IMG/VR virus record: IMGVR_UViG_2895476258_000012
Coordinates: 54-64,053 of that record
Reading direction: 5' to 3' (one strand)
Length of the DNA: 64,000 nucleotides
Source of the DNA: a virus
Lineage: Duplodnaviria; Caudoviricetes
In this document: positions 1 through 64,000 of the stretch, in pieces
Layout of the letters: every line of letters starts with the position of its first letter
Numbering within the stretch: the stretch's first letter is position 1
Made by a program: the position numbers and the translations under genes
Notes under the pieces: model-generated
Told to the model about the DNA's origin: nothing
The model's database searches: none
The model's input: only the letters and a program-made list of their open reading frames with translations

Positions 1-463
1 TGGCCAGGGCGGCAGCGAAGCGTTTCGGCGGCCAGAGCACGCCGAGCAGCGATTCGACGACGGCGTAGATGAGCAACACCGGCGTGCCGTAGGCGACATG
101 ACCGGCCTTGCCGAGCAGCGACGGGCTGGCCTGCACCCGAACCTTGAGCTGACGGAACACGGTGGCGACCGACGCCGGGCGACGCTCGGGCAGCGCGTGG
201 TCGCCGACGACGGCCACCCCGAACGCCGTCTTGGTCCGCCCCCAGACGGGTCGCAGCACGTCACGAGCCGAGCGACGCGCGACAGGCGGGGAGGCGGTCG
301 GGGCGGGCGCCGCCTCCTCAGGGGATTCCTGCTCGTCCGTCGCGTCCGGGTTGGCGCGCGGAAAGGGCAGCACGACGGCCGCCGGTTCGGTGTCGCCGCC
401 CTGCTCCGGTGCGGGGTCGGTGGTGTTGTCGAACAGGCCGCCGATCTTCACAGGGTCTCCCAT
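1..463 (-). CDS. Hypothetical membrane protein, runs off the left edge
   Basis: My translation from ATG 463 (ATGA overlap with the upstream gene) is open to position 1: MGDPVKIGGLFD...YGTPVLLIYAVVESLLGVLW. Confidence 0.55.
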   Translation of the reverse strand, partial: MGDPVKIGGLFDNTTDPAPEQGGDTEPAAVVLPFPRANPDATDEQESPEEAAPAPTASPPVARRSARDVLRPVWGRTKTAFGVAVVGDHALPERRPASVATVFRQLKVRVQASPSLLGKAGHVAYGTPVLLIYAVVESLLGVLWPPKRFAAALA

Positions 464-837
464 CAGGTGATCTCCGCTTCGATCTCGTCGGCCGTCGCCT
501 TGAGCTGGGCGGCGAGTTTGCGTCGGGCGGTGGCCGCCTTCGTTGCGTGGCGGGCGTGCAGCACGGCAAGCGCGAGGCGGATGCGGTCCCAGTGGATGGC
601 CATCCGCTCCTGGTCGGTCGTCGCCGCGGCCAGCTTTTCGGCAGCCCGATGCTGTCGGTCGCGGAAGCTCCTGCGCCCCACGTTCTCCTCACTCCCTGTG
701 ATCGCTGTTAAGGTTGCCTCGCGCGCCTGTGCGCCTGCGCGCCTCGCGCGCCTGCGTTGGCGGCCGGTCCTCCGCCTCACCGGAAGCGACCGGCGCGCGG
801 CAGGGCCGCGCGGCCCGTCACGCTGAGCGATGTTCAT
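463..837 (-). CDS. Hypothetical protein (~124 aa)
   Basis: MNIAQRDG start overlaps the stop of the SsgA-like gene (ATGA); translationally coupled chain. Confidence 0.55.
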   Translation of the reverse strand: MNIAQRDGPRGPAARRSLPVRRRTGRQRRRARRAGAQAREATLTAITGSEENVGRRSFRDRQHRAAEKLAAATTDQERMAIHWDRIRLALAVLHARHATKAATARRKLAAQLKATADEIEAEIT

Positions 838-1235
838 GGCTGCTCCCCCGCGATCTCGGCGAGGCCGCCGTCCCAGTCGATGCGCATCCCCTCGCAGCCG
901 TAGGGCACGGCGCGACAGGTGCGGCCCAGGAACGCCACCACGGTGAGCAGAGGGATCCGCCACACCTGGCCCTCGGTGTCGAACCGCCCAAGCAGGAACG
1001 TGGGATCGTAGGCACACGGCTGGACGTCGGCGTTGCCATACCGGGTGGCGAACGCGCGGCTGTCGTCGAGCAGGGCGCGCGGGTACGCGGTGAACCGGCC
1101 GGGCTCGTGGTCGATGCGGACCAGCAGCGGATCGGCGGTCCGGTAGGTGAGGCTGCCGATGACGAACCGCTCGGGGTCGTCCTCACGCCATAGCGGGAGC
1201 GGCGCCCACAGCGAGCTGGCGGCTGCGGTCTTCAC
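834..1235 (-). CDS. SsgA-like sporulation/cell-division protein (SALP family)
   Basis: LTYRTADPLLVRI...RALL...GNADV and C-terminal VVAFLGRTCRAVPYGCE..IDWDGGL resemble SsgA (LVAFLDRTDKLVPLGQE); GTG start overlaps the DUF2637 stop. Confidence 0.8.
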   Translation of the reverse strand: MKTAAASSLWAPLPLWREDDPERFVIGSLTYRTADPLLVRIDHEPGRFTAYPRALLDDSRAFATRYGNADVQPCAYDPTFLLGRFDTEGQVWRIPLLTVVAFLGRTCRAVPYGCEGMRIDWDGGLAEIAGEQP

Positions 1236-2263
1236 GGCTGGTTTCCCTTCATGTACTCGTCGCGCAGCAGTCGCGCCGAGTCGGGCGCGCATTCCAAGGT
1301 CTTGCGGATCGACTCGGCGGAAGTCGGGTTGAGCTGCCCGGCCGCCCGCGCGTCGTCGAACTCCGCGCGCAACTCGTCGAGGGTTCGCCGCCGCTTGGCC
1401 CGATTCGATAGGCCCTTGCTGCCTCGATTCGGTCCAGGGCGGCGGGTCGATCCATTGGGGGTCGATGGAACCGATGCATTGACCCTCGATCGAGTCGATC
1501 CATTGAGGGCCGCCGAGGTCGATGGATCGAGCCTCGCGGGGGTCGATCCATCGAGGTCGATCGGCATCTGATCTGCGTGGACGGCTGGTGCGAGTTCGCC
1601 GAGCCGGTACAGGGCGCGCTGCCGGCGGGTAGCTCTGAAACGCCAGCCGTAGCCGAGCCAGCCGTGCGCGTCCTGAAGGTCGGTCTTGGCGAGCACCCGG
1701 TCGCGCTCCCGGTGGAGCGCTGCCGGGTAGGAGCGGACCTCCCACAGCACCATGCGCCTCCACAGCAGGAACGTGCTGCGCGGCGCGAGCAGCCAGCGGG
1801 ACACGCGGATGCCGTCCATGCGGGTGCCTGCCGCCACCCCGGCCCAGACGCGGGCGACGTGCGCGCCGATCTCGACACCGACCACCCACAGCAGCGGCAG
1901 CGCAGCGTGCGCGACCATCCCGAACAGGTCGGCGGCCCCGGCAACGTTGAGGTAGATGGTCGCGCCGGCCAGCGACCACGGGATCAGGCGCAGCCAGGCG
2001 AGGCGCATGTTGAGCCGGGCGAGCAGGATGTCGAGCGCAGAGAACACGAGGATGCCCAGGTCGATGCCGACCGGGACGAGGAAGGAGAACACGCCGAACC
2101 TCGGGTGGGCAGCCTCGGCCACGGTGCCGAAGCTGACGACGAAGCCGATCAGTCCGAGCAGAGCGACCCCGGCGATCACGACGATGGCGAGACGTTGCGC
2201 GGCTGCGGAAAGGGTGGGGAGGACTCGGGAGGGCAGGCTGGGTGTGCGTGAGGACGGAGTCAC
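1232..2263 (-). CDS. DUF2637 (SpdA-like) membrane protein
   Basis: Four hydrophobic segments, LVPVGIDLGILVF, RSTFLLWRRMVLWEVRSY, repetitive linker and helical C-terminus. Confidence 0.75.
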   Translation of the reverse strand: MTPSSRTPSLPSRVLPTLSAAAQRLAIVVIAGVALLGLIGFVVSFGTVAEAAHPRFGVFSFLVPVGIDLGILVFSALDILLARLNMRLAWLRLIPWSLAGATIYLNVAGAADLFGMVAHAALPLLWVVGVEIGAHVARVWAGVAAGTRMDGIRVSRWLLAPRSTFLLWRRMVLWEVRSYPAALHRERDRVLAKTDLQDAHGWLGYGWRFRATRRQRALYRLGELAPAVHADQMPIDLDGSTPARLDPSTSAALNGSTRSRVNASVPSTPNGSTRRPGPNRGSKGLSNRAKRRRTLDELRAEFDDARAAGQLNPTSAESIRKTLECAPDSARLLRDEYMKGNQP

Positions 2264-2286
2264 AGTCGGGCCCCTTTACGTTGTAT

Positions 2287-2304
2287 GCAAGCTCTAGTGC
2301 TTAC
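2287..2304. promoter_or_regulatory. Palindromic operator variant GCAAGC-N6-GCTTAC inside a probable minus-strand promoter
   Basis: Lies between TTGACG (-35) and TACAAC (-10, 18-nt spacer) upstream of the DUF2637 gene. Confidence 0.5.
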
Positions 2305-2758
2305 GTCAACGGCCGGGGTGACTGCGGGCGTGCGGCAGGTGGCGGGCACGAGTGTAATGGCAGGCGGGAACACTGCCATGATGTGGCTCATCCCGGTTCG
2401 CGTCCTTTCAGCAGAGTGGACCGGGTAGGGCTCCGCCTCCGGGGGCAACCGGGGGCGGAGCCTGCTGGCATTCGGTTGTGATCTTTGGCGTCCACCCGTG
2501 TGATACTGGCGGGACCGATTCGCGTTTTGGTCGGCGCGAGTGGGATTGGTCCCTTCGGGTGGGACTTCCGGGCGGTTCTGGCGTTGAGCCGGGGCCGCCC
2601 TGTTCTACTTTGAATACTTTTAGTTACCTAGGCAACTATTGCTTGTGCGGGCAGCATGCATCGCGCCCACCAAGGCTGTCAAGCAGACCAGGCAGGCGAA
2701 GTGATCAAAGGCGCGGTACTCTCGCCGAGAATGCCCGCCGTCGCAGCAGGAGCCGCCC

Positions 2759-3517
2759 GTGGCCGCCATCCGCTATCGCGAGATCGCCGACCAGTTGCGA
2801 GACGCGATCAGCGACGGCACCTACCGGCCCGGCGACCTACTCCCCCAGCAAGACGAGCTGATGAGAACTCACCACGCGTCCAAGGGCACGATCAACACTG
2901 CGATCCGGGAACTCCGATACGAGGGACTGATCAGCCGGGCGGCGCAACGCGGACGGCTCGTGGTCCTGGACAACCGGCCCGTGCTCATCGACCTGTCCTT
3001 GACGGCCAGCACGGGCGGCGGGCTCGGCCCATGGGAGACCGCATGCAAACGGGCGGGCATGGACGGCCGGATGACCGTGACGGCCGCCGCGACCGTCGAG
3101 AGCGACCCAGACATCGCGCAAGCCCTCCAGATCCGAACGGGCCAGCCGGTGATACGGCGCGACCGGCGCGCTCTGCTCGGCGGCCAGTCGGTCATGCTCG
3201 ACACGGCCTTCTACCCGGCGTCCCTTGTGGAGAGCACGCCCCTCGCCGGCGAGGGATCGGTCTCGGGCGGCGTCTACGCGGCGCTGATCGACGCCGGACT
3301 GCTCGACCCGGCGACGGCCACGACGACCGACATGATCCGATCTCGGGCTGCCACGGCACGAGAAGCTGAAAGGCTGAAGGTGCGGCCCGGCAGCCCGGTC
3401 TTGGACATCGAGCGGATCACGCGCGACGGCGAGGGCCGCCCGGTCGAGCTGCTGCGCCGGGTGGCGAACGGCGCACGTGTCCGAGTCGTTCATGACGCGC
3501 GCACCATCACTGTCTAA
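2759..3517 (+). CDS. GntR-family regulator with UTRA domain (HutC/KorSA-like)
   Basis: YREIADQLRDAISDGTYRPGDLLP...SKGTINTAIRELRYEGLI winged HTH plus UTRA-like C-terminus; divergent from the DUF2637 operon. Confidence 0.9.
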   Translation: MAAIRYREIADQLRDAISDGTYRPGDLLPQQDELMRTHHASKGTINTAIRELRYEGLISRAAQRGRLVVLDNRPVLIDLSLTASTGGGLGPWETACKRAGMDGRMTVTAAATVESDPDIAQALQIRTGQPVIRRDRRALLGGQSVMLDTAFYPASLVESTPLAGEGSVSGGVYAALIDAGLLDPATATTTDMIRSRAATAREAERLKVRPGSPVLDIERITRDGEGRPVELLRRVANGARVRVVHDARTITV

Positions 3518-3561
3518 TCACCAACGTCGCGACCTGCGTATTTACGTCTTACCGCGTGACC

Positions 3562-3583
3562 GCGCAAGCAAAAGAACTTGCGC
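3562..3583. promoter_or_regulatory. Palindrome GCGCAAG-N8-CTTGCGC overlapping the putative -35 of the Y RNA/rsr promoter
   Basis: TTGCGC at 3578-3583 and TACGGT at 3603-3608, upstream of Y RNA unit 1. Confidence 0.5.
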
Positions 3584-3642
3584 TCTCATCGGCCTCCCAT
3601 GCTACGGTTTCGATCAGTTAAACCCCTCCGAAATCCACCATC

Positions 3643-3752
3643 CCGTCGGGCTCGGAGCGGGTACGGATCGAATGGCGTCGGTTATCTCTTTCTGCAAAAA
3701 AGATCACACCCGGTGCCGCTTCTCACATCCGTATCCGCTCCCTGCTCGACGG
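3643..3752 (+). ncRNA. Y RNA-like unit 1 (no tRNA-like domain)
   Basis: Terminal stem CCGTCGGGCTCGGAGCGGGTACGGAT / ATCCGTATCCGCTCCCTGCTCGACGG; motifs CGGATCGAA-N5-TCGGTTATC and CACATCCG; upstream of the TROVE gene. Confidence 0.75.
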
Positions 3753-3762
3753 TCGTCGGCGC

Positions 3763-3916
3763 GGTTCGGAGAGGGCACGGGTCGAAGTTCGTCGGTTACC
3801 ACTTCTAATGGGGCGGTCGCAGGTTCGAGTCCTGCCCGGGGCTAACGCTCCGGTAGCTCAGTTGGCAGAGCACCTAAACGCCGGTGAACATCCCACATCC
3901 GTGTCTTCTCCGAACC
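3763..3916 (+). ncRNA. YrlA-like Y RNA unit 2 (permuted tRNA mimic)
   Basis: 18-bp terminal stem; T arm GCAGG-TTCGAGT-CCTGC (3819-3835) precedes a closed acceptor-like hairpin and D arm TAGCTCAGTTGGCAGAGC (3854-3871). Confidence 0.85.
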
Positions 3917-3928
3917 ACACCGATCCAC

Positions 3929-4080
3929 TCGTCAGCCCTATCGGGAGCACGGGTCGAATTCTGTCGGTTACCACACAGGTAAAGGTTCGACTCCTTTCCG
4001 GCCCACTCGTGGGCCAGACGCCCAGGTCGGCTGGGCACCCGGCAGGAGCCCCACATCCGTGCCACCGGCAAGGCTGACGA
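3929..4080 (+). ncRNA. YrlA-like Y RNA unit 3 (divergent D arm)
   Basis: Same 5' and 3' motifs; T arm AAAGG-TTCGACT-CCTTT (3981-3997), hairpin GGCCCAC/GTGGGCC; ends TCGTCAGCC / GGCTGACGA pair. Confidence 0.75.
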
Positions 4081-4084
4081 TCAC

Positions 4085-4229
4085 GGGGAGTGCGGGTCGA
4101 AGTCGTTCGGTTATCCTCCGGAACCGGCGGTCGCGGGGTTCAAGTCCCCGCTGCGCGGCCTGGCCGCGCGTAGCTCAGCGGTAGAGCTCCGGTCTTGATC
4201 CGGTCGGCACACCCATATCCGCCCTCCCC
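4085..4229 (+). ncRNA. YrlA-like Y RNA unit 4 (permuted tRNA mimic)
   Basis: T arm CGGGG-TTCAAGT-CCCCG (4134-4150), D arm TAGCTCAGCGGTAGAGC (4171-4187), ACCGG/CCGGT anticodon-stem equivalent, conserved Ro-stem motifs. Confidence 0.85.
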
Positions 4230-4234
4230 TCCCC

Positions 4235-4259
4235 CACATCCGCCACCTGGCGGGTCGAA
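4235..4259 (+). promoter_or_regulatory. Circularly permuted Ro-binding helix in the rsr leader
   Basis: CACATCCGCC-ACCT-GGCGGGTCGAA: the 3' Y motif comes first and the 5' motif second, 7 nt before RBS GGAG. Confidence 0.5.
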
Positions 4260-4276
4260 CCCCTTGGAGATCCTTC

Positions 4277-5956
4277 ATGGCCCGCAACCGTGACCCTCTC
4301 GCAAGCGTTTCCGCATTCGCCACCCCGCAGACCCAGCGGCTGCCCGGACGCACCGAGCAGGTGAAGAACGCGGCGGGCGGCTATGTCTTCGACAAGGACC
4401 TGTGGCGCAAGCTGGAGGACTTCCTGATCCTCGGCACCACTGGCGGCACCTACTACGTCAGCGAGAACAAGCTGACCGCCGACAACGCCGACGTGCTGTT
4501 CAACGCGATCGCCGAGGACGGCCCGCGCGTCGTCGAACTGCTCACCGACATCTCGACCGCACGCCCGCCGCGCGCCCCGAAGCAGCGCCCGGCGCTGTTC
4601 GCGCTGGCCGCCGCTTACGCCAAGGGCGACCAGGCCACCCGCCAGGCGGCCAAGCTGGCGCTGCCAAAGGTGGCGCGCACCACCGACCACCTCGCCCAGT
4701 TCTTCGGCTACTACAAGAACCTCGGCGGCAAGCCGACCGCTCACGGCACCGCGCCGATCGTCGGCCGGTCACTGCGCACGGCGCTCGCCTCCTGGTTCCT
4801 GTCGGACCGCGCGGACACCGTCGCGTTCAAGGTGTGCAAGGCCCGCCAGCGGAAGACCCCGCAGGGCGAGGCGTTCGACCTGCGCGACGTGCTGCGCATC
4901 GCCCACCCCAAGGCGGACAGCCCGGAGCGGGCGCGGCTGTTCGGCTGGATCGCCGGGAACGTCTCCGACGAGGACGCGCGCGACGTGCTGGAGTCGGTGG
5001 ACCGGTTCCTGACCGCCAAGGCCGTCACCACGGCCCGCGAGGCGATCCGCGTGGTCAACGAGCGCAAGGTGCCGTGGGAGTTCCTACCGGACGCGATGCT
5101 GCGCGAGCCTGCCGTGTGGGACGCCCTGATCGACACGGTCGGCATGACCGCGCTCATCCGCAACCTGTCCCGCATGACCCGCATCGGCACGCTCAAGCCC
5201 ATGAGCGACGCCACGCGGCGCGCGATCGCCCGGCTCACCAACCAGGAGGCGCTCCTTCGGGCGCGCATCCACCCCATGGACGCCTTCCTCGCGCTGCGCG
5301 TCTACGGCTCCGGCCGGTCCCAGCCCAACCCGCGCGCCGACGCGCAGACGTGGACGCCGGTCCCGGCGATCCTCGACGCGCTGGAGGAGACGTACGAGCT
5401 GTCGTTCGGCAGCGTCGAGCCCTCGGGCCGGCGACTGCTGGTCGCGGTGGACTCGTCCAGGTCGATGTCCGGGAATTGGGGCGGCAGCGGTGTCGTGGTC
5501 GGCGGTTCGTCGATCGGTTCGCCGTACGAGGTCGGCTGCGCTCTGGCCGTCATGCTGGCCCGCATCGAGAAGGGGAACGTGCACGTCATCGACGTGGACA
5601 CCAGTGTTCACGCCTCGAAGGTGACGCCGCGCACCAACCTGCGGGAGATCAAGAGCTGGCGGCCGTCCGGCGGCGGCACCGACCTGTCGTTGCCGTTCCG
5701 GTGGGCGCGCGAGCAGCGCATGGCGGTGGACGGGGTCGTCCTGTTCACTGACAACGAGACGTGGGCCGGGCGGTCTCACCCGTCGCAGGAGCTCGAAGCC
5801 TACCGGCGTACGGTGGCGCGTGACGCCCGCGTGATCGTGGCGGCGATGACGGCGGCGGGCTACTCGATCGGCGACCCTGCCGACGCGGGGGTGCTGAACG
5901 TGGCGGGCCTGGACGCGTCGCTGCCACTGATCGTGAACGGGTTCATCCGCTCATAG
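4277..5956 (+). CDS. rsr: TROVE-domain Ro60 ortholog (Rsr) with C-terminal vWA domain
   Basis: QVKNAAGGYVF, FLILGTTGGTYY, DVLRIAHPK, VPWEFLP, GMTALIRNL, RIHP, LLVAVDSSRSM (MIDAS-like), GGTD, VLFTDNETW. Confidence 0.95.
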   Translation: MARNRDPLASVSAFATPQTQRLPGRTEQVKNAAGGYVFDKDLWRKLEDFLILGTTGGTYYVSENKLTADNADVLFNAIAEDGPRVVELLTDISTARPPRAPKQRPALFALAAAYAKGDQATRQAAKLALPKVARTTDHLAQFFGYYKNLGGKPTAHGTAPIVGRSLRTALASWFLSDRADTVAFKVCKARQRKTPQGEAFDLRDVLRIAHPKADSPERARLFGWIAGNVSDEDARDVLESVDRFLTAKAVTTAREAIRVVNERKVPWEFLPDAMLREPAVWDALIDTVGMTALIRNLSRMTRIGTLKPMSDATRRAIARLTNQEALLRARIHPMDAFLALRVYGSGRSQPNPRADAQTWTPVPAILDALEETYELSFGSVEPSGRRLLVAVDSSRSMSGNWGGSGVVVGGSSIGSPYEVGCALAVMLARIEKGNVHVIDVDTSVHASKVTPRTNLREIKSWRPSGGGTDLSLPFRWAREQRMAVDGVVLFTDNETWAGRSHPSQELEAYRRTVARDARVIVAAMTAAGYSIGDPADAGVLNVAGLDASLPLIVNGFIRS

Positions 5957-5986
5957 GGACCCGCCCCGCCAACAACACGCAAGAAT

Positions 5987-6015
5987 GGCCCGCCTCCCAA
6001 AGTGGGAGGCGGGCC
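5987..6015. terminator. Intrinsic terminator hairpin after rsr (possibly bidirectional)
   Basis: 13-bp perfect stem GGCCCGCCTCCCA / TGGGAGGCGGGCC between convergent genes. Confidence 0.75.
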
Positions 6016-6134
6016 GTTGAGTTCGTCATGTCAACGTGAAGCATCGGGGCAAGACTCGACGTAGCTGCCGCATCAGCGCATGTAGAACTCGATGTCGAGA
6101 ACGTTTATGAGTTGTCCACAGGCCGCCTGTCAAG

Positions 6135-6722
6135 CTAAGCGGATATGGTTGGGCCAAGCTCCTTGACTGCTTCTTCCGCTGTTTTGATCACTAGTCCGAG
6201 GCTACGACGGAGCTCGTCTCTGTTCTTGAGCATTCTACCGTCGCGAGTCACGAAGACATCGTGTCCCTGCATGAGATGTGTGGTCAGGTGATGAACATCG
6301 TCGATCTTTTTGGCCTGTGCCTGCCGGTGGCCCAAATTCGTCTCATCGAGGTGGCCGACTTGGAGATGCTGAGGCAGCAAGATGCGCTGGATCTCCTGGT
6401 CGGATGCAGCTGTATCGTCTCCCGCCAGGAAAACGCCGCCGTCTAGCGTACTCATTGCGTAGCCCAGTCGCAGCGGCCCGCGGGTATATCTAATCTCGGG
6501 TCGGGCGGCCAACCACGCAAGATTGGCCACGCGGTGGCCATCGTTCGTGACGCGCAGTTGGTCGGCTGTAAATGCCTCGGTGATCCACATTTCGATCCGA
6601 CCTTGCCGCGCAAGCTCAACAAGACGATCGACAGCTTCCCAGTGGAACTGCTGTCTCACGGAGTCGATGATCGCATTAGTGTCGAGAGTGTACTTTGGCG
6701 CTGCTGGAAACTGCTCGGTCAT
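6135..6722 (-). CDS. PIN-domain putative ribonuclease
   Basis: YTLDTNAII at the N-terminus, IDDVHHL and DVFVTRDGRML acidic PIN-type motifs. Confidence 0.7.
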   Translation of the reverse strand: MTEQFPAAPKYTLDTNAIIDSVRQQFHWEAVDRLVELARQGRIEMWITEAFTADQLRVTNDGHRVANLAWLAARPEIRYTRGPLRLGYAMSTLDGGVFLAGDDTAASDQEIQRILLPQHLQVGHLDETNLGHRQAQAKKIDDVHHLTTHLMQGHDVFVTRDGRMLKNRDELRRSLGLVIKTAEEAVKELGPTISA

Positions 6723-7011
6723 GGGACCATCGTCCCGCTCGATTCGCTGGCGCGCCCGCTTTTTGGGAAGCTTCGCCCACTTGAACAGCGACTAGCACAA
6801 CCGGACACCATCCGCTCGCGTGTAGGCGAGGCTGCATCCGAGTCCAGCCAGTGGGCGCCCACCCCTGGAAACGCGCACTGGATCTTCGAGGCAATACGCG
6901 ACCCGGACGAACAGCCCGGCGAGGTGCGGTACCCCGCGCCCCGGAACAAGGAGGCAGGGAACCGGAGACCGGCGTGGACTCTGGCAGCGCGCGATCGCCT
7001 TCACTAGGTTG

Positions 7012-7038
7012 AACTCTAACTAGCCCATAGTTAGAGTT
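7012..7038. promoter_or_regulatory. 11-bp inverted repeat, probable PadR autoregulatory operator
   Basis: AACTCTAACTA-gccca-TAGTTAGAGTT, 5 nt before the PadR ATG. Confidence 0.6.
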
Positions 7039-7043
7039 AGAGC

Positions 7044-7373
7044 ATGGGTACTACGCCCCGCATGACCATCCCCACCCAGCTCGTCCTCCGCGCCCTGCTC
7101 GAAGATCCCACGCGGGAGATGTACGGGCTGGAAATCTGCCGGGCCGCCGGCCTCGCGCCCGGCACCATCCACCCCATCCTCGCCCGCTTCGAGGGCATCG
7201 GCTGGCTGGAGTCGCGCTTTGAGGATGTGGAGCCGCGCGAGGCGGGCCGACCTCGCCGCCGGTACTATCGACTTACGCCGCATGGGGCAGAAAACGCACG
7301 CAATACTCTTCTCCGCACATCAGCCAGGTGGATGACTCTTGTGGCGCGTTCGCGAATGGCAGATGGCGCATGA
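7044..7373 (+). CDS. PadR-family transcriptional regulator
   Basis: MYGLEICRAAGLAPGTIHPILARFEGIGWLESRFE...RPRRRYYRLT. Confidence 0.9.
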   Translation: MGTTPRMTIPTQLVLRALLEDPTREMYGLEICRAAGLAPGTIHPILARFEGIGWLESRFEDVEPREAGRPRRRYYRLTPHGAENARNTLLRTSARWMTLVARSRMADGA

Positions 7374-8362
7374 TGGAGATGGATCCTTCTGCGGCCAACG
7401 CTGTCATCGGCAAGGCCTCCACCGATAGCTTAGCTCGCATCATCGCAGTAGCGCTGATGGACGCCCTAAACATCATTCAGTTCGCGCGTAGACACAGCGG
7501 AGACGATGGGCTTTGCAGCGAAAACTGCGTCTCACAGTGCGATGTCGGTCTATATAGATGGAAAGTACTTGATGCCCACAGATATACTGCGGCCGCACTA
7601 GCGATAACTCGGCAACTTACCGAGAATCTGGCCAGCGAGATCGCAGATAGATCAAAGAGAATTCCTTCTCTTAGTGTTCTCTCCGTCGCGTCAAGCCTTG
7701 TCGGGAGTTTGGAAACCATCAATCGACTCACGTATGGGCTTAATTCCGCTGATTCTATGTTCGGCGGAGGCAATAGGCGCATCTACGGCACCAAGGATGC
7801 TCTGGAGTTGCATGAGCGGCTAGAGGCGGCCACCCAGATCGCTTGCACACTTGCCGCTAGCATGGACGCTGATGTAGCGGAAATCGGCGGGCTTCGACGG
7901 CAAGGCAATACGTCCTACACCGCCGAATGGCTCATCCTCAAAATAATTCAGCAAGTCCCTCCACGCCACCGAGCGCGTTACGCCGAGGAGTTTTGGACGG
8001 AACTACGCGAACTGGCAATGGCCAACACTTCCCGTCCGTTCCAAATTCTCTACGCCGTTCAGCAGTTGTCACAGGTGCGGCAGCTTCGGGCAGCCCTCCA
8101 GGCACTCGACCAGTCACGCTTCTACCGGCTTCGCCGCATGGCGTGCTGGATTCTCGCTTCCGACTGGCGAACCTGGGGATTCCTCGGCCCACTGATGGCG
8201 TTCGCGATCGTGAACGTGCATCTCCGGCAGGGTTGGGGCTCGGCGTTCTTCACGATCCCAGGTGTCGTGGCCTTCTATGCGGGCGTGGAGTGGCTGAGAA
8301 AGCGCTGGGTGGTGGAGTTCAAGCGGCGGGGCCGGTCGCGCGAGAGATCTTCCAGCGAATGA
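7370..8362 (+). CDS. PadR-coupled membrane protein
   Basis: ATGA overlap with PadR; RARYAEEFWTEL segment and two C-terminal TM helices. Confidence 0.6.
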   Translation: MMEMDPSAANAVIGKASTDSLARIIAVALMDALNIIQFARRHSGDDGLCSENCVSQCDVGLYRWKVLDAHRYTAAALAITRQLTENLASEIADRSKRIPSLSVLSVASSLVGSLETINRLTYGLNSADSMFGGGNRRIYGTKDALELHERLEAATQIACTLAASMDADVAEIGGLRRQGNTSYTAEWLILKIIQQVPPRHRARYAEEFWTELRELAMANTSRPFQILYAVQQLSQVRQLRAALQALDQSRFYRLRRMACWILASDWRTWGFLGPLMAFAIVNVHLRQGWGSAFFTIPGVVAFYAGVEWLRKRWVVEFKRRGRSRERSSSE

Positions 8363-8584
8363 GCACGCAAAATGTGCCCTACCATCCCCGGCGAGGGACG
8401 GCAGGGCGCGTGAGTCCATGTAGCGGGTGCGGGCTGATCCGGCTTATGAGGCCGTCGAGCACAGCCGGTGCTCCTACCCGCGTCGCATGGCAGATCGAGA
8501 ACCTAGGATCGGTCTGCCATGGCCGACACCTCACGATACCGGGCTCTCGATGGCGAGAGGGCCCAGATTACGCAAGCAGAACTG

Positions 8585-8785
8585 CTAGTGCGAGTCGTCG
8601 ATCCGCTGTGGCTTGGACTGTTCGGCGTTCGGCACCGCGTATACGCCGAGCGCCGTCAGCACGGCGAGGACCGCGTTGACGATCTCGGTGGCGGTGAACA
8701 CATCGTCGGACACCGCGCCGTTCACGGCCACGATTGCGGCGAACAGGGCGGCGACGATGGTCTTGGCGTATCGGCTTATCTTCAT
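8585..8785 (-). CDS. Putative holin (66 aa, two TM segments)
   Basis: MKISRYAKTIVAALFAAIVAV...EIVNAVLAVLTALGVYAVPN; downstream of the endolysin. Confidence 0.75.
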   Translation of the reverse strand: MKISRYAKTIVAALFAAIVAVNGAVSDDVFTATEIVNAVLAVLTALGVYAVPNAEQSKPQRIDDSH

Positions 8786-8923
8786 GAATGCCTCCAGGCA
8801 TGCGAAAGGCCCGCCGTTTGGCAGGGCCTCGGTTCTCACTTGCAAGTTGAGTGGCCTGGTTCGGCCAACTCTGTCATTCACAAATCGGTGTCCGGCGCTG
8901 GCGTATCGGTTACCGTCCCGACC

Positions 8924-10093
8924 ATGACCACGCCCGACGACCCTACAGTCCGGCTGCAGCTCCCCACGCAGCCGCCGCAGCCGGTTGTGAGCAGTTCGCC
9001 GCCGAAGCAGCAGCGGCGCGTGACAAGGACATTCAAGAACCTGGCGCGGCCGACGCCTGCCCCGGCTCCAGCGCCTCCCGAGAAGCGTCGATGGCTCAGT
9101 GGGCACAGACCGCGCGTGACACCACCGACGCAGGCCGAACTGGACACGTTACCCGTCAAGGACCGGCAGGAGCTGTACGACACGCGACGGCAGCGGCCCT
9201 GGCAGCACCTCACATCGCTGGGGGTGCTGTTCGGCGTGCTGTTCACCGCAGGTGGGCTTGTCTACACGGCCAAGACCTGGGAGACAGGGCAGGAAACGCT
9301 CCGGACCACGCAGCAGCAGCAGATCACGGATCGCTATACAAGGGCCGTCGAGCAGATCGGGGCGGACAAGTCGGTCGAGGTGCGCATCGGCGGACTCTAC
9401 GCCCTCGGACGGATTACTAGGGACTCTAGCGCTGACGCTACGACTGTTGAGGAAATCATGGTGGCGTACATCTTGGAGCATGACGGCAAGACCGGAGCCA
9501 CCCGCACTTTTACTCCGTCCGAGGACGTACCTTCCTGGAAACCCGGCGCTGACGTTCGTACCGCCGTGAGAGTGCTCGGAACGATCCCCCGGGCTGGCTG
9601 GGGAACGCCCATCCTCTTCACCGCTGATTTTGTAAGCGCGGACTGGCGTGGTGTGAATCTCCGTGATGCATATCTGTCCTACGCGAACCTAAGCCGCGCA
9701 CGCCTGAACGTCGCGGACCTGGCCAGCGCGGACCTGTCCCACACGGTGTTGACTAGGGTGAATCTGTTCGGCGCGCGTTTGAGCGACGCGAACCTGATCG
9801 GTGCGAACCTGACCGAGGCGGAGTTGATCCACGCATACTTGGCAGACGCGGTCTTGACCGACGCGTACCTGGCCGACGCCGTCCTAACCGGCGCTGTTCT
9901 AACCGGCGCCAACTTGACTGGCGCTGACCTAAACGGCGCCAAGCTGACTGGCGCGGACCTGCGCGGCGCCGTCCTGACCGGCGCAGACCTGACTGAGGCG
10001 CACCTCAACGGCGCAGACCTGCGGAACGCCAAGGGCATGAGCCCAGAGCAGATCCGCAAAGTCGCGATCACGGACAGCACCACCAAGTTCTAA
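8924..10093 (+). CDS. Pentapeptide-repeat membrane protein
   Basis: One TM helix, RYTRAVEQIG..VRIGGLYALGRI, then a long run of A(N/D/V)L(T/S)xA repeats. Confidence 0.85.
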   Translation: MTTPDDPTVRLQLPTQPPQPVVSSSPPKQQRRVTRTFKNLARPTPAPAPAPPEKRRWLSGHRPRVTPPTQAELDTLPVKDRQELYDTRRQRPWQHLTSLGVLFGVLFTAGGLVYTAKTWETGQETLRTTQQQQITDRYTRAVEQIGADKSVEVRIGGLYALGRITRDSSADATTVEEIMVAYILEHDGKTGATRTFTPSEDVPSWKPGADVRTAVRVLGTIPRAGWGTPILFTADFVSADWRGVNLRDAYLSYANLSRARLNVADLASADLSHTVLTRVNLFGARLSDANLIGANLTEAELIHAYLADAVLTDAYLADAVLTGAVLTGANLTGADLNGAKLTGADLRGAVLTGADLTEAHLNGADLRNAKGMSPEQIRKVAITDSTTKF

Positions 10094-10101
10094 GCCAGCG
10101 A

Positions 10102-10857
10102 TCACACCACCCGCAGCAGTGCCGCCCACGTCTTCGGCCCGCACACACCATCGGTGGGCAGCTTCGCGGCCTTCTGGAACTCCTTCAGCGCGTCGTACAG
10201 CGGGTCACCAAACTGCGTGTCGTCCACGCCGCCGTTCAACCCGTAGTCCCGCGCGTGCAGCAGGTAGAACAACGTCTTGACGTGCCAACGCAGCGGGTCG
10301 TCTGCCGTTTTGCCTGCGCCGTGACGCAGCGTGGGCAGTTGCTTCACGATCTCCTCCATCCAGGTCAGCTCAGGGGCCGGCGCGGGCTTCACGCCCGAAT
10401 AGGCGGGGTATCCGTAGCCGGAGATGCAGGCGTGGGAGCGGCGGTGCCGCATGACGCGGTTGCTGGTGTTGCCCTCGATCGTCGTGATCGTGCCGTCGCG
10501 GTGGACCGCTTCGACGATGCCGACGTGATCGATCGCGCCGATCATGTTCTTGCTTCCGGCCCAGTCGAAAAAGACGATCGCGCCGCGCCGTGGCGCCTGC
10601 CCCCAGCGGCCCCTGTCCTTGAACCAGTCGGCGTAGGTGGGGGTGTAAGCGAAATCGCCTACGTCAGGCAACAGCTTCGCCTTGTCGGCGGCCCAGGCGA
10701 GGAACATCGCGCACCACGGCTGCTTGGCCCACCAGTCCGGCTTGTCGTGCCGCTCGGCCCACCACGCGCCGTACCGGGTCCAGCCGTCGCGGCGCTCGCC
10801 CTGGCCGAGTTCGCCGCGGACGATGTCGAGCAGGACGTCTTCAGGCCGCTTCGGCAT
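10102..10857 (-). CDS. Endolysin, CHAP domain plus peptidoglycan-binding domain
   Basis: PWCAMFLAW...DHVGIVE...TIEGNT, and EFQKAAKLPTDGVCGPKTWAAL. Confidence 0.9.
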   Translation of the reverse strand: MPKRPEDVLLDIVRGELGQGERRDGWTRYGAWWAERHDKPDWWAKQPWCAMFLAWAADKAKLLPDVGDFAYTPTYADWFKDRGRWGQAPRRGAIVFFDWAGSKNMIGAIDHVGIVEAVHRDGTITTIEGNTSNRVMRHRRSHACISGYGYPAYSGVKPAPAPELTWMEEIVKQLPTLRHGAGKTADDPLRWHVKTLFYLLHARDYGLNGGVDDTQFGDPLYDALKEFQKAAKLPTDGVCGPKTWAALLRVV

Positions 10858-11089
10858 GCGTCACCTCCCCCGCGTCGATCCAGACGATCTGTGTCGCTCC
10901 CCCGTGGCCGTGGATGGCTTCGACGTCGTCGAGGCAGCTCCAGTGGACGAGGGAAGGTCGTGCGCCGCGCCAGCGCACCGAGACGGAACCGTCCGGCCAG
11001 AGCACGCCGTCTGCCACCCGGCCGGTGCCGGAGATGCCGCTGACGTCGTGGTCGCGTTGCAGGAAGAACAGGCGTGGATAGATGTTCAC
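10841..11089 (-). CDS. Phage hypothetical protein (82 aa)
   Basis: RDHDVSGISGTGRVADGV..PDG..HGHGG; coupled into the lysis region. Confidence 0.6.
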   Translation of the reverse strand: MNIYPRLFFLQRDHDVSGISGTGRVADGVLWPDGSVSVRWRGARPSLVHWSCLDDVEAIHGHGGATQIVWIDAGEVTHAEAA

Positions 11090-11298
11090 TGCTCCTCCTG
11101 GGATTCGTCTTCGACGACGGAGCCGGGCTCTTGTGGCACCTCGTCCTGGGGCGGGTCGCCGGCGGTCAGTGCTGCGGCGTTGTAGGGCGCAAGCGGCAGC
11201 GCCTCGTGTTCAGGCATGGGGAACCTCGGTAAGGGGTCGATTTGATGAGATCAATTCGGTGGTGTCGCCACTGATCAAGGCGACGAAGGGCTGCCGCG

Positions 11299-11595
11299 TC
11301 AGCCTTGGGTGAGCTGGATCAGCGCGATCACCGCGCTGGCCACGGTCACCAGCAGGCCGACGACGGCGATGATCTGCCGGGTGCGCTCGGTGAGCTGCGC
11401 GTTCGTGACGGCGGTTTTCTCGACCTCCGCCAGCCGCATCTCCAGGCCGCCAACCTGTTCGACCAGCGCGGCATGCCGGTCCTCAACCTGCTTGAGCTGA
11501 TGCAAGACCAACCTCATCTGCCCATCAGTCCGCTCGAACCCGACCTCAAGCAGACGACGCAACTCGGCCAGCGACAGCGCCAGGTTTTCATCCAT
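11299..11595 (-). CDS. Coiled-coil protein with a C-terminal TM helix (lysis-cassette membrane protein)
   Basis: MDENLALSL...RQIIAVVGLLVTVASAVIALIQL. Confidence 0.6.
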   Translation of the reverse strand: MDENLALSLAELRRLLEVGFERTDGQMRLVLHQLKQVEDRHAALVEQVGGLEMRLAEVEKTAVTNAQLTERTRQIIAVVGLLVTVASAVIALIQLTQG

Positions 11596-12262
11596 CAGTC
11601 GGCCCCCACGGCTTGCGGCCCATCCACGTCGCCGGCGGCTTGATGTCGAAGTCGGGTGTGACGGGTCCGGCACGTCCGGCGCGGTAGTAGTCCACGCTCC
11701 TGCGGCGGGCCGCCACCCGGGCCGAATCCAGCCGGGTCAGCGTCTTGACCGGCTCCAGCGGATCTTCAGGCACGACCACGTCCAGCCCCACATAGGCGAC
11801 GACGTCCTGACGGAACTGCCGGTTCTCCGGCACCATGCGGACGCGGTGGGTCTTGACCGCCTCGATCCTGGCCAGGTGCGCGGCGAGCCGATCGGCGTCG
11901 GACACCCCAAGAGTCCACGTCGTCGGCAGCCCGTGCGTGGCCTCCAGCTGCGCGGCCACCACAGGATTCAGCCGGGCGAGCGCGTCGTCCGACGACGGGA
12001 TCCACGGCTCGTGCAGCACTACGTCCAGCAGCGTGTCCATGTCGTCGGGGTCGATGCCATACTCGGCGCACCGCCACTCGAACGTGCTGTGCGGAATGAT
12101 GTGCACGTGGGCGACGCCGTCCGGCCGCACCCGGCTAATCCCCCACATCGGCTCAGCGCCGTCGTGGCCGGCACCCGGGCCGGGCTGCTCTCCCCCTGCC
12201 TGCAACAGGCTGGTCGTGCTGTAGCCAAGCTCGGCATCCCAAATGGTCCAGATTTCGGCCAC
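11588..12262 (-). CDS. Tail-associated protein, paralog B of 15213..15704
   Basis: FEWRCAEYGID..DTLLDVVLHEP; follows minor tail protein B. Confidence 0.7.
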   Translation of the reverse strand: MAEIWTIWDAELGYSTTSLLQAGGEQPGPGAGHDGAEPMWGISRVRPDGVAHVHIIPHSTFEWRCAEYGIDPDDMDTLLDVVLHEPWIPSSDDALARLNPVVAAQLEATHGLPTTWTLGVSDADRLAAHLARIEAVKTHRVRMVPENRQFRQDVVAYVGLDVVVPEDPLEPVKTLTRLDSARVAARRRSVDYYRAGRAGPVTPDFDIKPPATWMGRKPWGPTDG

Positions 12263-12286
12263 GCGGCCACCCCCTTGTGATGATCG

Positions 12287-15076
12287 TTAATGGCGGTGCG
12301 ACCACCAATAGAACGCCTTGCCGCTGTACACGCCGCCGCCCGACGACCAGCCGAACGAGAAGTCGGTCTGATTGCTGAGGTCCAGACACCAGTAGAAATT
12401 CGGGTTGGCCGCACCGTCTCGGACCGTCGAGACGGGCCCCATATTGGAGGCCATGGTCGGCCCGTAGTGGATGGTCACGCCCCCGGTGTCCGGCGGGACC
12501 ACGCCGCTACCGGCGTGCACGGTGTCGTACGGGTCGGCAGTATTGGTGTCCCACACACGGCCGCGCAGATACCAGCGGCCCGAGCTGTTGCAGTGGATGT
12601 AGGACTGGCTGGAGGAGAAGCCGTCGTCGTAGCCGAACCGGCCGTAGCCTTCGGCGACGTCGAGGCCGCCGCCACGGCGGTTGGAGTTCGAGGCGTTGCG
12701 GATGCCGAGCCGGACGAGTCCTGCGGCGACCTGGAGCTCGGCGCGGGCGGTGCCGCCCGAGTTGGTGCCCGACGTGATGAACGTGGTCGTCTCGCCCGGA
12801 TACAGGCCGTCCACGGCGTAGAAGCGCGAGTAGTTGGTGTTGCCGAGCCCGCCCGGGTAGAAGCGCAAGTCGAGCGTCGACGAGTCGAGCACAAACCGCT
12901 GCCCTGTCGCCGAGCTGCGGACAATCGAGCCCGTAATGGTCTTGCCGTTGATCGCGTCAGCGGTGATCTTGTCGGCGGTGACCGATCCGGCGGCCAACTT
13001 GTCGGCCGTGATCGCCGAAGCGGCAACGTGCCCCGCCTGGATTGAGCCAGCCTGGATCTTGTCGGCCGTGACTGCGTTGGCGTTGATGTGGCCCGCGTTG
13101 ATCGCGAGCGCCTGGATCAGACCGGCCGTGACCGTCCCGGCAGTGATCTTCGCCTCGCCGGGGATGGTGCCGTCGATGATGTGCGTCGCGCCGTCGATCA
13201 CCTGGCCGATCACGTCGGTGTCCACCAGCGGCTTCGTCTGCGCCGTGACGTGCGCGGACTCCCCCGAGATGTTGCCCGACCGGTCGAGCGCGACCAGCCA
13301 CAGCTCCCGATCCGTGTTGTACGGCTGGCCCGGCACCACGGCGGTGCCCGCCCGCTCCAGCCACTCGACGGACTTGCCTGCGTCCTGAGAGTCGAGCGGA
13401 TCCTTCATCATCACCAGGACGCGCGCGAAGTCCTTCGGCATGCCGGTGCCCGAGCTGGTCAGCCCATCCCAGGCCACCCGGAAGATGCCCAGCCGCGAGT
13501 CCACGACGGGCGTGGACGGCTGCGGAGGCGGCGTCTCATCATCGGGGATGACGATCACCGCTGAGACCGCGAGCTGCCCCTTGACGCCCTCGTTGGTGGC
13601 GCGCACGCCGAACCGCCACGACGACTTCGGCGTCAACGGACTGTAGGAGATCGACGTGCCGTCCGTGTGACCCAGCACCCGCTGGGCGCCCGTGCCCGGC
13701 GGCGTCTGCCCGATCAGCTCATAGCCATCCACCTGCAACGACGTCCCGTTGACATCCGTGGTGACCGGCACCCAAGACACGATGATCAGCCCATGACTGT
13801 ATCCCTCGTCATCCAGGTACGCCGACGGGGACACGATCAGGCCCGTCGGCGCAGCCGGGACGCGGTCCTTGGATTCCGGCGCGGGCTCGCCACCGTTGCC
13901 GCCCTCAGAGACGCCACCAGTCAGGATGCCCGCCGCCCGCCGGGCAATCCTGATGTCTCTTTCCAGGAAACGATCATTCAGGGTGACGTTGCCGCCGATC
14001 AGGCCGTCCCCGCCCACGGACAGCGTGATCTGCCTGACCCGCAACCCCTGCATGACCGCCTGGTCGCCAGGGGCGCGCACCGTGTCGCCCACCCGGTAGT
14101 CCACGAACGGCAGGAACCGGGCCGCGTACGGCTTGATCTGCCGGGTGAGCTGCACCCGCTCCCCCGACGCCCGATCCAGCGCGTACTGAGCCAGCAGCCG
14201 GGCCGTCCCCTCATCCTTCACGCCGCCCTGGCTCTGGTACGCCTCCCACCGGCCCCACGGCCGCAGCGCGGCCGGGTTGGTGACCTCGACGGACAGGCCC
14301 TCTTCGCCGGTGATGAGGATCGCCGACGCGGCGTCCTCGAACGTGGCGTCGTCAGGGGCCTGGTCGATATCGCGCCCCAACCGCAGTTCGACCGGGCTGG
14401 GGCCAGTGGAAAGCTGGCGGCCGAGCGTGGAGTTCTCGTTGAACACCTGCAAGGTTCGGCCCTGCATCTGCCAGTCGCACACGCCCTGCTCGGACAGGTT
14501 CAGCAGCAACTGGAGCAGGTCGGTGCCGGGTTCCAGCCCCAGCGTAAGGGTCGCCGACCACGGGTGTCCGGCCGAGTCCTCGAAGGCGTCGAAGTCGTAG
14601 CTGAGGCCGGGCAGCGCGCCGCGGCCCTGGCCTTCGTCGATGACTTGACGCAGGATGTCGCCCACTTTGGCGGCCGGGAACTGGCGCTTGCCGTCGACCA
14701 TGCCGAGGCCGGGGTAGAGCACCAGCTTGCGCAACTGCCACGCCCAGCCGGGCATGTCGAACGACAGCGCCGCCATCAGGTCCGTCGTGTCGGACGCCCG
14801 CTTGATCCGCAGGAACCGCGCGTTCGCGGGTTTCGCCCACCCGCCGCCGCCCGCCGACCATTCGACCGCGACCTCACACGGCGACGCCAGCCACTGCGCG
14901 CCGGCCGCATGAGCTGAGTAGGACAGCCGCAAGCTGGAGACGTCGTTGAGCGGAAGGCCCGTTTCCCAGCCGAGATGCTGGCCGAGCACGCCGAGACGGG
15001 CACCGTTCGGCTGGTAGGCGACCAGACGGAGCCCGTAGATGTCAGGCTTACCGGGGATGATCACCTGCTGCGGCAT
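12287..15076 (-). CDS. Large minor tail / hub protein B with FN3 domains (~929 aa)
   Basis: Start MPQQVIIPGK at 15076; LRLVAY.PNG...PLNDV N-terminus, FN3-like PAAPTGL segments, AVTADKI-type repeats. Confidence 0.85.
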   Translation of the reverse strand: MPQQVIIPGKPDIYGLRLVAYQPNGARLGVLGQHLGWETGLPLNDVSSLRLSYSAHAAGAQWLASPCEVAVEWSAGGGGWAKPANARFLRIKRASDTTDLMAALSFDMPGWAWQLRKLVLYPGLGMVDGKRQFPAAKVGDILRQVIDEGQGRGALPGLSYDFDAFEDSAGHPWSATLTLGLEPGTDLLQLLLNLSEQGVCDWQMQGRTLQVFNENSTLGRQLSTGPSPVELRLGRDIDQAPDDATFEDAASAILITGEEGLSVEVTNPAALRPWGRWEAYQSQGGVKDEGTARLLAQYALDRASGERVQLTRQIKPYAARFLPFVDYRVGDTVRAPGDQAVMQGLRVRQITLSVGGDGLIGGNVTLNDRFLERDIRIARRAAGILTGGVSEGGNGGEPAPESKDRVPAAPTGLIVSPSAYLDDEGYSHGLIIVSWVPVTTDVNGTSLQVDGYELIGQTPPGTGAQRVLGHTDGTSISYSPLTPKSSWRFGVRATNEGVKGQLAVSAVIVIPDDETPPPQPSTPVVDSRLGIFRVAWDGLTSSGTGMPKDFARVLVMMKDPLDSQDAGKSVEWLERAGTAVVPGQPYNTDRELWLVALDRSGNISGESAHVTAQTKPLVDTDVIGQVIDGATHIIDGTIPGEAKITAGTVTAGLIQALAINAGHINANAVTADKIQAGSIQAGHVAASAITADKLAAGSVTADKITADAINGKTITGSIVRSSATGQRFVLDSSTLDLRFYPGGLGNTNYSRFYAVDGLYPGETTTFITSGTNSGGTARAELQVAAGLVRLGIRNASNSNRRGGGLDVAEGYGRFGYDDGFSSSQSYIHCNSSGRWYLRGRVWDTNTADPYDTVHAGSGVVPPDTGGVTIHYGPTMASNMGPVSTVRDGAANPNFYWCLDLSNQTDFSFGWSSGGGVYSGKAFYWWSHRH

Positions 15077-15216
15077 CCGTTCCCCTCCCCCCGGGGCTGG
15101 GCCTGGACCTGTTCCACGGCGGCGGCAAGGAGCGCGTTCTCGTACATGAGCTCGTCGCAGCGCCGCCGGTAAGCCGCCACCACGGCGGCCAGATCTACGT
15201 GCAGATCGCAATTCAC
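15061..15216 (-). CDS. Small coiled-coil tail-region protein (51 aa)
   Basis: GTGA overlap with the upstream stop; VDLAAVVAAYRRRCDELMYENALL. Confidence 0.5.
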   Translation of the reverse strand: MNCDLHVDLAAVVAAYRRRCDELMYENALLAAAVEQVQAQPRGEGNGCRSR

Positions 15217-15704
15217 TTGCGCCCCTCGCCTCTCGCCTGAGCCATCCGGTGCCGGTCGATCTCCATCCGCAGCTCCGCTGTGCGGATCGGGTCGATCCGG
15301 CAGGCGTCGCGGATCGCCTGAAGCGGGTCCACGGCTCGGGCGTTGCTGTGCTTCCGCTGGGCGGCGACCGCGCCGTGCCGCTCGCGACACGCAGCGATCT
15401 GCTGGCGCACCAGCTCCCGCGCGGCAGCCGCATCCGTGAGCGACGGCGTCAGCGGCGGCAGCACGCCGGCGGACTGAAGCTCGATCAGCAGCGGCTCATG
15501 CACCAGCACGTCGAGGACTTCATCGACGTCGGTCAGCCCGTACTCAGCGGCCCGGTACTCCACGGCCTCTTTCGGCACGTAGTAACGCCACTGCCCATCC
15601 GGTGCAACCTCGACCGGCACCTCGTAGACGATCACCCAGTACGGGGTGCGGCCGTCGTCCCCCGTGGTCTCCTCAACCCCGGTCACCGTCCACTCGTGCG
15701 CCAA
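15213..15704 (-). CDS. Tail-associated protein, paralog A
   Basis: VEYRAAEYGLTDVDEVLDVLVHEP; follows minor tail protein A. Confidence 0.7.
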   Translation of the reverse strand: MAHEWTVTGVEETTGDDGRTPYWVIVYEVPVEVAPDGQWRYYVPKEAVEYRAAEYGLTDVDEVLDVLVHEPLLIELQSAGVLPPLTPSLTDAAAARELVRQQIAACRERHGAVAAQRKHSNARAVDPLQAIRDACRIDPIRTAELRMEIDRHRMAQARGEGRK

Positions 15705-15732
15705 CGCCTCTCCCTCCTTGCGGGCGGGAGCG

Positions 15733-18456
15733 TCATGCGCGCCACGCCCAGATCATTGCTGTCGCCGAACCGGCTGCGCCGCTGCTGTCGCACCGGATGG
15801 TGAAGCCCGACGTGCTGCGGGCCGTCATGTACGTGGTGACCACGCCTGAACCGGCGTAATGCAGGCTGACCACGGCGAACGGGATCGACGTCATGACGGG
15901 GGCGCTCCATGCGATGGTGCCCAGGCTCGTGCCGATGGTGATCGTCACCGACTTCATGATCAGCCCGGCTTCGGCGCCGCTGTGCGTCCACATGCCCCGG
16001 TACTCGGCCGCCGCCTGCGTGAACCGGAACCGGTTCAACGCCGGAGTTGGGTCGTTGTAGCCGATCTCCAACTCGGCGGGCTTGGCGAACATGTAGCCGC
16101 CCGCGCCCAGGTTCGGGCTCGATGTCACGTCGAAGATCTGCATCCGGTACTCGTCGCCCCGCAACCAGGTGACCGAGCGCCGGTTATTGCCGGCGTTCAG
16201 CCCGGACACCGACACGATCGCGCCATCGGTGTCGCAGTAGATCCTGGCGAAGTTCGTGCCGGTCCCTGGCATGAACCTGACTTCCGGGTCAGTCGAGCCT
16301 GCTGGGTTGACGATGATGCGCCGCCCCGTGGCGCCGGTGGCGAGCTGCCCGACGATCGACACCGCGCCTGTCGCCGACGACACCGCGACCGTCTGAACGC
16401 TGGAGGCGTCGTACGCTTCCAGACCCGTAGCGTTGATCTCGACTCGCGCGCCGGCCGGGTTGCCGGCCACGATCCGCGTCGCCAAGGCGAGCACGGCTTC
16501 GAGCTTGTCGGCTGTCACCGCGTTCGCCGCGATGTGGCTGGCTTCGATCGCGCCGACCGCGATCTTCGTGGCCGTGACGGCGTTGGCTACCAGGTTGCCG
16601 GTCGTGATGCTGCCATCTGCGGCGTCGCCGGAGACGAGCTGCACGGCCTGGATGGTTGCCGACGCGCTGCGGGCGGACTCGTTGCCGCTGTAGTCGATCG
16701 CCGAGAACGCGAACTTCCGGTCGACGCCGTACGGCAAACCGGGCACGACGATCGAACCCGCGGACTCCAGATACCCGATCTCCGACCAGCCCGGCGCAAG
16801 CGGGTCCTGCACCCAGACGCGTACCCTCGCGAAGTCCGACGGCATCGGCTCGCTGCCGACGCCGACGCCGTCCCATTCGACGTGGACCACGCCGAGTCTC
16901 GTGGACAGCACGGGCGCGGTCGGCACGGGCGGCGCGTCGGCGTCGTCCGGGATCGTCACCGCGACCGACGAAGAGAAGGGCCCCTTCTTGCCGAGATTGA
17001 TCGCGCGCACCTTGAACTGGTACTGCTGCCCCACGGTGAGAGGGCTGTAAGTGGCGTTGGTGTCGCCCGCCTCGGTGAGCGCGATCAGGAACCACAACGC
17101 CCCCACATCGTTGACCCGGGCGTACACCTCGTAGCCGCCGACGTTCAACGCGACGCCGCTGGTGTCCTGGGTGACTGGGTTCCAGCTCACCGACACCTGG
17201 CCCTGCGGGAAGCCGCTGGAGTCGATGTAGGCGGCCGGGTTGACCAGCAAACCGGTGGGCGCGGCCGGGGTCCTGGGCGCCGGGCTTTCCGGTGCGGGCT
17301 TGGCTCCGGAGCCGCCGTCCGCCGTGCTGCCACCGACGATCCCGGCCGCGCGGCGCGACAAGCGGATCTCCCGTTCGAGCAGCCTGTCGTTGAGGACGAC
17401 GTTGCCGCCGAGCACGCCCTTGGCGTCCCGTGTCACCGTCATCTGCCGGACGCGCAGGCTTTCCATTACGCCGTTCGTGCCGGGGGCGAGGATGCGGTCG
17501 CCGGGCCGGTAGTCGCGCCACGGCAGCCATCGCGTGTCCGGGCCGATGACGATGCTGCGGGTGCGCTGCACCCGTTCCGCGCCGGAGCGGGCGAGCGCCG
17601 CGTCCGCGAGCAGGATCGCTGTCCCCGGATCGGACACGCCGCCCTGGCCGACGTAGGTCTCCCACTTACCCCACGGTCCGTGGTTGGAGCTGCTGACGGT
17701 GATCTGGAATCCGTTGTCGCCGCGCACCAGGACGGCACTCGCGCGGTCCTCCAGGGTGCCGGTTTCGGGCGCTTCGCCGATGTCCCTGCCGTATCGAAGA
17801 TCGACCGGCGCGGCTCCGCTGGCGAGATCACGCCCCAGCTCGATGTCCGGGTTGAACAGCTGCACCGTCCGCCCGGACGTGCGGAAATCGAGGACTCCTT
17901 GTTCGGCCAAGTTGATCAGGCAGGTGAGCGCGTCCATGCCAGGCTCATAGTAGATACTGAGGATCTTGCTCCAGGACTGGCCGGCGCTGTCGAGTGTGGG
18001 CGTGAAGTCCCACGCGACGCCTGGCACAACTCCCCTGGCCTGCGCCTCAGCCAGAAACGTTTGGAGGATCGCGCCTGCTGTGGTCGTCAGGAAAGCGCGC
18101 TTACCGTCCACCAGTGGGGCGCTGCCAGGGTAGAGCACCACCTTGCGTAGCTGCCAGATCCAGCCGGGCAGCTCGAACTGCGTCACCCCGGCCTGGTCGG
18201 TGCCGTCGCTGCGCCGCCTGATGAGCAGGAACCGCGAGTCGCACGCCTCGGTCCACGTGGTGCCGTCGTCGGACCATTCGACGGCGACCTCGCATGGCTG
18301 GGCGAGCAGGTCGGCGTTCGTCGCCTCGCTGCTGTGGCTCAGCTTCAACGCTGGTACATCGTTGAGTGGGCCGGCGATCTCCACGCTCAGAGGATGCGGG
18401 AGTGTGCCGAAGGGGTCCCCATTCGGGGTATGCACAACGAGCCGAAGGTTGAACAC
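15733..18456 (-). CDS. Large minor tail / hub protein A with FN3 domains (907 aa)
   Basis: LRLVVHTPNG...PLNDV, PAAPTGL, AVTATKI/AVTADKL repeats; colinear with protein B. Confidence 0.85.
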   Translation of the reverse strand: MFNLRLVVHTPNGDPFGTLPHPLSVEIAGPLNDVPALKLSHSSEATNADLLAQPCEVAVEWSDDGTTWTEACDSRFLLIRRRSDGTDQAGVTQFELPGWIWQLRKVVLYPGSAPLVDGKRAFLTTTAGAILQTFLAEAQARGVVPGVAWDFTPTLDSAGQSWSKILSIYYEPGMDALTCLINLAEQGVLDFRTSGRTVQLFNPDIELGRDLASGAAPVDLRYGRDIGEAPETGTLEDRASAVLVRGDNGFQITVSSSNHGPWGKWETYVGQGGVSDPGTAILLADAALARSGAERVQRTRSIVIGPDTRWLPWRDYRPGDRILAPGTNGVMESLRVRQMTVTRDAKGVLGGNVVLNDRLLEREIRLSRRAAGIVGGSTADGGSGAKPAPESPAPRTPAAPTGLLVNPAAYIDSSGFPQGQVSVSWNPVTQDTSGVALNVGGYEVYARVNDVGALWFLIALTEAGDTNATYSPLTVGQQYQFKVRAINLGKKGPFSSSVAVTIPDDADAPPVPTAPVLSTRLGVVHVEWDGVGVGSEPMPSDFARVRVWVQDPLAPGWSEIGYLESAGSIVVPGLPYGVDRKFAFSAIDYSGNESARSASATIQAVQLVSGDAADGSITTGNLVANAVTATKIAVGAIEASHIAANAVTADKLEAVLALATRIVAGNPAGARVEINATGLEAYDASSVQTVAVSSATGAVSIVGQLATGATGRRIIVNPAGSTDPEVRFMPGTGTNFARIYCDTDGAIVSVSGLNAGNNRRSVTWLRGDEYRMQIFDVTSSPNLGAGGYMFAKPAELEIGYNDPTPALNRFRFTQAAAEYRGMWTHSGAEAGLIMKSVTITIGTSLGTIAWSAPVMTSIPFAVVSLHYAGSGVVTTYMTARSTSGFTIRCDSSGAAGSATAMIWAWRA

Positions 18457-18507
18457 CGCACCCCCTTGATACTCATGAGGGCGCCGTGGCCGGGCCGTCG
18501 CCTGTCC

Positions 18508-19866
18508 CTATCGTCGCGGCCCTGCACCGAGTTCAGCGAGCCCCTGACGGAATTGCGCGACCACAGCCGCTTGGGGATACGAGCGCTCCAAGAGGGAAGC
18601 CAGATCTGTGCTTCTGCTAAAGATCGCCGCAGCGTAGCGCGGTGTTGAGATCGCGGCCGATCCGTGAGCGACGGCTTGCTCCGCGTTGCCTAGCCGGGCG
18701 CAGGCGACGCCCAGGTCCAGCGCGGCAATCGCTCGTCTGGTGGGAGACGCCTGCGGGTCCCGTTCGTATACCTGCATGGCTTGCTCAGCGAAGTCGCGGG
18801 CCTGTTCGACGTGGCCGAGCCACAAGCTCGACGTCGCGGCGACCGACCAGACTCGTGCGGCATCAGCGCTGAACAACCCCATCGAGTGTGGTGAGAGGTG
18901 TTCAGCCTGGTCTCGCAACGTCTTCAACATGTCAGAAGCCGGTCCAGAGCGGCCGAGCCGGGCATACCCTCGGACCAGTTGCCCAGTAAGGCGCGCGTGC
19001 GCAGCACTTCCACGAGAGGCTAGGGCCGCACCCTGCTGCGCAGCGCTCAGCGCTTCGTCTGGCCGGTCGGCGTACAAGAGGGTTGTGGCCTCGACATCCC
19101 ACGCCCACGCCACCGCTTCATGATGATCCGCTTCGCCGGCGTGGTGGCGGGCATCAGCAGCGTAGGCGAGCGAAGCACGGGCATCTCCGCGGTCGTGGGC
19201 GGCCCACGCCAGGATCAGCGACAGCCAAGCCGCAGCGATGTACAACTCGCGACGCTGCTTGAGCGTCATACGTAGTTGCAGCAGGTGGGCGACCTGACGG
19301 CGGTCACCGCGTGCCGACCGCCACAGCTCATCTGCGCTGTAGCGGGCGTAGTGGAGCCCGTAATCACCGATGACCTTGTGCAGGTACGCGAGACTGCTCG
19401 GTCCGAGATCAGTCTCCTCGCTGCGGCGGGTCAGCTCGCGCGCCTCGTGTTCAGCGCTCGTGATCAGCAATTCGGGAGTGGCAAGAGCGGCAACACCGAG
19501 ACGCAGAGCGTCACGACGATTCGTAGGATCACCTCCAGGTGCGCGCGGTCGGCGATCTGTCGCGTCCTCCCCATCGTCGCCAGAGTCCTTCACGTCCAGA
19601 GTAGGCAGCGAGTCCGTCGCAGCGACAGAGGGCTGAAACTCCGCAATTCGATCAGACGTCTCACCAGCGTCGTAAGCCGCAATGAGTTCTCCGTCGGCGT
19701 TCGTGGCGGCGTCCAACGCTACGACAATCTCTCTGGACGGCCATTTCCGGTCTTTTTCCAGATCGTCGATATAGCTCTTGCCGACGCTGGCCGACCGGGC
19801 AACATCCCGCAGCGATTGAGAGCCGCGCAGACGCCGCAATGCCTCGCCGAACGTCTCACCAGCCAT
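18508..19866 (-). CDS. XRE-family HTH regulator with helical-repeat C-terminus
   Basis: FGEALRRLRGSQSLRDVARSASVGKSYIDDLEKDRKWPS; RRDALRLG linker. Confidence 0.85.
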   Translation of the reverse strand: MAGETFGEALRRLRGSQSLRDVARSASVGKSYIDDLEKDRKWPSREIVVALDAATNADGELIAAYDAGETSDRIAEFQPSVAATDSLPTLDVKDSGDDGEDATDRRPRAPGGDPTNRRDALRLGVAALATPELLITSAEHEARELTRRSEETDLGPSSLAYLHKVIGDYGLHYARYSADELWRSARGDRRQVAHLLQLRMTLKQRRELYIAAAWLSLILAWAAHDRGDARASLAYAADARHHAGEADHHEAVAWAWDVEATTLLYADRPDEALSAAQQGAALASRGSAAHARLTGQLVRGYARLGRSGPASDMLKTLRDQAEHLSPHSMGLFSADAARVWSVAATSSLWLGHVEQARDFAEQAMQVYERDPQASPTRRAIAALDLGVACARLGNAEQAVAHGSAAISTPRYAAAIFSRSTDLASLLERSYPQAAVVAQFRQGLAELGAGPRR

Positions 19867-20806
19867 ACCGCCGCCACCCGCCTGACCCGTGCCCGCCATG
19901 TCCGCCGTGTCCGCTGATAGGTGGCGGACATGCGGCGGACAGGCGATCTCTAGACCTGACCGTTCGTGGCGACAACGCTACTCCTGAGCGCGCAAACGCC
20001 CTGCTGAATCGGCAGCAAACAATCCCATTCGAGATCAAAAATCGACGCCCCGACCGGTTTTTCCTACCCCATCGGAGATGTTCCACCGTGCTCCCATCTG
20101 ACCTAAACGCCCTACTACCTCCTACGGTTCGCCAGAAAAGCGATGTCCTCTACTCATGGAGAGCACGCGAGAACCGCGATCGGGGCGCGGGCGGCGTGAC
20201 GAGCGAACTGGAGCGGGCCGGCATCCTGCTGCGTGACGCGATGGCCATGTTCGCCCCTGGAGCACGGGGCTGCATTCGCCGCGTGAGCCTCGACCGAGAG
20301 GCCCGTGAGCCGAGCTACCTCGAAGGACCCGTACTGATCGAAGCGCACAACGACCGGAAATCCGGCACCGTCGTATTCGCGGCGAAAGCCAGCGGCTCCC
20401 GCCGCTCACCTGATCGACCCGGACTGGTGGTCGGGACCACGACCGCTCCGGAGGCTGCGAATGCCGCCGCAGCAGCTCCCCTCCCTGCCACCAGCTCTGG
20501 GTCCCCATCCGCGTCCGGCATCCCTCCGTGGCCCATGCCGGGCAGTCCGGTCTCATCCGGGTGAGACCGGCCGTACTACCTCCACCGCCTCCGTGGGTGG
20601 AGAGGGTGGCCAGGACGCGACGCCCTCGTCCGCGTCCTGGCCACCTATGCCTTTCCGCCCTCAACGAGCCCAGCTCAGCAAGCTCGGGAGGGCGGGTCGC
20701 AACCCCGTGGACGGCCAGCCTGTGCTGGAGATTTCCGGCGGTGCGGACAGCGTCGGCCGTCCACGGCCCGCAAGAAACAGCAATTCTCAAAACGAAAGGA
20801 CCAGTC

Positions 20807-21145
20807 ATGGCCGACACGAAAGACAGTTGCGTTCCTCTGGTGCAACGCGTCAACGACCACATCGAGCTTCGAGACCAGAGTCTCGGCGACAAGTCGCCCG
20901 TTCTCGCCGCGTCGCCCGAAGAGTGGAAGGACTTCCTTGCTTCAGTAGAGGACGGGACGCCGAGCGCGGGCGCGGTACGGGCGAGGACCGCCCAGGACGG
21001 CGTGACCACCATCTGGCGCGTCGATGCGTCCGAGGAGCCCTTGACGCTCACGGCCAGTTCCTGGACCCAGTTCGAGGAACACGTCAAGCGCGGCGACTAC
21101 GCCATCGAGAAGCTCCCCCGCCAGGCGGCGGACACGTCCGCCTGA
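20807..21145 (+). CDS. DUF397-like protein (tandem domains)
   Basis: CV.....IELRD....SPVL..SPEEWKDFLASVEDG and LTLTASSWTQFEEHVKRG; RBS GAAAGGA. Confidence 0.65.
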   Translation: MADTKDSCVPLVQRVNDHIELRDQSLGDKSPVLAASPEEWKDFLASVEDGTPSAGAVRARTAQDGVTTIWRVDASEEPLTLTASSWTQFEEHVKRGDYAIEKLPRQAADTSA

Positions 21146-21285
21146 CGTTCGACCTTTCCAGCCTGGCAAGCAGCCCCCGCCTGCCCTACCAGGCTCCCAG
21201 GCCCTGGATGTGCCCGGCATCTGGGGCGCGGAGGGCCGAGGCCGCTGCCTCCTGTCACGGTCTCGGCCCTCTCCAACCGCCCGTG

Positions 21286-22155
21286 TCACAAATAGGAGCG
21301 TCGCGCCCGGATCTCCAACGCGGACGCGCCCGTGGTGGAAGTGGCCGCCGCCGTGACGAGCACCGTCCGGGAATGCGGATCCCCCACAGCAACGGAAGGC
21401 GTGAGGTGCAGCCAACGGAATGCGCTGCCCGGCCCCGTCGCGGAGATCTGCCCGGTCACATCCGTGCCCGCGCTCAAGCTCCACGTGTCCGTGTTCACCA
21501 GCCGGGCCTGCATCTTCCCGCAGTCGATCAGCAGCCGCTCGCCCGCGAGCAGCCCAGAGGACCGCGAAACAACACCGCCCGTCGCCACATCGGTCACGCT
21601 GGGATTCACGGCGGGACCGCTGATCCGCACGAGAGCGTCGACGATCGGACCGGTGCTTCCGGCCAGAGTGGTCACCGGCTGGTTCGGCGCGTTCGCCGAT
21701 CCCGCCCACGTGGTCTCGACCTCGTCCCGCCACACAACGCCGGGCACCTTCACCACAGACGTGAACCGGGCAATGGCCGCGCCGACATTGACCTCCACCT
21801 CGGACGCCGGCTCCACGGTGACGTCGGCGACTCGGACGATGGACCCAGCCTCGTACCGGAGCTGCATCAGCCGATGCCGTACCCCGACCAACGCGGCGAC
21901 GGCCTCCAGGTTGCGTTCCATCTGCTCAAATCCGCCGAACATCCCTGCCGGGGTGTAGCCGTACACGGCGCACGCGAGCGGCAACGTCGTCGCTTCCAAG
22001 TCCAGGCCGTGTATCGGGATCTCGCCGTGACGGCCCGGCACCGTCAACGACACGCCGCGGATGCCCGGCAGCGGGCGACGCTTGGTCCCCAGTTTCAGCC
22101 GCCAGCAGCGGGCCGGGTGATCGAGGGCGACCCCATCGAGCGTGTACGTCGGCAT
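21286..22155 (-). CDS. Distal tail (Dit-like) protein
   Basis: Directly after the tape measure; MPTYTLDGV, SLTVPGRHG, GST.PIVDALVRISGPAVNP. Confidence 0.75.
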   Translation of the reverse strand: MPTYTLDGVALDHPARCWRLKLGTKRRPLPGIRGVSLTVPGRHGEIPIHGLDLEATTLPLACAVYGYTPAGMFGGFEQMERNLEAVAALVGVRHRLMQLRYEAGSIVRVADVTVEPASEVEVNVGAAIARFTSVVKVPGVVWRDEVETTWAGSANAPNQPVTTLAGSTGPIVDALVRISGPAVNPSVTDVATGGVVSRSSGLLAGERLLIDCGKMQARLVNTDTWSLSAGTDVTGQISATGPGSAFRWLHLTPSVAVGDPHSRTVLVTAAATSTTGASALEIRARRSYL

Positions 22156-22180
22156 CGCCACCCCTATTTCTGACATCGCA

Positions 22181-23846
22181 TTAGAGGACGCCGAGCATCC
22201 CGGCGTAGGCCAAGCCGCGATTCACGACGTCGCTCGTGGGTTCGGCGACCGGGTTGATCGAGGTGACCGTGATGTTCACCGGCCCCGCCGTCCGGCCCGC
22301 CCCGGTCGCCGCCCGGCCCGTGGAGCCCAAATGGACGCCCAGTTCGGGCGCGAACGCTCCGCTCAACCGCCGGGCGATGCCGCGCGCGTCGGTCAGCACC
22401 CGCTTGGACTGGCCGAGCATGCCGGCGCTCATACCCATCATCGTGTTCCGACCGATCTCCATGAAGATCCGGCTCGGGCTGGCGATCCCGAGGGCCTGCC
22501 TCACCCAGTCCGGTAGGAGATCGCGGAAGAAGTTCACGATGACCCCGCGGAACCACTCGCCCGCCGCCTGGAGGCCGTGCCACAAGCCTTCGAGCAGCCG
22601 CCACGCGAACGTGCCGATCACCTCGACGAAGGCTGGCCAGCGCAGGAACCAGGGCGTGAATCGCCGCAGTTAGGATCGGGCCGACCTGCTGAGCCAGCAG
22701 CCCAAGCAGCGGCGCCAGCATCCCGACGCCCTCAGCGAGAGCGACCAAAACGGGACCGAGCGCGCCTGCCGCCTGCCCCATCGCGACGAAGATCGCGGTC
22801 AGCGTCTGCTGGCCGGACGCCGAGTTCACCCAGGCGTTCAGCCGGTCCAGGATCGAGCCGAGCACGCCGAGGGCGTCGCCGCCCGCCCGGCGCATCGCCG
22901 CGAAGACTCCCGACAGGACGCCCCACACGTCGAGCGCGACCGAGCCAAGCTGCTTCAGGACGTCGACGGCGCCCTGCATCCAGCCGAGCGCCCGCCCGGA
23001 GTCCGCGGCAGCCGTCAGCCACTCGCCGAACCGAGCCGCCGCCTGCGCGATCCCGGGCGCGAGACTCGCGGAGAAGCCCGCCCCCACCTCGACCAGCCGG
23101 GCCAGCCCGGCGCCGAGCGGCTCGATCGCCACCGACAGGTCGTTGATGATCTGACGGGTGGCGTCGAACACCGCATTCAGAGCGGAGACGGCGACGGACG
23201 AGCGGGCGAACTCCGCCGCTCTCGCGCCGGCCATGCCGAGCGCGTCGGCGACGTTCGCCAGTCCTGAGGTAAGCGGAATCGCTAGCGTCGCCGCCAGTGC
23301 GGAAAGCTGGCCGACCAGCGGGGCGAACAGCGCCTCCTGCACGGTGACGCGGATACCGTCGAGCAGCGGCTTCAGCGAGCGCAGCTCGCGCGCCACCGCC
23401 TGGGCGGCCGGGGCCAGCTTGGCGACGGCCTCCTCGAACTTGGCGGCGTCGTCCCCGAGGGCCGCCGAGAAGGCGTCCTTCACTCCGTACAAAGCGACCG
23501 TGAGAGCGACGAGCGCCGCCGCACCGATAGCGACAGCCCCGGGCAGGGCGGCGACCGCCCCGACCAGAGGGGCGAGGCTTGCGCCGAGCGACACCACGCC
23601 GTTCGCGACGCCTGCCGTCGCCGAGCTGAGCAGCGCCCACTTGGCTGCCGTCACGGTCAACGCGATCCCGAGCCGGGCGGCGTCGGCCACCATCGATGCG
23701 ACCGAGGATGTGAACCTGGCCGCGTGCCGGCCCAGCTCGTCGCCGGAGTTGCGCAGACTGGTCATCGCCCGCCGCAGGTGCAGGCTGAACCGCTTGTCGC
23801 GCAAGTCCAGCGTGACGAAGAGTTCGCCCACGTTGATCGCCACCAC
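22181..23846 (-). pseudogene. Tape measure protein 2, frameshifted near 22630
   Basis: N-terminus INVGELFVTLDL and Ala/Leu helical body in one frame; conserved C-terminus (LGIASPSRIFMEIG...NRGLAY) in the +1 frame from ~22630. Confidence 0.75.
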
Positions 23847-23895
23847 GCACCCCCTTGCGGAGTCGTGCGGAAGGCGGTGGACGGCGGGCGAAGTG

Positions 23896-24456
23896 CTAGA
23901 CGCCCCAGGCCGGAATGGTAACGACGGTCTTACGCGGGTAGTCTGCCATCTGGCTCACGATGATGGCGGGGGGCTGGGCGACCAGATTACCGAGCCCCTG
24001 ACAGAAGCCCCAGAGGTCGATGACGAAGGCTTCCTGGTTCCAGTCGGAAAGCTTGCCGTTGATGGTGCCGGTCTTCCGGCCAGCGACGAGGATGTAGTGG
24101 TTGTCGTGGAGCTTTTTCATCTCGACGACCTCGATGGGGACGGTGAATTTCGGCGCGGTGCTCTTGAGCGCGTAGACGCATAGGTGGGCGAACAGGATGC
24201 ACGTCAGCGGCCGGGTGAGGTCCTGTGCGACGATCTCGCCGCCGGCGACCCAGTACTCGGGAGTGGATTTCCAACGATTGGCCTCGGCGAGGCTCACATT
24301 GTCGTCCGAGGGGTGGCTGAGCGCGATCTTCTTTTCGATCTGCCCGGCGGCCTTGAGGTTCGCCTGGTCCGCTGTCTGATTGATGGGATTGGCGACCTGT
24401 AACTTCGCGTACGAACTCAGCACGTCGCGTGCGACCTGGACATCGCTCATCTGCAT
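23896..24456 (-). CDS. Putative papain-fold Cys-His-Asp enzyme (moron)
   Basis: LTCILFA...DNHYILVAG...FVIDLW; inserted between the two TMP genes. Confidence 0.5.
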   Translation of the reverse strand: MQMSDVQVARDVLSSYAKLQVANPINQTADQANLKAAGQIEKKIALSHPSDDNVSLAEANRWKSTPEYWVAGGEIVAQDLTRPLTCILFAHLCVYALKSTAPKFTVPIEVVEMKKLHDNHYILVAGRKTGTINGKLSDWNQEAFVIDLWGFCQGLGNLVAQPPAIIVSQMADYPRKTVVTIPAWGV

Positions 24457-24686
24457 ACCCCTTCATCGTGCGCGGTGCGTTCCTCGGCCCCCGACGCAAT
24501 TCCGCGTAGACCCCCAATTCTGTGCCTACGCGCCACGACGCTGAGTGTCCACGGACACTCTTAGGTGAAATGCGTGTCCCGCAGGAGTCGTCTTGAGGTC
24601 TGACCTGCGCTCCATCCAGCCCGGCTACCACGATCTGCATCGCCGCGATCGACGAATGGCTGTGAACCCCACTTCTGCAGCACGTT

Positions 24687-26003
24687 CTAAGCGAGTCCCA
24701 ACACGGCCGCGTACTGCAAGCCCCGATTCACCGTCCTGCTGGTGGGCTCAGCCTGCGGGAAGTGGTTGGTGACGTTCACCGTCACCTGGCCGCCCGTCTG
24801 GCTGCCGGTCGCCTGATAGCCGGTCGAACGCAGCTCCGGCGCGAACGAACCCGTGAGCTGTCCCGCGATGCCGCGCGCCGACTTCATCACCGCCGCGGCC
24901 GAACCCACCATGCCGAGACGCAGTCCCGTCATGGCGTTGGCGCCGATGTCCATGAACACGCGGGACGGCGACTTCTGCTTGAGCTGCTTCTTGATCTGGT
25001 TCACCAAGGAGGTGGCGATGTCCTTCATCGCCGCCTCGATCTGCTTCTTTTGGCTGATCAAGCCTGTCAGGAAACCCTTGCCAGCATTTTTGCCTGCGTC
25101 AAACATGGCGTCGGCCGCGTTCTTCCCGGCCTGCTTGGCGGCCTTATCGATCGCGCCAGCGGTGCTGTTGATGGACTTGAACGTCGCGGCATCCGCTTCC
25201 AGCAGTGCTTGCCCGAGTTCGACGCCGCCATCGGGGCCGGCCTCGATGACCTGCGCCATGATGCTCTTGGACAGGCCACGCTTGGCCAGCTTCTTGATCA
25301 CCGAGGCGAAGAGGCGGACGCGCGCCAGCTTCGCCTGCAACCCAGCCTGGATGTTCTCGGCCGTGAGCGGCTTCTGCCCGTCGCCCGAGCCGAGGTTGAG
25401 GCTGGACAGCGACGCCCAGTCGCGAACCTGATCGGAGACTTGGGTGACGTAGGCCATGGCGTCGGCGAGCGTCTTGCCGATCTGCTCGCGCTGCTTGGCC
25501 AGCGCGAACAGCTTGTCGTTATCTGCCTTGACGGCTTCGACCAAGCTGTCCTTGACGCCCTCGCTGATCTTGCCGGATTTGAAGGCGCCCACGACGGCGT
25601 CGGTGAGCTTGCTGGCCGTCTCCTTGATCTTGGACTCTTCGCCCATGAGGCAAGACACGGAGCTGATGAAGCCGTTCCAGGCGTTGACGAACCCGTTCTT
25701 GATGCCAATGACCAGGTCCTTGCCCAGCTCCCACAGCTTCTTGAAGGCGCCGGTGATCGTCTTTCCGAAGTTGCCGACAGCGTCCTTCATGATTGTCAGG
25801 GCGCCCTTGAAGTCGCCCTGGAAGATCTTGACGACGGACACCATGGACGAGCCCATGCGCGTGGCCGCGATCCCGGCGGCGATCATGGCGGCGTGTATGC
25901 CGCTGGCCTGGACCTTGATCCCGGCTGCGGCCTTGCCCAGCGGCCCCGTGAGCTGGTTTCGCAGTTCAAGCGTGGCGTACAGCTCGCCGATCTTCAGCGC
26001 CAC
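24687..26003 (-). CDS. Tape measure protein 1 (short, ~438 aa)
   Basis: RBS AAGGAGG; ALKIGELYATLEL; C-terminus KSPSRVFMDIG...EPTSRTVNRGLQY; follows the tail chaperones. Confidence 0.8.
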   Translation of the reverse strand: MALKIGELYATLELRNQLTGPLGKAAAGIKVQASGIHAAMIAAGIAATRMGSSMVSVVKIFQGDFKGALTIMKDAVGNFGKTITGAFKKLWELGKDLVIGIKNGFVNAWNGFISSVSCLMGEESKIKETASKLTDAVVGAFKSGKISEGVKDSLVEAVKADNDKLFALAKQREQIGKTLADAMAYVTQVSDQVRDWASLSSLNLGSGDGQKPLTAENIQAGLQAKLARVRLFASVIKKLAKRGLSKSIMAQVIEAGPDGGVELGQALLEADAATFKSINSTAGAIDKAAKQAGKNAADAMFDAGKNAGKGFLTGLISQKKQIEAAMKDIATSLVNQIKKQLKQKSPSRVFMDIGANAMTGLRLGMVGSAAAVMKSARGIAGQLTGSFAPELRSTGYQATGSQTGGQVTVNVTNHFPQAEPTSRTVNRGLQYAAVLGLA

Positions 26004-26018
26004 CACCCACACCTCCTT

Positions 26019-26036
26019 GCAAGCGAAAAAGCTTGC
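26019..26036. promoter_or_regulatory. Palindromic operator GCAAGC-N6-GCTTGC
   Basis: Perfect site GCAAGCgaaaaaGCTTGC between the chaperone gene and the TMP1 RBS. Confidence 0.6.
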
Positions 26037-26041
26037 GTTGC

Positions 26042-26295
26042 CTACGGGCGGCGGTCCCCGTCGGGACTGAGCGCACGGCACAGGCGGGTGTCTGCGGCCA
26101 GCAGGCCGAAAATGCGGTTACGCAGCCACCGCCAGGTGCGCGAGGCGAGCAGGCCGGGGGTATCCAGGTCGATGCCGTACTCGCTGTGCAGGTCGGCCTC
26201 GATCAGCGCCCACTGGGACAGCAGCGCCGCCCACGTGACGGCCGAGCCGTCCACCGACAGGCCGTCGTCCGGGTCGTAGTACTCCCTCAGCCCCG
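26042..26295 (-). CDS. Tail assembly chaperone extension (T-like frame)
   Basis: -1 frame overlapping the chaperone 3' end; WAALLSQWALIEADL..EYGIDL..TWRWLRNRIFGLL; start or shift site uncertain. Confidence 0.65.
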
Positions 26296-26694
26296 TCAGT
26301 TCGTCGATCGGGCCGCCGCGCGACCCTTCGCCGCTTCCGGGGCCGCCGCTTCCGGGCCTCGCTCCCAGTAGGCCGCGGCGGCATCCGAACTGCCGGCCAC
26401 CCACATGAACGCGGTCACACCGCAGTGCTTGATCTTCGGCCAGGACACGCCGTCAGCGATCAGCTCGTCATAGACGGGACCGAGGACGCGGCGGTACAGG
26501 TCCAGTTCGCGTACGTCGTCCAGTGCCGCTTCGGGGTTGTCCTTGCCGTTCGCGGCGTCCATCCCGGATTCGGCGAGCGTCTGGCAGTACAGGCCCACCT
26601 CAGCGCTCGGGGCGGGGATCCGGTACAGCTTGCCGCCCACGGGGAGCGACAAGCCGTCGTCGAAGAAGGAGTCGAGGTCTGCGAAGTTCGCCAT
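26296..26694 (-). CDS. Tail assembly chaperone (G-like)
   Basis: Between the tail tube and TMP; LPVGGKLYRIPAPSAEVGL. Confidence 0.75.
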   Translation of the reverse strand: MANFADLDSFFDDGLSLPVGGKLYRIPAPSAEVGLYCQTLAESGMDAANGKDNPEAALDDVRELDLYRRVLGPVYDELIADGVSWPKIKHCGVTAFMWVAGSSDAAAAYWERGPEAAAPEAAKGRAAARSTN

Positions 26695-26697
26695 CGG

Positions 26698-27183
26698 CTA
26701 CGCCACCGGGTTGGTGATCGCGAGCGGCTTGCCCTGGCCGGTCAGTTCACACTCGAAAGGTTCGAGGTCGGTGACCTCTCCGCCCGCGCCCTTGTACTGG
26801 ACGGCCGCCACACCCTCGAACGCGTCCGGGCTGCCATCCTTGCGATACCAGCGCAGATGCGCGTTCGCCGTGATCCCGACGACGAGGCCGGCGGCGCGAA
26901 GGAATTCCTGTCCGGCGTCCGGCACGAACGTGGCCGAAGCGGTGTCACGCTTACGACGACCCTCGATCTCCAGCTTCCAACTGCGCTGGGTGACGACTTC
27001 GCTCGCCCAGCCGTCGCTGTCAAAGTCGCTGTCGTCCTCGGTTTCGCTGTCGAGGCTGAATTCGAGCTTCGTGAGTCCCCGGACGGTAGTCCAGGCCGGA
27101 GTGGTCGTGCTGGAGGTATCGACTTCCAGCGTCCAATCCTTGGCGAGCAGAGAACGCAGCGCCATGATGCCTCCTTGCGGCAT
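26698..27183 (-). CDS. Major tail tube protein
   Basis: WTTVRGLTKLEFS...DFDSDGWASEVVT...FECELTGQGKP. Confidence 0.85.
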   Translation of the reverse strand: MPQGGIMALRSLLAKDWTLEVDTSSTTTPAWTTVRGLTKLEFSLDSETEDDSDFDSDGWASEVVTQRSWKLEIEGRRKRDTASATFVPDAGQEFLRAAGLVVGITANAHLRWYRKDGSPDAFEGVAAVQYKGAGGEVTDLEPFECELTGQGKPLAITNPVA

Positions 27184-27192
27184 GCGAAAACC

Positions 27193-27210
27193 GCAAGCGA
27201 AACCGCTTGC
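27193..27210. promoter_or_regulatory. Palindromic operator GCAAGC-N6-GCTTGC
   Basis: CCGCAAGCGaaacCGCTTGCGG in the gap before the tail tube gene. Confidence 0.6.
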
Positions 27211-27228
27211 GGCAGAGGAATGAGAAGG

Positions 27229-27672
27229 TCAGGGCCGGTGCGGGCTCGGCCGGTACACCATCAGTTCGTAGGAGTCAGCCCGTCCCCAGCGTCCCGAGGA
27301 GTCCCGGTCGAGCGGCGCGACGATGCGCCGCTGCGCCAGCAGCAGCCACACGCCGGTCGAAAGCTGCACGTTGGCCAGGCCGTGGAGTTCGTCGAACAGG
27401 TCGTCGGCCAGGTCGTCGGTGACGCGCGGATCATCGCTGCCCCGGATGCGGGCCTGCATCTGCACGTTGCTGTCCGGCTCGGTGACGTCGTCACCGCCCC
27501 GCCCAGCGCCGTACACGGCAAGCGAGATCGCTTTGTCGGGTGACGACGGCAGGCCGCCGATGGTCAGCGCCGTCTGCGCGGGGGTGTAGAGGCCATCCGG
27601 GTTCCAGTCGGCGACGCCCGCCGCGGCGAGCAGTTCGGCGACGCCGGTCAGCAGGTCACGGGTGAAGCTCAC
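27229..27672 (-). CDS. Tail terminator / minor capsid protein
   Basis: Position in the neck module; MQARIRG..DPR..DDLAD..FDELHG. Confidence 0.7.
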   Translation of the reverse strand: MSFTRDLLTGVAELLAAAGVADWNPDGLYTPAQTALTIGGLPSSPDKAISLAVYGAGRGGDDVTEPDSNVQMQARIRGSDDPRVTDDLADDLFDELHGLANVQLSTGVWLLLAQRRIVAPLDRDSSGRWGRADSYELMVYRPSPHRP

Positions 27673-27693
27673 CGCTCACCCCCGCTCGCGTCA

Positions 27694-28047
27694 TCACCGG
27701 AACGCCCGTCGCAGTTCCGCCGCGATGATGCCGCGCATCAGCTCGGCTTCCTCGTGCAGCGGGTTCTCCAGGTACTTCCAGGTGCGGCCCGGGTCGTGCT
27801 CCAGCTCCTCAACCTCGTGCTGGTACACGCTGTACGGGCTCGAATAGGACACGACGCCCTGAAGCGAGGATTCGTCCACGCCGGCCCACGCGGTGTCGTA
27901 CAGGTCGTAGTTGTCCACCGGGACGCGGGACTGCGACACCGTCTTCAGATGCTGGACCGCCTTGTTCAGGCCTTGTGCGGCAGCCCGCTTCCCTTTCAGT
28001 TCCAGCGCTTCGGGCGACATGTTCGCGTTGAACTCTGCTCGGCTCAC
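27694..28047 (-). CDS. Neck protein (HK97 gp10-like)
   Basis: SRVPVDNYDL...VSYSSPYSVYQHE...WKYLENPL. Confidence 0.7.
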   Translation of the reverse strand: MSRAEFNANMSPEALELKGKRAAAQGLNKAVQHLKTVSQSRVPVDNYDLYDTAWAGVDESSLQGVVSYSSPYSVYQHEVEELEHDPGRTWKYLENPLHEEAELMRGIIAAELRRAFR

Positions 28048-28367
28048 TGGCACACCACCTCCACATGATCGGGAGTTGGCAAGCCGCCGCCGTCGCGCAT
28101 GTACGAGCCGATCACCGTGGTTGTGCGGCCGTTCCGCTTTGCACGCGACCCGGCCGGGATGACAGCCCCGGGCAAAAGGGTCAAGGTCAGTTCCGAGACG
28201 ACCTCGTTCCCTTCTGCGTCGCGCACCATCCGGCGTTCGTCGTCCGCGAGACACGGATACGTGACCGGCGGCCCGTAGACCGGGCCGTACGCGCCGTCCC
28301 CGAGATAGGGCTCGATCACCACTTGGTGGCGCAGCAGCCAGGCTGGAAGTGTCGTCATCGACGTCAC
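28044..28367 (-). CDS. Head closure protein
   Basis: PYLGDGAYGPVYG...RMVRDAEGNEVVSE; neck position. Confidence 0.7.
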   Translation of the reverse strand: MTSMTTLPAWLLRHQVVIEPYLGDGAYGPVYGPPVTYPCLADDERRMVRDAEGNEVVSELTLTLLPGAVIPAGSRAKRNGRTTTVIGSYMRDGGGLPTPDHVEVVCQ

Positions 28368-28374
28368 CCCCAGG

Positions 28375-28779
28375 TCAGTGCCACGCGGATATGTCGATGA
28401 CGTAACCCGGCAGCAGGCCCGTCGTTCGCAGGATCGACAAGGCGTCCTGCGCGTACCGGGGCGGCCCAGACTCGCCCGCGCCGCCCGCCCGGTCGAGCTT
28501 GACCGAGCCGATCGAGACCGACTTGAACGCAGAGGCGACGCCGTACGGATCGCCCACGGCGATCGTCCACGCCGCCTGCGCGCACGTCGCCCGCCGGATC
28601 GCTTCCCGGGTGTCGGCGTCGGCCGGCATCTCCGTCTCGTCGGTCTGGTAGACGGCGCCCATCAGGAGTTCGTCGATCCGTTCCGACGCTCGCGCGAGTA
28701 CTTGGTCGATGCCGTCCGGCGCGGCCTGCCCGGTGTAGGTGGCGTAGTCGGCGGCCGTGGCGTACACGAGCGCCGCCAT
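28375..28779 (-). CDS. Head-to-tail adaptor
   Basis: YATAADYATY...LARASERID...RRATCAQ...SVSIGSV. Confidence 0.8.
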   Translation of the reverse strand: MAALVYATAADYATYTGQAAPDGIDQVLARASERIDELLMGAVYQTDETEMPADADTREAIRRATCAQAAWTIAVGDPYGVASAFKSVSIGSVKLDRAGGAGESGPPRYAQDALSILRTTGLLPGYVIDISAWH

Positions 28780-28780
28780 G

Positions 28781-29128
28781 TCAGGCCGCCGGGAGGTCGA
28801 CGAGCTTCACCGACACGCCGGTCACGGCGCTGTAGTCGATGTTGACCTTGCCGTTGGGCTGGCGGTAGACCGGCTTGAACGGGCCGATCAGGAAGAACCC
28901 GGTGATCGCCGGGATGGTCACCTGCTTGTCCGGCACCGCCTGGCCCTCGATGAGGACGGGGATGTCGAACAGGAGCTGCTTGGCGGTGCCGTCCGTGTTC
29001 TTCGCGAACAGCACCATCCGGCCGTGGTCGGCGAACATGTGGCCGTCCACGTTCGCGGCCGTGAACCCCGTGGTGAGATCCACGCCCGACATCGACGACA
29101 TCACCGAAGTGAGGTCAGTCCTCGCCAT
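28781..29128 (-). CDS. Virion structural hypothetical protein (115 aa)
   Basis: Beta-rich ORF coupled within the head operon. Confidence 0.6.
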   Translation of the reverse strand: MARTDLTSVMSSMSGVDLTTGFTAANVDGHMFADHGRMVLFAKNTDGTAKQLLFDIPVLIEGQAVPDKQVTIPAITGFFLIGPFKPVYRQPNGKVNIDYSAVTGVSVKLVDLPAA

Positions 29129-29456
29129 CGTCGTCCCCCTCTCCGCCGAACTCCTCGATCAACGCCGCCTTGGAAAGCACCGCGGCGTCCTTACGCGGCA
29201 TGCCGCGCCTCATGGCGTAGGCGATCCACGCGGACTTGGGGGACGACGGGGACGGCCGGGGCATCGTGACCAGCCCCGCTCCGGCGTCTGGGTCGGGCTC
29301 GACGCCCGACTCGTCGGCCTCCACCGGCTCAGTGGACCCGGCTGGGGAGGCAATCAGTAGCCACACGGGCAGGTGGTCGAGCCGCACTGAACGCTCGGTG
29401 TACTCGACCACGTGACCGGTGCGCGTGTTCTTGTAGACCCACACGTCGGCGGACAT
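29115..29456 (-). CDS. Head-region hypothetical protein with a small C-terminal helical motif
   Basis: MSADVWVY...SPKSAWIAYA...LSKAALIE; ATGA overlap. Confidence 0.6.
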   Translation of the reverse strand: MSADVWVYKNTRTGHVVEYTERSVRLDHLPVWLLIASPAGSTEPVEADESGVEPDPDAGAGLVTMPRPSPSSPKSAWIAYAMRRGMPRKDAAVLSKAALIEEFGGEGDDDGED

Positions 29457-29809
29457 CAGTAGGCCGCGTCCTTGCGGATGTCGATCTGCACGATGATGTC
29501 GGTCGGCGTGCCACCGAGCGCGCCGACGACGGCCGCGAGCGTGTCGCCCTCGGCCAGCCGCACCGAAGCCGGCGCGGCCAGGGTGCCGGACGCCCAGGTG
29601 GAAGCGGCCGGGGTGGTGCCGTTCGCGGTGAGCATGTTGACGCCGTTCTTCGTCGCGTTGAACGGCGTGTCGGTGCCGCCGACGCGGTAGGCGCGCACCG
29701 CGACCACCCGGCACGGCACGGTCGCGCGCCACAGCACGTAGCTGCCCGCGGCGACCGTCGCGCCCTTGAGCGTCAGCGTCTTCTCGGTGATTCTCGGCTT
29801 GTAGGCCAT
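29456..29809 (-). CDS. Virion structural hypothetical protein (117 aa)
   Basis: Immediately downstream of the capsid gene. Confidence 0.6.
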   Translation of the reverse strand: MAYKPRITEKTLTLKGATVAAGSYVLWRATVPCRVVAVRAYRVGGTDTPFNATKNGVNMLTANGTTPAASTWASGTLAAPASVRLAEGDTLAAVVGALGGTPTDIIVQIDIRKDAAY

Positions 29810-29865
29810 GGATCAGTCCCCTTCGTGGAGGCGTGGGAAGAGCCGCGAGCGCGGCTCGCGGGTTC

Positions 29866-29883
29866 GCAAGCGGAATTGCTTAC
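29866..29883. promoter_or_regulatory. Operator variant GCAAGC-N6-GCTTAC overlapping the capsid stop codon
   Basis: GCAAGCggaattGCTTAC, next to hairpin GAGCCGC/GCGGCTC. Confidence 0.45.
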
Positions 29884-30803
29884 GGGACGTCGGGGCCCTT
29901 GACCAGCACGGCACGGTCCGGGTCCAGGGTCTTGGTGCCGTACAGGCAGTCGATCGAGATGATGTCCTGCTTGAGGTCGATGTCGTAATCCATGACCACG
30001 CGCAACGAGAAGCCCTTGTAGTTCGCGACCGTGGCGCGGGCCGCGCCTTGCGGCAGCACCAGGGGCCTCATCACCAACGCCAGCGCCGTCCGGTGGAACG
30101 CGAGGCCGACCTCGGTAGTGCTGGCGCCGGTGACCGGCGTGGGCACCTTGATGTTCTGCGTGCCATAGCTGTCGAACCCGAAGATCCGCTTGCCCAGCGA
30201 CGCCTCGCGCAGGCCGTCCGTGGTGCCGGAGGTGTCGGTCTGGTGGAACAGCGGGTCGGACAGCCAGTGAGCCTTCGTCTGCGGGCCGATCACCAGCGAC
30301 CGCTGCGACGGCGGCACGTTCCGCTCGTTGAGGACGCGGTCGGCGTCGATCGCGACCTGCGGGAACTGGTACTGGTGGATGTTCGTGGGGCCGGGGACGC
30401 CGACCTCCTGGAGGATATCGTCCCGAAGCGCCAGCAGGTCGTTGTCGATCTTCTGGCTGATCGCTTCCATTGCGGGCGTCAGGAACTGGACGCCGAAGTC
30501 CTCGACCTCCAAGGTCATCTCTTCCGAGGTCACGCAAAACGAGACGTCGGCCAGGTGGTTGAGCGTCACGGGGATGGCGCCCTCGACGGCGTTCTGAATG
30601 TTGATGCCGTTCTGCCTGTTGTACTCGTCGGCAGTGAAAACCGCAGGCTTCCTCACCGTCACGGTGTCGCCCTGCTTGCCGGCGAATTCGGTGTCCAGGT
30701 CCCTGTGGACCAGCATCGCCATCACACACGTCTCGTACAGCGTGGCGAGCGCCTGCTTGGCGATCAGGTCCGGGGTGAGCAGCGTGTTGTTGCCCAAAGG
30801 CAT
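29880..30803 (-). CDS. Major capsid protein (P22 coat-like)
   Basis: LTPDLIAKQAL...GDTVTVRKP...DIISIDCLYGTKTLDP. Confidence 0.9.
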   Translation of the reverse strand: MPLGNNTLLTPDLIAKQALATLYETCVMAMLVHRDLDTEFAGKQGDTVTVRKPAVFTADEYNRQNGINIQNAVEGAIPVTLNHLADVSFCVTSEEMTLEVEDFGVQFLTPAMEAISQKIDNDLLALRDDILQEVGVPGPTNIHQYQFPQVAIDADRVLNERNVPPSQRSLVIGPQTKAHWLSDPLFHQTDTSGTTDGLREASLGKRIFGFDSYGTQNIKVPTPVTGASTTEVGLAFHRTALALVMRPLVLPQGAARATVANYKGFSLRVVMDYDIDLKQDIISIDCLYGTKTLDPDRAVLVKGPDVP

Positions 30804-30814
30804 AGCTTTACCTC

Positions 30815-31591
30815 TTAGGTCTCATCCGACTTCTTGCGCCTACGGGCGCGGAAGTCATCGACGGTCAGTGATTCCTCGGGGCGTGCGCCGGTCCCGCCGG
30901 CGAAATCCCCTCCCGACTTCGCGGGCGGGCCTGCCGTCTGCGATGCCTTGAACTTCGGGTTGTCCTCCACCGCGCGCTTGATCACGTCGTCGATGGCTGC
31001 GGCGTCGTCCGGGTCGAGCTCCCGCACATTGCGCAAGAACGAACGGCTGTCGAGCAGGGCGTCGGGGTCCGCGCCGAACTTCGTCGAGGACCGGTGGATC
31101 GCCAGCTCAACCCGCACCCTGCGGTGCAAATCCCGCTCCGCGTCGCGCTCCTGCTCGGTGGTGGACTTCTCCGTGGTGAGCCGGTCGATCACGGTCTGCG
31201 GGTCGGGCGGCGTCTCTTCTGCCTCGACCAGGCCGAGCGCGCGAGCGATCTGCTGCGCCACCTCCTGCTGCGCCGTCTTGACCAGGTCCTCAGCGGACGG
31301 CCCGGTCGGCACGGCGTCGGCCTGCTTCTTCAGGTCCCCGAGCTGCGTCCGGAAGTCGGCCGCCTCGGCTCTCGTGTCCTTGATGAGCTTCTGCGCCCAG
31401 TTCGGCAGCTCATCGACGCGCTTGGCGTCCGGATTCACCGGCTGCGGCTCGGCAGGCACCTCGGGAGCTTCCGGCTCCTGCGGGGGCTGCTCGGGCATGG
31501 TCTCGGAGCCGCCCGCGACCACACGGATCGCCCGGCCGTCCCTGCGGTAGCCGATCACCGCGCCTGGCGTGGTCGGCAGAGATTCGTGCAT
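30815..31591 (-). CDS. Capsid scaffolding protein
   Basis: LRAEAA-like TRAEAADFR coiled coil, DPDALLDSRSF, SGGDF; directly before the capsid; RBS GGAGGG. Confidence 0.85.
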   Translation of the reverse strand: MHESLPTTPGAVIGYRRDGRAIRVVAGGSETMPEQPPQEPEAPEVPAEPQPVNPDAKRVDELPNWAQKLIKDTRAEAADFRTQLGDLKKQADAVPTGPSAEDLVKTAQQEVAQQIARALGLVEAEETPPDPQTVIDRLTTEKSTTEQERDAERDLHRRVRVELAIHRSSTKFGADPDALLDSRSFLRNVRELDPDDAAAIDDVIKRAVEDNPKFKASQTAGPPAKSGGDFAGGTGARPEESLTVDDFRARRRKKSDET

Positions 31592-31625
31592 CACGACAAG
31601 GCCCTCCTGGAGCCGGACATGAAAA

Positions 31626-31693
31626 GAGCCCGCGCCTGGCGGGCTCCAACGAGGTTTGCCTATACGAGAAAGGCCCGCACCTGGCGGGCCTTT
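31626..31693 (-). promoter_or_regulatory. Twin hairpins with CAGG(C/T) loops upstream of the scaffold gene
   Basis: GAGCCCGC/GCGGGCTC and AAAGGCCCGC/GCGGGCCTTT stems. Confidence 0.45.
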
Positions 31694-31726
31694 GAAAGAT
31701 CAGCTATGGGGCGTTGTACTGGCCGG

Positions 31727-32014
31727 TCAGTAGACGGTGCCGGGTGGCGCGTCCGGATCGGGCTCCGGCATCGGCACTCGTGGCGGATCGCCCGACACCT
31801 CGGCCGCGGCGATCACGCCCACGGCTCGCAGGTAGACGGCCACCTCGTCGTCGGGGCCGGTCGGCGTGTAGTACGGGCCGGTCGGCGTCAACGGCTGCGG
31901 CTGGTCGAGCCTCACCACCATGTCCGCCCACGTGTCCGGGTCGGACGTCCAGTCCGACCCGTCGTAGGCGACCCACCGGCCCGCCATGGTCCGCGAATCC
32001 ACACGCCACGCCAT
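31727..32014 (-). CDS. Small acidic protein, candidate immunity partner
   Basis: Coupled directly behind the MuF-type gene. Confidence 0.5.
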   Translation of the reverse strand: MAWRVDSRTMAGRWVAYDGSDWTSDPDTWADMVVRLDQPQPLTPTGPYYTPTGPDDEVAVYLRAVGVIAAAEVSGDPPRVPMPEPDPDAPPGTVY

Positions 32015-34680
32015 CAGAGCACCCCCAGCAGGCCGAGCACGAACCGCTGCAACTCAATGCCGCCGAACCGCTCGCTGCTCCGAGCGAAAACATCCTGCAA
32101 CCCCACCTGGAACACCTCGCTCGACACGCCCGCTGGATCATCCGGCTTTGCCGACTCGTAGGTCTTGCCAGCGTAGGCGTCCGCCCACTCGTCGCGATAG
32201 GTGACCTCGTCGCTGGCATAGGAGCTGTACGCGTGGAGCTTCTTCAGCTGTTCCCGCTTCTCCAGCGTGCCGTTGCTGGTTGCGCGGCGGCGTACGAAGG
32301 TGTACTCCAACTCACGCAGGCCCGGCACGTAATCCTCCATCCGGTGGCCCAGCTCGTGCAGGAACACCTCAGCGTCCTCGGAACTGAACGCACCGTCGTT
32401 ATCGCCCGCATTTGACGGAAGCGCGATCAGGTCGTCCACCGCCCGCTGGAATGCCCGCCCAGTACGAGAGTTGCCCAGCCACAGTGGCCGGCCGACTGTG
32501 CGGCGGATCCAGTCGGAGGGCAAGTTCGGCAGCGCTTCAGCCAGCAGACTCGTCCAGTCGTCCCGCACCTTGCTCACCCGCGCCGACAGGAGTCCACTTC
32601 CCGACAACGGCTTGGCTTCCATCCGGCCGCCCATACCACGCACCCGCGCAAGCAGGTCACGCACCAGCTCGGCCTCGCGCCGCCGCAGCTCGCGCAGCGC
32701 GTCATGGTGATCCGCAAGCGCGGCATCGCGCTCCCGCATGAGCCGTTCACGCTGGCCATACAGCTCATCCAGGCGCTTATCGCGTTCGTGGACGCCCGGC
32801 TCGCTGCGGGGCACCGCCTCCACCCGCTTTACCTCGCCCCTCGCCCGGTTGAGCTCGTCGTCAAGCTCGTACTGCCGCGTTCGCGCTCGGATCTGCCGCG
32901 CCCTCAGTTCGTCACGGCGCTGATCGCGGGTGAAGGCGTCCATCAGGTCGTCATGCAGCGCCTCGCCCGCCTCCATCACCCGGTCGAGGAACGTCTCATA
33001 CGACTCGGGCGGCAGAAGGGCGCCGTTGGCGTCCTTCCGATACTGGAGGGTCCGGTACGGCCCGACGTCCTGAAGGTTCCGCTCGTCGCCCGGGAGGATC
33101 TGACCGGCCGCGAACCTCGCCGCCGCACTCTGTCTAGCCTTCAACGCGTCCTGCCACACCGCGATGTCGCTCTTGACCTTCTTCGTCTGACGCTTGGCTC
33201 GCAGCTCGACCAGCTTCTTTTCAGCGTCAGCGATGAGGTGGTCGATGCGCCGCCGCTTCGTCTCATCGGCACTGCTTCGAGCGTCCAGCCACGCGTCCCG
33301 CTCCACCGGCAGCTCGCGCCGCGCCCTGTTGATCCGGTCAGCGGCATCCTGCGACAGCATGCCGCCCGCGTGAACAGCAGCACGGCCCGCTCCGGGCTGC
33401 GGCTTCGCCGCCGCAGGAGTTGGCTCGTCTCCACGCGGCGGCTGGCCGCCCGTAGGTGGGGCCGGCGTCGGATCGGGCTTCGGTTCCGGCGCGGTGAACG
33501 GCTCGCGCGGCGGCTCGCCGCGCCGGACCTGCTCGCGGTCCTTCTTCCGCCGCAGACCCTTCTCGGCCAGATGCTGTTGAAGCTTCTCCTGCGCGGCCTT
33601 GGACTTCTCCTCAGCGAACCGGCGCGAACGGGCGTCGGTCGCGACCGCACGCTTGCGCTTCCAGCCGCGGATTTCCCGTTCCAGGCGGCGCTGCGTCTGC
33701 GTGTCCCGATAGGTGGCAGTCACGTCCGGCTTCGGCGCCGGCCTGGTCACGCCCGGCAGGTAGGCGCCGAACCCGTGATGGCAGCCGGGATGGTTCAGAC
33801 CGGCGGCACGGGCCTGCGGCACCGTCGCCCGGACGTTGACCTCAACCATCTCGCCGTCGTTGATCGTGTGCTCCAGCCGGTGAACGCCCGGCTGGCCCTG
33901 CTGGGCCAGGACCTCGCCCTCCCACGGCAGACAGATCGGGCACGAGTAGAGCGCGTTCGACACCATTACCAGGTCAAGTCCCGCATCGCGCAGCGTCGCC
34001 AGGTGTCCGTCGCGGGCGGCTCGCGCCGTGGCGGTGCGGATCGCCATCTCGGCGTACTCCCGCATCCCCCACGAACGGTTGGCGCTGTCCGTGAAGCCCT
34101 TCACACCCTTGCCGGCGAACCGGTCCAGCGCCCGCGCCACCACCTGGCGGAACGTCAGCGCCCCCGTCAGTTCCGACCCGGACGCGAACGCCACGACCTG
34201 CCGGTAAACGTCGTCGACGCCGCGCAACGCGCCCACCTGAACGTCATCCAGCATGGTCGCCATCTGCCGGGCCAGCTCGTTCACCCCGCTGCCGGGGTTG
34301 ACCTGGTCTTTCGCGCCGAGCTTGCGGGCGTCCGCGAGGACCTTCTCCAGCCGCTTGCGCGCCTTGCTGTCGGCGAGCTGCGCGGCGGCTTCGGCTTCGG
34401 CGGCGTCCATCCCGTCGCGGTAGGCGTCCTGCACGGCCTGCGTCGCGGCCTTCTTCGCCGCCTCCATGCGGCGGAGGATCGCGGCGGCCTGCTTGCGGAG
34501 CTGCTGGATTTCGCCCAGCCGCTTGGTCGCCCACGTCTCGGTGTCCTCGACGTCGACACCGCGCGCCACTTGGCGGGCGATCGCCTCCAGCAGGTCGAGC
34601 TCCGCCTGTTCGTACATGTCGGCCACCAGACGGGCCTGCTCGATCGCCCGCTCGACAGCCTCAACGCCCGAGTCCGCCAC
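32014..34680 (-). CDS. Phage minor capsid (MuF2-like) protein with C-terminal HExxH extension
   Basis: YAEMAIRTATARA..GH, CPICLPWEG, GLNHPGCHH, QRRLEREIRGWKR; C-terminal FLHELGH...SEVFQVG. Confidence 0.85.
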   Translation of the reverse strand: MADSGVEAVERAIEQARLVADMYEQAELDLLEAIARQVARGVDVEDTETWATKRLGEIQQLRKQAAAILRRMEAAKKAATQAVQDAYRDGMDAAEAEAAAQLADSKARKRLEKVLADARKLGAKDQVNPGSGVNELARQMATMLDDVQVGALRGVDDVYRQVVAFASGSELTGALTFRQVVARALDRFAGKGVKGFTDSANRSWGMREYAEMAIRTATARAARDGHLATLRDAGLDLVMVSNALYSCPICLPWEGEVLAQQGQPGVHRLEHTINDGEMVEVNVRATVPQARAAGLNHPGCHHGFGAYLPGVTRPAPKPDVTATYRDTQTQRRLEREIRGWKRKRAVATDARSRRFAEEKSKAAQEKLQQHLAEKGLRRKKDREQVRRGEPPREPFTAPEPKPDPTPAPPTGGQPPRGDEPTPAAAKPQPGAGRAAVHAGGMLSQDAADRINRARRELPVERDAWLDARSSADETKRRRIDHLIADAEKKLVELRAKRQTKKVKSDIAVWQDALKARQSAAARFAAGQILPGDERNLQDVGPYRTLQYRKDANGALLPPESYETFLDRVMEAGEALHDDLMDAFTRDQRRDELRARQIRARTRQYELDDELNRARGEVKRVEAVPRSEPGVHERDKRLDELYGQRERLMRERDAALADHHDALRELRRREAELVRDLLARVRGMGGRMEAKPLSGSGLLSARVSKVRDDWTSLLAEALPNLPSDWIRRTVGRPLWLGNSRTGRAFQRAVDDLIALPSNAGDNDGAFSSEDAEVFLHELGHRMEDYVPGLRELEYTFVRRRATSNGTLEKREQLKKLHAYSSYASDEVTYRDEWADAYAGKTYESAKPDDPAGVSSEVFQVGLQDVFARSSERFGGIELQRFVLGLLGVL

Positions 34681-34718
34681 CGCTCCCCCTTCGGGTCACG
34701 TTGGCAATACGGCATGTG

Positions 34719-36293
34719 TCAGGCTGCGTCGTCCAACTCGTCAGGCACGTACGTCTCCGACAACTCCGTGGGGTCGGCCACGGTGATGGCCATCTCGTCC
34801 TTCAGCTTCTGCACTTCGGCCCGCACCTGCGGGTCCTCCCACTCGGGATGCAGCATCCGCACGCGAGTCTCGACGCTGGCCGCCTGGGCCCGGTTCAACA
34901 TGTCGAGCGTTCGACTGATCGCTTCGGGGTCGGGCATGACGCCGTCCGGCCACTCGACGGTGGCGCGTTCGCTCACCACCTTGGTTCCGTAGATCGCGTG
35001 ATCGACGGCCAGCAGGCATTCGGTCAGCCACGCCAGGCACGGCGTCCAATACCCGATCTTGCGACCGCGCGTGGTGTACGACTTGTGCCGCCGCATGTGG
35101 ATTTCGGTCGCCGTCGCCGCCTGGCCGCTGCCGTCGTCCTCGCCGAAGCTTTGGACGCTGTATCCGGCGCCCCTCAAGATCTGCGCGGTGAGGCTTTTCG
35201 CCGTTTCCCTATGCTCTTGGACGCGGATCTCGAACTGGGAAATGGTCAGCTCAGCCGCCCCGGAACCGCCCGGAGGCGGCAGCATCGCGAGCCCCGAGTA
35301 GATTTCGCGGTCGGGGTCGAATGCCGCGCCCCGGCCGCGGCCAGTGTTCTGCAAGTAGACCTCGGGGACCACGATCCTGCCCTTGCCCAAGCGAAGATCG
35401 CGCATCCAGGACGTCATGGTCTCGTCGAGCGCATCCATGATCGGCTCAACGCCAGCGTAATCACTGCGGCCCAGACTCGTGCCGCGCAAGGTCCGGTGAG
35501 GCCTCATGTTGGGCACGTAGCCGACCAGCAGCCCCTTGTCGTAGCCCGAGTCGAAGCCGCCCGCCTCGTCCACGATCGCGGCGAACCCCTCGGTCGCCGG
35601 ATGGTCCGTCAGCGGAACCTGCCGCCCCAGATGGTCGTGATCACCCCGATAGAGGCCGTGATAGACCCTGCCCACCTCATGCTTTTCGAGGTGCCGCCAC
35701 ACTTCCTTGCCGTCCTCGTGGACGATCCGCCAGAACGTGACCGCCTTCAACCGTCCCGAGCTGAACTCGGGCACCCCGGCGTCGGCGGGAAGCACGTCCA
35801 CGATCGGGAAGTCGTGCATCTCCGTGTCCCAGCCGACCCTGAGGAAGACTCCGCCGTACGCGGCGGCCAGCTCGGCGGCCTCCAGCCAGATGCCGTACAC
35901 GCCTGCTTCGGCGAGGATCTTCTCCAGCCGTGCCTGGCCCTTTTTGCCGTTGACGCGGAGAGTGGGTGGCTCGCTGAACAACAAGTCGGCGGACGTCGCC
36001 GCGATGTCGGACGCGATCGGAACGTGGATCTTCGTCGAGCGGTTCTGCGTGGCCGGCGTCTTCGTCCCCCAAAACCAGCGGGTCGCCCGCTGCCACCAGC
36101 CGCCGCCCAAAATGGGGCGGTCCCAGCCCTTCGGGTCCAGGCCGATACCCGGCACGTTCCCGCCGCCGTACACCTCGGTCAGCCGATCCGGGTCGCCCGC
36201 ATACCAGGCGCCATGAACCCCGTAGAGCTTCATCTCAGCCTTGGTGTGCGGCGGCGGCCACTCCTGATCAGACGTAGGGAGCGGCATGGTCAC
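34719..36293 (-). CDS. Portal protein (SPP1-like)
   Basis: HVPIASDIAATSADLLFSEPP, LGRSDY, DALDETMTSWMRDLRLGK, ATATEI, VRMLHPEW. Confidence 0.9.
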   Translation of the reverse strand: MTMPLPTSDQEWPPPHTKAEMKLYGVHGAWYAGDPDRLTEVYGGGNVPGIGLDPKGWDRPILGGGWWQRATRWFWGTKTPATQNRSTKIHVPIASDIAATSADLLFSEPPTLRVNGKKGQARLEKILAEAGVYGIWLEAAELAAAYGGVFLRVGWDTEMHDFPIVDVLPADAGVPEFSSGRLKAVTFWRIVHEDGKEVWRHLEKHEVGRVYHGLYRGDHDHLGRQVPLTDHPATEGFAAIVDEAGGFDSGYDKGLLVGYVPNMRPHRTLRGTSLGRSDYAGVEPIMDALDETMTSWMRDLRLGKGRIVVPEVYLQNTGRGRGAAFDPDREIYSGLAMLPPPGGSGAAELTISQFEIRVQEHRETAKSLTAQILRGAGYSVQSFGEDDGSGQAATATEIHMRRHKSYTTRGRKIGYWTPCLAWLTECLLAVDHAIYGTKVVSERATVEWPDGVMPDPEAISRTLDMLNRAQAASVETRVRMLHPEWEDPQVRAEVQKLKDEMAITVADPTELSETYVPDELDDAA

Positions 36294-36296
36294 ACC

Positions 36297-36473
36297 TCAC
36301 GAATCATCTCGTCCGGCCAACACCACGGCGATCCCGATCCACGAGTCGGCCAGCGACTCCACGCGTTCCATCCGTGCCAGATCCGGCTCCAGCTCGGCAT
36401 TCATCAGCAGTCGGGCCGCGTTGATCACGGCCTCGTTGAACGTCACATTCACGCGCTCTCCCGGACCGGTCAT
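36297..36473 (-). CDS. Hypothetical protein (58 aa)
   Basis: ATGA-coupled short ORF before the portal. Confidence 0.45.
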   Translation of the reverse strand: MTGPGERVNVTFNEAVINAARLLMNAELEPDLARMERVESLADSWIGIAVVLAGRDDS

Positions 36474-36760
36474 GTGATCGGCACCAGCCCAGACGGCAGA
36501 ACCGGCCGCTCGACCGCGCCCGTGATCCGCACCCACGCCATGTAGGTGCCGTCCGTCAACGTCACCGTCCCGCCCGGCCCGATGAGGATGCGGGCAGTCG
36601 CTCCCTTGCCGGTGGCGTTGATCCACTCCGCCAGGTGCCAGTTGGGCTCGGCGGGTTCGGCACCGGGAACGGTGAAAGCGATCTCCACCGTCTCCGTGCC
36701 CGCTGGCCCTTCAACGGGGATGTAGAGGTAAGGGCGGCTGAGAGACGAGATTGGTTCCAC
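36470..36760 (-). CDS. Hypothetical protein (96 aa, beta-rich)
   Basis: Coupled ORF; LTDGTYMAWVRITGAVERPV. Confidence 0.6.
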   Translation of the reverse strand: MEPISSLSRPYLYIPVEGPAGTETVEIAFTVPGAEPAEPNWHLAEWINATGKGATARILIGPGGTVTLTDGTYMAWVRITGAVERPVLPSGLVPIT

Positions 36761-36772
36761 GATGCTCCTCTC

Positions 36773-37483
36773 TCATGGCTGGGTGGTGGGACGGGCCGCC
36801 GACCATCGCGTGTGCGGCGATGACCTGGCCCAGGTCGTGTAGGGCGGCGAAGTCGTCCAGGCGACGAATGGTTTACCGGCGCGCAGGGGCGGCGTCCGCC
36901 GCAGCACCACCCGGGCGGTGCCCGTTTCGACGGCACGGCCGAGCACCCGGCGCTTCGTCGCCGACACCGCAAGTGCGACGTCGGCAGCGTTCGCGCGGGA
37001 CAGCTGCACGGCCCGCGCGAAGGTGACCAGCCGGGACTGGCCGCTGTCCTGCGCGCGTGCCAGCGAGCGGATCTTGACGGCGCGGAACGGCCGCGCGTGG
37101 TCGAGTTCGGCGACACGCGACACCTGCGCCTTGCTGCGCATCACTGCCGCGGTATCGACCTCGGCGGCCAGGCCGGCCAACCGGGTCTTGCGCCTGCCGA
37201 GTTGCAGCGCCGCGTCCGAGGCGACGACGCGCAGCAGAACGCCAACCTTGGCGGGCTGCAGCGGCGGCACCTGCTCGATGTCGACGACCTGCGCAATCGT
37301 CTGGATCTTGACCGCCGTCAGCGGCCGGGCCGCGCCGCTCTCACCCGCCCGGACAGCGGTCCGGGCGCGCGCTATGCCGAAGGGTAGCGCCTGGTCCGTC
37401 TCGAAGAGGATGGGCAGGCTCTCGCCGCGGCGGGTGCGGACCTGGACGGCCCGGTTCGGATAGCCGCGCCCTGCTCTGGCCAT
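36773..37483 (-). CDS. Hypothetical protein with internal repeats (~236 aa)
   Basis: MARAGRGYP start; repeated K.R.LG...E.D.A.P units. Confidence 0.55.
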   Translation of the reverse strand: MARAGRGYPNRAVQVRTRRGESLPILFETDQALPFGIARARTAVRAGESGAARPLTAVKIQTIAQVVDIEQVPPLQPAKVGVLLRVVASDAALQLGRRKTRLAGLAAEVDTAAVMRSKAQVSRVAELDHARPFRAVKIRSLARAQDSGQSRLVTFARAVQLSRANAADVALAVSATKRRVLGRAVETGTARVVLRRTPPLRAGKPFVAWTTSPPYTTWARSSPHTRWSAARPTTQP

Positions 37484-37490
37484 GGGCGTC

Positions 37491-38603
37491 CTACCGGGTC
37501 GCGGCTCGGTGCCGCGCCCCTGCCGGGATGGAGGTTCGAGACCGGACGGCGGCGCCGAAAGCGACGGGGCCGAGCTTGGTGGGGCCGACCGCCACGCCGT
37601 CCATATGCCAGTGGTCACCGCCTGTGCCGTGGAACAGGTGGAACTCCGCATCAGCGGGCTTGCCACCAGGCCAGGCGACCGTGGAGGAGATCGCGGTGGC
37701 GGTGTGCGTCGCCGAATCCGGCGTGTGATACGTCCACACCTCGACGGTGCCGTTGCCTGCGCTGTTGATCGTGTAGCGGAGCTCGATCCGCACCCACTGG
37801 TTGATCGGCAGAGCCGTCCCGACTGTGGCCACCTCCACGTCGCCGTGCCCGGAGTACACCCTGACCAGCCCATCGCTGAAGAGCCACGCCTTGGACACCA
37901 CGACGCCGGCCGGGCCGAGCAGCGCGAACACGCCCGCGGTCGAGGTCCACGGGCCGACCTGCCGCAGGTACAGGCGGGCGCAGACAACGTCCCCCGGCTG
38001 GGTGACCGAGCGCCAATCGACGTGCGTGTCGGCCCCAGGATTGGGGTTTCGGGCAGATACGCCGCTGGTGGCGAAGAAGTGCGCGCTGCTGTACTCGGCC
38101 ACCCCAACCACGTTGTTGAACGGATCGCCGCCTGCAGCCGAGTTCTCCGGCGTGATCAACGCCCCGGGGGAACCACCGTCGAAACTGTTCGACCACACCG
38201 CAGGGGCGTCGTTGAAGATCAGCTGATCGATGAAGGCCGCATCCTCGCCGGCGAACTGCGAGCCGTCCTTGCTGTAGAGGAAGGTCACATGGCTTACGCC
38301 GACCACCGACAGGCGGCCGGAATACGTCCACTCCACATCGCCCGACAGCTGAAGTGCCGTGCGCATGTCAAGGAAGACGTCGAAGATGTCGTACGTGGCT
38401 TCGCTGGATACGCGATACCAGAACTCGACCGTCGTCGCCCCGGGCGGTACCGCCACCACGACGTCGGACGTTTGGTCGTCTTCGATGACCGCGCTGCGGT
38501 AGCAGAAGCCGCCCTGCAGCGGCTGCACGTCCGTGCGCGTCCAGTCGCCCGTGACGGACACGGCCAAGGTGTCGTCCTCGAAGTCCTCGACGATGACGGC
38601 CAC
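37491..38603 (-). CDS. Putative carbohydrate-binding beta-sandwich virion protein (~370 aa)
   Basis: GTG start AVIVEDFEDD; FWYRVSSE..YD, AFIDQL, NQWVRIEL, WHMDGVAV. Confidence 0.6.
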   Translation of the reverse strand: MAVIVEDFEDDTLAVSVTGDWTRTDVQPLQGGFCYRSAVIEDDQTSDVVVAVPPGATTVEFWYRVSSEATYDIFDVFLDMRTALQLSGDVEWTYSGRLSVVGVSHVTFLYSKDGSQFAGEDAAFIDQLIFNDAPAVWSNSFDGGSPGALITPENSAAGGDPFNNVVGVAEYSSAHFFATSGVSARNPNPGADTHVDWRSVTQPGDVVCARLYLRQVGPWTSTAGVFALLGPAGVVVSKAWLFSDGLVRVYSGHGDVEVATVGTALPINQWVRIELRYTINSAGNGTVEVWTYHTPDSATHTATAISSTVAWPGGKPADAEFHLFHGTGGDHWHMDGVAVGPTKLGPVAFGAAVRSRTSIPAGARHRAATR

Positions 38604-38622
38604 GCCTGTCCTCCGATCTGGC

Positions 38623-39102
38623 TCAGGCCCGTTCGACCCAGAAGGTCGCCGAGATGCTGATCCCCGCCGGATACCTGGCGCGCAGCACAAACCCCGTGCC
38701 TGGCCCGCAGTCCGGGCTGTCACCCAGCGGCAGGTCGTAGATGACCAGACCGCCATTCGGGGTCAGCGGGTAGGAGTCGATGGGGGCCAGGACGGTGGGC
38801 TCATTTCCAGCCGTCCACGCCGAACCGGCGAGGAAGCCTGGCGCGATCACCCGCCCGTACAACTGCTGTGGCGTCACCGCGGTGGAGGTGACTCCGCCGG
38901 GAGCGTTGCTGGCGAACGTGGCGTTGCACAGCTCGACATCGCCGGGCACGCCGGACGCGTTCACGCCGTACAGGCCGACGCGCACCTTCTTCAACTCCAG
39001 GCCGCATGCGGCCGGAGCCAGAACACCCAGGACGCTGCGGGCCGTATTCGCCGTCAGCAACACCGCCGCTGGCGTGATCGCAGAGTAGCCGCACTTTGCC
39101 AC
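38623..39102 (-). CDS. Hypothetical virion-type protein (159 aa)
   Basis: Coupled ORF with high-GC codon pattern. Confidence 0.65.
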   Translation of the reverse strand: MAKCGYSAITPAAVLLTANTARSVLGVLAPAACGLELKKVRVGLYGVNASGVPGDVELCNATFASNAPGGVTSTAVTPQQLYGRVIAPGFLAGSAWTAGNEPTVLAPIDSYPLTPNGGLVIYDLPLGDSPDCGPGTGFVLRARYPAGISISATFWVERA

Positions 39103-39103
39103 G

Positions 39104-39577
39104 TCACACCGCCTGGTAGAAGCCGACAGAGTCGATCTGCACGACGACGTTGGAGCCGTCCGGATTCAGCGAGAAATCGTGCGACGTCATCGGGACGACG
39201 GCGCTGTCCGGCGAACCAGTCGCCGGCCGATAGCAGATGAGGACCTTCACCCAGGAGCCGCCCGCCGCTTGCACGGACTCGAACATCGCGTCCGGGATGT
39301 CCAGCGGCATGGCGTCGCTGCCGAGATCGGGGAGCACGTCGTTCAGGTCGACGGCGGCCAGCACCTTACGGGCATAGCCCGCGTTAGTCGCCTCATCGGT
39401 GGTCCCGGACAGGACGGCGTCCAGAGTGGTCTTGTCACGCAGGACGGCATCCGACTCGACGCCTGAGGCGGCCAGCACGACCATGAGCAGGCTGCTGGTG
39501 GCGGGGTCGCCGACTCGGACGCGGTGATACAGCTCGGCCACGCGGCCCTTCGCCACGTTGAACACGAAATCGGCCAC
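39104..39577 (-). CDS. Hypothetical virion-type protein (157 aa)
   Basis: MADFVFNVAKG...EATNAGYARKVL...PDGSNVVVQI. Confidence 0.7.
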   Translation of the reverse strand: MADFVFNVAKGRVAELYHRVRVGDPATSSLLMVVLAASGVESDAVLRDKTTLDAVLSGTTDEATNAGYARKVLAAVDLNDVLPDLGSDAMPLDIPDAMFESVQAAGGSWVKVLICYRPATGSPDSAVVPMTSHDFSLNPDGSNVVVQIDSVGFYQAV

Positions 39578-39766
39578 GGGCCTCTCCTCGGGAGTTGTTG
39601 GTGCTGGTCGCGCATGACCAGGGGTGCGGTCCCGGCCGCGGGCTGCCCCTCAACAACCGGGGCCGGGACCGCACCGCGCGGCTCAACGCGGGCGAGCGGA
39701 AGGTCTCGCGGCGGAGCCACCCGCCCGCGAAGCGGGCGGGAGTTGATGAATGCGAAAAAGCTTGCG

Positions 39767-41041
39767 TCAATTGGAGAGTTCGATCAGCGGCTGCCACGCC
39801 GCTTCCGTCGTCCTCAGCAGGTAGCGGCCGGCGTCGAGCGCATGGTCATCGAGCTTGACCGGGGCGTCCTCGCCGCGCTCGGCCCGCTTGTCGTCCCACG
39901 CGTAGGAGCCGATCTCCGTCAACCAGCCCTCACAGGAGCGGTGCACCCGGAGCCGGTCGGCACCGACCAGGTTGCTGACCGTGCGGATGCCGTCGAGCAC
40001 CTTGTTGTCCGCCATGACGGGCGCGAACCCATCCCGGTGCAACTGGGCGATGAAGCTCGCCGCGGACGGGTCCACCACGACCCAGTCAGGCTGGACGCCG
40101 TACGTACCAGGGCCGTAGGTGCCGGGAAGGGTGCGCAGCCAGTCGCGAAGCTTCTTCGAGTACTCGGCGTCCGTGAGTTGGCGGCGCTGGACTTTGCTGT
40201 CCCACCGCCACTCGTGCGTGAAGTAGATCCGCCGTAGACCGTGCCGGTCCGGCACGCTCACCCCGGCCAAGATCGCGTTGAACGGGTTCGTCGTCCCGTA
40301 GTCCACGCCGAGCCCGAGCCAGCGTTCCATCGGCGGCAGCGCGTCCACGATGTGCCGGTCAGGGTCCCACATGTCGTACACGGCGCCCTCGGCCATCACC
40401 CACAAGCCCTCGATGAAGCGCTTGTACCAGAGGCCGGTGTACTCCCGTTTCAGGTTGGCGACGTAGGTCGCGTCCAGCGCGGGGTTGTCGTCCAGAACGA
40501 AGTGGAAATACTTCAGGTCCAGCTCGTGAGCCCGCAGAATGAACCTCTGGCGGAGCCAATGGTTAGGGGCGTCGGGATTGCACGTCGCGAAGATCTGCGC
40601 GCCCGCCACACTGCACCTCGCGAGCAACTGGTCCCAGAAGTTCTCCGGCAGCAAGGTCGCCTCATCGACATACGCCCCGCCACACGTCATTCCTCTCAAC
40701 CTCGACTCCGACCGCATGTCGTTCGCGCTGATGATCTCGACGCGGCGGCCGAGAATATTGCAGGTCGCGGCACCTCTCGTATAGAAAATCCGCTTCGCCA
40801 CGGGACCCGTCAGGCTCGGATCCATGAGGGGCTCCATGACGTTGCGCGCGACGGTCTCGCCCGTCTTGCCGACGATCACGAGATGGCCGCCCCGGCGCGG
40901 GGCCTGCGCGATGTACATCAACCACCGCAGCAGGCTGGCGATGGTTTTGCCGCTGCGGACCGCGCCCGAAGCGATGTTCAGCCGCGCCGTGGACAGGGCG
41001 ATGAACTGCTCTTGCTTGGGCGACAGCGAGATCGCCGGCAT
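39767..41041 (-). CDS. terL: Terminase large subunit (PBSX-like)
   Basis: Walker A SGAVRSGKT, YVDEAT, TCNPDAPNHW, GVDYGTTNP, DDHALDAGRY. Confidence 0.95.
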   Translation of the reverse strand: MPAISLSPKQEQFIALSTARLNIASGAVRSGKTIASLLRWLMYIAQAPRRGGHLVIVGKTGETVARNVMEPLMDPSLTGPVAKRIFYTRGAATCNILGRRVEIISANDMRSESRLRGMTCGGAYVDEATLLPENFWDQLLARCSVAGAQIFATCNPDAPNHWLRQRFILRAHELDLKYFHFVLDDNPALDATYVANLKREYTGLWYKRFIEGLWVMAEGAVYDMWDPDRHIVDALPPMERWLGLGVDYGTTNPFNAILAGVSVPDRHGLRRIYFTHEWRWDSKVQRRQLTDAEYSKKLRDWLRTLPGTYGPGTYGVQPDWVVVDPSAASFIAQLHRDGFAPVMADNKVLDGIRTVSNLVGADRLRVHRSCEGWLTEIGSYAWDDKRAERGEDAPVKLDDHALDAGRYLLRTTEAAWQPLIELSN

Positions 41042-41526
41042 CAGGCCGCCTCGGCGTCCGGCGGCTCGATTTCCCGCACCACCTCGGCGTCGACCGACTC
41101 GATCGCCGGAGCGTGCCGGGCCTGCAACTGGAAGAGCATCGTGCCCAGCAGGCTCGCGATGTCGCCGTCGCCTACGCTGTTGCGGTTCAGCTGGTCCAGG
41201 CCCATCAGGTGGCTGACTCGCAGCACCAAGGATTCGGCCTGGGCGACCGCCTTTATGTCGCCGGCGAGCGCCTTCGGCCACACCGCCGCGAGCAGCCTGT
41301 CCAACCGGTCGAGATTGAGCCGAAGGTGTTCCTCGGCCGCCATCTTCTCGTCCAGCGCCGCCTGGCGCAGCGCGCGAGTGACGTCCGTGCAGGCGGCCCC
41401 GGCTGACTTGTAGCCCAGCTCACGGCAGATGACGTCCCATTTCAGGCCAGCGGTACGCATCTGCACTGCCTTGGCTCGCCGCTCGGCCGTCACGACGCTG
41501 CGAGCGACCTTTCTGCTGGACACCAT
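41041..41526 (-). CDS. terS: Terminase small subunit
   Basis: RRAKAVQMR.AG..WD.I..ELGY HTH; RLDRLLAAVWPKA..GD; coupled to terL. Confidence 0.8.
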   Translation of the reverse strand: MVSSRKVARSVVTAERRAKAVQMRTAGLKWDVICRELGYKSAGAACTDVTRALRQAALDEKMAAEEHLRLNLDRLDRLLAAVWPKALAGDIKAVAQAESLVLRVSHLMGLDQLNRNSVGDGDIASLLGTMLFQLQARHAPAIESVDAEVVREIEPPDAEAA

Positions 41527-41599
41527 GAAGAACCTCCGAGAGGGGGTGAGGGGAAGCGGGAGAAGGACGGGCGCGAACGCCCATGCAGTGGTGAAGGGT

Positions 41600-42166
41600 T
41601 CAGCCCGCGCGGTGAAGGAACTCGCCGCGGTGAGGTTCCGCGTCCAGCGCGCCCACCAGCGAAACCGTCGTCGTCACCGTCTGGTCCTGGTTGACGCCGC
41701 GCACCGTCATGCACGAATGCGACGCCCTGATCACGACCCCGGCGCCCAGCGCGGGCAGACCCTCGTGGATCGCGTCGGCGACCTGGCGGCCGAACCGTTC
41801 CTGAAGCTGAAGACGGCGGGCGAACACCTCGACCAGGCGCGGCAGCTTCGACAAGCCCAGCAGTCTGCCGTCCTTCGGCAGGTAGCCGACTGTCGCCGTG
41901 CCGTGGAACGGCAGCAGGTGGTGCTCGCACAGGCTCGCGAACCGGATGCGCTCGACGACCACCAGGCCGCGCGCCCGCTCGTCAACGAACACACGGTCCA
42001 GTTGGACATGCGGGTCCATGGCGTATCCGGCGGTCATCTCCCGCCACGCCCTGACCACCCTGGCGGGCGTGTCCTCGATCACCGGCCGCGTGGGGTCGAC
42101 TCCCACAAACCTCAGTAGCGTCTCGACGGCTTGGTGCGCGTCGTTCAACGTTGGCGCGTCGGCCAC
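41600..42166 (-). CDS. folE: GTP cyclohydrolase I
   Basis: TPARV, SLCEHHLLPFHG, GLSKLPR, QLQER, HSCMTVRGV. Confidence 0.95.
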   Translation of the reverse strand: MADAPTLNDAHQAVETLLRFVGVDPTRPVIEDTPARVVRAWREMTAGYAMDPHVQLDRVFVDERARGLVVVERIRFASLCEHHLLPFHGTATVGYLPKDGRLLGLSKLPRLVEVFARRLQLQERFGRQVADAIHEGLPALGAGVVIRASHSCMTVRGVNQDQTVTTTVSLVGALDAEPHRGEFLHRAG

Positions 42167-42895
42167 TCAGCGCCCCCGTTCGTCGCCCCAGGCCAGCACA
42201 TGCAGGCGTGGCGTGATGTTGAAGCCCGCGGCGATGGCGGGATCGGCGATCCGCATCAGGTGGGCCGTCGTCGCGTCGGCGGTGGTGCCCTCCGGCATCA
42301 CCCACACCGAGTCGGGGTCCAGCTCGAACCGGTCGACCAGCTCGGCGAGCTCCGCGACGTCCGTTTCATCCCGGCACACCGTCTTGAAGCACGCGCCGCC
42401 CACATCGGCGAGCTGCCGGAAGCGGGCCAGTGCCGCCGGCGCGACCCGGCGCTCTTCGCTCTCGCCCGAGTTAGCCAGCTTCAACCCCACGTTGAACCGC
42501 GACACCCCTCGCTCGGCGGCCTCCGTGGGGGCGCGAGTGCCGTTCGTCTCGATCTCAACCTCGAAGTCCCACAGCAGCCTCAGCAGCTCGCCGAACGCCG
42601 GGTAGGTCTGCTGAAGCAGTGGTTCGCCCCCCGTGATGACCACGAGCGGCACGTTCATCGCCTCGACCTGGGCGACAGCGTCGGCGACCGGGACGCGGGA
42701 CAGCTCCGCCCGCAGGTCGAACCGGGTCGCGTCCCAGGTGTACGGCGTGTCGCACCAGGAGCAGGCTAGCGAGCAGCCGCCGAGCCGTATGAACGCGACG
42801 CGGCGCCCGCACGACGGTCCTTCACCGGCCACCGTGGGGCCGAACACTTCGCTGACGACCAGGCCCTCGACGGCGTAGGCCGCTACGCCGCCCAC
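42167..42895 (-). CDS. queE: 7-carboxy-7-deazaguanine synthase (radical SAM)
   Basis: GEG...FIRLGGCSLACSWCDTPY, VITGGEPLLQ, ETNGT, PRLHV. Confidence 0.92.
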   Translation of the reverse strand: MGGVAAYAVEGLVVSEVFGPTVAGEGPSCGRRVAFIRLGGCSLACSWCDTPYTWDATRFDLRAELSRVPVADAVAQVEAMNVPLVVITGGEPLLQQTYPAFGELLRLLWDFEVEIETNGTRAPTEAAERGVSRFNVGLKLANSGESEERRVAPAALARFRQLADVGGACFKTVCRDETDVAELAELVDRFELDPDSVWVMPEGTTADATTAHLMRIADPAIAAGFNITPRLHVLAWGDERGR

Positions 42896-43314
42896 GACGC
42901 TCCGTTCGTCGCCGTCTCCGCGAGGTCCACCCGGATCACCCGCGCCCCCTCGGCGTGCGGCACATCGTCCAGCAGGACTTCCGCCACGGCGCTGATCTCT
43001 TCGGCGACCCGCTCCACCGTGGGCCAGCCGCCGACGATCGCGTACACCTTGTTGCCGAAATGGGCGAGCGCCGGCCCCAGCGGGTCGGCGTCGCCCAGTA
43101 TCGAGCCGTGATCGAGCATGTGGTCGAGCCAGGACCTGAGCGCCTTCTTGAAGGCGCCGAACTCCACCACCATCCCCGCGTCGTCCAGCGCGGGCGCGGC
43201 CACCGTCACCTCAACGCTCCACGAATGGCCGTGCAGGCTCACGCACTTGCCGGGCAGGTGCGGCAGCCGGTGAGCGGCCTCGAACGTGTGGCGGACCCTG
43301 ATCTCGTGCGTCAC
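42883..43314 (-). CDS. queD: 6-carboxy-tetrahydropterin synthase
   Basis: FEAAHRL...CVSLHGHSW, LDHG, PTVE, ET. Confidence 0.92.
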   Translation of the reverse strand: MTHEIRVRHTFEAAHRLPHLPGKCVSLHGHSWSVEVTVAAPALDDAGMVVEFGAFKKALRSWLDHMLDHGSILGDADPLGPALAHFGNKVYAIVGGWPTVERVAEEISAVAEVLLDDVPHAEGARVIRVDLAETATNGASWAA

Positions 43315-43709
43315 AGACGGTCCTCCTGACGTTCGACGCTGTACCTTGTCCAACCGGCGTCGTGGCCGATGTCGTCGAACACGCCGAGCACGTCCAGGTC
43401 GATGCGGCGCAGCTGGTAGTAGCCGCCGTACCGCTCCCACGACTCGTGGCGGAAACCGTCCACATGGGCGAAGATCCGGTCGGCGACGTCCTCGTTCGTG
43501 GCGTCCCTGAACGTCTTGCGCGTCAGCTCGTGCAGGTGATCCAGCAAGGCCCGGTTGGTCGTCTCGAACGACGGGTAGCCGTGTGCGCCGAGCGTGTCGA
43601 ACGTGACCGACACCCGGCCCGTGTGGAAGTGGCCGCGCAGCCCCATCGCGACGTTCACGTTCGAGAAGAAGATCAGGAACGGGCCGACCGTCACGGTACG
43701 CACCATCAC
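43311..43709 (-). CDS. Unassigned HxH protein, probable T-fold QueD paralog
   Basis: MGLRGHFHTG and ATNEDVA echo QueD LHGH and PTxE motifs; coupled on both sides within the cluster. Confidence 0.45.
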   Translation of the reverse strand: MMVRTVTVGPFLIFFSNVNVAMGLRGHFHTGRVSVTFDTLGAHGYPSFETTNRALLDHLHELTRKTFRDATNEDVADRIFAHVDGFRHESWERYGGYYQLRRIDLDVLGVFDDIGHDAGWTRYSVERQEDRL

Positions 43710-44587
43710 GCTGCCACCCCCTCCGGTTCCGTATCCGCCTGGGCGGCGGTCAGCAGCGTCCCCACCTGCGTGTCCACCAAATGCAGTCGGGTACCTTCGC
43801 CCCGCCGTTCCAGGTGGAGCCCGTACACGGGAGGCGGCACCTGGTGGCGTTTACGCAGCCACGCCGCGTACAACGTCGTCGATCGCGCCGACAGCCGGAT
43901 CAGCAACGGCCGGTTCGACGCGTCACCCTGCAACACCTGCTCCGGCAGCGCCCCGTAGAAGCGCTCCAGCAGCCTGCGGTGACGCAACGGCGAAGAACCA
44001 TCCAGCAGGAACGTCACATCCCGCGCCGTACGTGGGTCGAACAGCCGTAACCGCCCGAACCGGTAGCCGACCCCGAGCGTGCCCGATGAGTCCGCAGAGT
44101 ACAACGGCAGGTTGTCGAGCACCGCCCGGCTCGAAATCCCCCAGCCGTGGAACCGCATCGTCGGCAGGTGGCGGCGAGCGTAGGCGAGGGTCCGGGCGGC
44201 CCAGCGGATCCCGGCGGTGTCACCCGTCGTCAGACCGCCGCCCAAGCCGACGAAATCCACGCCCTCGTCGGCGTACACGTGCAGCCACCGCTGCGGCGTG
44301 CCCACATGCAAGGTCGGCACCGTCGCGAGACCCTGCGCCCGCAGCGCCCGCCAGTTACGCCACGTCGCGTCCGGATCGCCAAGCACGTCGAGCGCCGCGC
44401 ACCAGAACAGGTGCGGCTGCCACCGCCGTACCCAACCCGCGTACTCGTCGAGCCCGATCCTCACGCCCTGCGTGTAAGCGGAGTAGGCGCCGGAATCGCC
44501 GATCATGTTGAGCCGGCCGCTATCCACCAGCCGCCGCATCTGGTCGTCCGAACGCAGGTAATGGTAGGAGACGAGCGCGTCGATCAC
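43706..44587 (-). CDS. dpdA: TGT-fold DNA base-exchange enzyme (DpdA-like)
   Basis: GDSGAYSA, LDVLGD, PTLH, VGLGGG, FHGWG, YSADSS; located in the Que cluster. Confidence 0.7.
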   Translation of the reverse strand: MIDALVSYHYLRSDDQMRRLVDSGRLNMIGDSGAYSAYTQGVRIGLDEYAGWVRRWQPHLFWCAALDVLGDPDATWRNWRALRAQGLATVPTLHVGTPQRWLHVYADEGVDFVGLGGGLTTGDTAGIRWAARTLAYARRHLPTMRFHGWGISSRAVLDNLPLYSADSSGTLGVGYRFGRLRLFDPRTARDVTFLLDGSSPLRHRRLLERFYGALPEQVLQGDASNRPLLIRLSARSTTLYAAWLRKRHQVPPPVYGLHLERRGEGTRLHLVDTQVGTLLTAAQADTEPEGVAA

Positions 44588-45180
44588 GCCGCCTCCTCAC
44601 CGTCCCACTGCCACTCGACACCCAGCAGCTCCGCCAGCACCTGCGCCGGTTCACGGCCGGACACCGCTTCGCTCCACGCGGCGTTCACCGGGCGGGGCGC
44701 ACGGAACCTCACCGGCACCCAGCCGTCCTGCCGGGTCGGCTCCCCCAGCATCTCCACCACGTCATCCAGATCAGGCACGACGGCGAGCCGCGTCAGATCA
44801 GCGAGATCGTCGTCGCTGTAACCGGTGCCCGCCAGATCGTCGTCGAGACTCGCCAGCAGCGCAGCCAGCGCGTCCGGGTCCTCGTAGCCAAGCGCCGCCG
44901 TCCGGTTGTCGGCCAGCAGAATCTTCTTCGCCCGCTCGTCGTCCACGTCGAGCAGCACACACGGCACCTCGGCCAGGCCGCGGGCCTGCGCCCCCTGCCA
45001 GCGGTGCTCACCCGCAATAATCCGCATTCGGGAGCGCTGCACCAGGACTGCGCCATAGAAGCCGTTCTCGTCGATGCTGTCGCCGATCACGTCGACGTCG
45101 CCGCGGTGCGGGTTCTCCGGGTGCGGTTCGAGGTCGACGACAGGTATCAGGCGGTACTCCTGGGAGGCGAGCTTGGCCAT
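44584..45180 (-). CDS. ParB/Srx-fold protein
   Basis: PHPENPHRGD...IIAGEHRWQGA...ILLADNRT. Confidence 0.85.
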   Translation of the reverse strand: MAKLASQEYRLIPVVDLEPHPENPHRGDVDVIGDSIDENGFYGAVLVQRSRMRIIAGEHRWQGAQARGLAEVPCVLLDVDDERAKKILLADNRTAALGYEDPDALAALLASLDDDLAGTGYSDDDLADLTRLAVVPDLDDVVEMLGEPTRQDGWVPVRFRAPRPVNAAWSEAVSGREPAQVLAELLGVEWQWDGEEAA

Positions 45181-45276
45181 GTACGACCCTCCGATCATGG
45201 AAGTAGTCGACATGCGTGAGCTGCGATTATACGAAGAATTCCCAGGTCGCCATTCGCCGTATCAAATTGGGCAAGG

Positions 45277-46254
45277 ATGACACGCCCCGCGTATCTCTCG
45301 CATACCCTAGCGGAACAGGCCAGCCTCCCCTCGTGTGACTCAAGGGGCGACGAGAGGCGGCCATGCGATTCATCGAAAAAACGTACGACAGACGACACGG
45401 TCAACGCTAGCCTGGAACGTAACACTAATCCCCTCTATCTCAAGGCTAACGACATGGCTCAGGGTGACTTGGGGTACCTCCACCCACTGTTCAGTATCGC
45501 AACGTCACTCGTGGACGACGAACAGCACGAAAATGTCAGCTTCGGACTCGGCGATATCGATGAACACAGCCAGCTGTCTCTGGACGATCAAGGCATGGAC
45601 GGCCGAAACGTCTCCACCGTGGTCATCCACGCCATCGGCGCGGCCATCGATCACATCCTTACGCTTCATCTCCTGACGACGAAGGCAGGTGTTGTAACCA
45701 ACGCGGCACCCTGGACCCTGCTCCGTGGCGCAATGGAGCCGGCCGCCCTCGCGGTCTGGGTACTCAACGGCGGAAGCCGCGATATCCGCCGGGAACGCGC
45801 CCTGCGGGTATGGCGTCAGGACATGGACGATAGAGGCAAGTGGGAAGAGGACACGGGATACCTCATCACTCCGCCAGCAAAGAGCGGAAAGATCCGCGCC
45901 GCCGAGATCGTCTCTCATGCCAACTCGATGGGCCTGCGAGGGGACCAGGTTGCGACCAAGCTGTACTACTCAGGGCTTATCGAACGCGCAGCGGAGATCA
46001 TCGGATTGGACACCAAGTCCATCCGCGCGCATTGGCGCGCCAGCTCTGGGTTCGCTCACGGACGATCATGGGCATCAATCCGGCTCAGCTCCCCCAGTTC
46101 AGCACGCCGCATGCGCGACGGGTACGAATTCTCGATGACGCTGAACGAGGACGAGCATCGCAAGCTTGCCGAAGCCACTACGGCGTTCCTGACACGAGCC
46201 CTCGATGACTACGCCAAGGCTGCACAGGAAGCGGGAGCACCCCTTGCGTCCTGA
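45277..46254 (+). CDS. Helical protein with Rx6H motif (HEPN-like)
   Basis: LLRGAMEP..LAVWVL and WRASSGFAHG; antisense to flanking phage genes; start uncertain. Confidence 0.5.
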   Translation: MTRPAYLSHTLAEQASLPSCDSRGDERRPCDSSKKRTTDDTVNASLERNTNPLYLKANDMAQGDLGYLHPLFSIATSLVDDEQHENVSFGLGDIDEHSQLSLDDQGMDGRNVSTVVIHAIGAAIDHILTLHLLTTKAGVVTNAAPWTLLRGAMEPAALAVWVLNGGSRDIRRERALRVWRQDMDDRGKWEEDTGYLITPPAKSGKIRAAEIVSHANSMGLRGDQVATKLYYSGLIERAAEIIGLDTKSIRAHWRASSGFAHGRSWASIRLSSPSSARRMRDGYEFSMTLNEDEHRKLAEATTAFLTRALDDYAKAAQEAGAPLAS

Positions 46255-46650
46255 ACTTGCGGTGTAACCGCGCAAGGTGCCGGGTCACACGAGACCCACA
46301 CTGACGATCATCGTACGCAGCGTTGTCAAATCAACGCAACGCGTGCGGCCCAGTCGTACACTCACCCGCATGAGCCCTCTGAGCCGCTGGCTCGACCGCA
46401 TCCCCGAAGAGGAGATCGACGAGCTGCGCGCGTTCGCCCCCATCGGCACGCTCCTCATCGCCGTGTTCGCCCTGGGCAGCTCGTCAGCTGGCGGGCGCTG
46501 CACGACGACGCCAGCCCGTTCGCCATGCGGATGTCCGAGACCGACGCCACCGCGTGGCTGGTCATCGAGGCCGTGGCCGTGGTGCTGACCGTCGTCCTCG
46601 CTCGGATGTTCTGGGGGGGACGACGAGGCTGGGCGTTGCATGTCGGGAAA

Positions 46651-49600
46651 CTAAAGATCGAATAGCGCTCCGTCGTCTTCGGCTCGCTTCACTGGCCCGT
46701 CCAGACCGGGCGGGACGGGTAGCACACCCGCGTCGGTCAGCTCGGCGACCGTGATGCGCTGCCCGTCACAGATCTCGGTGAGCAGTTCTTGCTGAGCGGG
46801 CTCTTCGCGCACGAGGAGCCCCAGAACGTTGAGCAGGTCAAGGAGTTCCATCGTCCATCCCGGCACCCAGCGCGGCGCGGTTTCGAAGTCCAACGGCAGA
46901 CGCCTCTTCCCGGCGGGTTCCTTCTTGCGGTAGCCGTACCACTTGTCCAGGACGTTCCAGCCGGACACTTCGTAGTCGCGTACCCGCTGGGGCACAGGGC
47001 TCACGTTGCCCGTGCCGATCCACAGGTCACCGGACTCCGGGTCGTAGCGCAGCTTGTCGTTCGGCATATCGTCCGGCGTGTCGGAGATCTCCTCATCGCA
47101 TCGGGGCCGCTCGGCCACAAGAAGCCGCGGGCTACCCGCCGGCCGTCCGGCGGCCGGGTCGACGTACCGTTCGCCGTAGCTGTGCAGCCAGAGAACACGT
47201 CGGCCCAGCTCGACGGCCCGGGTCCATAACGCCGCGTCAGCGGTCAAGGGGATACGCGCCCCAGGGACCTCCAAGTCTTCGCGGAAGCGCTCGCTGTAGG
47301 CGGGGTGTGCTGTGACGGCGGCGACATACGCCAGCATGTCTTCCGGATGCACGGGGTGTTGGAGCGTCTGCGACAGGCAGTCGAGGAGGCCAGGCGTGAT
47401 GTTGGGCGTCGTGGCGTCCGCATCGCGATACAGCGGGCGGGTGCATCCGCTGCGCCCGTTGTAGTAGTGCATATCGGGGATGAGCGCGGAGAAGACCAGA
47501 CCCGGACCACTCGTGACGGCTTGGGCGTTCTGCTCGACAGCGTAGATCTGGCGGGAGCCTCGCACACGCCAGAGGTCGGTGCGGCCCCGCACCATCAGAC
47601 GGTTGTCAGGAATGATCCACTGACGGTCGAACGAACGGAATCCGACTCTCACTAGTTCAGGATGAGGACGCTGTTCCTCCGCAAGAGTCACCTTGTCGTG
47701 GGATGGGATGCCAGGCAATGGATCAACGATGCTTTCCAACTTTCGGTTATCGGCCTCCCCGAACGTCTCACGGCGTCCATCTCGGTCGGCCGCCAGGAAG
47801 AGTCGCCAGCGCTCGGACAAGGTCACCTTGTCGGGTGCGTAGATCCATGCTCTGCCCGGCGTTACTCCGCGCGAGGACCAAGGCATGAGGTCCGCGAAGC
47901 TAGGGCTGGATTCCCACACGTCGCTGCCCGGCGGCAGGAAAGGCGCTTCCCACTCGCTCGCGCAGAGACGCCACTGCTCGTCGGTGAGAGTGAGGCCGGT
48001 CAGCCGGGAGAGCTTGTCGTTGCGGTGGCCTTCGATCTGCACGTGATGGATCACTGCGGGCTCGCTACGGCTGTCGCGCAGCCGCACGAAGACGGCGATG
48101 CATAACTCTTGGGCTACCCCGGGGAACAGGCGCGTATTGACCTCCGGCCGCTGTCCTTCCGGGGAGACATCGATCACCCATCCCGCGTCGGCTGTTCTCC
48201 GCAGGTAGCGGCGCATCCCCGCGAATCCCCGTCCCATCAGCCACGCTTTCGGGGTGATGAAGGCAACGACGCCGAACGGGGCATCGTCGTGGAGGTCAAA
48301 CACCTTGTACGTCGCCCAGCGCCAGAAATAGACGTACAGGTTCGACATCTTCGACTCGTACGTGCCGTTGCCCTTGAGGCGAAAAGCATCCATCGGCGGC
48401 GCTTCGCCCGATTTGGGGTCGCCCTTCTCCACCCACTTCCCCGCGCCTCGGGAGACCGCGTCGTACGGGGGGTTGCCGATGACGACCACGACCCGTTCGT
48501 TGCGCTTGACGTTGTTAGCCTGGCGGCGGGAGTCGGCGATCGGCTGGTAGGTGTGCGGGAGCCAGCCGAAGTCGTCCTTGGGGTTCTCCAGGGTGTCGGT
48601 GACATACATGCGCAGGCCGTCAGCGGGTGCTGTGGACCCGTGTTCCTTGAGAGCGGCGTGCATGCGCAACTCGGCGACGGCGTATGGTCCGGTCTGCATC
48701 TCGAAGCCGATCAGCCGGGTGGCGACCATCTCGCGCAAGCGGGGACCCACGAGTCCTCGTCCTTCGTCGACTTTGATCGCCTGGGCGACGCGTTCGAGAA
48801 CGGTAAGCAAGAACGTTCCAGTGCCCATTGCCGGATCGACCACCACAACCTCGGGTGCGGCAAACCCCTTGGTGATGCCGAGGTGCTGTTTCAGAACATC
48901 ATCAGTGAGCCGGACCATAGCGTTGACCACCCCGTTCGGGGTGTAGAACGAGCCGGTCTTCTCGCGCAGTTCGTGGTCGTAGACCTGGAGGAAATCCTCA
49001 TACAGGCGCAGGTAGGCATCGCCGGAGCCGTCGTCGAGGCGCGACCACTCCACGGGGCCGATGACCCGGAGCAGCGTGTGGAGGGTCGTGGACAGCCCTT
49101 CAGCCGAGTCGCCGGTCAGGATGTCGAGCGCGCGGCCCATGAGGGAGTGCTTCTTGCCGAGCTTCGAGGCGATCCCGTGCATGGTGTCGCCCTCGAAGAC
49201 GATACCTTCGACGCGGGCTAAGAGCAGGGCGAAGACAACGGTCTGGGCGTACTGGTCGGCGAACTGGTCATCCGTCTTCTCGGGGAAAAGCAGGCGACGC
49301 CAATCCTCCGCGAGACCGGTAAACACCTTTGGGCGCTTGCCGGACTTCTCCAGGCTGATCGTGCGTGCCACTTCCTGGCACAGAAAGCGGCACAGACCCG
49401 CGACGGCCTTGACGAGCTGGCCGACAGTACGCGGCGGCTGTGGCTTCCAGGTGAGGAAATCCTGCAAGAGGCGGGCGATGCCGCTGTCGGCTGGGGCCAG
49501 GCGGTCTCCGGCGGACTTGACCGACCCTGCCATGCGTACGAGATCCCCGACGCGCTGCCCGTTACGGTAAAGGCCCCACTCGTCGCCGTCGGTGTAGAGC

Positions 49601-49944
49601 ACGTTCGGTAAGAGGGCGAGTTTCTGCCACTGTGCGGCGTTACGACCGGTGAAGGATGTCGGGTCGGCGCCGAGTCCCGGCTTCTTGAGCTCGATGTACC
49701 CAGCCAGCGATCCGGCCACGTCGACCGCGAAGTCGGGGCGGGCATCCAGATCGGCCAGGGGGACTTCTCCGGTCAGCGTGACCTTCAGGGCGAGGGCGTC
49801 GCCGACCGTGCGCGCCAGGGTCTCCAGCGGGCCACGTAACTGGTCCTCAGGCCATCCGGAACCCTTGAGCTTGGGTTTCACCTCCATGCCGAACCTCGAC
49901 ACTGCGGCACGGACAGCCTGCTCGTAGTCACCGCTAGGGGGCAC
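46651..49944 (-). CDS. Type ISP/IIG-like restriction-modification enzyme (nuclease + N6-adenine MTase + specificity domain)
   Basis: RPDF...IELKKP, GSFYTP, DPAMGTGTF, VIGNPPY, YRSFD-like FRSFDRQW; no helicase domain seen. Confidence 0.88.
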   Translation of the reverse strand: MPPSGDYEQAVRAAVSRFGMEVKPKLKGSGWPEDQLRGPLETLARTVGDALALKVTLTGEVPLADLDARPDFAVDVAGSLAGYIELKKPGLGADPTSFTGRNAAQWQKLALLPNVLYTDGDEWGLYRNGQRVGDLVRMAGSVKSAGDRLAPADSGIARLLQDFLTWKPQPPRTVGQLVKAVAGLCRFLCQEVARTISLEKSGKRPKVFTGLAEDWRRLLFPEKTDDQFADQYAQTVVFALLLARVEGIVFEGDTMHGIASKLGKKHSLMGRALDILTGDSAEGLSTTLHTLLRVIGPVEWSRLDDGSGDAYLRLYEDFLQVYDHELREKTGSFYTPNGVVNAMVRLTDDVLKQHLGITKGFAAPEVVVVDPAMGTGTFLLTVLERVAQAIKVDEGRGLVGPRLREMVATRLIGFEMQTGPYAVAELRMHAALKEHGSTAPADGLRMYVTDTLENPKDDFGWLPHTYQPIADSRRQANNVKRNERVVVVIGNPPYDAVSRGAGKWVEKGDPKSGEAPPMDAFRLKGNGTYESKMSNLYVYFWRWATYKVFDLHDDAPFGVVAFITPKAWLMGRGFAGMRRYLRRTADAGWVIDVSPEGQRPEVNTRLFPGVAQELCIAVFVRLRDSRSEPAVIHHVQIEGHRNDKLSRLTGLTLTDEQWRLCASEWEAPFLPPGSDVWESSPSFADLMPWSSRGVTPGRAWIYAPDKVTLSERWRLFLAADRDGRRETFGEADNRKLESIVDPLPGIPSHDKVTLAEEQRPHPELVRVGFRSFDRQWIIPDNRLMVRGRTDLWRVRGSRQIYAVEQNAQAVTSGPGLVFSALIPDMHYYNGRSGCTRPLYRDADATTPNITPGLLDCLSQTLQHPVHPEDMLAYVAAVTAHPAYSERFREDLEVPGARIPLTADAALWTRAVELGRRVLWLHSYGERYVDPAAGRPAGSPRLLVAERPRCDEEISDTPDDMPNDKLRYDPESGDLWIGTGNVSPVPQRVRDYEVSGWNVLDKWYGYRKKEPAGKRRLPLDFETAPRWVPGWTMELLDLLNVLGLLVREEPAQQELLTEICDGQRITVAELTDAGVLPVPPGLDGPVKRAEDDGALFDL

Positions 49945-50014
49945 GCCGCTCTACCTCCACTATGGAGCCGATAGAGGTGTCTGGATGGCCCGACTGTACG
50001 GCAAATGCGGATCT

Positions 50015-50026
50015 TGGTCTAGACCA
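50015..50026. promoter_or_regulatory. Perfect palindrome TGGTCTAGACCA (DasR/HutC-type GntR box)
   Basis: About 70 bp upstream of the RM gene; matches the core of the actinomycete dre consensus as recalled. Confidence 0.45.
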
Positions 50027-50187
50027 GCGGCGGGATACGTTTGCCTAGCTCACGGCACCCATAAGTTGGCCAAGACACCGATGGGGATGGAACGCCAGAT
50101 GTGGTTCCACGAGGACCAGGTGCAGAAGGTGGAGGGCCAGGACTTACAGCCGGGTGCGGCGCACGTACGAGCGTCAGGACTTCGGTG

Positions 50188-50751
50188 CTAGCCCTGCCTT
50201 TCCAGCCGGCCGATGGCGCGGTAGATCGCCGGGCGGCTCACGCCCAGCTTGTCGGCGATCTCCTGCACCGTGCCCTCCCGGGCGTCGTACATCGCCTTCG
50301 CCTGACGCGCCAGGTGGTCGGTTAGCTTCGGCTTGCGCCCGCCCTTACGTCCGCGGGCGCGTGACGCCTCCAGGCCCTCGCGGGTGCGCTCGGAGATCAG
50401 CGTGTGCTCAAACTCGGCGACCGCGCCGATGATGTGGAAGAACATCTTGCCCACGGGCGTGCTGGTGTCGATTCCCTGCTCCAGCACTACGAGGTCGACG
50501 CCGCGCGCCTGCAGGTTTTCGGAGAGCTCGATCAGGTTCTTGAGGGACCGGCCGAGGCGGTCGAGCCGAGTCACCATCAGCTGATCGCCGCCGCGCAGCC
50601 GCAGCAGCGCCTTGTCGAGCTCGGGACGGCTCGCGAGCTTGCCGGAGACCTTGTCGACGTAGATCTCATCGCATCCGGCGGCAGCTAAGGCGTCGCGCTG
50701 AGAGTCGGGGTTCTGGTGGCGGGTGCTGACCCGCCCGTAGCCGATCTTCAT
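50188..50751 (-). CDS. Small serine recombinase (resolvase/invertase)
   Basis: MKIGYGRVST..Q, RLDRLGRS, EFEH.LISERT..G, C-terminal HTH. Confidence 0.95.
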   Translation of the reverse strand: MKIGYGRVSTRHQNPDSQRDALAAAGCDEIYVDKVSGKLASRPELDKALLRLRGGDQLMVTRLDRLGRSLKNLIELSENLQARGVDLVVLEQGIDTSTPVGKMFFHIIGAVAEFEHTLISERTREGLEASRARGRKGGRKPKLTDHLARQAKAMYDAREGTVQEIADKLGVSRPAIYRAIGRLERQG

Positions 50752-50760
50752 TGGTAAATT

Positions 50761-50788
50761 GTAACGCAATCACGAATGCTTGCGTTAC
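50761..50788. promoter_or_regulatory. Probable res subsite (28-bp inverted repeat) upstream of the resolvase
   Basis: GTAACGCAA-N10-TTGCGTTAC. Confidence 0.55.
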
Positions 50789-50969
50789 ATTGCAACGAAC
50801 ACGGGTTACGAACAGAATTGACGTGCGCGAACGCGAACCGATCTTGACGTACGAAAACAATCGTTTACGGACAAGGTCGCCCTCAGCGTGCCCGTGTCCA
50901 TCCCCATGGGCGTCGCCATCAACCTACTCGTGCCCTGATGATCTCCGTCGTCCCGTTGGTGAGCTAGAT

Positions 50970-51428
50970 CTAAGTGGATTCTCCCGGGCTTGTGAGCAGC
51001 TCTCGAAGCTTTTCCTGAGCCGCAACCCGTCGCTGTTGCTGATATCTCAGGACGGCGTCCTTCGCAATGACCTTCTGCACCGCTTCTCCAGTCGGAGACC
51101 GCACCACCGGCTTCTCCCCTGACCGATCCACCACCACATCCGGCCTCGCGTCCGGCGCCAGCCGCCCAAGATGCCATCCCAGCTCGGCGGCGCGCTTCAC
51201 CAGTTCGTCTACCTCAACCTTCTCCGGCGGCTCTGCAAGTTCCTCCTCCACACTCTCCCGCGCCTGCTCCACCTCCGCCAACTCCACCGCCACCCCGGCG
51301 GCCTCCACACGCTTCGCCCGCCCCAACACCGCAGCCAAAGGACGGCGCAACACCACCACCGCCACCACCACAGCGACAGGCCAAGCCAGAGAGCCGACAA
51401 GGGACGCCACAAGCTGGAAACCCGACAT
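50970..51428 (-). CDS. Membrane-anchored hypothetical protein
   Basis: SLAWPVAVVVAVVVLR TM followed by an acidic helix. Confidence 0.6.
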   Translation of the reverse strand: MSGFQLVASLVGSLAWPVAVVVAVVVLRRPLAAVLGRAKRVEAAGVAVELAEVEQARESVEEELAEPPEKVEVDELVKRAAELGWHLGRLAPDARPDVVVDRSGEKPVVRSPTGEAVQKVIAKDAVLRYQQQRRVAAQEKLRELLTSPGEST

Positions 51429-51636
51429 GCCAAGGCATCGCAGCAGCACGAGGAGGCGTTACCGCAAGGGAACAGCGCGGGAAGACGGCGCACCCCCACC
51501 CCCACCCGCCGGCCCGGGGGGTGCGGGTGCTCGCGCCAGCCCCGCCCGCGTGACGGTGTCCATCCCTATCGGGGTGGCGATCAACCTGCTCGTGCCCTGA
51601 CCACAGACACCATGACACGCACAGAAGCGTCGGCCT

Positions 51637-52095
51637 CTACAAGTGGAATGGGCTGGTTTCCACCTTCACCCGCAGCCAGAAGGCGCCGTCGAGCTCAAGC
51701 TTACAGTTGATCTTGTACGTGTTCTCGTTTCCGCCGCGAACCGACGACGCGCCCGTGCCCACGCGCCGCGTAACGTTCGGCCCCTGCCGAATCGTGTAAC
51801 CAGTGTGCGAATGCCAGGACGCCGACACGCCGTTCCAATGACGGTGAACCGGGAAGCACCAGATCCGCATCTTACGAGTTCGGCCGCAGGACGCCGAGCC
51901 CAGATAGGTGTAGCCGTTAGTGTCCCGATTCCAGATCACCGAAGCCTTGACCTTACAGCCAAAGCCGCTCGCTTCACGCACGGAGCCCCCGACCGGTCCC
52001 TCCGCCAAGGCGCTGCTTGGAGCCGCAACCAAGGCCAGACCGGAGGCAAGGAAGACGACCCCCGCCGACAGTACGCGTAATCTTCCTCGGAGCAC
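51637..52095 (-). CDS. Secreted protein with four Cys
   Basis: Signal peptide ending in SSALA; basic mature domain. Confidence 0.6.
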   Translation of the reverse strand: MLRGRLRVLSAGVVFLASGLALVAAPSSALAEGPVGGSVREASGFGCKVKASVIWNRDTNGYTYLGSASCGRTRKMRIWCFPVHRHWNGVSASWHSHTGYTIRQGPNVTRRVGTGASSVRGGNENTYKINCKLELDGAFWLRVKVETSPFHL

Positions 52096-52414
52096 CAGAG
52101 ATCACCTCGATAGCTTCCGCGACACGCTCACTTTAGGCCTATCAAGCCTGCTGAACCCCGTCCAGGGAAACCTACGATTCTGTCCCATTCCAGAAACGGC
52201 GGGCGTCAACTGCATAGGTCAAACCGACCTACTGGACCCGCCGCCTGAAGGACCCCCTTGAAGACCCACCGTTGCGCCCGCAGTGCTGACCATCGGGTAC
52301 GCCACTCTGAGGTCATCGCTGTGTCGGTTGCGTTCTGGCAGCGCGCTCGATCGTGAAACGATTACTACCAGTCCCGCCGTACCGGTCGAGTAGGCACCGG
52401 GAAGGAACGCCACC

Positions 52415-52711
52415 TTGAGCGCCTTAAGCGACCACAAGTGTGCCCGCCCCGCGACGAGTTACGCAGAGTCGTGGCGGTGCGCAGAATGCGGGCTGCTGTG
52501 GGAACCCTTGCCCACGACACCCGTCGAGGATGAGGAGACACAGAAGGTCCGCTGGTTCGACCTCGTCTCCAACATCGCGTCCATCGCTGCCACCGCGGGC
52601 ATGCTCGGCCTCTTCTGGTGGCTCGGACTGCGGACCATCTTCTTCGGCCTGAGTCTGTGCCTGCTCCTCAGTGTCGTCTCGGCGTGGCTGTGGCAGCGAT
52701 GGCGAAGGTGA
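52415..52711 (+). CDS. Small membrane protein with an N-terminal Cys motif
   Basis: HKC...WRCAECG and two TM helices. Confidence 0.45.
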   Translation: MSALSDHKCARPATSYAESWRCAECGLLWEPLPTTPVEDEETQKVRWFDLVSNIASIAATAGMLGLFWWLGLRTIFFGLSLCLLLSVVSAWLWQRWRR

Positions 52712-52971
52712 GACGATTACTGCCGATCCCACCATTGCGACATACGGCAGACTCTCGCTGAACGCGAAAGCGGCCCGTTGCCACGAACCGCACTGCCCGA
52801 CAAGGGCCGAGAACGAGACGCGAAGAACGCAGCAGCTCAGCCGAAAGGCAAAGGCGGAGGGGGCGAGGCCCCCATCCCCCTGGCCGGCCCCGGGGGTTGG
52901 GGTGCGCCAGCTCCAGCGCACGGAAGCGCCCGCCTCGCTGGCTGCGAGACAGGCGCCTGCCGAGCTACGCG

Positions 52972-53379
52972 CTAGTTGTTCTCGACGCCCCGCCGCCGCT
53001 CGGCGGTCTCGTGCCACGCCTTGTGCGCATGTGCGCCGAGCAGCGTCGTTTCAAGATCGGCCGTGACTTCGACGGCCAACCCGATCAGCTCCGGATCGGC
53101 GCCGCCCTGGAGCAGCCTGATCAGGTCCCGATAGATGGCGACCGCCGAATAGGCCAGCATCCGGTACGGCTCGTAGTTCAACGTCAGCGCCAGCGCACCG
53201 GCCGCCGCCATCCGACCACCGTCGTACGACACGGTGATCTCCTCCGTCGTCAGGACGATGGTTACCTCCGGCGGCACGATGCCGACCGACGCGAGGATCA
53301 TGGCCAGGCGCTCGGTTGCTTCCTGCGCCTGCTGGGCCAGCGCGCCCAGGCCGGGCACGTCGGGGGTGGATTCGGTCAC
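52972..53379 (-). CDS. Hypothetical protein
   Basis: GTG start with RBS AAAGGA; high-GC codon pattern. Confidence 0.6.
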   Translation of the reverse strand: MTESTPDVPGLGALAQQAQEATERLAMILASVGIVPPEVTIVLTTEEITVSYDGGRMAAAGALALTLNYEPYRMLAYSAVAIYRDLIRLLQGGADPELIGLAVEVTADLETTLLGAHAHKAWHETAERRRGVENN

Positions 53380-53449
53380 GGTCGTTCCTTTGGTCGTTTC
53401 GGGTGGGAGGTGGGGGGCCACGCGCCCCGAACGCGCGGCCCGGGTCCTG

Positions 53450-54022
53450 CTACGCCTCGGCGGTCAAGCTGGCCACGTACTCGGCCAGAGTCATGCCGAG
53501 CGCCTCGGCGGTCTCCGTGAGCAGAGCCACGCGCTTGGCGTTGGCCGCCGCCTTCTTGTCCGCGTCCTCCTTGGCGCGCCGGGCCGCCGCCGTAGCGATC
53601 TCCTCCGCCTTGGCCGCCGGGTCGTCCGCCTCGGCGATCTTGCGGAAGTCGGCGAGCATGAGCGTGCGCGTGGCCAGGGTGGACATCGGGCTCACGCCGA
53701 GACGCCACGCCCCGTCGTCGGCGCGGGTCACGATGCGCCGACCGTCCGGGTAGGTGGCGACGATCTCCGCCGGGTGGGCGTCGCTGGCCGTCATCACGCC
53801 CGACCCCGGGCGGGAACGGTCGGACAGTTGCTCATGGCCCCAGTAGGAGACGGCCTCCGCGATGGTGGGCGACTTCTCGCACAGCGCCTGCCACGCCTTG
53901 TCCGGCCGGGCGGTGCCGTCGTCCTTCGTGGTCAGCCAGTGGAGGACGGCGGCCAGGATCTCGCTACGGATGCCCGCCTGCTTGTCGGCGGTCTTGGTGG
54001 TCTTGCTGGTCGTTCCGGCCAT
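53450..54022 (-). CDS. Hypothetical protein with C-terminal helical region
   Basis: MAGTTSK start with RBS GAAAGG. Confidence 0.65.
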   Translation of the reverse strand: MAGTTSKTTKTADKQAGIRSEILAAVLHWLTTKDDGTARPDKAWQALCEKSPTIAEAVSYWGHEQLSDRSRPGSGVMTASDAHPAEIVATYPDGRRIVTRADDGAWRLGVSPMSTLATRTLMLADFRKIAEADDPAAKAEEIATAAARRAKEDADKKAAANAKRVALLTETAEALGMTLAEYVASLTAEA

Positions 54023-54080
54023 GATCGGCCTGCCTTTCGGGTGGGGTGGCGCGCCCCGGGTTGGGGCGCGCCTGGTTGGG

Positions 54081-55070
54081 TTACTTGTCGGTTGCCGGGC
54101 GGTCGCCAGGCGACGGGTGAACGCCTTCCGGGTGGCAGGGGCAGGGCTGGTCAAGGACCGTGGTCTCCGCCGCCTCCGGCACTGGCGTGTCGTGCGCGGG
54201 GGTGGGGTGCGGGTCCTCCCAGCGGGTCACGCCTTTGGGCAGGCCGCCCGGCTTGGCCTGATGCGGGGTGGCCTGCGTGTCCTCCGAGGAGTAGAAGCGG
54301 TCCCGGACGGAACGCCGCCCATGGCGCTTGCGGTTGCGCTTGCGCCAGGCGATGACCGCCAGGATCAGGGCCAGCACGGCGAGGCCAGCGTACGACTGCC
54401 ACGGGAGGCCGCCGCCGCTCATGGCCGTACCGGGCGTAGCGGCGGCGTTTCCGCCGACGTCAGGCAGCATGTTGACCAGGTCGCCCGCCTCGTTGGCGCA
54501 CTCCAGGCGCTTGCCCGTCGTGTTGCGCGTGGGGCACGCAACCACGAACCGGACTGCGTCCTCTGTGCTGCTCGCCGATGGCGTCCGCTGCCCGCCTCCC
54601 GTGGCCGGGGGGCAAAGTGACGGGACCAGCGCGCACAGCGCGTCGGCCTGCTGCGGCATCGCCGCGTACGGGTTGGCCTGCTGGATGGGCGCGGCCTGTG
54701 CAGCGGGTGCGGCTGGTGGCGCTGTGACCGTGGCACGGACGGTCTTGGTCCTGGTCACGGTGGGCGCGGGCGTTGGGGTGGCTGTCACGGTGGCCGTGGT
54801 CACCACGGGCGACGGGGTGAGCGACGCCGTGATGGTGGCCGTTGCCGTGGTGGTGGCCGTGGACCGTTCGGTGACCGTGGCGGTTTCCCTGGTCGTGGCC
54901 GTGATGGTCTCCGTCTGCGTGACGGTCACGGTTTCTTCCGCCGCTGGCAGTGCCGCGCCTGTGGACGGTATGGCCGCCCACGCGACGCTGGACACGCCAG
55001 CCGCGATCAGGCACGAGGCGAGCGCGGCGGCAACCGCGTTGACCCATCGTGCGAGCTTGGGACCGGTCAA
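54081..55070 (-). CDS. Exported Thr/Ala-rich surface protein with C-terminal TM anchor
   Basis: Signal-like N-terminus, TVTQTETITATT low-complexity stalk, GLAVLALILAVIAWRKR. Confidence 0.6.
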   Translation of the reverse strand: MTGPKLARWVNAVAAALASCLIAAGVSSVAWAAIPSTGAALPAAEETVTVTQTETITATTRETATVTERSTATTTATATITASLTPSPVVTTATVTATPTPAPTVTRTKTVRATVTAPPAAPAAQAAPIQQANPYAAMPQQADALCALVPSLCPPATGGGQRTPSASSTEDAVRFVVACPTRNTTGKRLECANEAGDLVNMLPDVGGNAAATPGTAMSGGGLPWQSYAGLAVLALILAVIAWRKRNRKRHGRRSVRDRFYSSEDTQATPHQAKPGGLPKGVTRWEDPHPTPAHDTPVPEAAETTVLDQPCPCHPEGVHPSPGDRPATDK

Positions 55071-55210
55071 GGTCCCTCCCTTCGGGGTGGGGCTCTCACC
55101 GAGCGTGTGAGCCCTTCACCTGGTAATCGCTGACATGGGAGGTAACGTTACGTGAACTGATATCACGGTTGGATAACGGGATGTAACGTCACCTCCGATA
55201 GTCTGCCGTC

Positions 55211-55468
55211 ATGACACCAGAGCAGGAGGAGATCCTGGCGGCACTGCGCGACGCCAGGGAGCGCGTGGAGGCAGGCAAGCGGGCGGCGGCCGAGCGGCGC
55301 AAGCTGGTCGCCAAGGCGCGCGGCCAGCACATCCCCATGAAGGCGGTCGAGGACGCATCCGGGATCGGGCGGAAGGTGATCAGCGAGATTGAGCGGGAGG
55401 CAGGCTTCGCGCCCCGCTTGCCGGGGGGCGGCTTCCCGGAGGGTGCCCAGGTCACGGGGGCCGAGTAG
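55211..55468 (+). CDS. Small HTH-like protein
   Basis: IPMKAVEDASGIGRKVISEI; divergent from the surface-protein gene. Confidence 0.55.
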   Translation: MTPEQEEILAALRDARERVEAGKRAAAERRKLVAKARGQHIPMKAVEDASGIGRKVISEIEREAGFAPRLPGGGFPEGAQVTGAE

Positions 55469-55724
55469 GGCGGTGGGCGAGATCATCGTCGAGGCCGGCG
55501 GCGCGCTAATTAACCAGAAGGTACATTAAGCCGATCTTGTGCGTTCGCTAGCGGCACTATCTAACATGGGCTTCGCCAATCCTCGCTAATGATCTTGCTC
55601 TCGCGTCCCCGTACTCCACGCTGCACTCCCGTGATCTTGCTTGCAGGGATCGGGTCAGCTTGCGCCCCGGCGTCAGCCTGCGTGCACCTCAGCCCCGTGC
55701 AGCCTCATTCGTGAAGGCTCTAAA

Positions 55725-55742
55725 GCAAGCGCTCTTGCTTGC
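55725..55742. promoter_or_regulatory. Palindromic operator GCAAGC-N6-GCTTGC
   Basis: Perfect site GCAAGCgctcttGCTTGC just left of the iteron cluster. Confidence 0.55.
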
Positions 55743-55790
55743 GTCGCATCGGACGGGACAGCGTGCCCCGTGCCTCTGGTTGCGTTGGGT

Positions 55791-56246
55791 GACATCCGAG
55801 GGACATCCGGTACGTCCGGTACATCCGGTACGCATGCATATGGGATCCGGGGGTTCGGGTCTTGATCCCCTTCCCTCCATGACTATCTGTAGATGAAAGA
55901 GGAGGATATATATACTTATAGTAATAATGATCTTGAAATAGCTATTATTACTGGATGTCCCGTGTAAACCCTCCTTGACCAGCGACATCCGGTACGTCAA
56001 GGCCTCATCCGGTACGCCGGGACGCTCATCCGGTACACATCCGGTACACGCGCAGAGTGACATTTGTGGTTACGGACAGTCTTCACAACATCCACCCGTC
56101 AACCCGCTCACACCCCCGGCACTCCTGAGAGACACATACATGCGTACCGGATGTACCGAACGTACCGGATGTCGACGTTTCCGCAGGTCAGACCCCGAAT
56201 TCTCATCCGGTACAGGTCGGTACGCGCGTACCGGATGTACCGGATG
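55791..56246. repeat. Iteron cluster with AT-rich core, probable replication origin
   Basis: 11 exact CATCCGGTAC copies (7 forward, 4 reverse) around an AT-rich tract at ~55880-55950. Confidence 0.7.
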
Positions 56247-57044
56247 TCTCGGCTTTCAGCCGTCCATAGAAGCCCAACGGGGAAGCAGGGGAAGTATGGC
56301 GACGGACAGCAGGGCAACTCGATAACCTCTCTTGGCCCCAGCCGGTTCGGGACAATCGAGAACCTTCACGGGGCCAGCGTCAGCCCTACCAAGCCCATCC
56401 CTCTACTTCCTCCGCTTGTCGACAGCGACCGCAGCGCGTGATCATCTGACAAGCAAAGCCCTGGCAGCTGCACGCCCGCTCGCGGCAAGCTGCGATTCCC
56501 CGGCCGGTCCCGCCGCGGCGGCGCGCGTGCCGGCAAAGCCGAACATCCGGAACATGTAGACCTGGTCAGCGCTCGGCGCCCGCTCCTTTTCGACGTCGCC
56601 CAGGTCCCGCAGTGCCACGATCAGAGTCCATGGCGGACCAGCCGCACAAGGCAACTACCCGTTGATATGGAAAGGAATATGGGACTCCGCCCCAAACCTC
56701 GGCCCTCCTCGGAGATGACCCAAGATCGTTGGGCGCTGTCGAAGGTGAACCGGCGTGGCCATCTCCTCGCCGGTCACCCCAAGGGACACCTGACCAGCCG
56801 CGCCCGGGCAAGCCGCTTACTGCCCGGCAGAACAACCAACGCGAGGAAGGTCACCGGAAACATGTACACGCGAACGGCGGCTTGCCCTGGCACGGCTGGT
56901 CAGGTATGGCGATGCCTGCCCGAGGAGGAGATTATCTCAACACCCGCCTGGAGACAGGAGTTGCCTGTCGGACCTTCCAATTGACAGGTATGGTCGGTTT
57001 CGTTGAGCGGGGGCACTGCGTCCGCATCCTATGGTGAGGTTTCT

Positions 57045-57731
57045 ATGGAGCTGCAGCCGTACGAAACGACCTTCACGGTGGCACTACCTGATCGTGAGGG
57101 ATGCTGGGACGCTGTTCATCATGTGCGCCACGCTTTACTAGACTGGAGTGGCTTCGACCTCACTAAAATCTTAACTCTCGTAGATACGCGCTTGGGCATA
57201 TTTGAGGAACTTGAGTGGATCAAGGTCCAACGCAAAATAGGCAAGAAGACCGGCTCGCACCTTCCACCTCATCGGGTTACTGTTACTGGCTCTAACAGCA
57301 AGTTGGTTAAACTTGAGAAGTCCTTGGACTTCGCTACAGCGACCGTGACCTTTGTCATCACGGGCTTCAAGCCGCCGACGGCGCCAGCTATATCGTTTCA
57401 TCTCCGTATCAGGACGGATGATGCGAATGAGCCCGGAAAAGTGCAAGACATTTTCCGCCAATCAGTCGACACATTCGTTGCTATGCGCACCGCGCATCAA
57501 TCAATAGTTTTCCAAGAACCATCAGTATCTGAAGGCGCCGATATGGCAGACAGTAGTCGGGAGCTAGAAGAGCTAATAGATTCAGGCGCCTACGATATAA
57601 TCTTCAATCCATGGTGGCGGCGCCTCTGGCGACTGATCAGCACTCAACCGTTAATGGTGCAAATAGTTGGTGGAACTGTCGCCACAGTCGTCGGGGCAGG
57701 ATTGATAGCATTGGTAGCCAAGCTGCTGTAG
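57045..57731 (+). CDS. Hypothetical protein with C-terminal TM helix (low GC)
   Basis: Long ORF with atypical codon usage. Confidence 0.6.
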   Translation: MELQPYETTFTVALPDREGCWDAVHHVRHALLDWSGFDLTKILTLVDTRLGIFEELEWIKVQRKIGKKTGSHLPPHRVTVTGSNSKLVKLEKSLDFATATVTFVITGFKPPTAPAISFHLRIRTDDANEPGKVQDIFRQSVDTFVAMRTAHQSIVFQEPSVSEGADMADSSRELEELIDSGAYDIIFNPWWRRLWRLISTQPLMVQIVGGTVATVVGAGLIALVAKLL

Positions 57732-57839
57732 CTCTTGGTGTACCACATCTCGGGATGTCATCTTGAGGCGCCTGAGTGCCACCCCTGTGGTCGTGAAGCG
57801 CCAGCTATATGAGCTTATCGATGGAAGAGACGCACTGAA

Positions 57840-58646
57840 ATGGATTATGTCGAAACTCCAGAAATCAACGAGACCCGCAAAAAGACTGCTGCCATCCAAC
57901 ATGATCTCAGAAAATGGCGCCTTTCTTACATGTCGCTTATAACGGTAGTTTCTAGTGCAATACTTGGATCGCTCACCTTTTTGACAATAGGATTGATCGT
58001 GCGGAATCAATCTCTTGTTAACAATACGGGCAACTTCTTGGCTATTCTGGTAATATTTAGCCCGGCATGGGGAGCCGCAGCATTAGAACTTCGCGATCGA
58101 CTCTTTGGTCTGCGCCAAGAATTGGTTGACTTAAGGCACGCTCTCCGAAGCCTGGTAGCCAAAGCCGTAAACTCGCCACAAAGCAGGTATATAAGCTACA
58201 AGGATTCTCTTCCTGAACTGATTTTGCATTTCAGAACTCGCGCCAACAGATATCGCTATATCCACAATGCACTTCAAACAATAGTAATTGCCGGATCGGT
58301 CATTACTTCCACGATAATCGCTGCCGCAGGGGATCTTCCATGGGGTCGCTGGCTAGGCGCAACAGTTGCGCTGCTTCTTGGCGTATCGGCTGGAGTCTCT
58401 AGCTATTTCAAGCTCAACGATAAAAGCGCGGCCCTCCAAAAGGCTGCCGACGATATTGAGATCGAGATGAGAGCGTTCGACCTTTCTATCAACGATTATG
58501 GCTCGATGGAGACAGGCGACGCCATAATCCAATTCGTCAAGAAGGTCGAGAAAATACGCGTCGAGCATGCCACACACGCGCGGGACCTCGACCAGTCAGC
58601 CGATAGGCTTACCTTTACCTACACGCAGTCTTCCTCTCCTACATGA
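57840..58646 (+). CDS. SLATT/DUF4231-like membrane protein (low GC)
   Basis: ANRYRYIHNALQTIVIAGS..(TM)..(TM)GVSSYFKLNDK..ALQKAADDIEIE. Confidence 0.65.
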   Translation: MDYVETPEINETRKKTAAIQHDLRKWRLSYMSLITVVSSAILGSLTFLTIGLIVRNQSLVNNTGNFLAILVIFSPAWGAAALELRDRLFGLRQELVDLRHALRSLVAKAVNSPQSRYISYKDSLPELILHFRTRANRYRYIHNALQTIVIAGSVITSTIIAAAGDLPWGRWLGATVALLLGVSAGVSSYFKLNDKSAALQKAADDIEIEMRAFDLSINDYGSMETGDAIIQFVKKVEKIRVEHATHARDLDQSADRLTFTYTQSSSPT

Positions 58647-58869
58647 GAGCCGTGGAACGCCTAGCTCGAAGACCTCAGCGTTCGACTTGCCATGTGCAGC
58701 ACCAAAGTGCAGCAACCATGCCGACCACTAGCAACCGCTCACGATCTCTACAACCCGCGTGACCTCTACGCCACCCCCTCAACGACCTTCACGCCACGAA
58801 TTCGCATCGAAAGGTCAGTACCTCCGCCTGGCCCGGGAGTCGTGATCTGCCGACACTTTAGCCGGAACG

Positions 58870-59436
58870 TCAAGCTTTACGCCCGATGGCGCCGATAAGC
58901 TGCTCGTACTCCTTTCTGAGTTTCCAGAACATTTCGATTACATCCGCTTCGAATTGCTCTGGCCAATTCCGTCGAGAGTGCCACGAATAGGTTGTGCCGA
59001 GTTCTTTCCATTGACTATGCCTGACGCGCCAAGAGTTATGGTGGTCAAGAAAATCAAGATAGGAGTTGGGAATTGTTGATCCCTCGATTAGGTGACTCTT
59101 GCCAGCCAGTAGAGCCTGAATAGCGAAATTTCGAGGCATAGCTTCGGTCTCGACCCAGTGAAGCCATATAGGAAGCTCCTTCTCGGGTATGTGATCACCG
59201 TCAAACACGTGCTGTCTGCCTAGAGTTGCGAGAAGGTCCTCCCAAGTAAACCGTCCCTCATATACTAGAAAAGCAAGGGGGCCATACAGTTCTTCCAATT
59301 GTTTCTGAACATACTCAAGTCGAGCCGAAATCTGCCGTCGCCGAATTTCGTTTCTGTTTGAAAGAATACTAGTAACAAGCCACCCCAATGCAGACACGGC
59401 CCCCGCGATGATGGCGACAGTTATAGCTGTGTTCAT
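58870..59436 (-). CDS. Hypothetical protein with N-terminal TM helix (low GC)
   Basis: AIIAGAVSALGWLV; QLEELYGPL. Confidence 0.6.
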   Translation of the reverse strand: MNTAITVAIIAGAVSALGWLVTSILSNRNEIRRRQISARLEYVQKQLEELYGPLAFLVYEGRFTWEDLLATLGRQHVFDGDHIPEKELPIWLHWVETEAMPRNFAIQALLAGKSHLIEGSTIPNSYLDFLDHHNSWRVRHSQWKELGTTYSWHSRRNWPEQFEADVIEMFWKLRKEYEQLIGAIGRKA

Positions 59437-59519
59437 AAATCTCCAAAATGGCAACCAACCAAGCTAAGGCCCAGATTCTTCACCGCGACGCCCCCACAGG
59501 GTGATCACATCATGAAGCG

Positions 59520-59539
59520 GGGGACCACCTGGGGACCAC
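59520..59539. repeat. Direct repeat GGGGACCAC x2 (possible integrase arm site)
   Basis: Copies at 59520 and 59531, about 95 bp from the att core. Confidence 0.4.
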
Positions 59540-59632
59540 ACGCTGTGCATACCGCTGAACAAGCTCCGCCTAGCTACACCGAACGCGCCTCGCAAAGAGG
59601 CTTTGACCTCCACAAACGATGAGCCCCGCCGT

Positions 59633-59678
59633 ACTGGGGGTCAAGGGGTCGCAGGTTCAAACCCTGTCATGCCGACCA
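59633..59678 (+). other. att-site remnant: 3' half of tRNA-Pro(GGG)
   Basis: ACTGGGGGTCAAGGGGTCGCAGGTTCAAACCCTGTCATGCCGACCA: anticodon loop to CCA, with no 5' half. Confidence 0.75.
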
Positions 59679-59757
59679 GATCGACGCTGGTCGAGCATGG
59701 TGTCACTCACCGGGATGGCGCCCTATCGCATTGGTGAGAGACCAACACCCATCGTGG

Positions 59758-62700
59758 TCAGAGCGAGGTGGCGTCGCGCAGCTCCGACACCGCCGAGTGC
59801 GCCACGAACAGCCCGTCTGGGAGCCGCCGTCCTCGCCCGTCGCGCCGTTCGACGCTCGCGACCCAGCCGTGCCGAGCCAGTTCGGTCAGCGCGGCACGCA
59901 CACCGTTCGCCCCGTGCTTGCACACCCACGGGCGGCGCCGCAACGCCTGCCGGACCTGCTCGACGGTGAACTCCGCGACGGCCTTGCGGCGCATCCATGT
60001 CAGGACGTGCCCGGCGGCTTCGCTGACCCGGCCCAGCATCCCGTCACCACCCGGGACCATGCCTGCGGCGCCTCCGCTGAGCACGGCTTGGGCGTGCTCG
60101 ATCGACCAGTCGGCGATGGTGAGCGCGTGCTCCATCACTGTGCGGTCCACCACCTGCTGCGGGGCTCGCCCGTCCGCCAGGTGTAGCAGGGCGGCCAGCC
60201 GGTAGGTGATGCCTTCCAGTTTCTTCGCCCATCCCTTGATGTGCGCCAGGTCGCCGCTGTCGGGGTCGACGCGGCTTTCCATCTCGATCCGCCACCCCAG
60301 GTGCAGGGCTTCGGCGTCGTCGCTGATCCGCATGGCGACGGGTTCGCGCGGCTGACCGTGCTCGTCGAACGCGGTCCCGTCCGGCAGCACAGCGTGGTAG
60401 ACGCGGAACACGGCCTCTCGCCAAGCTCGGGCCAGGTGGGGTGGAACGTCTGGCGGGTTCTTGTCGCGGCGGCCAGCGAGGCTTTCGGGTGCGGCGAACA
60501 GGAAGCGGTTGAGCAGGCCGCGGTCGGCGACGGCGGGGCTGGAGAGCGCATCGGCGACGACGACGGGCTGCACGGCGAGGCTGATGGTGAGGGACGGCCG
60601 GTCCACCTCGAACGGGTCGCGGGTGATGCGTTCGAGCCGGTACGGTTCGCTGCTGTCGTAGCTGGTGAGCACGAGCTCCAGGTTGGGGATGCCTCGGCTG
60701 TAGCGGCCGGACAGGGTGCCGAGGAAGCCGCCTTCGGCGGAGATGATGCCGATGTGGCCGCCGGTGCGGTGCATGATTTTGCCGAGCACTTCTGGGGTGA
60801 CGTCTCCGGCGAGCAACTGCGGTTTGGGCGGCGGGGTGGTGTCGGCGATTTCCTGTTTGATGCTGTCGAGGTCGGCGAGCAGGTTGGTGCGTTGCCCGCC
60901 GTGGGCGTCGGCGATTTTGGCGACGAGCCGGTCTCGGGTTTTGACGGCGATGTCGTGGGCTTCGGCGGCGTCGCCGTGGTTGTTGCCCCAGTCGCTGCGG
61001 AGGTGGCGTTCGAGGTCGTAGACGGGTGCGGCGACGGCGCCCACGGCGGGTGACTTGCCTTCGCCGCTGTCGGCGATGGCGGCGAGGAACAGGTTGAGGG
61101 CGTTCTCGGTCCATTTGCCGGTGATGGTGGCGTGGTTGCCGACGAGCGCGGCGAGCGCGCCGAGGATGGCGAAACACGGCAGGTCGACCGGTACCTGCAT
61201 GAAGACGGCGACCGCTTCGGCGAACTTGCCGATATCGCCCGGCAGGCAGCCAACGGGGAACGGCGGCAGGACGACGTGTGCGCTGTCCTGGCCGGGCGCT
61301 GTCCATGGCGCTGCGTTGAGCAGGTCACGGCTGGCGTAGACGCCGCGTTGGATGTCGGCGTCGGCGGCGTTGGCCATGACGTGGCGTACGTCGCCGGTGC
61401 CGGTCGTGCCCGGTTCGGCTGCCGCCTCGCCTGCCTGCATGCCGTCTTCTCCCCCGCCGTGGTCGTCGTGGTTGTGCTGGGTGCGGTGCTCGGGTCGCGC
61501 GTCCGGTTTGGCGTGGTCGGCCGGCCAGGGCACGTCGCGCCAGGTTTCGCTGGGCTTCCACGGTGTGATGCCGCACCTGTCGCGGATGTGGTCGAGGATG
61601 CGGGCGGGCAGCGCGCGGGCTTCGAGGCTGGCGAGGGGGTTGCCGGCGGCGGCGGCGATCAGGTCTCGGGCTGCTTCTTGTTCGTCGCCGTGGTGGTGGA
61701 GGTGGGCGAACAGGCGGGCGTGGGTGAGCCGGTTGCCGGGTCCGGTGGGTAGGCCGGTGGCGTCGGAGAAGACGACGGCGACGGGTATGCCGCCGTGGCC
61801 GCAGCGGATCGAGTAGGCGGAGGTGGCTCCGTCGCGGCGCCACAGTTCGGCGCCGTCGCGTTCGGTTCCGGCATGGGTGTAGCCGCACGGTTCGAGCAGG
61901 TCGCGCCATTCGCACACTTCGTCGAGCGCGTCGAACGGGCCTACCGTGCCCGCCGTAGCGGCCCCGGCGGGCCGGGCGATTCGCGGCTTGGGCCTGGGCG
62001 GTGTGCTGGCGGTTCGCGGCTTGGGTGCGGCTGCGGGCTGGGGTTCGGGCAGGTCGATCTGGTAGAGGAGGTGCGCCAGGTCGCGGAGCCGGTAGGTGGC
62101 TCCGGTGGAGTTCAGGACGCGGCAGGGGCGTTCCAGGCCTTCTTTGCGGTTGAGGGTGCCGGGGATGCGCAGCACCCGGTCGAGGTTGCCGACGCCGGTG
62201 CCGTAGTGGTAGCCGAGCCTGTTGGCGGCGGCCTCGATGGTGTGCTGCCAGCGGGCGGACATGTCTGCGAGGTCGACGAGGGTGTCGGCGGTGATCTGGA
62301 TGGGCCGGTCGAGCAGGTGCCACGGGTACAGGCCGCCGCCGGAGTGGATCCACAGGGTGGGTTCGGGCAGCCCGGCTTCGGCCATGATGCGTCGCGCGTC
62401 GCCCTCGGTGGGCGGCAGCGGTCGGGTGATGTGGGTGTGGGTTTTGCCGCAGTCGCTGGGGCAGAGTTTGTGCTTGTGGCCTGGCCCGGCGATGTCGAGG
62501 TCCGCCCACATGCCGGGCAGGGCGAGCGACATGTCGGCGCCACCGCGTTTGCCGGTCGCGGGGGTGCGGCTGAGCGTGGTGACCCGCGCGTAAATGCCTT
62601 CGCGGCCCTGCTGGTCGAGCCAGTCGATGTAGGCGACGGCGGCGGTGACGCCTGCCGGGTCGGTGGCGAAGCAGCGTCCCGCCCAGGCGCCGGTGGCGCA

Positions 62701-62868
62701 CACGTTGATCAGGCCGGGCGATTCGCCGTGGAGGTGGGTGAGCCATTCGCGGGCCTGGTCGAGGTCGGCGGCGACCGTCATACGCGCCGTCCGGAGGGCC
62801 GCGGGGGCAGGTGCATTCGGCGACGCCTTTCGTGTGGTGCGAAGGGTGTGGTCAGCGACAGGCAGCAC
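59758..62868 (-). CDS. AEP/RepB-type primase fused to DUF3987 (YfjI-like) NTPase; alternative start 62781
   Basis: WADLD, WIHSGGGLYPW, RVLRIPGTLN; DSGEGKSP, DVTPEVL, SAEGG, GLLNRFLF; C-terminal wHTH. Confidence 0.85.
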   Translation of the reverse strand: MLPVADHTLRTTRKASPNAPAPAALRTARMTVAADLDQAREWLTHLHGESPGLINVCATGAWAGRCFATDPAGVTAAVAYIDWLDQQGREGIYARVTTLSRTPATGKRGGADMSLALPGMWADLDIAGPGHKHKLCPSDCGKTHTHITRPLPPTEGDARRIMAEAGLPEPTLWIHSGGGLYPWHLLDRPIQITADTLVDLADMSARWQHTIEAAANRLGYHYGTGVGNLDRVLRIPGTLNRKEGLERPCRVLNSTGATYRLRDLAHLLYQIDLPEPQPAAAPKPRTASTPPRPKPRIARPAGAATAGTVGPFDALDEVCEWRDLLEPCGYTHAGTERDGAELWRRDGATSAYSIRCGHGGIPVAVVFSDATGLPTGPGNRLTHARLFAHLHHHGDEQEAARDLIAAAAGNPLASLEARALPARILDHIRDRCGITPWKPSETWRDVPWPADHAKPDARPEHRTQHNHDDHGGGEDGMQAGEAAAEPGTTGTGDVRHVMANAADADIQRGVYASRDLLNAAPWTAPGQDSAHVVLPPFPVGCLPGDIGKFAEAVAVFMQVPVDLPCFAILGALAALVGNHATITGKWTENALNLFLAAIADSGEGKSPAVGAVAAPVYDLERHLRSDWGNNHGDAAEAHDIAVKTRDRLVAKIADAHGGQRTNLLADLDSIKQEIADTTPPPKPQLLAGDVTPEVLGKIMHRTGGHIGIISAEGGFLGTLSGRYSRGIPNLELVLTSYDSSEPYRLERITRDPFEVDRPSLTISLAVQPVVVADALSSPAVADRGLLNRFLFAAPESLAGRRDKNPPDVPPHLARAWREAVFRVYHAVLPDGTAFDEHGQPREPVAMRISDDAEALHLGWRIEMESRVDPDSGDLAHIKGWAKKLEGITYRLAALLHLADGRAPQQVVDRTVMEHALTIADWSIEHAQAVLSGGAAGMVPGGDGMLGRVSEAAGHVLTWMRRKAVAEFTVEQVRQALRRRPWVCKHGANGVRAALTELARHGWVASVERRDGRGRRLPDGLFVAHSAVSELRDATSL

Positions 62869-63193
62869 AGGTGAGGCAGTGCGGGGTGCCTTGCGGGCCG
62901 TACCGTTCGTGCGGCCAGCCGCAGCCCTGGCATCGCCCGTTGAGCTGGTGGGGTTGGGGTACGGTGACGTTCGCTTCGCGCAGCCGGAGCGGGATCACGG
63001 GCGTCCCCGTTGGCGGGGCGCCCTGCCGGGTGACGGCGTTGGGCGCGCAGGCGGCGCAGCGCCATCCGAGCAGGTAGCGGCGGACGGGGGTGCCGCCGCA
63101 GTGGCGGCCGGTCGCGTCGTCGTAGTGGCCGCATACCTCACCGGCCCCGTGGTTGGGGCGGGTGTCGGGGCTGGGTGTAGCGGGACCGGTCAT
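62852..63193 (-). CDS. Cys/His-rich small protein (zinc-finger-like)
   Basis: CGH..C, CAAC, CQGCG, CLTC. Confidence 0.55.
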   Translation of the reverse strand: MTGPATPSPDTRPNHGAGEVCGHYDDATGRHCGGTPVRRYLLGWRCAACAPNAVTRQGAPPTGTPVIPLRLREANVTVPQPHQLNGRCQGCGWPHERYGPQGTPHCLTCAACR

Positions 63194-63287
63194 TCGTCTC
63201 CCTCGTCTCGTGCGTGGTCCGTAGGTGGCGTCACGCCTCTGAGGGAGAGGTGACGCCTTCTACGGTAGGCGTTTCTGCTTGCGCCAG

Positions 63288-63722
63288 CTACACGACGGGC
63301 CGCGGGTAGCCGGGCACGACGATGGAGTTGCAGGGGTGGCAGAGGACGAAGATGAGTGTGAGGATTCCTCCGTTGATCAGGCCGTATGAAAGCTCTTGGG
63401 CGGCACAGTGGATGCCGCAGTGGTCGCAACGGCCAAGCTTCGCGCCTTGGATGATGTTGCTGACGCATTCTCGGCAGAGCACGCCGCCGGGCACGGCGAC
63501 GAACCCGTAGAGGGGTTGCGGGTGGTCGAGGTGGACGCATCCGCGCGGGTCCGGCCCGTACACGGCCAGGAATTCGGTCACTGCGGTGGCGACCCAGACG
63601 GAGTGGATGGGGACGATGGGGTGGGCGACGGGGTCGGAGAGGGATTCGTAGATGCGGCGCGCGTCGTCGGCGGCGGCCTGAATCTGGTCGGTCACGTGGA
63701 CGTCGCGGGCGTCGCCGGTCAC
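63288..63722 (-). CDS. Cys-rich hypothetical protein
   Basis: CVHL, LCREC, CDHCG, LCHPC. Confidence 0.6.
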   Translation of the reverse strand: MTGDARDVHVTDQIQAAADDARRIYESLSDPVAHPIVPIHSVWVATAVTEFLAVYGPDPRGCVHLDHPQPLYGFVAVPGGVLCRECVSNIIQGAKLGRCDHCGIHCAAQELSYGLINGGILTLIFVLCHPCNSIVVPGYPRPVV

Positions 63723-64000
63723 AGTCGGCCTCCGGTGATGGTCTTGAAAAGGGTGTTGATCTGGCCGAGTTCGGTGAGTGCGGCGTCGCGTTCCTCGATG
63801 GTGTCGGCGAGCAGGCCGAGGGCGTGGTCGCGTTCGGCGATCGCTCCGTCGCGCTCCTTCTCGGCGTCGGTGGCGCGTTGTTCGGCTTCGCTGATGCGGG
63901 TTTCGACAGCGCGCAGCAGGGTGAGCGCGTCCCCGGTGCCGTTGGCCGGCGCAGGGGTGCGGTCGACGGCTGGGAGGGTGTTCCGCGTGGGCGGGGCTGG
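63719..64000 (-). CDS. Coiled-coil hypothetical protein, start beyond the right edge
   Basis: EQRATDAEKERDGAIAERDHAL; stop overlaps the next GTG. Confidence 0.55.
   Translation of the reverse strand, partial: PAPPTRNTLPAVDRTPAPANGTGDALTLLRAVETRISEAEQRATDAEKERDGAIAERDHALGLLADTIEERDAALTELGQINTLFKTITGGRL

What the first reader, a model, noticed from the sequence alone, without database searches (positions are those of the whole stretch)
3643..5956. Prophage-encoded Ro60 preceded by a tandem array of four covarying Y RNAs
Seen: four self-closing hairpin units, each with 5' CGG(G/A)TCGAA-N5-TCGGTTA(C/T)C (3664, 3778, 3950, 4093) and 3' CCGG..CA(C/T)ATCCG (3724, 3894, 4052, 4214). The variable N5 covaries with its partner: UGGC/GCCG, GUUC/GAAC, UUCUG/CAGGA, GUCG/CGGC. 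Units 2-4 hold a permuted tRNA module (T arm, closed acceptor, then D arm). Known: YrlA-class Y RNAs mimic tRNA and lie beside rsr, usually one or two per locus and often with rtcB. Inference: a phage carrying four diversified Y RNAs and no rtcB in view could use them as decoys for host anticodon nucleases or PrrC/PIN/HEPN-type defences, or as interchangeable adaptors that tether Ro60 to different nucleases.
Basis: partly seen in the sequence, partly recalled or inferred. Interest (0 to 1): 0.85.

Follow-up and report, generated by a model that had tools for sequence, protein, structure and literature searches.

The report
Four Y RNAs before prophage Ro60
A Ro60 (Rsr) RNA-binding protein gene carried on an integrated phage in a Nonomuraea-type actinomycete is preceded by four real, structurally conserved Y RNA genes; this is an enlarged form of a known RNA-protein partnership, and it is common in this bacterial family rather than special to this phage.

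Summary
Window 3652-4230 carries four tandem hairpin RNAs on the + strand, directly upstream of a full-length Ro60/Rsr gene (4277-5956). All four share the Y-RNA stem (5' CGG(G/A)UCGAA, 3' CA(C/U)AUCCG) at the stated coordinates. Unit 1 is a YrlB-like hairpin and units 2-4 are YrlA-like tRNA mimics.

Orthologous copies show strong compensatory covariation. A covariance model built from unit 2 hit only places directly upstream of rsr, on the same strand (219 of 219 hits in 815 kb).

The cassette lies inside an att-bounded, integrase-carrying prophage-like element, so "prophage-encoded" is supported.

Four-unit arrays are not unusual here. By my tally about 25 of 80 Streptosporangiaceae rsr loci have four units and about 21 have three, mostly in non-phage contexts. 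Two IMG/VR proviral contigs also have four. Earlier notes of this scan report multi-unit Y RNA arrays beside Ro60 on other DNA.

Extras:
- Unit 2 is a complete rearranged tRNA with an anticodon arm, 79% identical to the host tRNA-Arg(UCU).
- A permuted Ro-binding hairpin sits in the rsr leader in 42 of 81 loci.

The decoy idea is untested and weakly supported. Verdict: real, an expanded variant of the known Rsr-YrlA/YrlB system.

The parts
3564..3581 (.). Palindrome GCAAGC-N6-GCTTGC between the stop of the GntR gene and the array. It may be a terminator or an operator.
   Evidence: The 14.3-Mb genome has 16 copies, and 4 of them are in this window (3564, 26019, 27193, 55725). It is conserved upstream of the array in L001, L002, L007 and L072. 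Its function is inferred.
3601..3609 (+). Putative extended -10 promoter element (TGCTACGGT) for the array-rsr transcript.
   Evidence: The block CCCATGCTACGGTTTCGATCAG is conserved in window-type loci even where the sequence further upstream diverges. Other loci have TGACAT-N17-ATAAT at the same place. The sigma-70 consensus scan found nothing. Inferred only.
3652..3744 (+). Y RNA unit 1: a YrlB-like long hairpin with a pyrimidine-rich apical stem-loop and the shared Ro-binding stem.
   Evidence: Fold -43.7 kcal/mol, z -6.1. Model R1 gives 56.3 bits. In 45 orthologues, 13 of 23 pairs show compensatory changes.
3766..3914 (+). Y RNA unit 2: YrlA-like. It has the Ro-binding stem plus a complete rearranged tRNA: a 7-bp acceptor closed by a loop, a D arm, an anticodon arm with loop CUUCUAA, variable loop CGGUC and a T arm.
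   Evidence: Rfam YrlA 45.1 bits, E 1e-8. R1 gives 160.9 bits. 26 of 45 pairs are compensatory and 0 of 500 shuffles match. The re-ordered sequence is called tRNA-Arg(tct) by ARAGORN and is 57/72 identical to the host tRNA-Arg(UCU).
3938..4072 (+). Y RNA unit 3: a divergent YrlA-like unit with a T arm, a closed acceptor-like hairpin and a degenerate third hairpin in place of the D arm.
   Evidence: R1 gives 60.0 bits. Rfam YrlA partial match, 17.3 bits. Fold z -3.8. In 25 orthologues, 13 of 32 pairs are compensatory.
4085..4230 (+). Y RNA unit 4: YrlA-like of the Salmonella-type layout, with a T arm, a closed 7-bp acceptor and a D arm. The anticodon-stem equivalent runs on into the Ro-binding module, so there is no anticodon loop.
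   Evidence: Rfam YrlA 28.9 bits, E 5e-4. R1 gives 83.3 bits. In 35 orthologues, 14 of 28 pairs are compensatory, including the D stem.
4235..4259 (+). rsr leader hairpin: the two Ro-binding motifs in reversed order (CACAUCCGCC-ACCU-GGCGGGUCGAA), 6 nt upstream of the Shine-Dalgarno GGAG (4266-4269).
   Evidence: Motif positions. The same element, in the same position before GGAG-AUG, is present in 42 of 81 loci. Binding by Rsr and autoregulation are inferred.
4277..5956 (+). rsr: a Ro60 orthologue of 559 aa, with a TROVE ring and a vWA domain carrying a DxSxS MIDAS motif.
   Evidence: Pfam. PHROG 850 'RNA-binding protein', 1.6e-59. PDB 2NVO 2.9e-77 and 1YVP 2.9e-73. DSSRS read from the sequence at about 5446.
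5987..6015 (+). Terminator-like G+C-rich hairpin after rsr (GGCCCGCCUCCCA...UGGGAGGCGGGCC, then GUUGAGUU).
   Evidence: Read from the sequence. A near-identical hairpin follows rsr in L005. The scan tool did not list it because the U tract is short.
10102..41281 (-). Context: the prophage lysis, tail, capsid, portal and terminase genes of the element that carries the cassette.
   Evidence: Endolysin 10102-10857, tail proteins, P22-type coat 29880-30803, minor head 32014-34680, portal 34719-36293 and terminase 39767-41281.

Best explanation
This is a self-contained rsr operon of the Rsr-YrlA/YrlB kind. A promoter near 3600 probably drives one transcript that carries four Y RNAs, a leader hairpin, rsr and a terminator.

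The precursor would be processed into one YrlB-like hairpin RNA of about 90 nt and three YrlA-like RNAs of 135-150 nt. In each RNA the 5' and 3' ends pair to form the conserved helix that Rsr binds. The distal module differs between units:
- unit 1: a pyrimidine-rich hairpin;
- unit 2: a complete tRNA-Arg(UCU)-like body;
- units 3 and 4: tRNA-like bodies without an anticodon loop.

These modules would couple or gate the Rsr ring to different partners, such as PNPase or tRNA-binding enzymes. The three closed 7-bp acceptor stems are predicted RNase P sites, as in M. smegmatis YrlA. The permuted Ro-binding hairpin next to the ribosome-binding site would let free Rsr repress its own translation.

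In this strain the cassette is cargo near the attL end of a temperate prophage integrated in the 3' end of a GDPD gene. Its position and orientation suggest expression in the lysogen. The same cassette sits in ordinary chromosomal, plasmid and other proviral contexts across the family, so its function is not phage-specific.

Shown here: gene identity, RNA structures, covariation, exclusive linkage to rsr, element boundaries, and how common the arrays are. Inferred: co-transcription, processing, Rsr binding, partner diversity, autoregulation.
For: Rsr identity.

Unit structure and covariation.

Linkage to rsr: all 219 R1 hits in 815 kb lie on the rsr strand within about 650 nt upstream of rsr, and exactly four are in the window. 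There are none near the rtcB loci, the host flank or the attR contig.

Precedent: in M. smegmatis, YrlA and YrlB lie upstream of rsr, are processed from one precursor and are bound by Rsr. YrlA is cut by RNase P because of its 7-bp acceptor stem. Additional Y RNAs are proposed there to widen the range of Ro60 partners (PMC4201824). That paper's YrlA probe contains UUACCACUUCUAAUGG, which is identical to window 3794-3809.

Element boundaries:
- Host homology with L072 and L005 ends at the GDPD 3' end.
- An 83-nt copy of that end lies on C224, next to a tyrosine integrase and then a host MFS gene.
- L005 keeps only the array and rsr between the same att repeats.
- L067, L072 and L075 also have rsr followed by a related endolysin gene.

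Leader element: present in 42 of 81 loci.
Against: - There is no expression, processing or binding data for this organism.
- No unit reaches Rfam's YrlA gathering score.
- No sigma-70 consensus promoter was found.
- The right end of the element is on another contig, so a single continuous element is inferred and a tandem composite (an AICE-like module plus a phage) is not excluded.
- rsr has host-like GC3 (0.94, against 0.80-0.90 for the phage genes). It may therefore be a recently captured host gene.
- The leader hairpin stem is nearly invariant, so it gives no covariation support.
Confidence: 0.8

Rival explanations
1. Phage counter-defence decoys. The prophage supplies tRNA look-alikes, held or protected by Rsr, that soak up host tRNA-directed nucleases (anticodon nucleases, VapC/MazF-type or HEPN/PIN enzymes), or sense their action, during infection or lysogeny.
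For: - The cassette is inside a prophage.
- Unit 2 carries a full anticodon arm whose 7-nt loop CUUCUAA is identical to that of the host tRNA-Arg(UCU), and its body is 79% identical to that tRNA.
- The loop frame C-U-NNN-A-A is conserved, while the first two triplet positions are the most variable unpaired columns of the alignment.
- Ro60 genes occur in 354 deposited phage genomes.
Against: - The same three- and four-unit arrays stand next to ordinary chromosomal genes in most of the 80 loci. Herbidospora shows conserved synteny.
- The M. smegmatis YrlA probe sequence in PMC4201824 contains the same loop.
- Units 3 and 4 have no anticodon loop.
- The triplet changes between close relatives while the body stays the same, which also fits neutral drift.
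- No tRNA-targeting defence gene was identified beside the cassette.
Confidence: 0.1
2. A cis-acting leader rather than separate small RNAs. The four units stay part of the rsr mRNA 5' UTR and act as a multi-site Rsr-binding platform that sets rsr translation or stability.
For: - All units and rsr are on one strand, with no terminator-like sites between them.
- A Ro-binding hairpin abuts the ribosome-binding site in 42 of 81 loci.
Against: - In M. smegmatis the equivalent RNAs are released from the precursor and accumulate bound to Rsr (PMC4201824).
- Each unit closes on itself through its own 5' and 3' ends, with covariation.
- Conserved tRNA-like cores with tertiary-interaction nucleotides are not needed for a simple binding platform.
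Confidence: 0.07
3. A decayed tRNA gene cluster or chance hairpins with no functional tie to Rsr.
For: - The Rfam tRNA model gives weak matches across adjacent units (28 bits).
- The units look tRNA-derived.
Against: - ARAGORN finds no tRNA in the window.
- The shared non-tRNA stem is conserved and covaries in four unit classes.
- Every one of the 219 model hits is directly upstream of rsr on its strand.
- The arrangement is kept across several genera.
Confidence: 0.02

Closest known systems
Mycobacterium smegmatis rsr locus: YrlA and YrlB upstream of rsr (Chen et al. 2014, PMC4201824)
   Same: - The RNAs lie directly 5' of rsr on the same strand, with no rtcR/rtcBA linkage.
- YrlA has a GNCGAA motif, a T arm, a closed 7-bp acceptor stem and a D arm.
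- The published YrlA probe contains the same UUACCACUUCUAAUGG segment as unit 2.
- A second, YrlB-type hairpin RNA is present.
   Different: - Four units here instead of two, three of them tRNA-like.
- The hairpin-type unit is first rather than last.
- The cassette is carried on a prophage.
- A permuted Ro-binding hairpin sits in the rsr leader. I found no description of this in the papers I could read.
Salmonella Typhimurium YrlA/YrlB (Rfam RF02553; structure 6CU1, preprint 10.1101/312249)
   Same: The modular design is the same: a Ro60-binding stem plus a tRNA-like domain whose anticodon-stem equivalent continues into the stem. Unit 4 follows this layout.
   Different: - The Salmonella RNAs lie in the rsr-yrlBA-rtcBA operon under RtcR. 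Here there is no rtcB nearby.
- Salmonella YrlA 'lacks the anticodon loop', whereas unit 2 has one.
- The window units score below Rfam's threshold.
Deinococcus radiodurans Rsr with Yrn1 and Yrn2
   Same: Several small RNAs (four were seen originally) are encoded upstream of rsr. Y RNA tethers Rsr to PNPase (PMC4201824).
   Different: A different Y RNA lineage, with a metazoan-like binding helix and a different order of tRNA-like arms. Only two of the four were confirmed as Y RNAs.
Phage-encoded Ro60 with Y-like RNAs (mycobacteriophages such as ET08; Thermus phage phiLo Yrl1/Yrl2, PMC12135203)
   Same: A phage-borne Ro60 with Y RNAs just upstream. R1 finds two units each in ET08, Sparky and Gordonia phage Cashline.
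   Different: - Those Ro60 proteins are at most 38% identical to this one.
- They have two units rather than four.
- This Rsr belongs to a clade that is mostly chromosomal in Streptosporangiaceae.

Membership tests
Ro60/Rsr (TROVE ring plus vWA) | A TROVE/HEAT-repeat domain followed by a Ro60-type vWA domain, full length. | tested here: met
   Pfam TROVE 8.5e-25 and vWA_Ro60 2.8e-38. Aligns over residues 7-558 with D. radiodurans Rsr 2NVO, E 2.9e-77.
Ro60/Rsr (TROVE ring plus vWA) | A MIDAS motif (DxSxS) in the vWA domain. | tested here: met
   VDSSRSMS read from the translation of window ~5440-5465.
YrlA (Rfam RF02553) | Encoded within 4 kb of rsr on the same strand (criterion of Chen et al. 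2014). | tested here: met
   The units lie 47-625 nt upstream of rsr on the + strand.
YrlA (Rfam RF02553) | A GNCGAAN0-1G motif near the 5' end. | tested here: inconclusive
   Units 2 and 4 have GUCGAAG, which meets it. Unit 3 has GUCGAAUU, with no G within one nucleotide. Unit 1 has AUCGAAUG in the window, but GUCGAA in 42 of the 44 orthologues in the unit-1 alignment.
YrlA (Rfam RF02553) | A tRNA-like domain in the order T arm, closed acceptor-like stem, D arm. | tested here: met
   Met for units 2 and 4 (cmscan alignments; covariation). In unit 3 the T arm and acceptor are kept but the D arm is degenerate.
YrlA (Rfam RF02553) | A score at or above Rfam's gathering threshold (69 bits). | tested here: not met
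   The best scores are 45.1, 28.9 and 17.3 bits. The Rfam model does not allow for the extra hairpin of actinobacterial YrlA. So these are relatives of the family, not hits by Rfam's own rule.
YrlA (Rfam RF02553) | Bound by Rsr in vivo. | not testable with these tools
   This needs immunoprecipitation or EMSA.
YrlB/Yrn2-type Y RNA | [quoted passage not shown] | tested here: met
   Unit 1 fold. The conserved CGGUUAUCUCUUUCU... apex and the covarying stems are seen in 45 loci.
Integrated temperate phage (prophage) | att direct repeats, an integrase, virion and lysis genes, and host genes outside the repeats. | tested here: met
   - attL is at C281:17119-17201 and attR at C224:8291-8373, 84% identical over 83 nt.
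- Tyrosine integrase and then a host MFS gene on C224.
- Capsid, portal, terminase, tail and endolysin genes.
- Host synteny with L072 and L005 stops at attL.
- Caveat: the element spans two contigs.

The most novel reading that the evidence does not exclude
Unit 2, and its orthologues across actinomycetes and their phages, may not be a partial tRNA mimic. It may be a complete tRNA-Arg(UCU)-derived molecule, re-wired so that the Ro60-binding stem enters through a nick in the anticodon stem and the acceptor end is closed. It would then display a genuine U-turn anticodon loop (C-U-NNN-A-A, mostly ending in U36-A37-A38, which looks like a t6A substrate) on the Rsr ring.

The fast-changing triplet would tune which anticodon-loop-directed enzyme, toxin or codon-like partner the Rsr particle senses or absorbs. 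Prophages would spread such cassettes as lysogen-protecting cargo.
Probability: 0.15. Interest if true: 0.8.

Novelty: new variant of a known kind. Interest (0 to 1): 0.45.

Why it matters
Bacterial Y RNAs have been characterised in three species, each with at least two RNAs per locus (PMC4201824). What the tRNA-like module recruits is still unknown.

This family-wide, covariation-backed array offers a natural comparison set:
- one hairpin-type RNA and up to three different tRNA-like RNAs on a single Rsr-binding handle;
- one unit with a full anticodon arm that matches a specific host tRNA;
- a likely autoregulatory Ro-binding site in the rsr leader.

Together these could help find the partners of Rsr particles. 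The data also show that the cassette moves as a unit, between a prophage, a prophage remnant that keeps only the cassette, a plasmid and chromosomal sites. That bears on why phages so often carry Ro60. Standard Rfam thresholds miss all four RNAs, so such loci go unannotated.

Tried and rejected
Searches that gave nothing or little:
- Rfam at gathering thresholds over the whole window: no match.
- ARAGORN on the window: no tRNA or tmRNA.
- Sigma-70 promoter consensus scan over 3300-6300: none. The terminator scan missed the obvious post-rsr hairpin.
- R1 search around the genome's rtcB loci, the rsr remnant on C97, the host flank and the attR contig: no Y RNA.
- R1 on Streptomyces phage MindFlayer (L102): no hit at E up to 0.1. 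I therefore could not check this scan's earlier report of five-unit arrays in a Streptomyces-type phage.
- tblastn of the window's neighbour genes against the IMG/VR loci: no shared neighbours within 3 kb.

Literature limits:
- The supplement of Chen et al. 2014 is not held.
- The 2020 Annual Review and the 2019 Crit Rev review are not held.
- I therefore cannot exclude that multi-copy actinobacterial arrays, or the anticodon-like hairpin, are mentioned there.
- Text searches for three, four or multiple bacterial Y RNAs and for YrlC/YrlD found nothing relevant.

Methods I dropped:
- My first regex-based unit counts and my automatic hairpin picker were noisy. I replaced them with the covariance model and with covariation-defined columns.

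Ideas I rejected:
- That the tRNA-like units serve as the phage attachment site. The att repeat is the GDPD 3' end, about 7 kb from the array.
- That the 5' motif at 4251 starts a fifth unit closing inside or after rsr. There is no 3' motif downstream until 21457.
Full report
**What is there**

The window is high-G+C actinomycete DNA. The closest rsr loci are in Nonomuraea (up to 92% protein identity).

The ORF 4277-5956 (+) is a full-length Ro60/Rsr:
- Pfam TROVE and Ro60-type vWA;
- PHROG 850;
- alignment over its whole length to D. radiodurans Rsr 2NVO (E 2.9e-77) and Xenopus Ro60;
- a DxSxS MIDAS motif readable in the sequence.

Each unit folds as a hairpin closed by its own ends, better than shuffles (z -6.1, -5.0, -3.8, -2.0).

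Rfam finds nothing at gathering thresholds. With permissive thresholds YrlA matches unit 2 (45.1 bits, E 1e-8), unit 4 (28.9 bits) and part of unit 3 (17.3 bits), against a gathering score of 69. ARAGORN calls no tRNA.

**Are the RNAs real?**

I fetched 80 rsr loci from other species (65-92% Rsr identity; Nonomuraea, Streptosporangium, Sphaerisporangium, Microtetraspora, Sinosporangium, Spongiactinospora, Herbidospora, Actinomadura).

| Unit class | Loci aligned | Pairs with compensatory changes |
|---|---|---|
| 2 | 48 | 24 of 41 (RNAalifold structure); 26 of 45 (my completed structure) |
| 1 | 45 | 13 of 23 |
| 3 | 25 | 13 of 32 |
| 4 | 35 | 14 of 28 |

- For unit 2 with my completed structure, 96.5% of cells pair. 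No shuffle out of 500 does as well, and sliding the partners drops pairing to 35-46%.
- In the unit-4 class the D stem also covaries.

A covariance model built from the unit-2 alignment (R1) found 219 matches in 815 kb searched on both strands. Every one lies on the rsr strand within about 650 nt upstream of rsr. Exactly four are in the window: 3766-3914 (160.9 bits), 4085-4230 (83.3), 3938-4072 (60.0) and 3652-3744 (56.3).

**What kind of RNAs?**

- Unit 1 is a long hairpin with a pyrimidine-rich apex. This is the YrlB/Yrn2 type that Chen et al. describe as the second Y RNA of each studied species (PMC4201824).
- Units 2 and 4 have the YrlA order: T arm, closed 7-bp acceptor-like stem, D arm.
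- Unit 3 keeps the T arm and the acceptor hairpin, but its third hairpin has lost D-arm sequence.
- The M. smegmatis YrlA probe printed in PMC4201824 contains UUACCACUUCUAAUGG, identical to window 3794-3809. Unit 2 is therefore the orthologue type of the experimentally studied M. smegmatis YrlA. That RNA is encoded upstream of rsr, processed with YrlB from one precursor, bound by Rsr, and cut by RNase P because of its 7-bp acceptor stem.

**How unusual is four?**

Not unusual in this family. Counting R1 hits per locus by hand, about 25 of 80 loci have four units, about 21 have three, about 20 have two and the rest fewer. The layout is stable, with units at about -615, -505, -335 and -185 from the rsr start.

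- Two IMG/VR proviral contigs (L088, L096) also have four units, and four others have three.
- The isolated phages ET08, Sparky and Cashline have two.
- In a class-wide sample of 150 genomes, 20 had a hit (21 with this genome), mostly one or two each.
- This scan's earlier notes record multi-unit Y RNA arrays beside Ro60 on other DNA. I did not re-test those.

In the papers I could read, bacterial loci are described with 'at least two' Y RNAs. I found no description of three- or four-unit YrlA arrays. Two key reviews and the 2014 supplement were not available.

**Is it prophage-encoded?**

Yes, with one caveat.

- Phage lysis, tail, capsid, portal and terminase genes fill 10.1-41.3 kb on the minus strand.
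- Homology to the host flank of two close relatives (L072, L005) ends at the 3' end of a GDPD gene, 3.7 kb left of the window (C281:17119-17201).
- An 83-nt copy of that gene end (84% identical) lies on contig C224. It has a tyrosine integrase on one side and a high-GC3 host MFS gene on the other.
- The cassette therefore lies 7-9.6 kb inside attL.

Three other genomes (L067, L072, L075) also have array-rsr followed by a related endolysin gene, and L067 also shares the upstream GntR gene. In L005 the same att repeats, with the attR-proximal phage sequence, enclose only the array and rsr. That looks like a decayed prophage which kept this cassette.

The caveat is that the element spans two contigs, so a tandem composite cannot be excluded.

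Against a phage-specific role:
- Most of the 80 loci have unrelated, ordinary neighbours, such as ABC transporters, two-component systems, reductases and TetR genes.
- Herbidospora keeps one chromosomal synteny.
- The nearest Ro60 in deposited phage genomes is only 38% identical.
- rsr has a higher GC3 than the phage genes.

**Extra anatomy found on the way**

*(i) Unit 2 is a whole tRNA, not a partial one.*
- The hairpin before the T arm has a covarying stem and a 7-nt loop C-U-N-N-N-A-A in 41 of 48 loci.
- The first two triplet positions are the two most variable unpaired columns of the alignment, while the flanking C, U, A and A are nearly invariant.
- Two further pairs join the 3' side of this hairpin to the two nucleotides after the D arm (G-C 42 / A-U 6, and G-C 45 / A-U 2).
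- This gives a 5-bp anticodon stem nicked between positions 28 and 29, where the Ro-binding stem enters. It is followed by a class-I-like variable loop, CGGUC.
- Re-ordering the alignment columns accordingly gives sequences that ARAGORN calls as tRNAs in 47 of 48 loci, against 2 of 48 in the native order. The window copy is called tRNA-Arg(tct).
- That re-ordered sequence is 57/72 identical to the host's own tRNA-Arg(UCU). This is the best of 95 host tRNAs, and the anticodon loop is identical. 23 of 48 loci best match an Arg tRNA.
- The published account calls this hairpin the variable region, and says of Salmonella YrlA that it 'lacks the anticodon loop'.

*(ii) The rsr leader.* After unit 4 the two motifs recur in reversed order, making a small Ro-binding-type hairpin 6 nt before GGAG-N7-AUG. 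The same element is present in 42 of 81 loci.

*(iii) A palindrome.* GCAAGC-N6-GCTTGC stands between the GntR gene and unit 1. It has 4 of its 16 genome copies in this window.

**Mechanism**

The best-supported reading (about 0.8) is the known Rsr-Y RNA design, enlarged. One transcript is processed into four RNAs that share an Rsr-binding handle but present different distal modules, and a Ro-binding site in the leader gives feedback. Shown: the structures, their conservation, the exclusive linkage to rsr, and the location in the element. Inferred from the M. smegmatis and D. radiodurans work: co-transcription, processing, Rsr binding and partner recruitment.

The decoy idea (about 0.1) gains something from the tRNA-Arg(UCU)-like anticodon arm. 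It is weakened by the non-phage loci, by the same loop in the M. smegmatis YrlA probe sequence, and by two units that lack an anticodon loop.

**rtcB**

None is near the cassette. The genome has several RtcB homologues elsewhere. One, on C97, is followed by a 37-residue remnant of an rsr C-terminus, with no Y RNA nearby.

**Verdict**

A real, well-supported, prophage-borne rsr operon with four Y RNAs. It is an expanded variant of a known system, common in its bacterial family and not catalogued by Rfam thresholds. Two features deserve experiments: the complete tRNA-Arg-like unit and the leader hairpin.

Noticed in passing
window 3794-3817 with 3871-3873 (unit 2): The 'variable-region' hairpin of the unit-2 class, plus two covarying pairs to the nucleotides after the D arm, forms a 5-bp anticodon stem with a 7-nt loop C-U-NNN-A-A. 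Re-ordered, 47 of 48 orthologues are called tRNAs by ARAGORN. The window copy is 79% identical to the host tRNA-Arg(UCU).
   Followed up: yes
window 4235-4269: A permuted Ro-binding hairpin lies just before the rsr Shine-Dalgarno sequence. It is conserved in 42 of 81 loci and is a candidate Rsr autoregulation site.
   Followed up: partly
window 3564, 26019, 27193, 55725: The palindrome GCAAGC-N6-GCTTGC has 4 of its 16 genome-wide copies inside this 64-kb window. At least two of them lie in intergenic gaps of the phage structural genes, and one lies between the GntR gene and the Y RNA array.
   Followed up: partly
L005:2835-2916 and 5896-5977: In Nonomuraea sp. B1E8 the same GDPD-3'-end att repeats enclose only the Y RNA array and rsr (about 3 kb), plus attR-proximal phage sequence. 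This looks like a prophage remnant that kept only this cassette.
   Followed up: partly
genome contig C97:13403-14626 (L106): An rtcB gene is followed directly by a 37-residue remnant of an rsr C-terminus (70% identical to residues 522-558). No Y RNA was detected there. It suggests a second, decayed rtcB-linked rsr locus in the host.
   Followed up: partly
genome contig C224:1844-2398 (L084): A gene with the HAD domain of 'Swiss Army Knife' RNA-repair proteins (PF18143) lies inside the same integrated element. A UvrD-like helicase gene and the integrase gene are nearby.
   Followed up: no
window 46651-49944, 50188-50769, 59758-62868: A Type ISP restriction-modification enzyme, a small serine resolvase and a DUF3987 primase-like protein lie in the distal part of the element. 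This suggests a mosaic or composite mobile element of more than 76 kb.
   Followed up: no
L008, L014, L034, L040, L045 and others, about 60-100 nt upstream of unit 1: Many related loci carry a TGACAT-N17-ATAAT promoter followed by a palindrome GTGACGCGTCAC ahead of the array. The window-type loci instead share an extended -10 block, CCCATGCTACGGT. The cassette therefore seems to have at least two promoter or operator types.
   Followed up: no
L100:1369-2012 (Gordonia phage Cashline): In this temperate phage the Ro-like gene sits next to the tyrosine integrase gene. Two R1-detected Y RNA units lie in the 640-nt gap between the two genes.
   Followed up: partly

What the first reader, a model, noticed from the sequence alone, without database searches (positions are those of the whole stretch)
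4235..4277. Circularly permuted Ro-binding helix in the rsr mRNA leader: candidate autoregulatory switch
Seen: after unit 4, the two Y RNA motifs recur in reversed order (CACATCCGCC-ACCT-GGCGGGTCGAA). This rebuilds the Ro-binding helix as a small hairpin 7 nt upstream of RBS GGAG. Inference: free Rsr that is not titrated by the Y RNAs could bind here and block its own translation, balancing protein against RNA. I know of no description of this, but cannot search.
Basis: inference. Interest (0 to 1): 0.7.

Follow-up and report, generated by a model that had tools for sequence, protein, structure and literature searches.

The report
Strand-swapped Y-RNA helix before rsr
Just ahead of the ribosome-binding site of this Nonomuraea Ro60 (Rsr) gene sits a small, strongly conserved hairpin that copies, with its strands swapped, the stem by which Rsr is thought to grip its partner Y RNAs, so spare Rsr probably shuts off its own translation, though nobody has tested this.

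Summary
At 4235-4259 the two strands of the Rsr-binding helix of the four upstream Y RNAs recur in reversed order (CACAUCCGCC-ACCU-GGCGGGUCGAA). They form a 7-bp hairpin 6 nt before the SD GGAG and 17 nt before the rsr ATG.

It is not chance. The strict pattern occurs once in the 14-Mb genome. In 61 related genomes, 15 of 18 hits lie directly 5' of rsr.

64 of 84 distinct rsr leaders carry it. These come from Nonomuraea, Streptosporangium, Actinomadura and kin. Both arms are 91-96% conserved, while loop, flanks and spacer vary.

Two distant Rsr clades have the same architecture built from their own Y-helix variant, with compensatory changes. One is an unnamed actinomycete genus; the other is the large Streptomyces phages such as Comrade and Bmoc. 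In one phage contig an ORF separates the Y RNA from the leader hairpin, so the hairpin is not an array-junction relic.

Best reading (about 0.55): an autogenous translational operator by target mimicry. Binding and repression are untested. Most other phage Rsr genes and M. smegmatis-like loci lack it.

I found no paper describing it. This scan's earlier notes flagged the same kind of hairpin on other DNA.

The parts
3654..3741 (+). Y RNA unit 1: short, with no tRNA-like module. 5' strand ACGGAUCGAA, 3' strand CACAUCCGU.
   Evidence: Sequence; motif positions.
3768..3911 (+). Y RNA unit 2, YrlA-like with a tRNA-like module.
   Evidence: Rfam YrlA match at 3789-3890, 45.1 bits, which is below the gathering score of 69. 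Stem strands at 3777-3786 and 3894-3903.
3943..4066 (+). Y RNA unit 3: ACGGGUCGAA ... CACAUCCGU.
   Evidence: Sequence; motifs.
4085..4229 (+). Y RNA unit 4, YrlA-like: GGGGAGUGCGGGUCGAA ... CAUAUCCGCCCUCCCC.
   Evidence: Rfam YrlA match at 4107-4225, 28.9 bits. The fold closes the terminal stem.
4235..4244 (+). Leader hairpin 5' arm, CACAUCCGCC. It copies the Y RNA 3' strand.
   Evidence: Mean identity 91% over 63 distinct leaders.
4245..4248 (+). Loop ACCU. It is variable in relatives: 47 distinct loops in 63 leaders.
4249..4259 (+). Leader hairpin 3' arm, GGCGGGUCGAA. It copies the Y RNA 5' strand and contains the GNCGAA motif.
   Evidence: Mean identity 96%. The motif is defined in PMC4201824.
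4266..4269 (+). Shine-Dalgarno GGAG of rsr.
   Evidence: Sequence. In relatives the SD starts 2-10 nt after GUCGA.
4277..5956 (+). rsr (Ro sixty-related protein, 559 aa).
   Evidence: Pfam TROVE and vWA_Ro60. PDB 2NVO and 1YVP homolog.
5987..6015 (+). 12-bp GC-rich hairpin after the rsr stop codon. It is the likely end of the transcription unit and has no U tract.
   Evidence: Sequence. It is not called by the U-tract terminator scan.

Best explanation
The hairpin is a cis-acting operator for Rsr in its own mRNA leader. It presents the two strands of the Y-RNA stem that carries the GNCGAA recognition motif. These include the bulged C and the CAY opposite strand. The helix is closed by a small loop on the side where a Y RNA has its 5' and 3' ends. 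Rsr is co-transcribed with its Y RNAs. When Rsr exceeds the available Y RNAs, free Rsr binds this mimic. The motif ends 0-10 nt before the SD and 13-25 nt before the start codon. A bound 60-kDa ring would therefore block 30S binding and lower Rsr synthesis, holding protein and Y RNA in balance.

Shown: the mimicry, its position, its conservation, its uniqueness in the genome, and its recurrence in distant clades with clade-specific helix variants.

Inferred: Rsr binding, steric occlusion, repression, and competition with Y RNAs.
For: (1) Both arms equal the Y-RNA stem strands of the same locus.

(2) 64 of 84 distinct leaders of Streptosporangiales-type rsr carry it. Arms are 0.91 and 0.96 identical, against 0.47-0.60 for flank, loop and spacer. 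98.6% of cells are paired, against 31-57% when the partner is slid. Three pairs show double changes. Examples are L105 (C-G to U-A) and L082 (A-U to G-C).

(3) The strict pattern occurs once in the own genome. In 61 relatives, 15 of 18 hits abut rsr. The other 3 lie in long ORFs, and the reversed-pattern control gives 2.

(4) Clade B Rsr is 38% identical. Its Y helices are CGGGCCGR/CAYGCCCG, and its leader has GCAUGCCCGG-AUA-CCGGGCCGAGG against the SD. Variants occur in 5 of 10 relatives.

(5) The Streptomyces-phage clade has AAU|GCCCN-loop-N'GGGC|CGRN followed directly by AAGGA. The detector finds it in 19 of 22 leaders, against 0.0017 per control window. Stems vary in a compensatory way: GCCCA/UGGGC, GCCCU/AGGGC, GCCCC/GGGGC, GCUCAU/AUGAGC and UUCCC/GGGGA.

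(6) In L288 the normal-order Y RNA (UCGGGCCGAA.../...UUGCCCGA) lies about 370 nt upstream, and an ORF separates it from the leader hairpin.

(7) GNCGAA is the motif proposed for Rsr recognition, and Y RNAs need Rsr to accumulate (PMC4201824).
Against: There are no binding or expression data.

The published motif is GNCGAAN0-1G. The trailing G is missing in the window (GUCGAACC) and in many relatives.

The hairpin lacks a clear equivalent of the Y-RNA upper stem. Pairing of the CU-rich upstream flank with the SD is only weakly better than with swapped partners (-8.30 against -7.83 kcal/mol; 2% of swaps are as low).

About a quarter of clade-A leaders lack it, including all Herbidospora. So do half of clade B, the M. 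smegmatis-like L236, Gordonia and Mycobacterium phages, and 62 of 63 other viral Rsr leaders by the generic detector, although the covariance model later picked out two of those 63 (L323, L326). It is therefore dispensable.

Within clade A there are few compensatory changes (4 cells). Homogenisation with the neighbouring Y-RNA repeats could contribute to the sequence identity there.
Confidence: 0.55

Rival explanations
1. The hairpin is an Rsr-bound 5'-end cap or processing boundary. After the Y RNAs are cut out of the common precursor, the hairpin, with or without Rsr, marks and protects the new 5' end of the rsr mRNA from RNase J/E. This gives stabilisation (positive feedback) rather than repression.
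For: The Y RNAs and rsr lie on one strand, and no promoter-like or U-tract terminator site separates them. In M. smegmatis the Y RNAs upstream of rsr come from one precursor, and Y RNAs need Rsr for stability (PMC4201824). The hairpin starts 5 nt after unit 4.
Against: In the Streptomyces-phage clade the hairpin sits in a short gap after a protein-coding ORF, not after a Y-RNA array. The constant feature across clades is closeness to the SD, not to a Y RNA.
Confidence: 0.15
2. The hairpin binds Rsr for a purpose other than controlling rsr. It might be released as a minimal fifth Y RNA or decoy, or remain as a second Rsr site on the 3' tail of unit 4. It might also nucleate RNP assembly next to the site of synthesis.
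For: It has the same helix as the Y RNAs. It lies only 5 nt from unit 4. Short Y RNAs without a tRNA module exist, for example unit 1 and YrlB.
Against: It has only 7 bp and a 3-8 nt loop, with no effector-binding module. It keeps a fixed distance to the SD even where no Y RNA is adjacent. Rfam YrlA gives no hit on it.
Confidence: 0.1
3. The hairpin works without Rsr, for example as a generic leader stem-loop that sets ribosome standby or mRNA folding, or as the site of another factor. Its likeness to the Y helix would then reflect descent from the repeat array or gene conversion.
For: It is next to a tandem array whose unit junctions naturally place a 3' strand before a 5' strand. There is little covariation inside clade A.
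Against: The unpaired CAY and CGAA letters are conserved, not only the stem. Three clades each copy their own Y-helix variant. In L082 the leader has drifted from its Y RNAs yet kept the pair. The phage case has no adjacent array.
Confidence: 0.12
4. The hairpin is a non-functional relic of array decay.
For: Collapsed units exist in some loci, such as L002/L027 and L010/L052. The element has been lost in several lineages.
Against: The footprint pattern (arms above 90% identity, surroundings about 50%) holds over 63 distinct leaders from several genera. The element recurs in distant clades.
Confidence: 0.05

Closest known systems
E. coli thrS operator (threonyl-tRNA synthetase autoregulation by a tRNA-Thr anticodon-arm mimic next to the SD). 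From my own knowledge.
   Same: The mRNA leader copies the protein's main RNA ligand. The copy sits directly upstream of the SD. The logic is competition between the ligand RNA and the mRNA for free protein.
   Different: The protein family and RNA fold differ. Here the mimic is a strand-swapped (circularly permuted) copy of a bulged helix. Binding and repression are untested.
Ribosomal-protein leader operators (L1, S8, S15, L20, L10) and U1A binding to a U1-snRNA-like element in its own mRNA. From my own knowledge.
   Same: An RNP protein is kept in step with its partner RNA through a mimic of that RNA in its own message.
   Different: Those are rRNA or snRNA mimics with proven binding. U1A acts on polyadenylation, not on translation.
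Phage translational operators (MS2 coat protein hairpin at the replicase start; T4 RegA). From my own knowledge.
   Same: A small hairpin at the SD or start codon is bound by a phage-encoded RNA-binding protein. This is relevant to the Streptomyces-phage copies.
   Different: Those operators are not copies of a separate non-coding RNA partner.
Bacterial Y RNAs (YrlA/YrlB, Rfam RF02553; D. radiodurans Yrn1/Yrn2; PMC4201824).
   Same: It carries the same GNCGAA strand and the same opposite strand as the Y RNAs of the locus.
   Different: The strand order is reversed. The loop has 4 nt instead of a tRNA-like or pyrimidine-rich module. It is part of an mRNA leader. It gives no Rfam hit.

Membership tests
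Y RNA (YrlA/YrlB type) | A stem formed by the RNA's 5' and 3' ends, with GNCGAAN0-1G on the 5' strand. | tested here: not met
   GUCGAA is present, but on the 3' arm of a local hairpin. The ends side is closed by a 4-nt loop. The trailing N0-1G is absent (GUCGAACC).
Y RNA (YrlA/YrlB type) | An effector module (tRNA-like T/D arms or a long hairpin with a pyrimidine-rich loop) and a match to Rfam RF02553. | tested here: not met
   Rfam hits cover units 2 and 4 only. Nothing hits 4235-4259 at E <= 1.
Autogenous translational operator by target mimicry | The leader element resembles the protein's cognate RNA site. | tested here: met
   Both strands match those of the four Y RNAs. The same holds in clades B and C with their own helix variants.
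Autogenous translational operator by target mimicry | The element overlaps or abuts the ribosome-binding site of the protein's own gene. | tested here: met
   It lies 6 nt from the SD in the window, 2-10 nt in clade A and 0-1 nt in most of the phage clade.
Autogenous translational operator by target mimicry | The encoded protein binds the element directly and specifically. | not testable with these tools
   This needs EMSA or filter binding with purified Rsr.
Autogenous translational operator by target mimicry | Translation is repressed by the protein and relieved by the competing ligand RNA. | not testable with these tools
   This needs reporter fusions, toeprinting and Y-RNA titration.
Intrinsic terminator / attenuator | A GC-rich hairpin followed by a U tract. 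| tested here: not met
   The hairpin is followed by AACCCCUUGGAG. No + strand terminator-like site is found in 3480-6100.
Rsr/Ro60 (the downstream gene) | A TROVE domain plus a vWA domain, and homology to solved Ro60/Rsr structures. | tested here: met
   PF05731 and PF25045. PDB 2NVO at 3e-77 and 1YVP at 3e-73.

The most novel reading that the evidence does not exclude
Ro60/Rsr proteins of several unrelated bacterial and phage lineages set their own level through a strand-swapped miniature of the Y-RNA docking helix placed on the ribosome-binding site. This would be the first defined mRNA target and the first homeostatic circuit for the Ro60-Y RNA particle. It would have been either kept from an ancient ancestor or invented repeatedly.
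Probability: 0.45. Interest if true: 0.75.

Novelty: new member of a known kind. Interest (0 to 1): 0.65.

Why it matters
How cells keep Ro60/Rsr in step with its Y RNAs is not known. Y RNAs are unstable without Rsr, and free Rsr has different RNA-binding properties from Y-bound Rsr. A conserved mimic of the docking helix on the rsr ribosome-binding site gives a simple, directly testable feedback loop.

It also defines a minimal RNA of about 25 nt that should contain all determinants for Rsr recognition. That RNA would be useful for structural work and for finding Y RNAs in genomes where they escape homology searches.

The Streptomyces phages that carry it grow on S. griseus and S. lividans, so they offer tractable systems.

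Tried and rejected
All were chance matches and none was next to rsr.

(2) I tested whether the 3' arm is the 5' strand of a giant stem enclosing rsr. There is no CAYAUCCG on the + strand after the stop codon, only a separate GC hairpin. Rejected.

(3) I tested for an extended basal helix that pairs the CU-rich upstream flank with the SD. It is perfect in some loci (for example L010, CCUUCG/CGAAGG). Over 64 leaders it is only marginally better than with swapped partners. I kept it as a weak possibility.

(4) I looked for Y RNAs in phages Comrade and Bmoc with Rfam YrlA. Only tRNA-array hits came back. A pattern search then found the small Y RNA of the L288 phage. Comrade's own Y RNA was not located.

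(5) The three pattern hits in rsr-less Nonomuraea genomes (G015, G016, G020) lie inside long ORFs and were rejected as chance.

(6) The clade-A covariance model does not reach the low-GC phage clade. Cross-clade likeness there rests on my rule-based detector.

(7) Literature searches for Rsr/Ro60 autoregulation, own mRNA, operator and phage Ro-like genes found nothing relevant. The library lacks most subscription journals.

Full report
**Observation.** The window carries four tandem Y-RNA-like units on the + strand, at about 3654-3741, 3768-3911, 3943-4066 and 4085-4229.
- Each unit is closed by a stem whose 5' strand reads CGGRUCGAA and whose 3' strand reads CAYAUCCG.
- Rfam's YrlA model matches units 2 and 4 below its gathering score, at 45.1 and 28.9 bits.
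- Five nucleotides after unit 4 the two motifs recur in reversed order and close together: CACAUCCGCC (4235-4244), loop ACCU, GGCGGGUCGAA (4249-4259).
- RNAfold gives a 7-bp hairpin of -11.3 kcal/mol.
- GGAG follows after 6 nt (4266-4269), and the ATG of a 559-aa ORF is at 4277.
- That ORF has TROVE and Ro60-vWA domains. It matches D. radiodurans Rsr (2NVO, E 3e-77) and Xenopus Ro60 (1YVP).

**Is it more than chance?** Four results say yes.
- The pattern ATCCGCC-N3-9-GGCGGGUCGA occurs once in the whole 14.3-Mb assembly, at this site.
- In 61 related genomes it occurs 18 times, once per genome. Fifteen of these lie directly 5' of the rsr gene located independently.
- The other three lie inside long ORFs of genomes without rsr. 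The reversed-pattern control gave two hits.
- A covariance model built from related leaders finds only 4229-4279 in the 64-kb window (54.6 bits, E 2e-14).

**Conservation in the home clade.** The genus is Nonomuraea. I collected rsr loci from 19 same-genus genomes and 80 named genomes. The named genomes include Nonomuraea, Streptosporangium, Microtetraspora, Sphaerisporangium, Spongiactinospora, Herbidospora, Actinomadura, Actinospica and MAGs.
- Of 84 distinct leaders, 59 match a strict expression for the permuted helix and 5 more carry clear variants.
- In the alignment of these 64 (A2) the two arms are 0.91 and 0.96 identical on average.
- By contrast, the 6 nt upstream, the loop, the spacer and the SD-to-ATG stretch are 0.47-0.60 identical. 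There are 47 different loops in 63 distinct rows.
- 98.6% of pair cells form standard pairs, against 31-57% when the 3' partner is slid by 1-3 columns.
- Three pairs show changes on both sides. Examples are CACAUCUGCCCC/GGGGCAGGUCGAA in L105, and CCUGUCCG/GGGCCGAA in L082.
- In L082 the Y RNAs of the same locus have kept the usual letters.
- The SD starts 2-10 nt after GUCGA, and the start codon lies 13-25 nt after it.

This is the footprint of a sequence-specific, position-specific element, not of a generic stem.

**Two further clades.** A class-wide sample of 400 actinomycete genomes found few other true Rsr genes.

*Clade B.*
- One of these genes, L232, is 38% identical to the window's Rsr.
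- L232 has three Y RNAs whose helix is CGGGCCGR/CAYGCCCG.
- Its leader reads GCAUGCCCGG-AUA-CCGGGCCGAGG, running into the SD.
- Among its relatives, 5 of 10 leaders have such a hairpin with their own variants.
- For example, L274 has CAUGUCCCGG...CCGGGACCGA, matching the CAUGUCCG strand of its Y RNA.

*Clade C (large Streptomyces phages).*
- The Ro-like genes of phages such as Comrade and Bmoc are 31-34% identical to the window's Rsr.
- In AT-rich sequence they show the same plan: AAU|GCCCN-loop-N'GGGC|CGRN, followed at once by AAGGA and ATG.
- A rule-based detector requires A-Y, a stem of at least 4 bp, a 3-12 nt loop, and then CGR. It is positive in 19 of 22 such leaders.
- The control rate is 0.0017 per 35-nt window in the same loci. 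For clade A the figures are 54 of 83 against 0.031.
- The stems covary: GCCCA/UGGGC, GCCCU/AGGGC, GCCCC/GGGGC, GCCUU/AGGGC, UUCCC/GGGGA and GCUCAU/AUGAGC.

*The L288 case.*
- A small normal-order Y RNA lies at 335-400 (UCGGGCCGAAUGG.../...ACUUGCCCGA).
- It is separated from the leader hairpin (771-790) by a 111-aa ORF.
- So the leader copy is not the by-product of two adjacent array units.

**Where it is missing.**
- All six Herbidospora leaders and about a dozen other clade-A leaders lack it.
- Half of clade B lacks it.
- L020, L234, L235 and the M. smegmatis-like L236 lack it.
- Gordonia phage Cashline and Mycobacterium phage InterFolia lack it.
- 62 of 63 other viral Rsr leaders are negative by the detector. 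The covariance model later picked out two more clade-A-like viral leaders among them, L323 and L326.
- In Herbidospora and in Microbacterium phage FuzzBuster the 3' strand of the last ordinary Y RNA itself ends within about 0-20 nt of the SD. That arrangement might serve the same purpose. This is speculation.

**Mechanism.** Chen et al. (PMC4201824) give the relevant background.
- They identify GNCGAAN0-1G on the 5' strand of bacterial Y RNAs as the likely Rsr recognition motif.
- They relate it to the GGUCCGA contacted by Xenopus Ro60.
- They show nuclease protection of the corresponding nucleotides in D. radiodurans.
- They report that Y RNAs upstream of rsr come from a common precursor and need Rsr to accumulate.

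The leader hairpin keeps G-N-C-G-A-A with the bulged C and keeps the opposite CAY strand. It closes the helix on the side where Y RNAs have their termini. From memory, the Ro60-Y RNA crystal used a two-strand duplex, so connectivity at that side should not matter; I could not check this. I found no promoter-like or U-tract terminator site between the array and rsr.

The most economical reading is autogenous translational control by target mimicry. Free Rsr binds the leader copy and occludes the adjacent SD, and Y RNAs compete for Rsr. I put this at about 0.55. The main rival is an Rsr-protected 5' end that stabilises the processed mRNA. It fits the array context, but it fits poorly with the phage loci, where the hairpin follows an ORF. 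A weak extra feature is pairing of the CU-rich upstream flank with the SD.

**Comparison with known systems.** The element works like the thrS operator, ribosomal-protein leaders or the U1A autoregulatory element. It is not a Y RNA: the strand order is reversed, it has no effector module and it gives no Rfam hit. It is not an intrinsic terminator. I found no publication describing an Rsr/Ro60 site in the rsr leader. The searchable library is incomplete, however.

**Earlier notes of this scan.** Seven other notes flag look-alike hairpins before Ro60 genes, and an eighth a related Ro60-like/partner-RNA leader, all in other genomes. These are unchecked AI notes that agree with my reading but are not independent evidence. 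I verified actinomycete and phage cases myself, but not the cyanobacterial or myxobacterial ones.

**Verdict.** It is a new member of a known regulatory kind. It is of real interest to the Ro60 field because it makes Ro60-Y RNA homeostasis directly testable.

Noticed in passing
L012/L051 (Nonomuraea sp.), leader just before the ATG: A third copy of the 3'-strand motif overlaps the start codon (GGAGG-CACAUCC-AUG). The GGCGGGUCGAA arm could therefore pair either upstream (the permuted hairpin) or downstream, enclosing the SD. This would be a true alternative-pairing arrangement, seen only in this lineage.
   Followed up: no
L002/L027 and L010/L052, just upstream of the leader hairpin: Collapsed Y units. 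These are hairpins such as GGGAGGA-GGGUCGAAG-UCCUCCC that keep the basal stem and the GNCGAA motif but have lost the 3' strand and the whole inner module.
   Followed up: no
L004, L007, L008, L034 and others, between the last Y RNA and the leader hairpin: A run of 4-7 U follows the closing stem of the last Y RNA. This would make that stem look like an intrinsic terminator, so rsr may be expressed by read-through in those species. The window has CCUCCCC instead.
   Followed up: no
L277 (Microbacterium phage FuzzBuster) and Herbidospora loci L090-L095: There is no permuted hairpin, but the 3' strand of the last normal-order Y RNA ends 0-20 nt before the rsr SD. An Rsr bound to that Y RNA in the precursor could also reach the SD.
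   Followed up: partly
L288:335-400 (IMG/VR contig of a Streptomyces-phage type): A small YrlB-like Y RNA lies upstream of the phage Ro-like gene. It is not detected by Rfam RF02553 at E <= 0.1. No Y RNA was located in phage Comrade.
   Followed up: partly
G000:C97:14516-14626 (own genome, another contig): A fragment matches the last 37 residues of Rsr at 70% identity, with a TGA nearby in the longer match. It is probably a remnant of a second rsr copy.
   Followed up: no
window 4277-5956 and its genomic context: rsr is patchy in the genus: 19 of 36 Nonomuraea genomes searched have it. Near-identical locus types occur on IMG/VR viral contigs (L320, L321, L324, L332, L375) and on a Streptosporangium plasmid (L034).
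   Followed up: partly
G144:C3:38859-40538 (L236, M. smegmatis-like locus): The rsr match is split into two overlapping pieces (residues 3-255 and 227-551). This suggests a frameshift or an assembly error in that genome.
   Followed up: no
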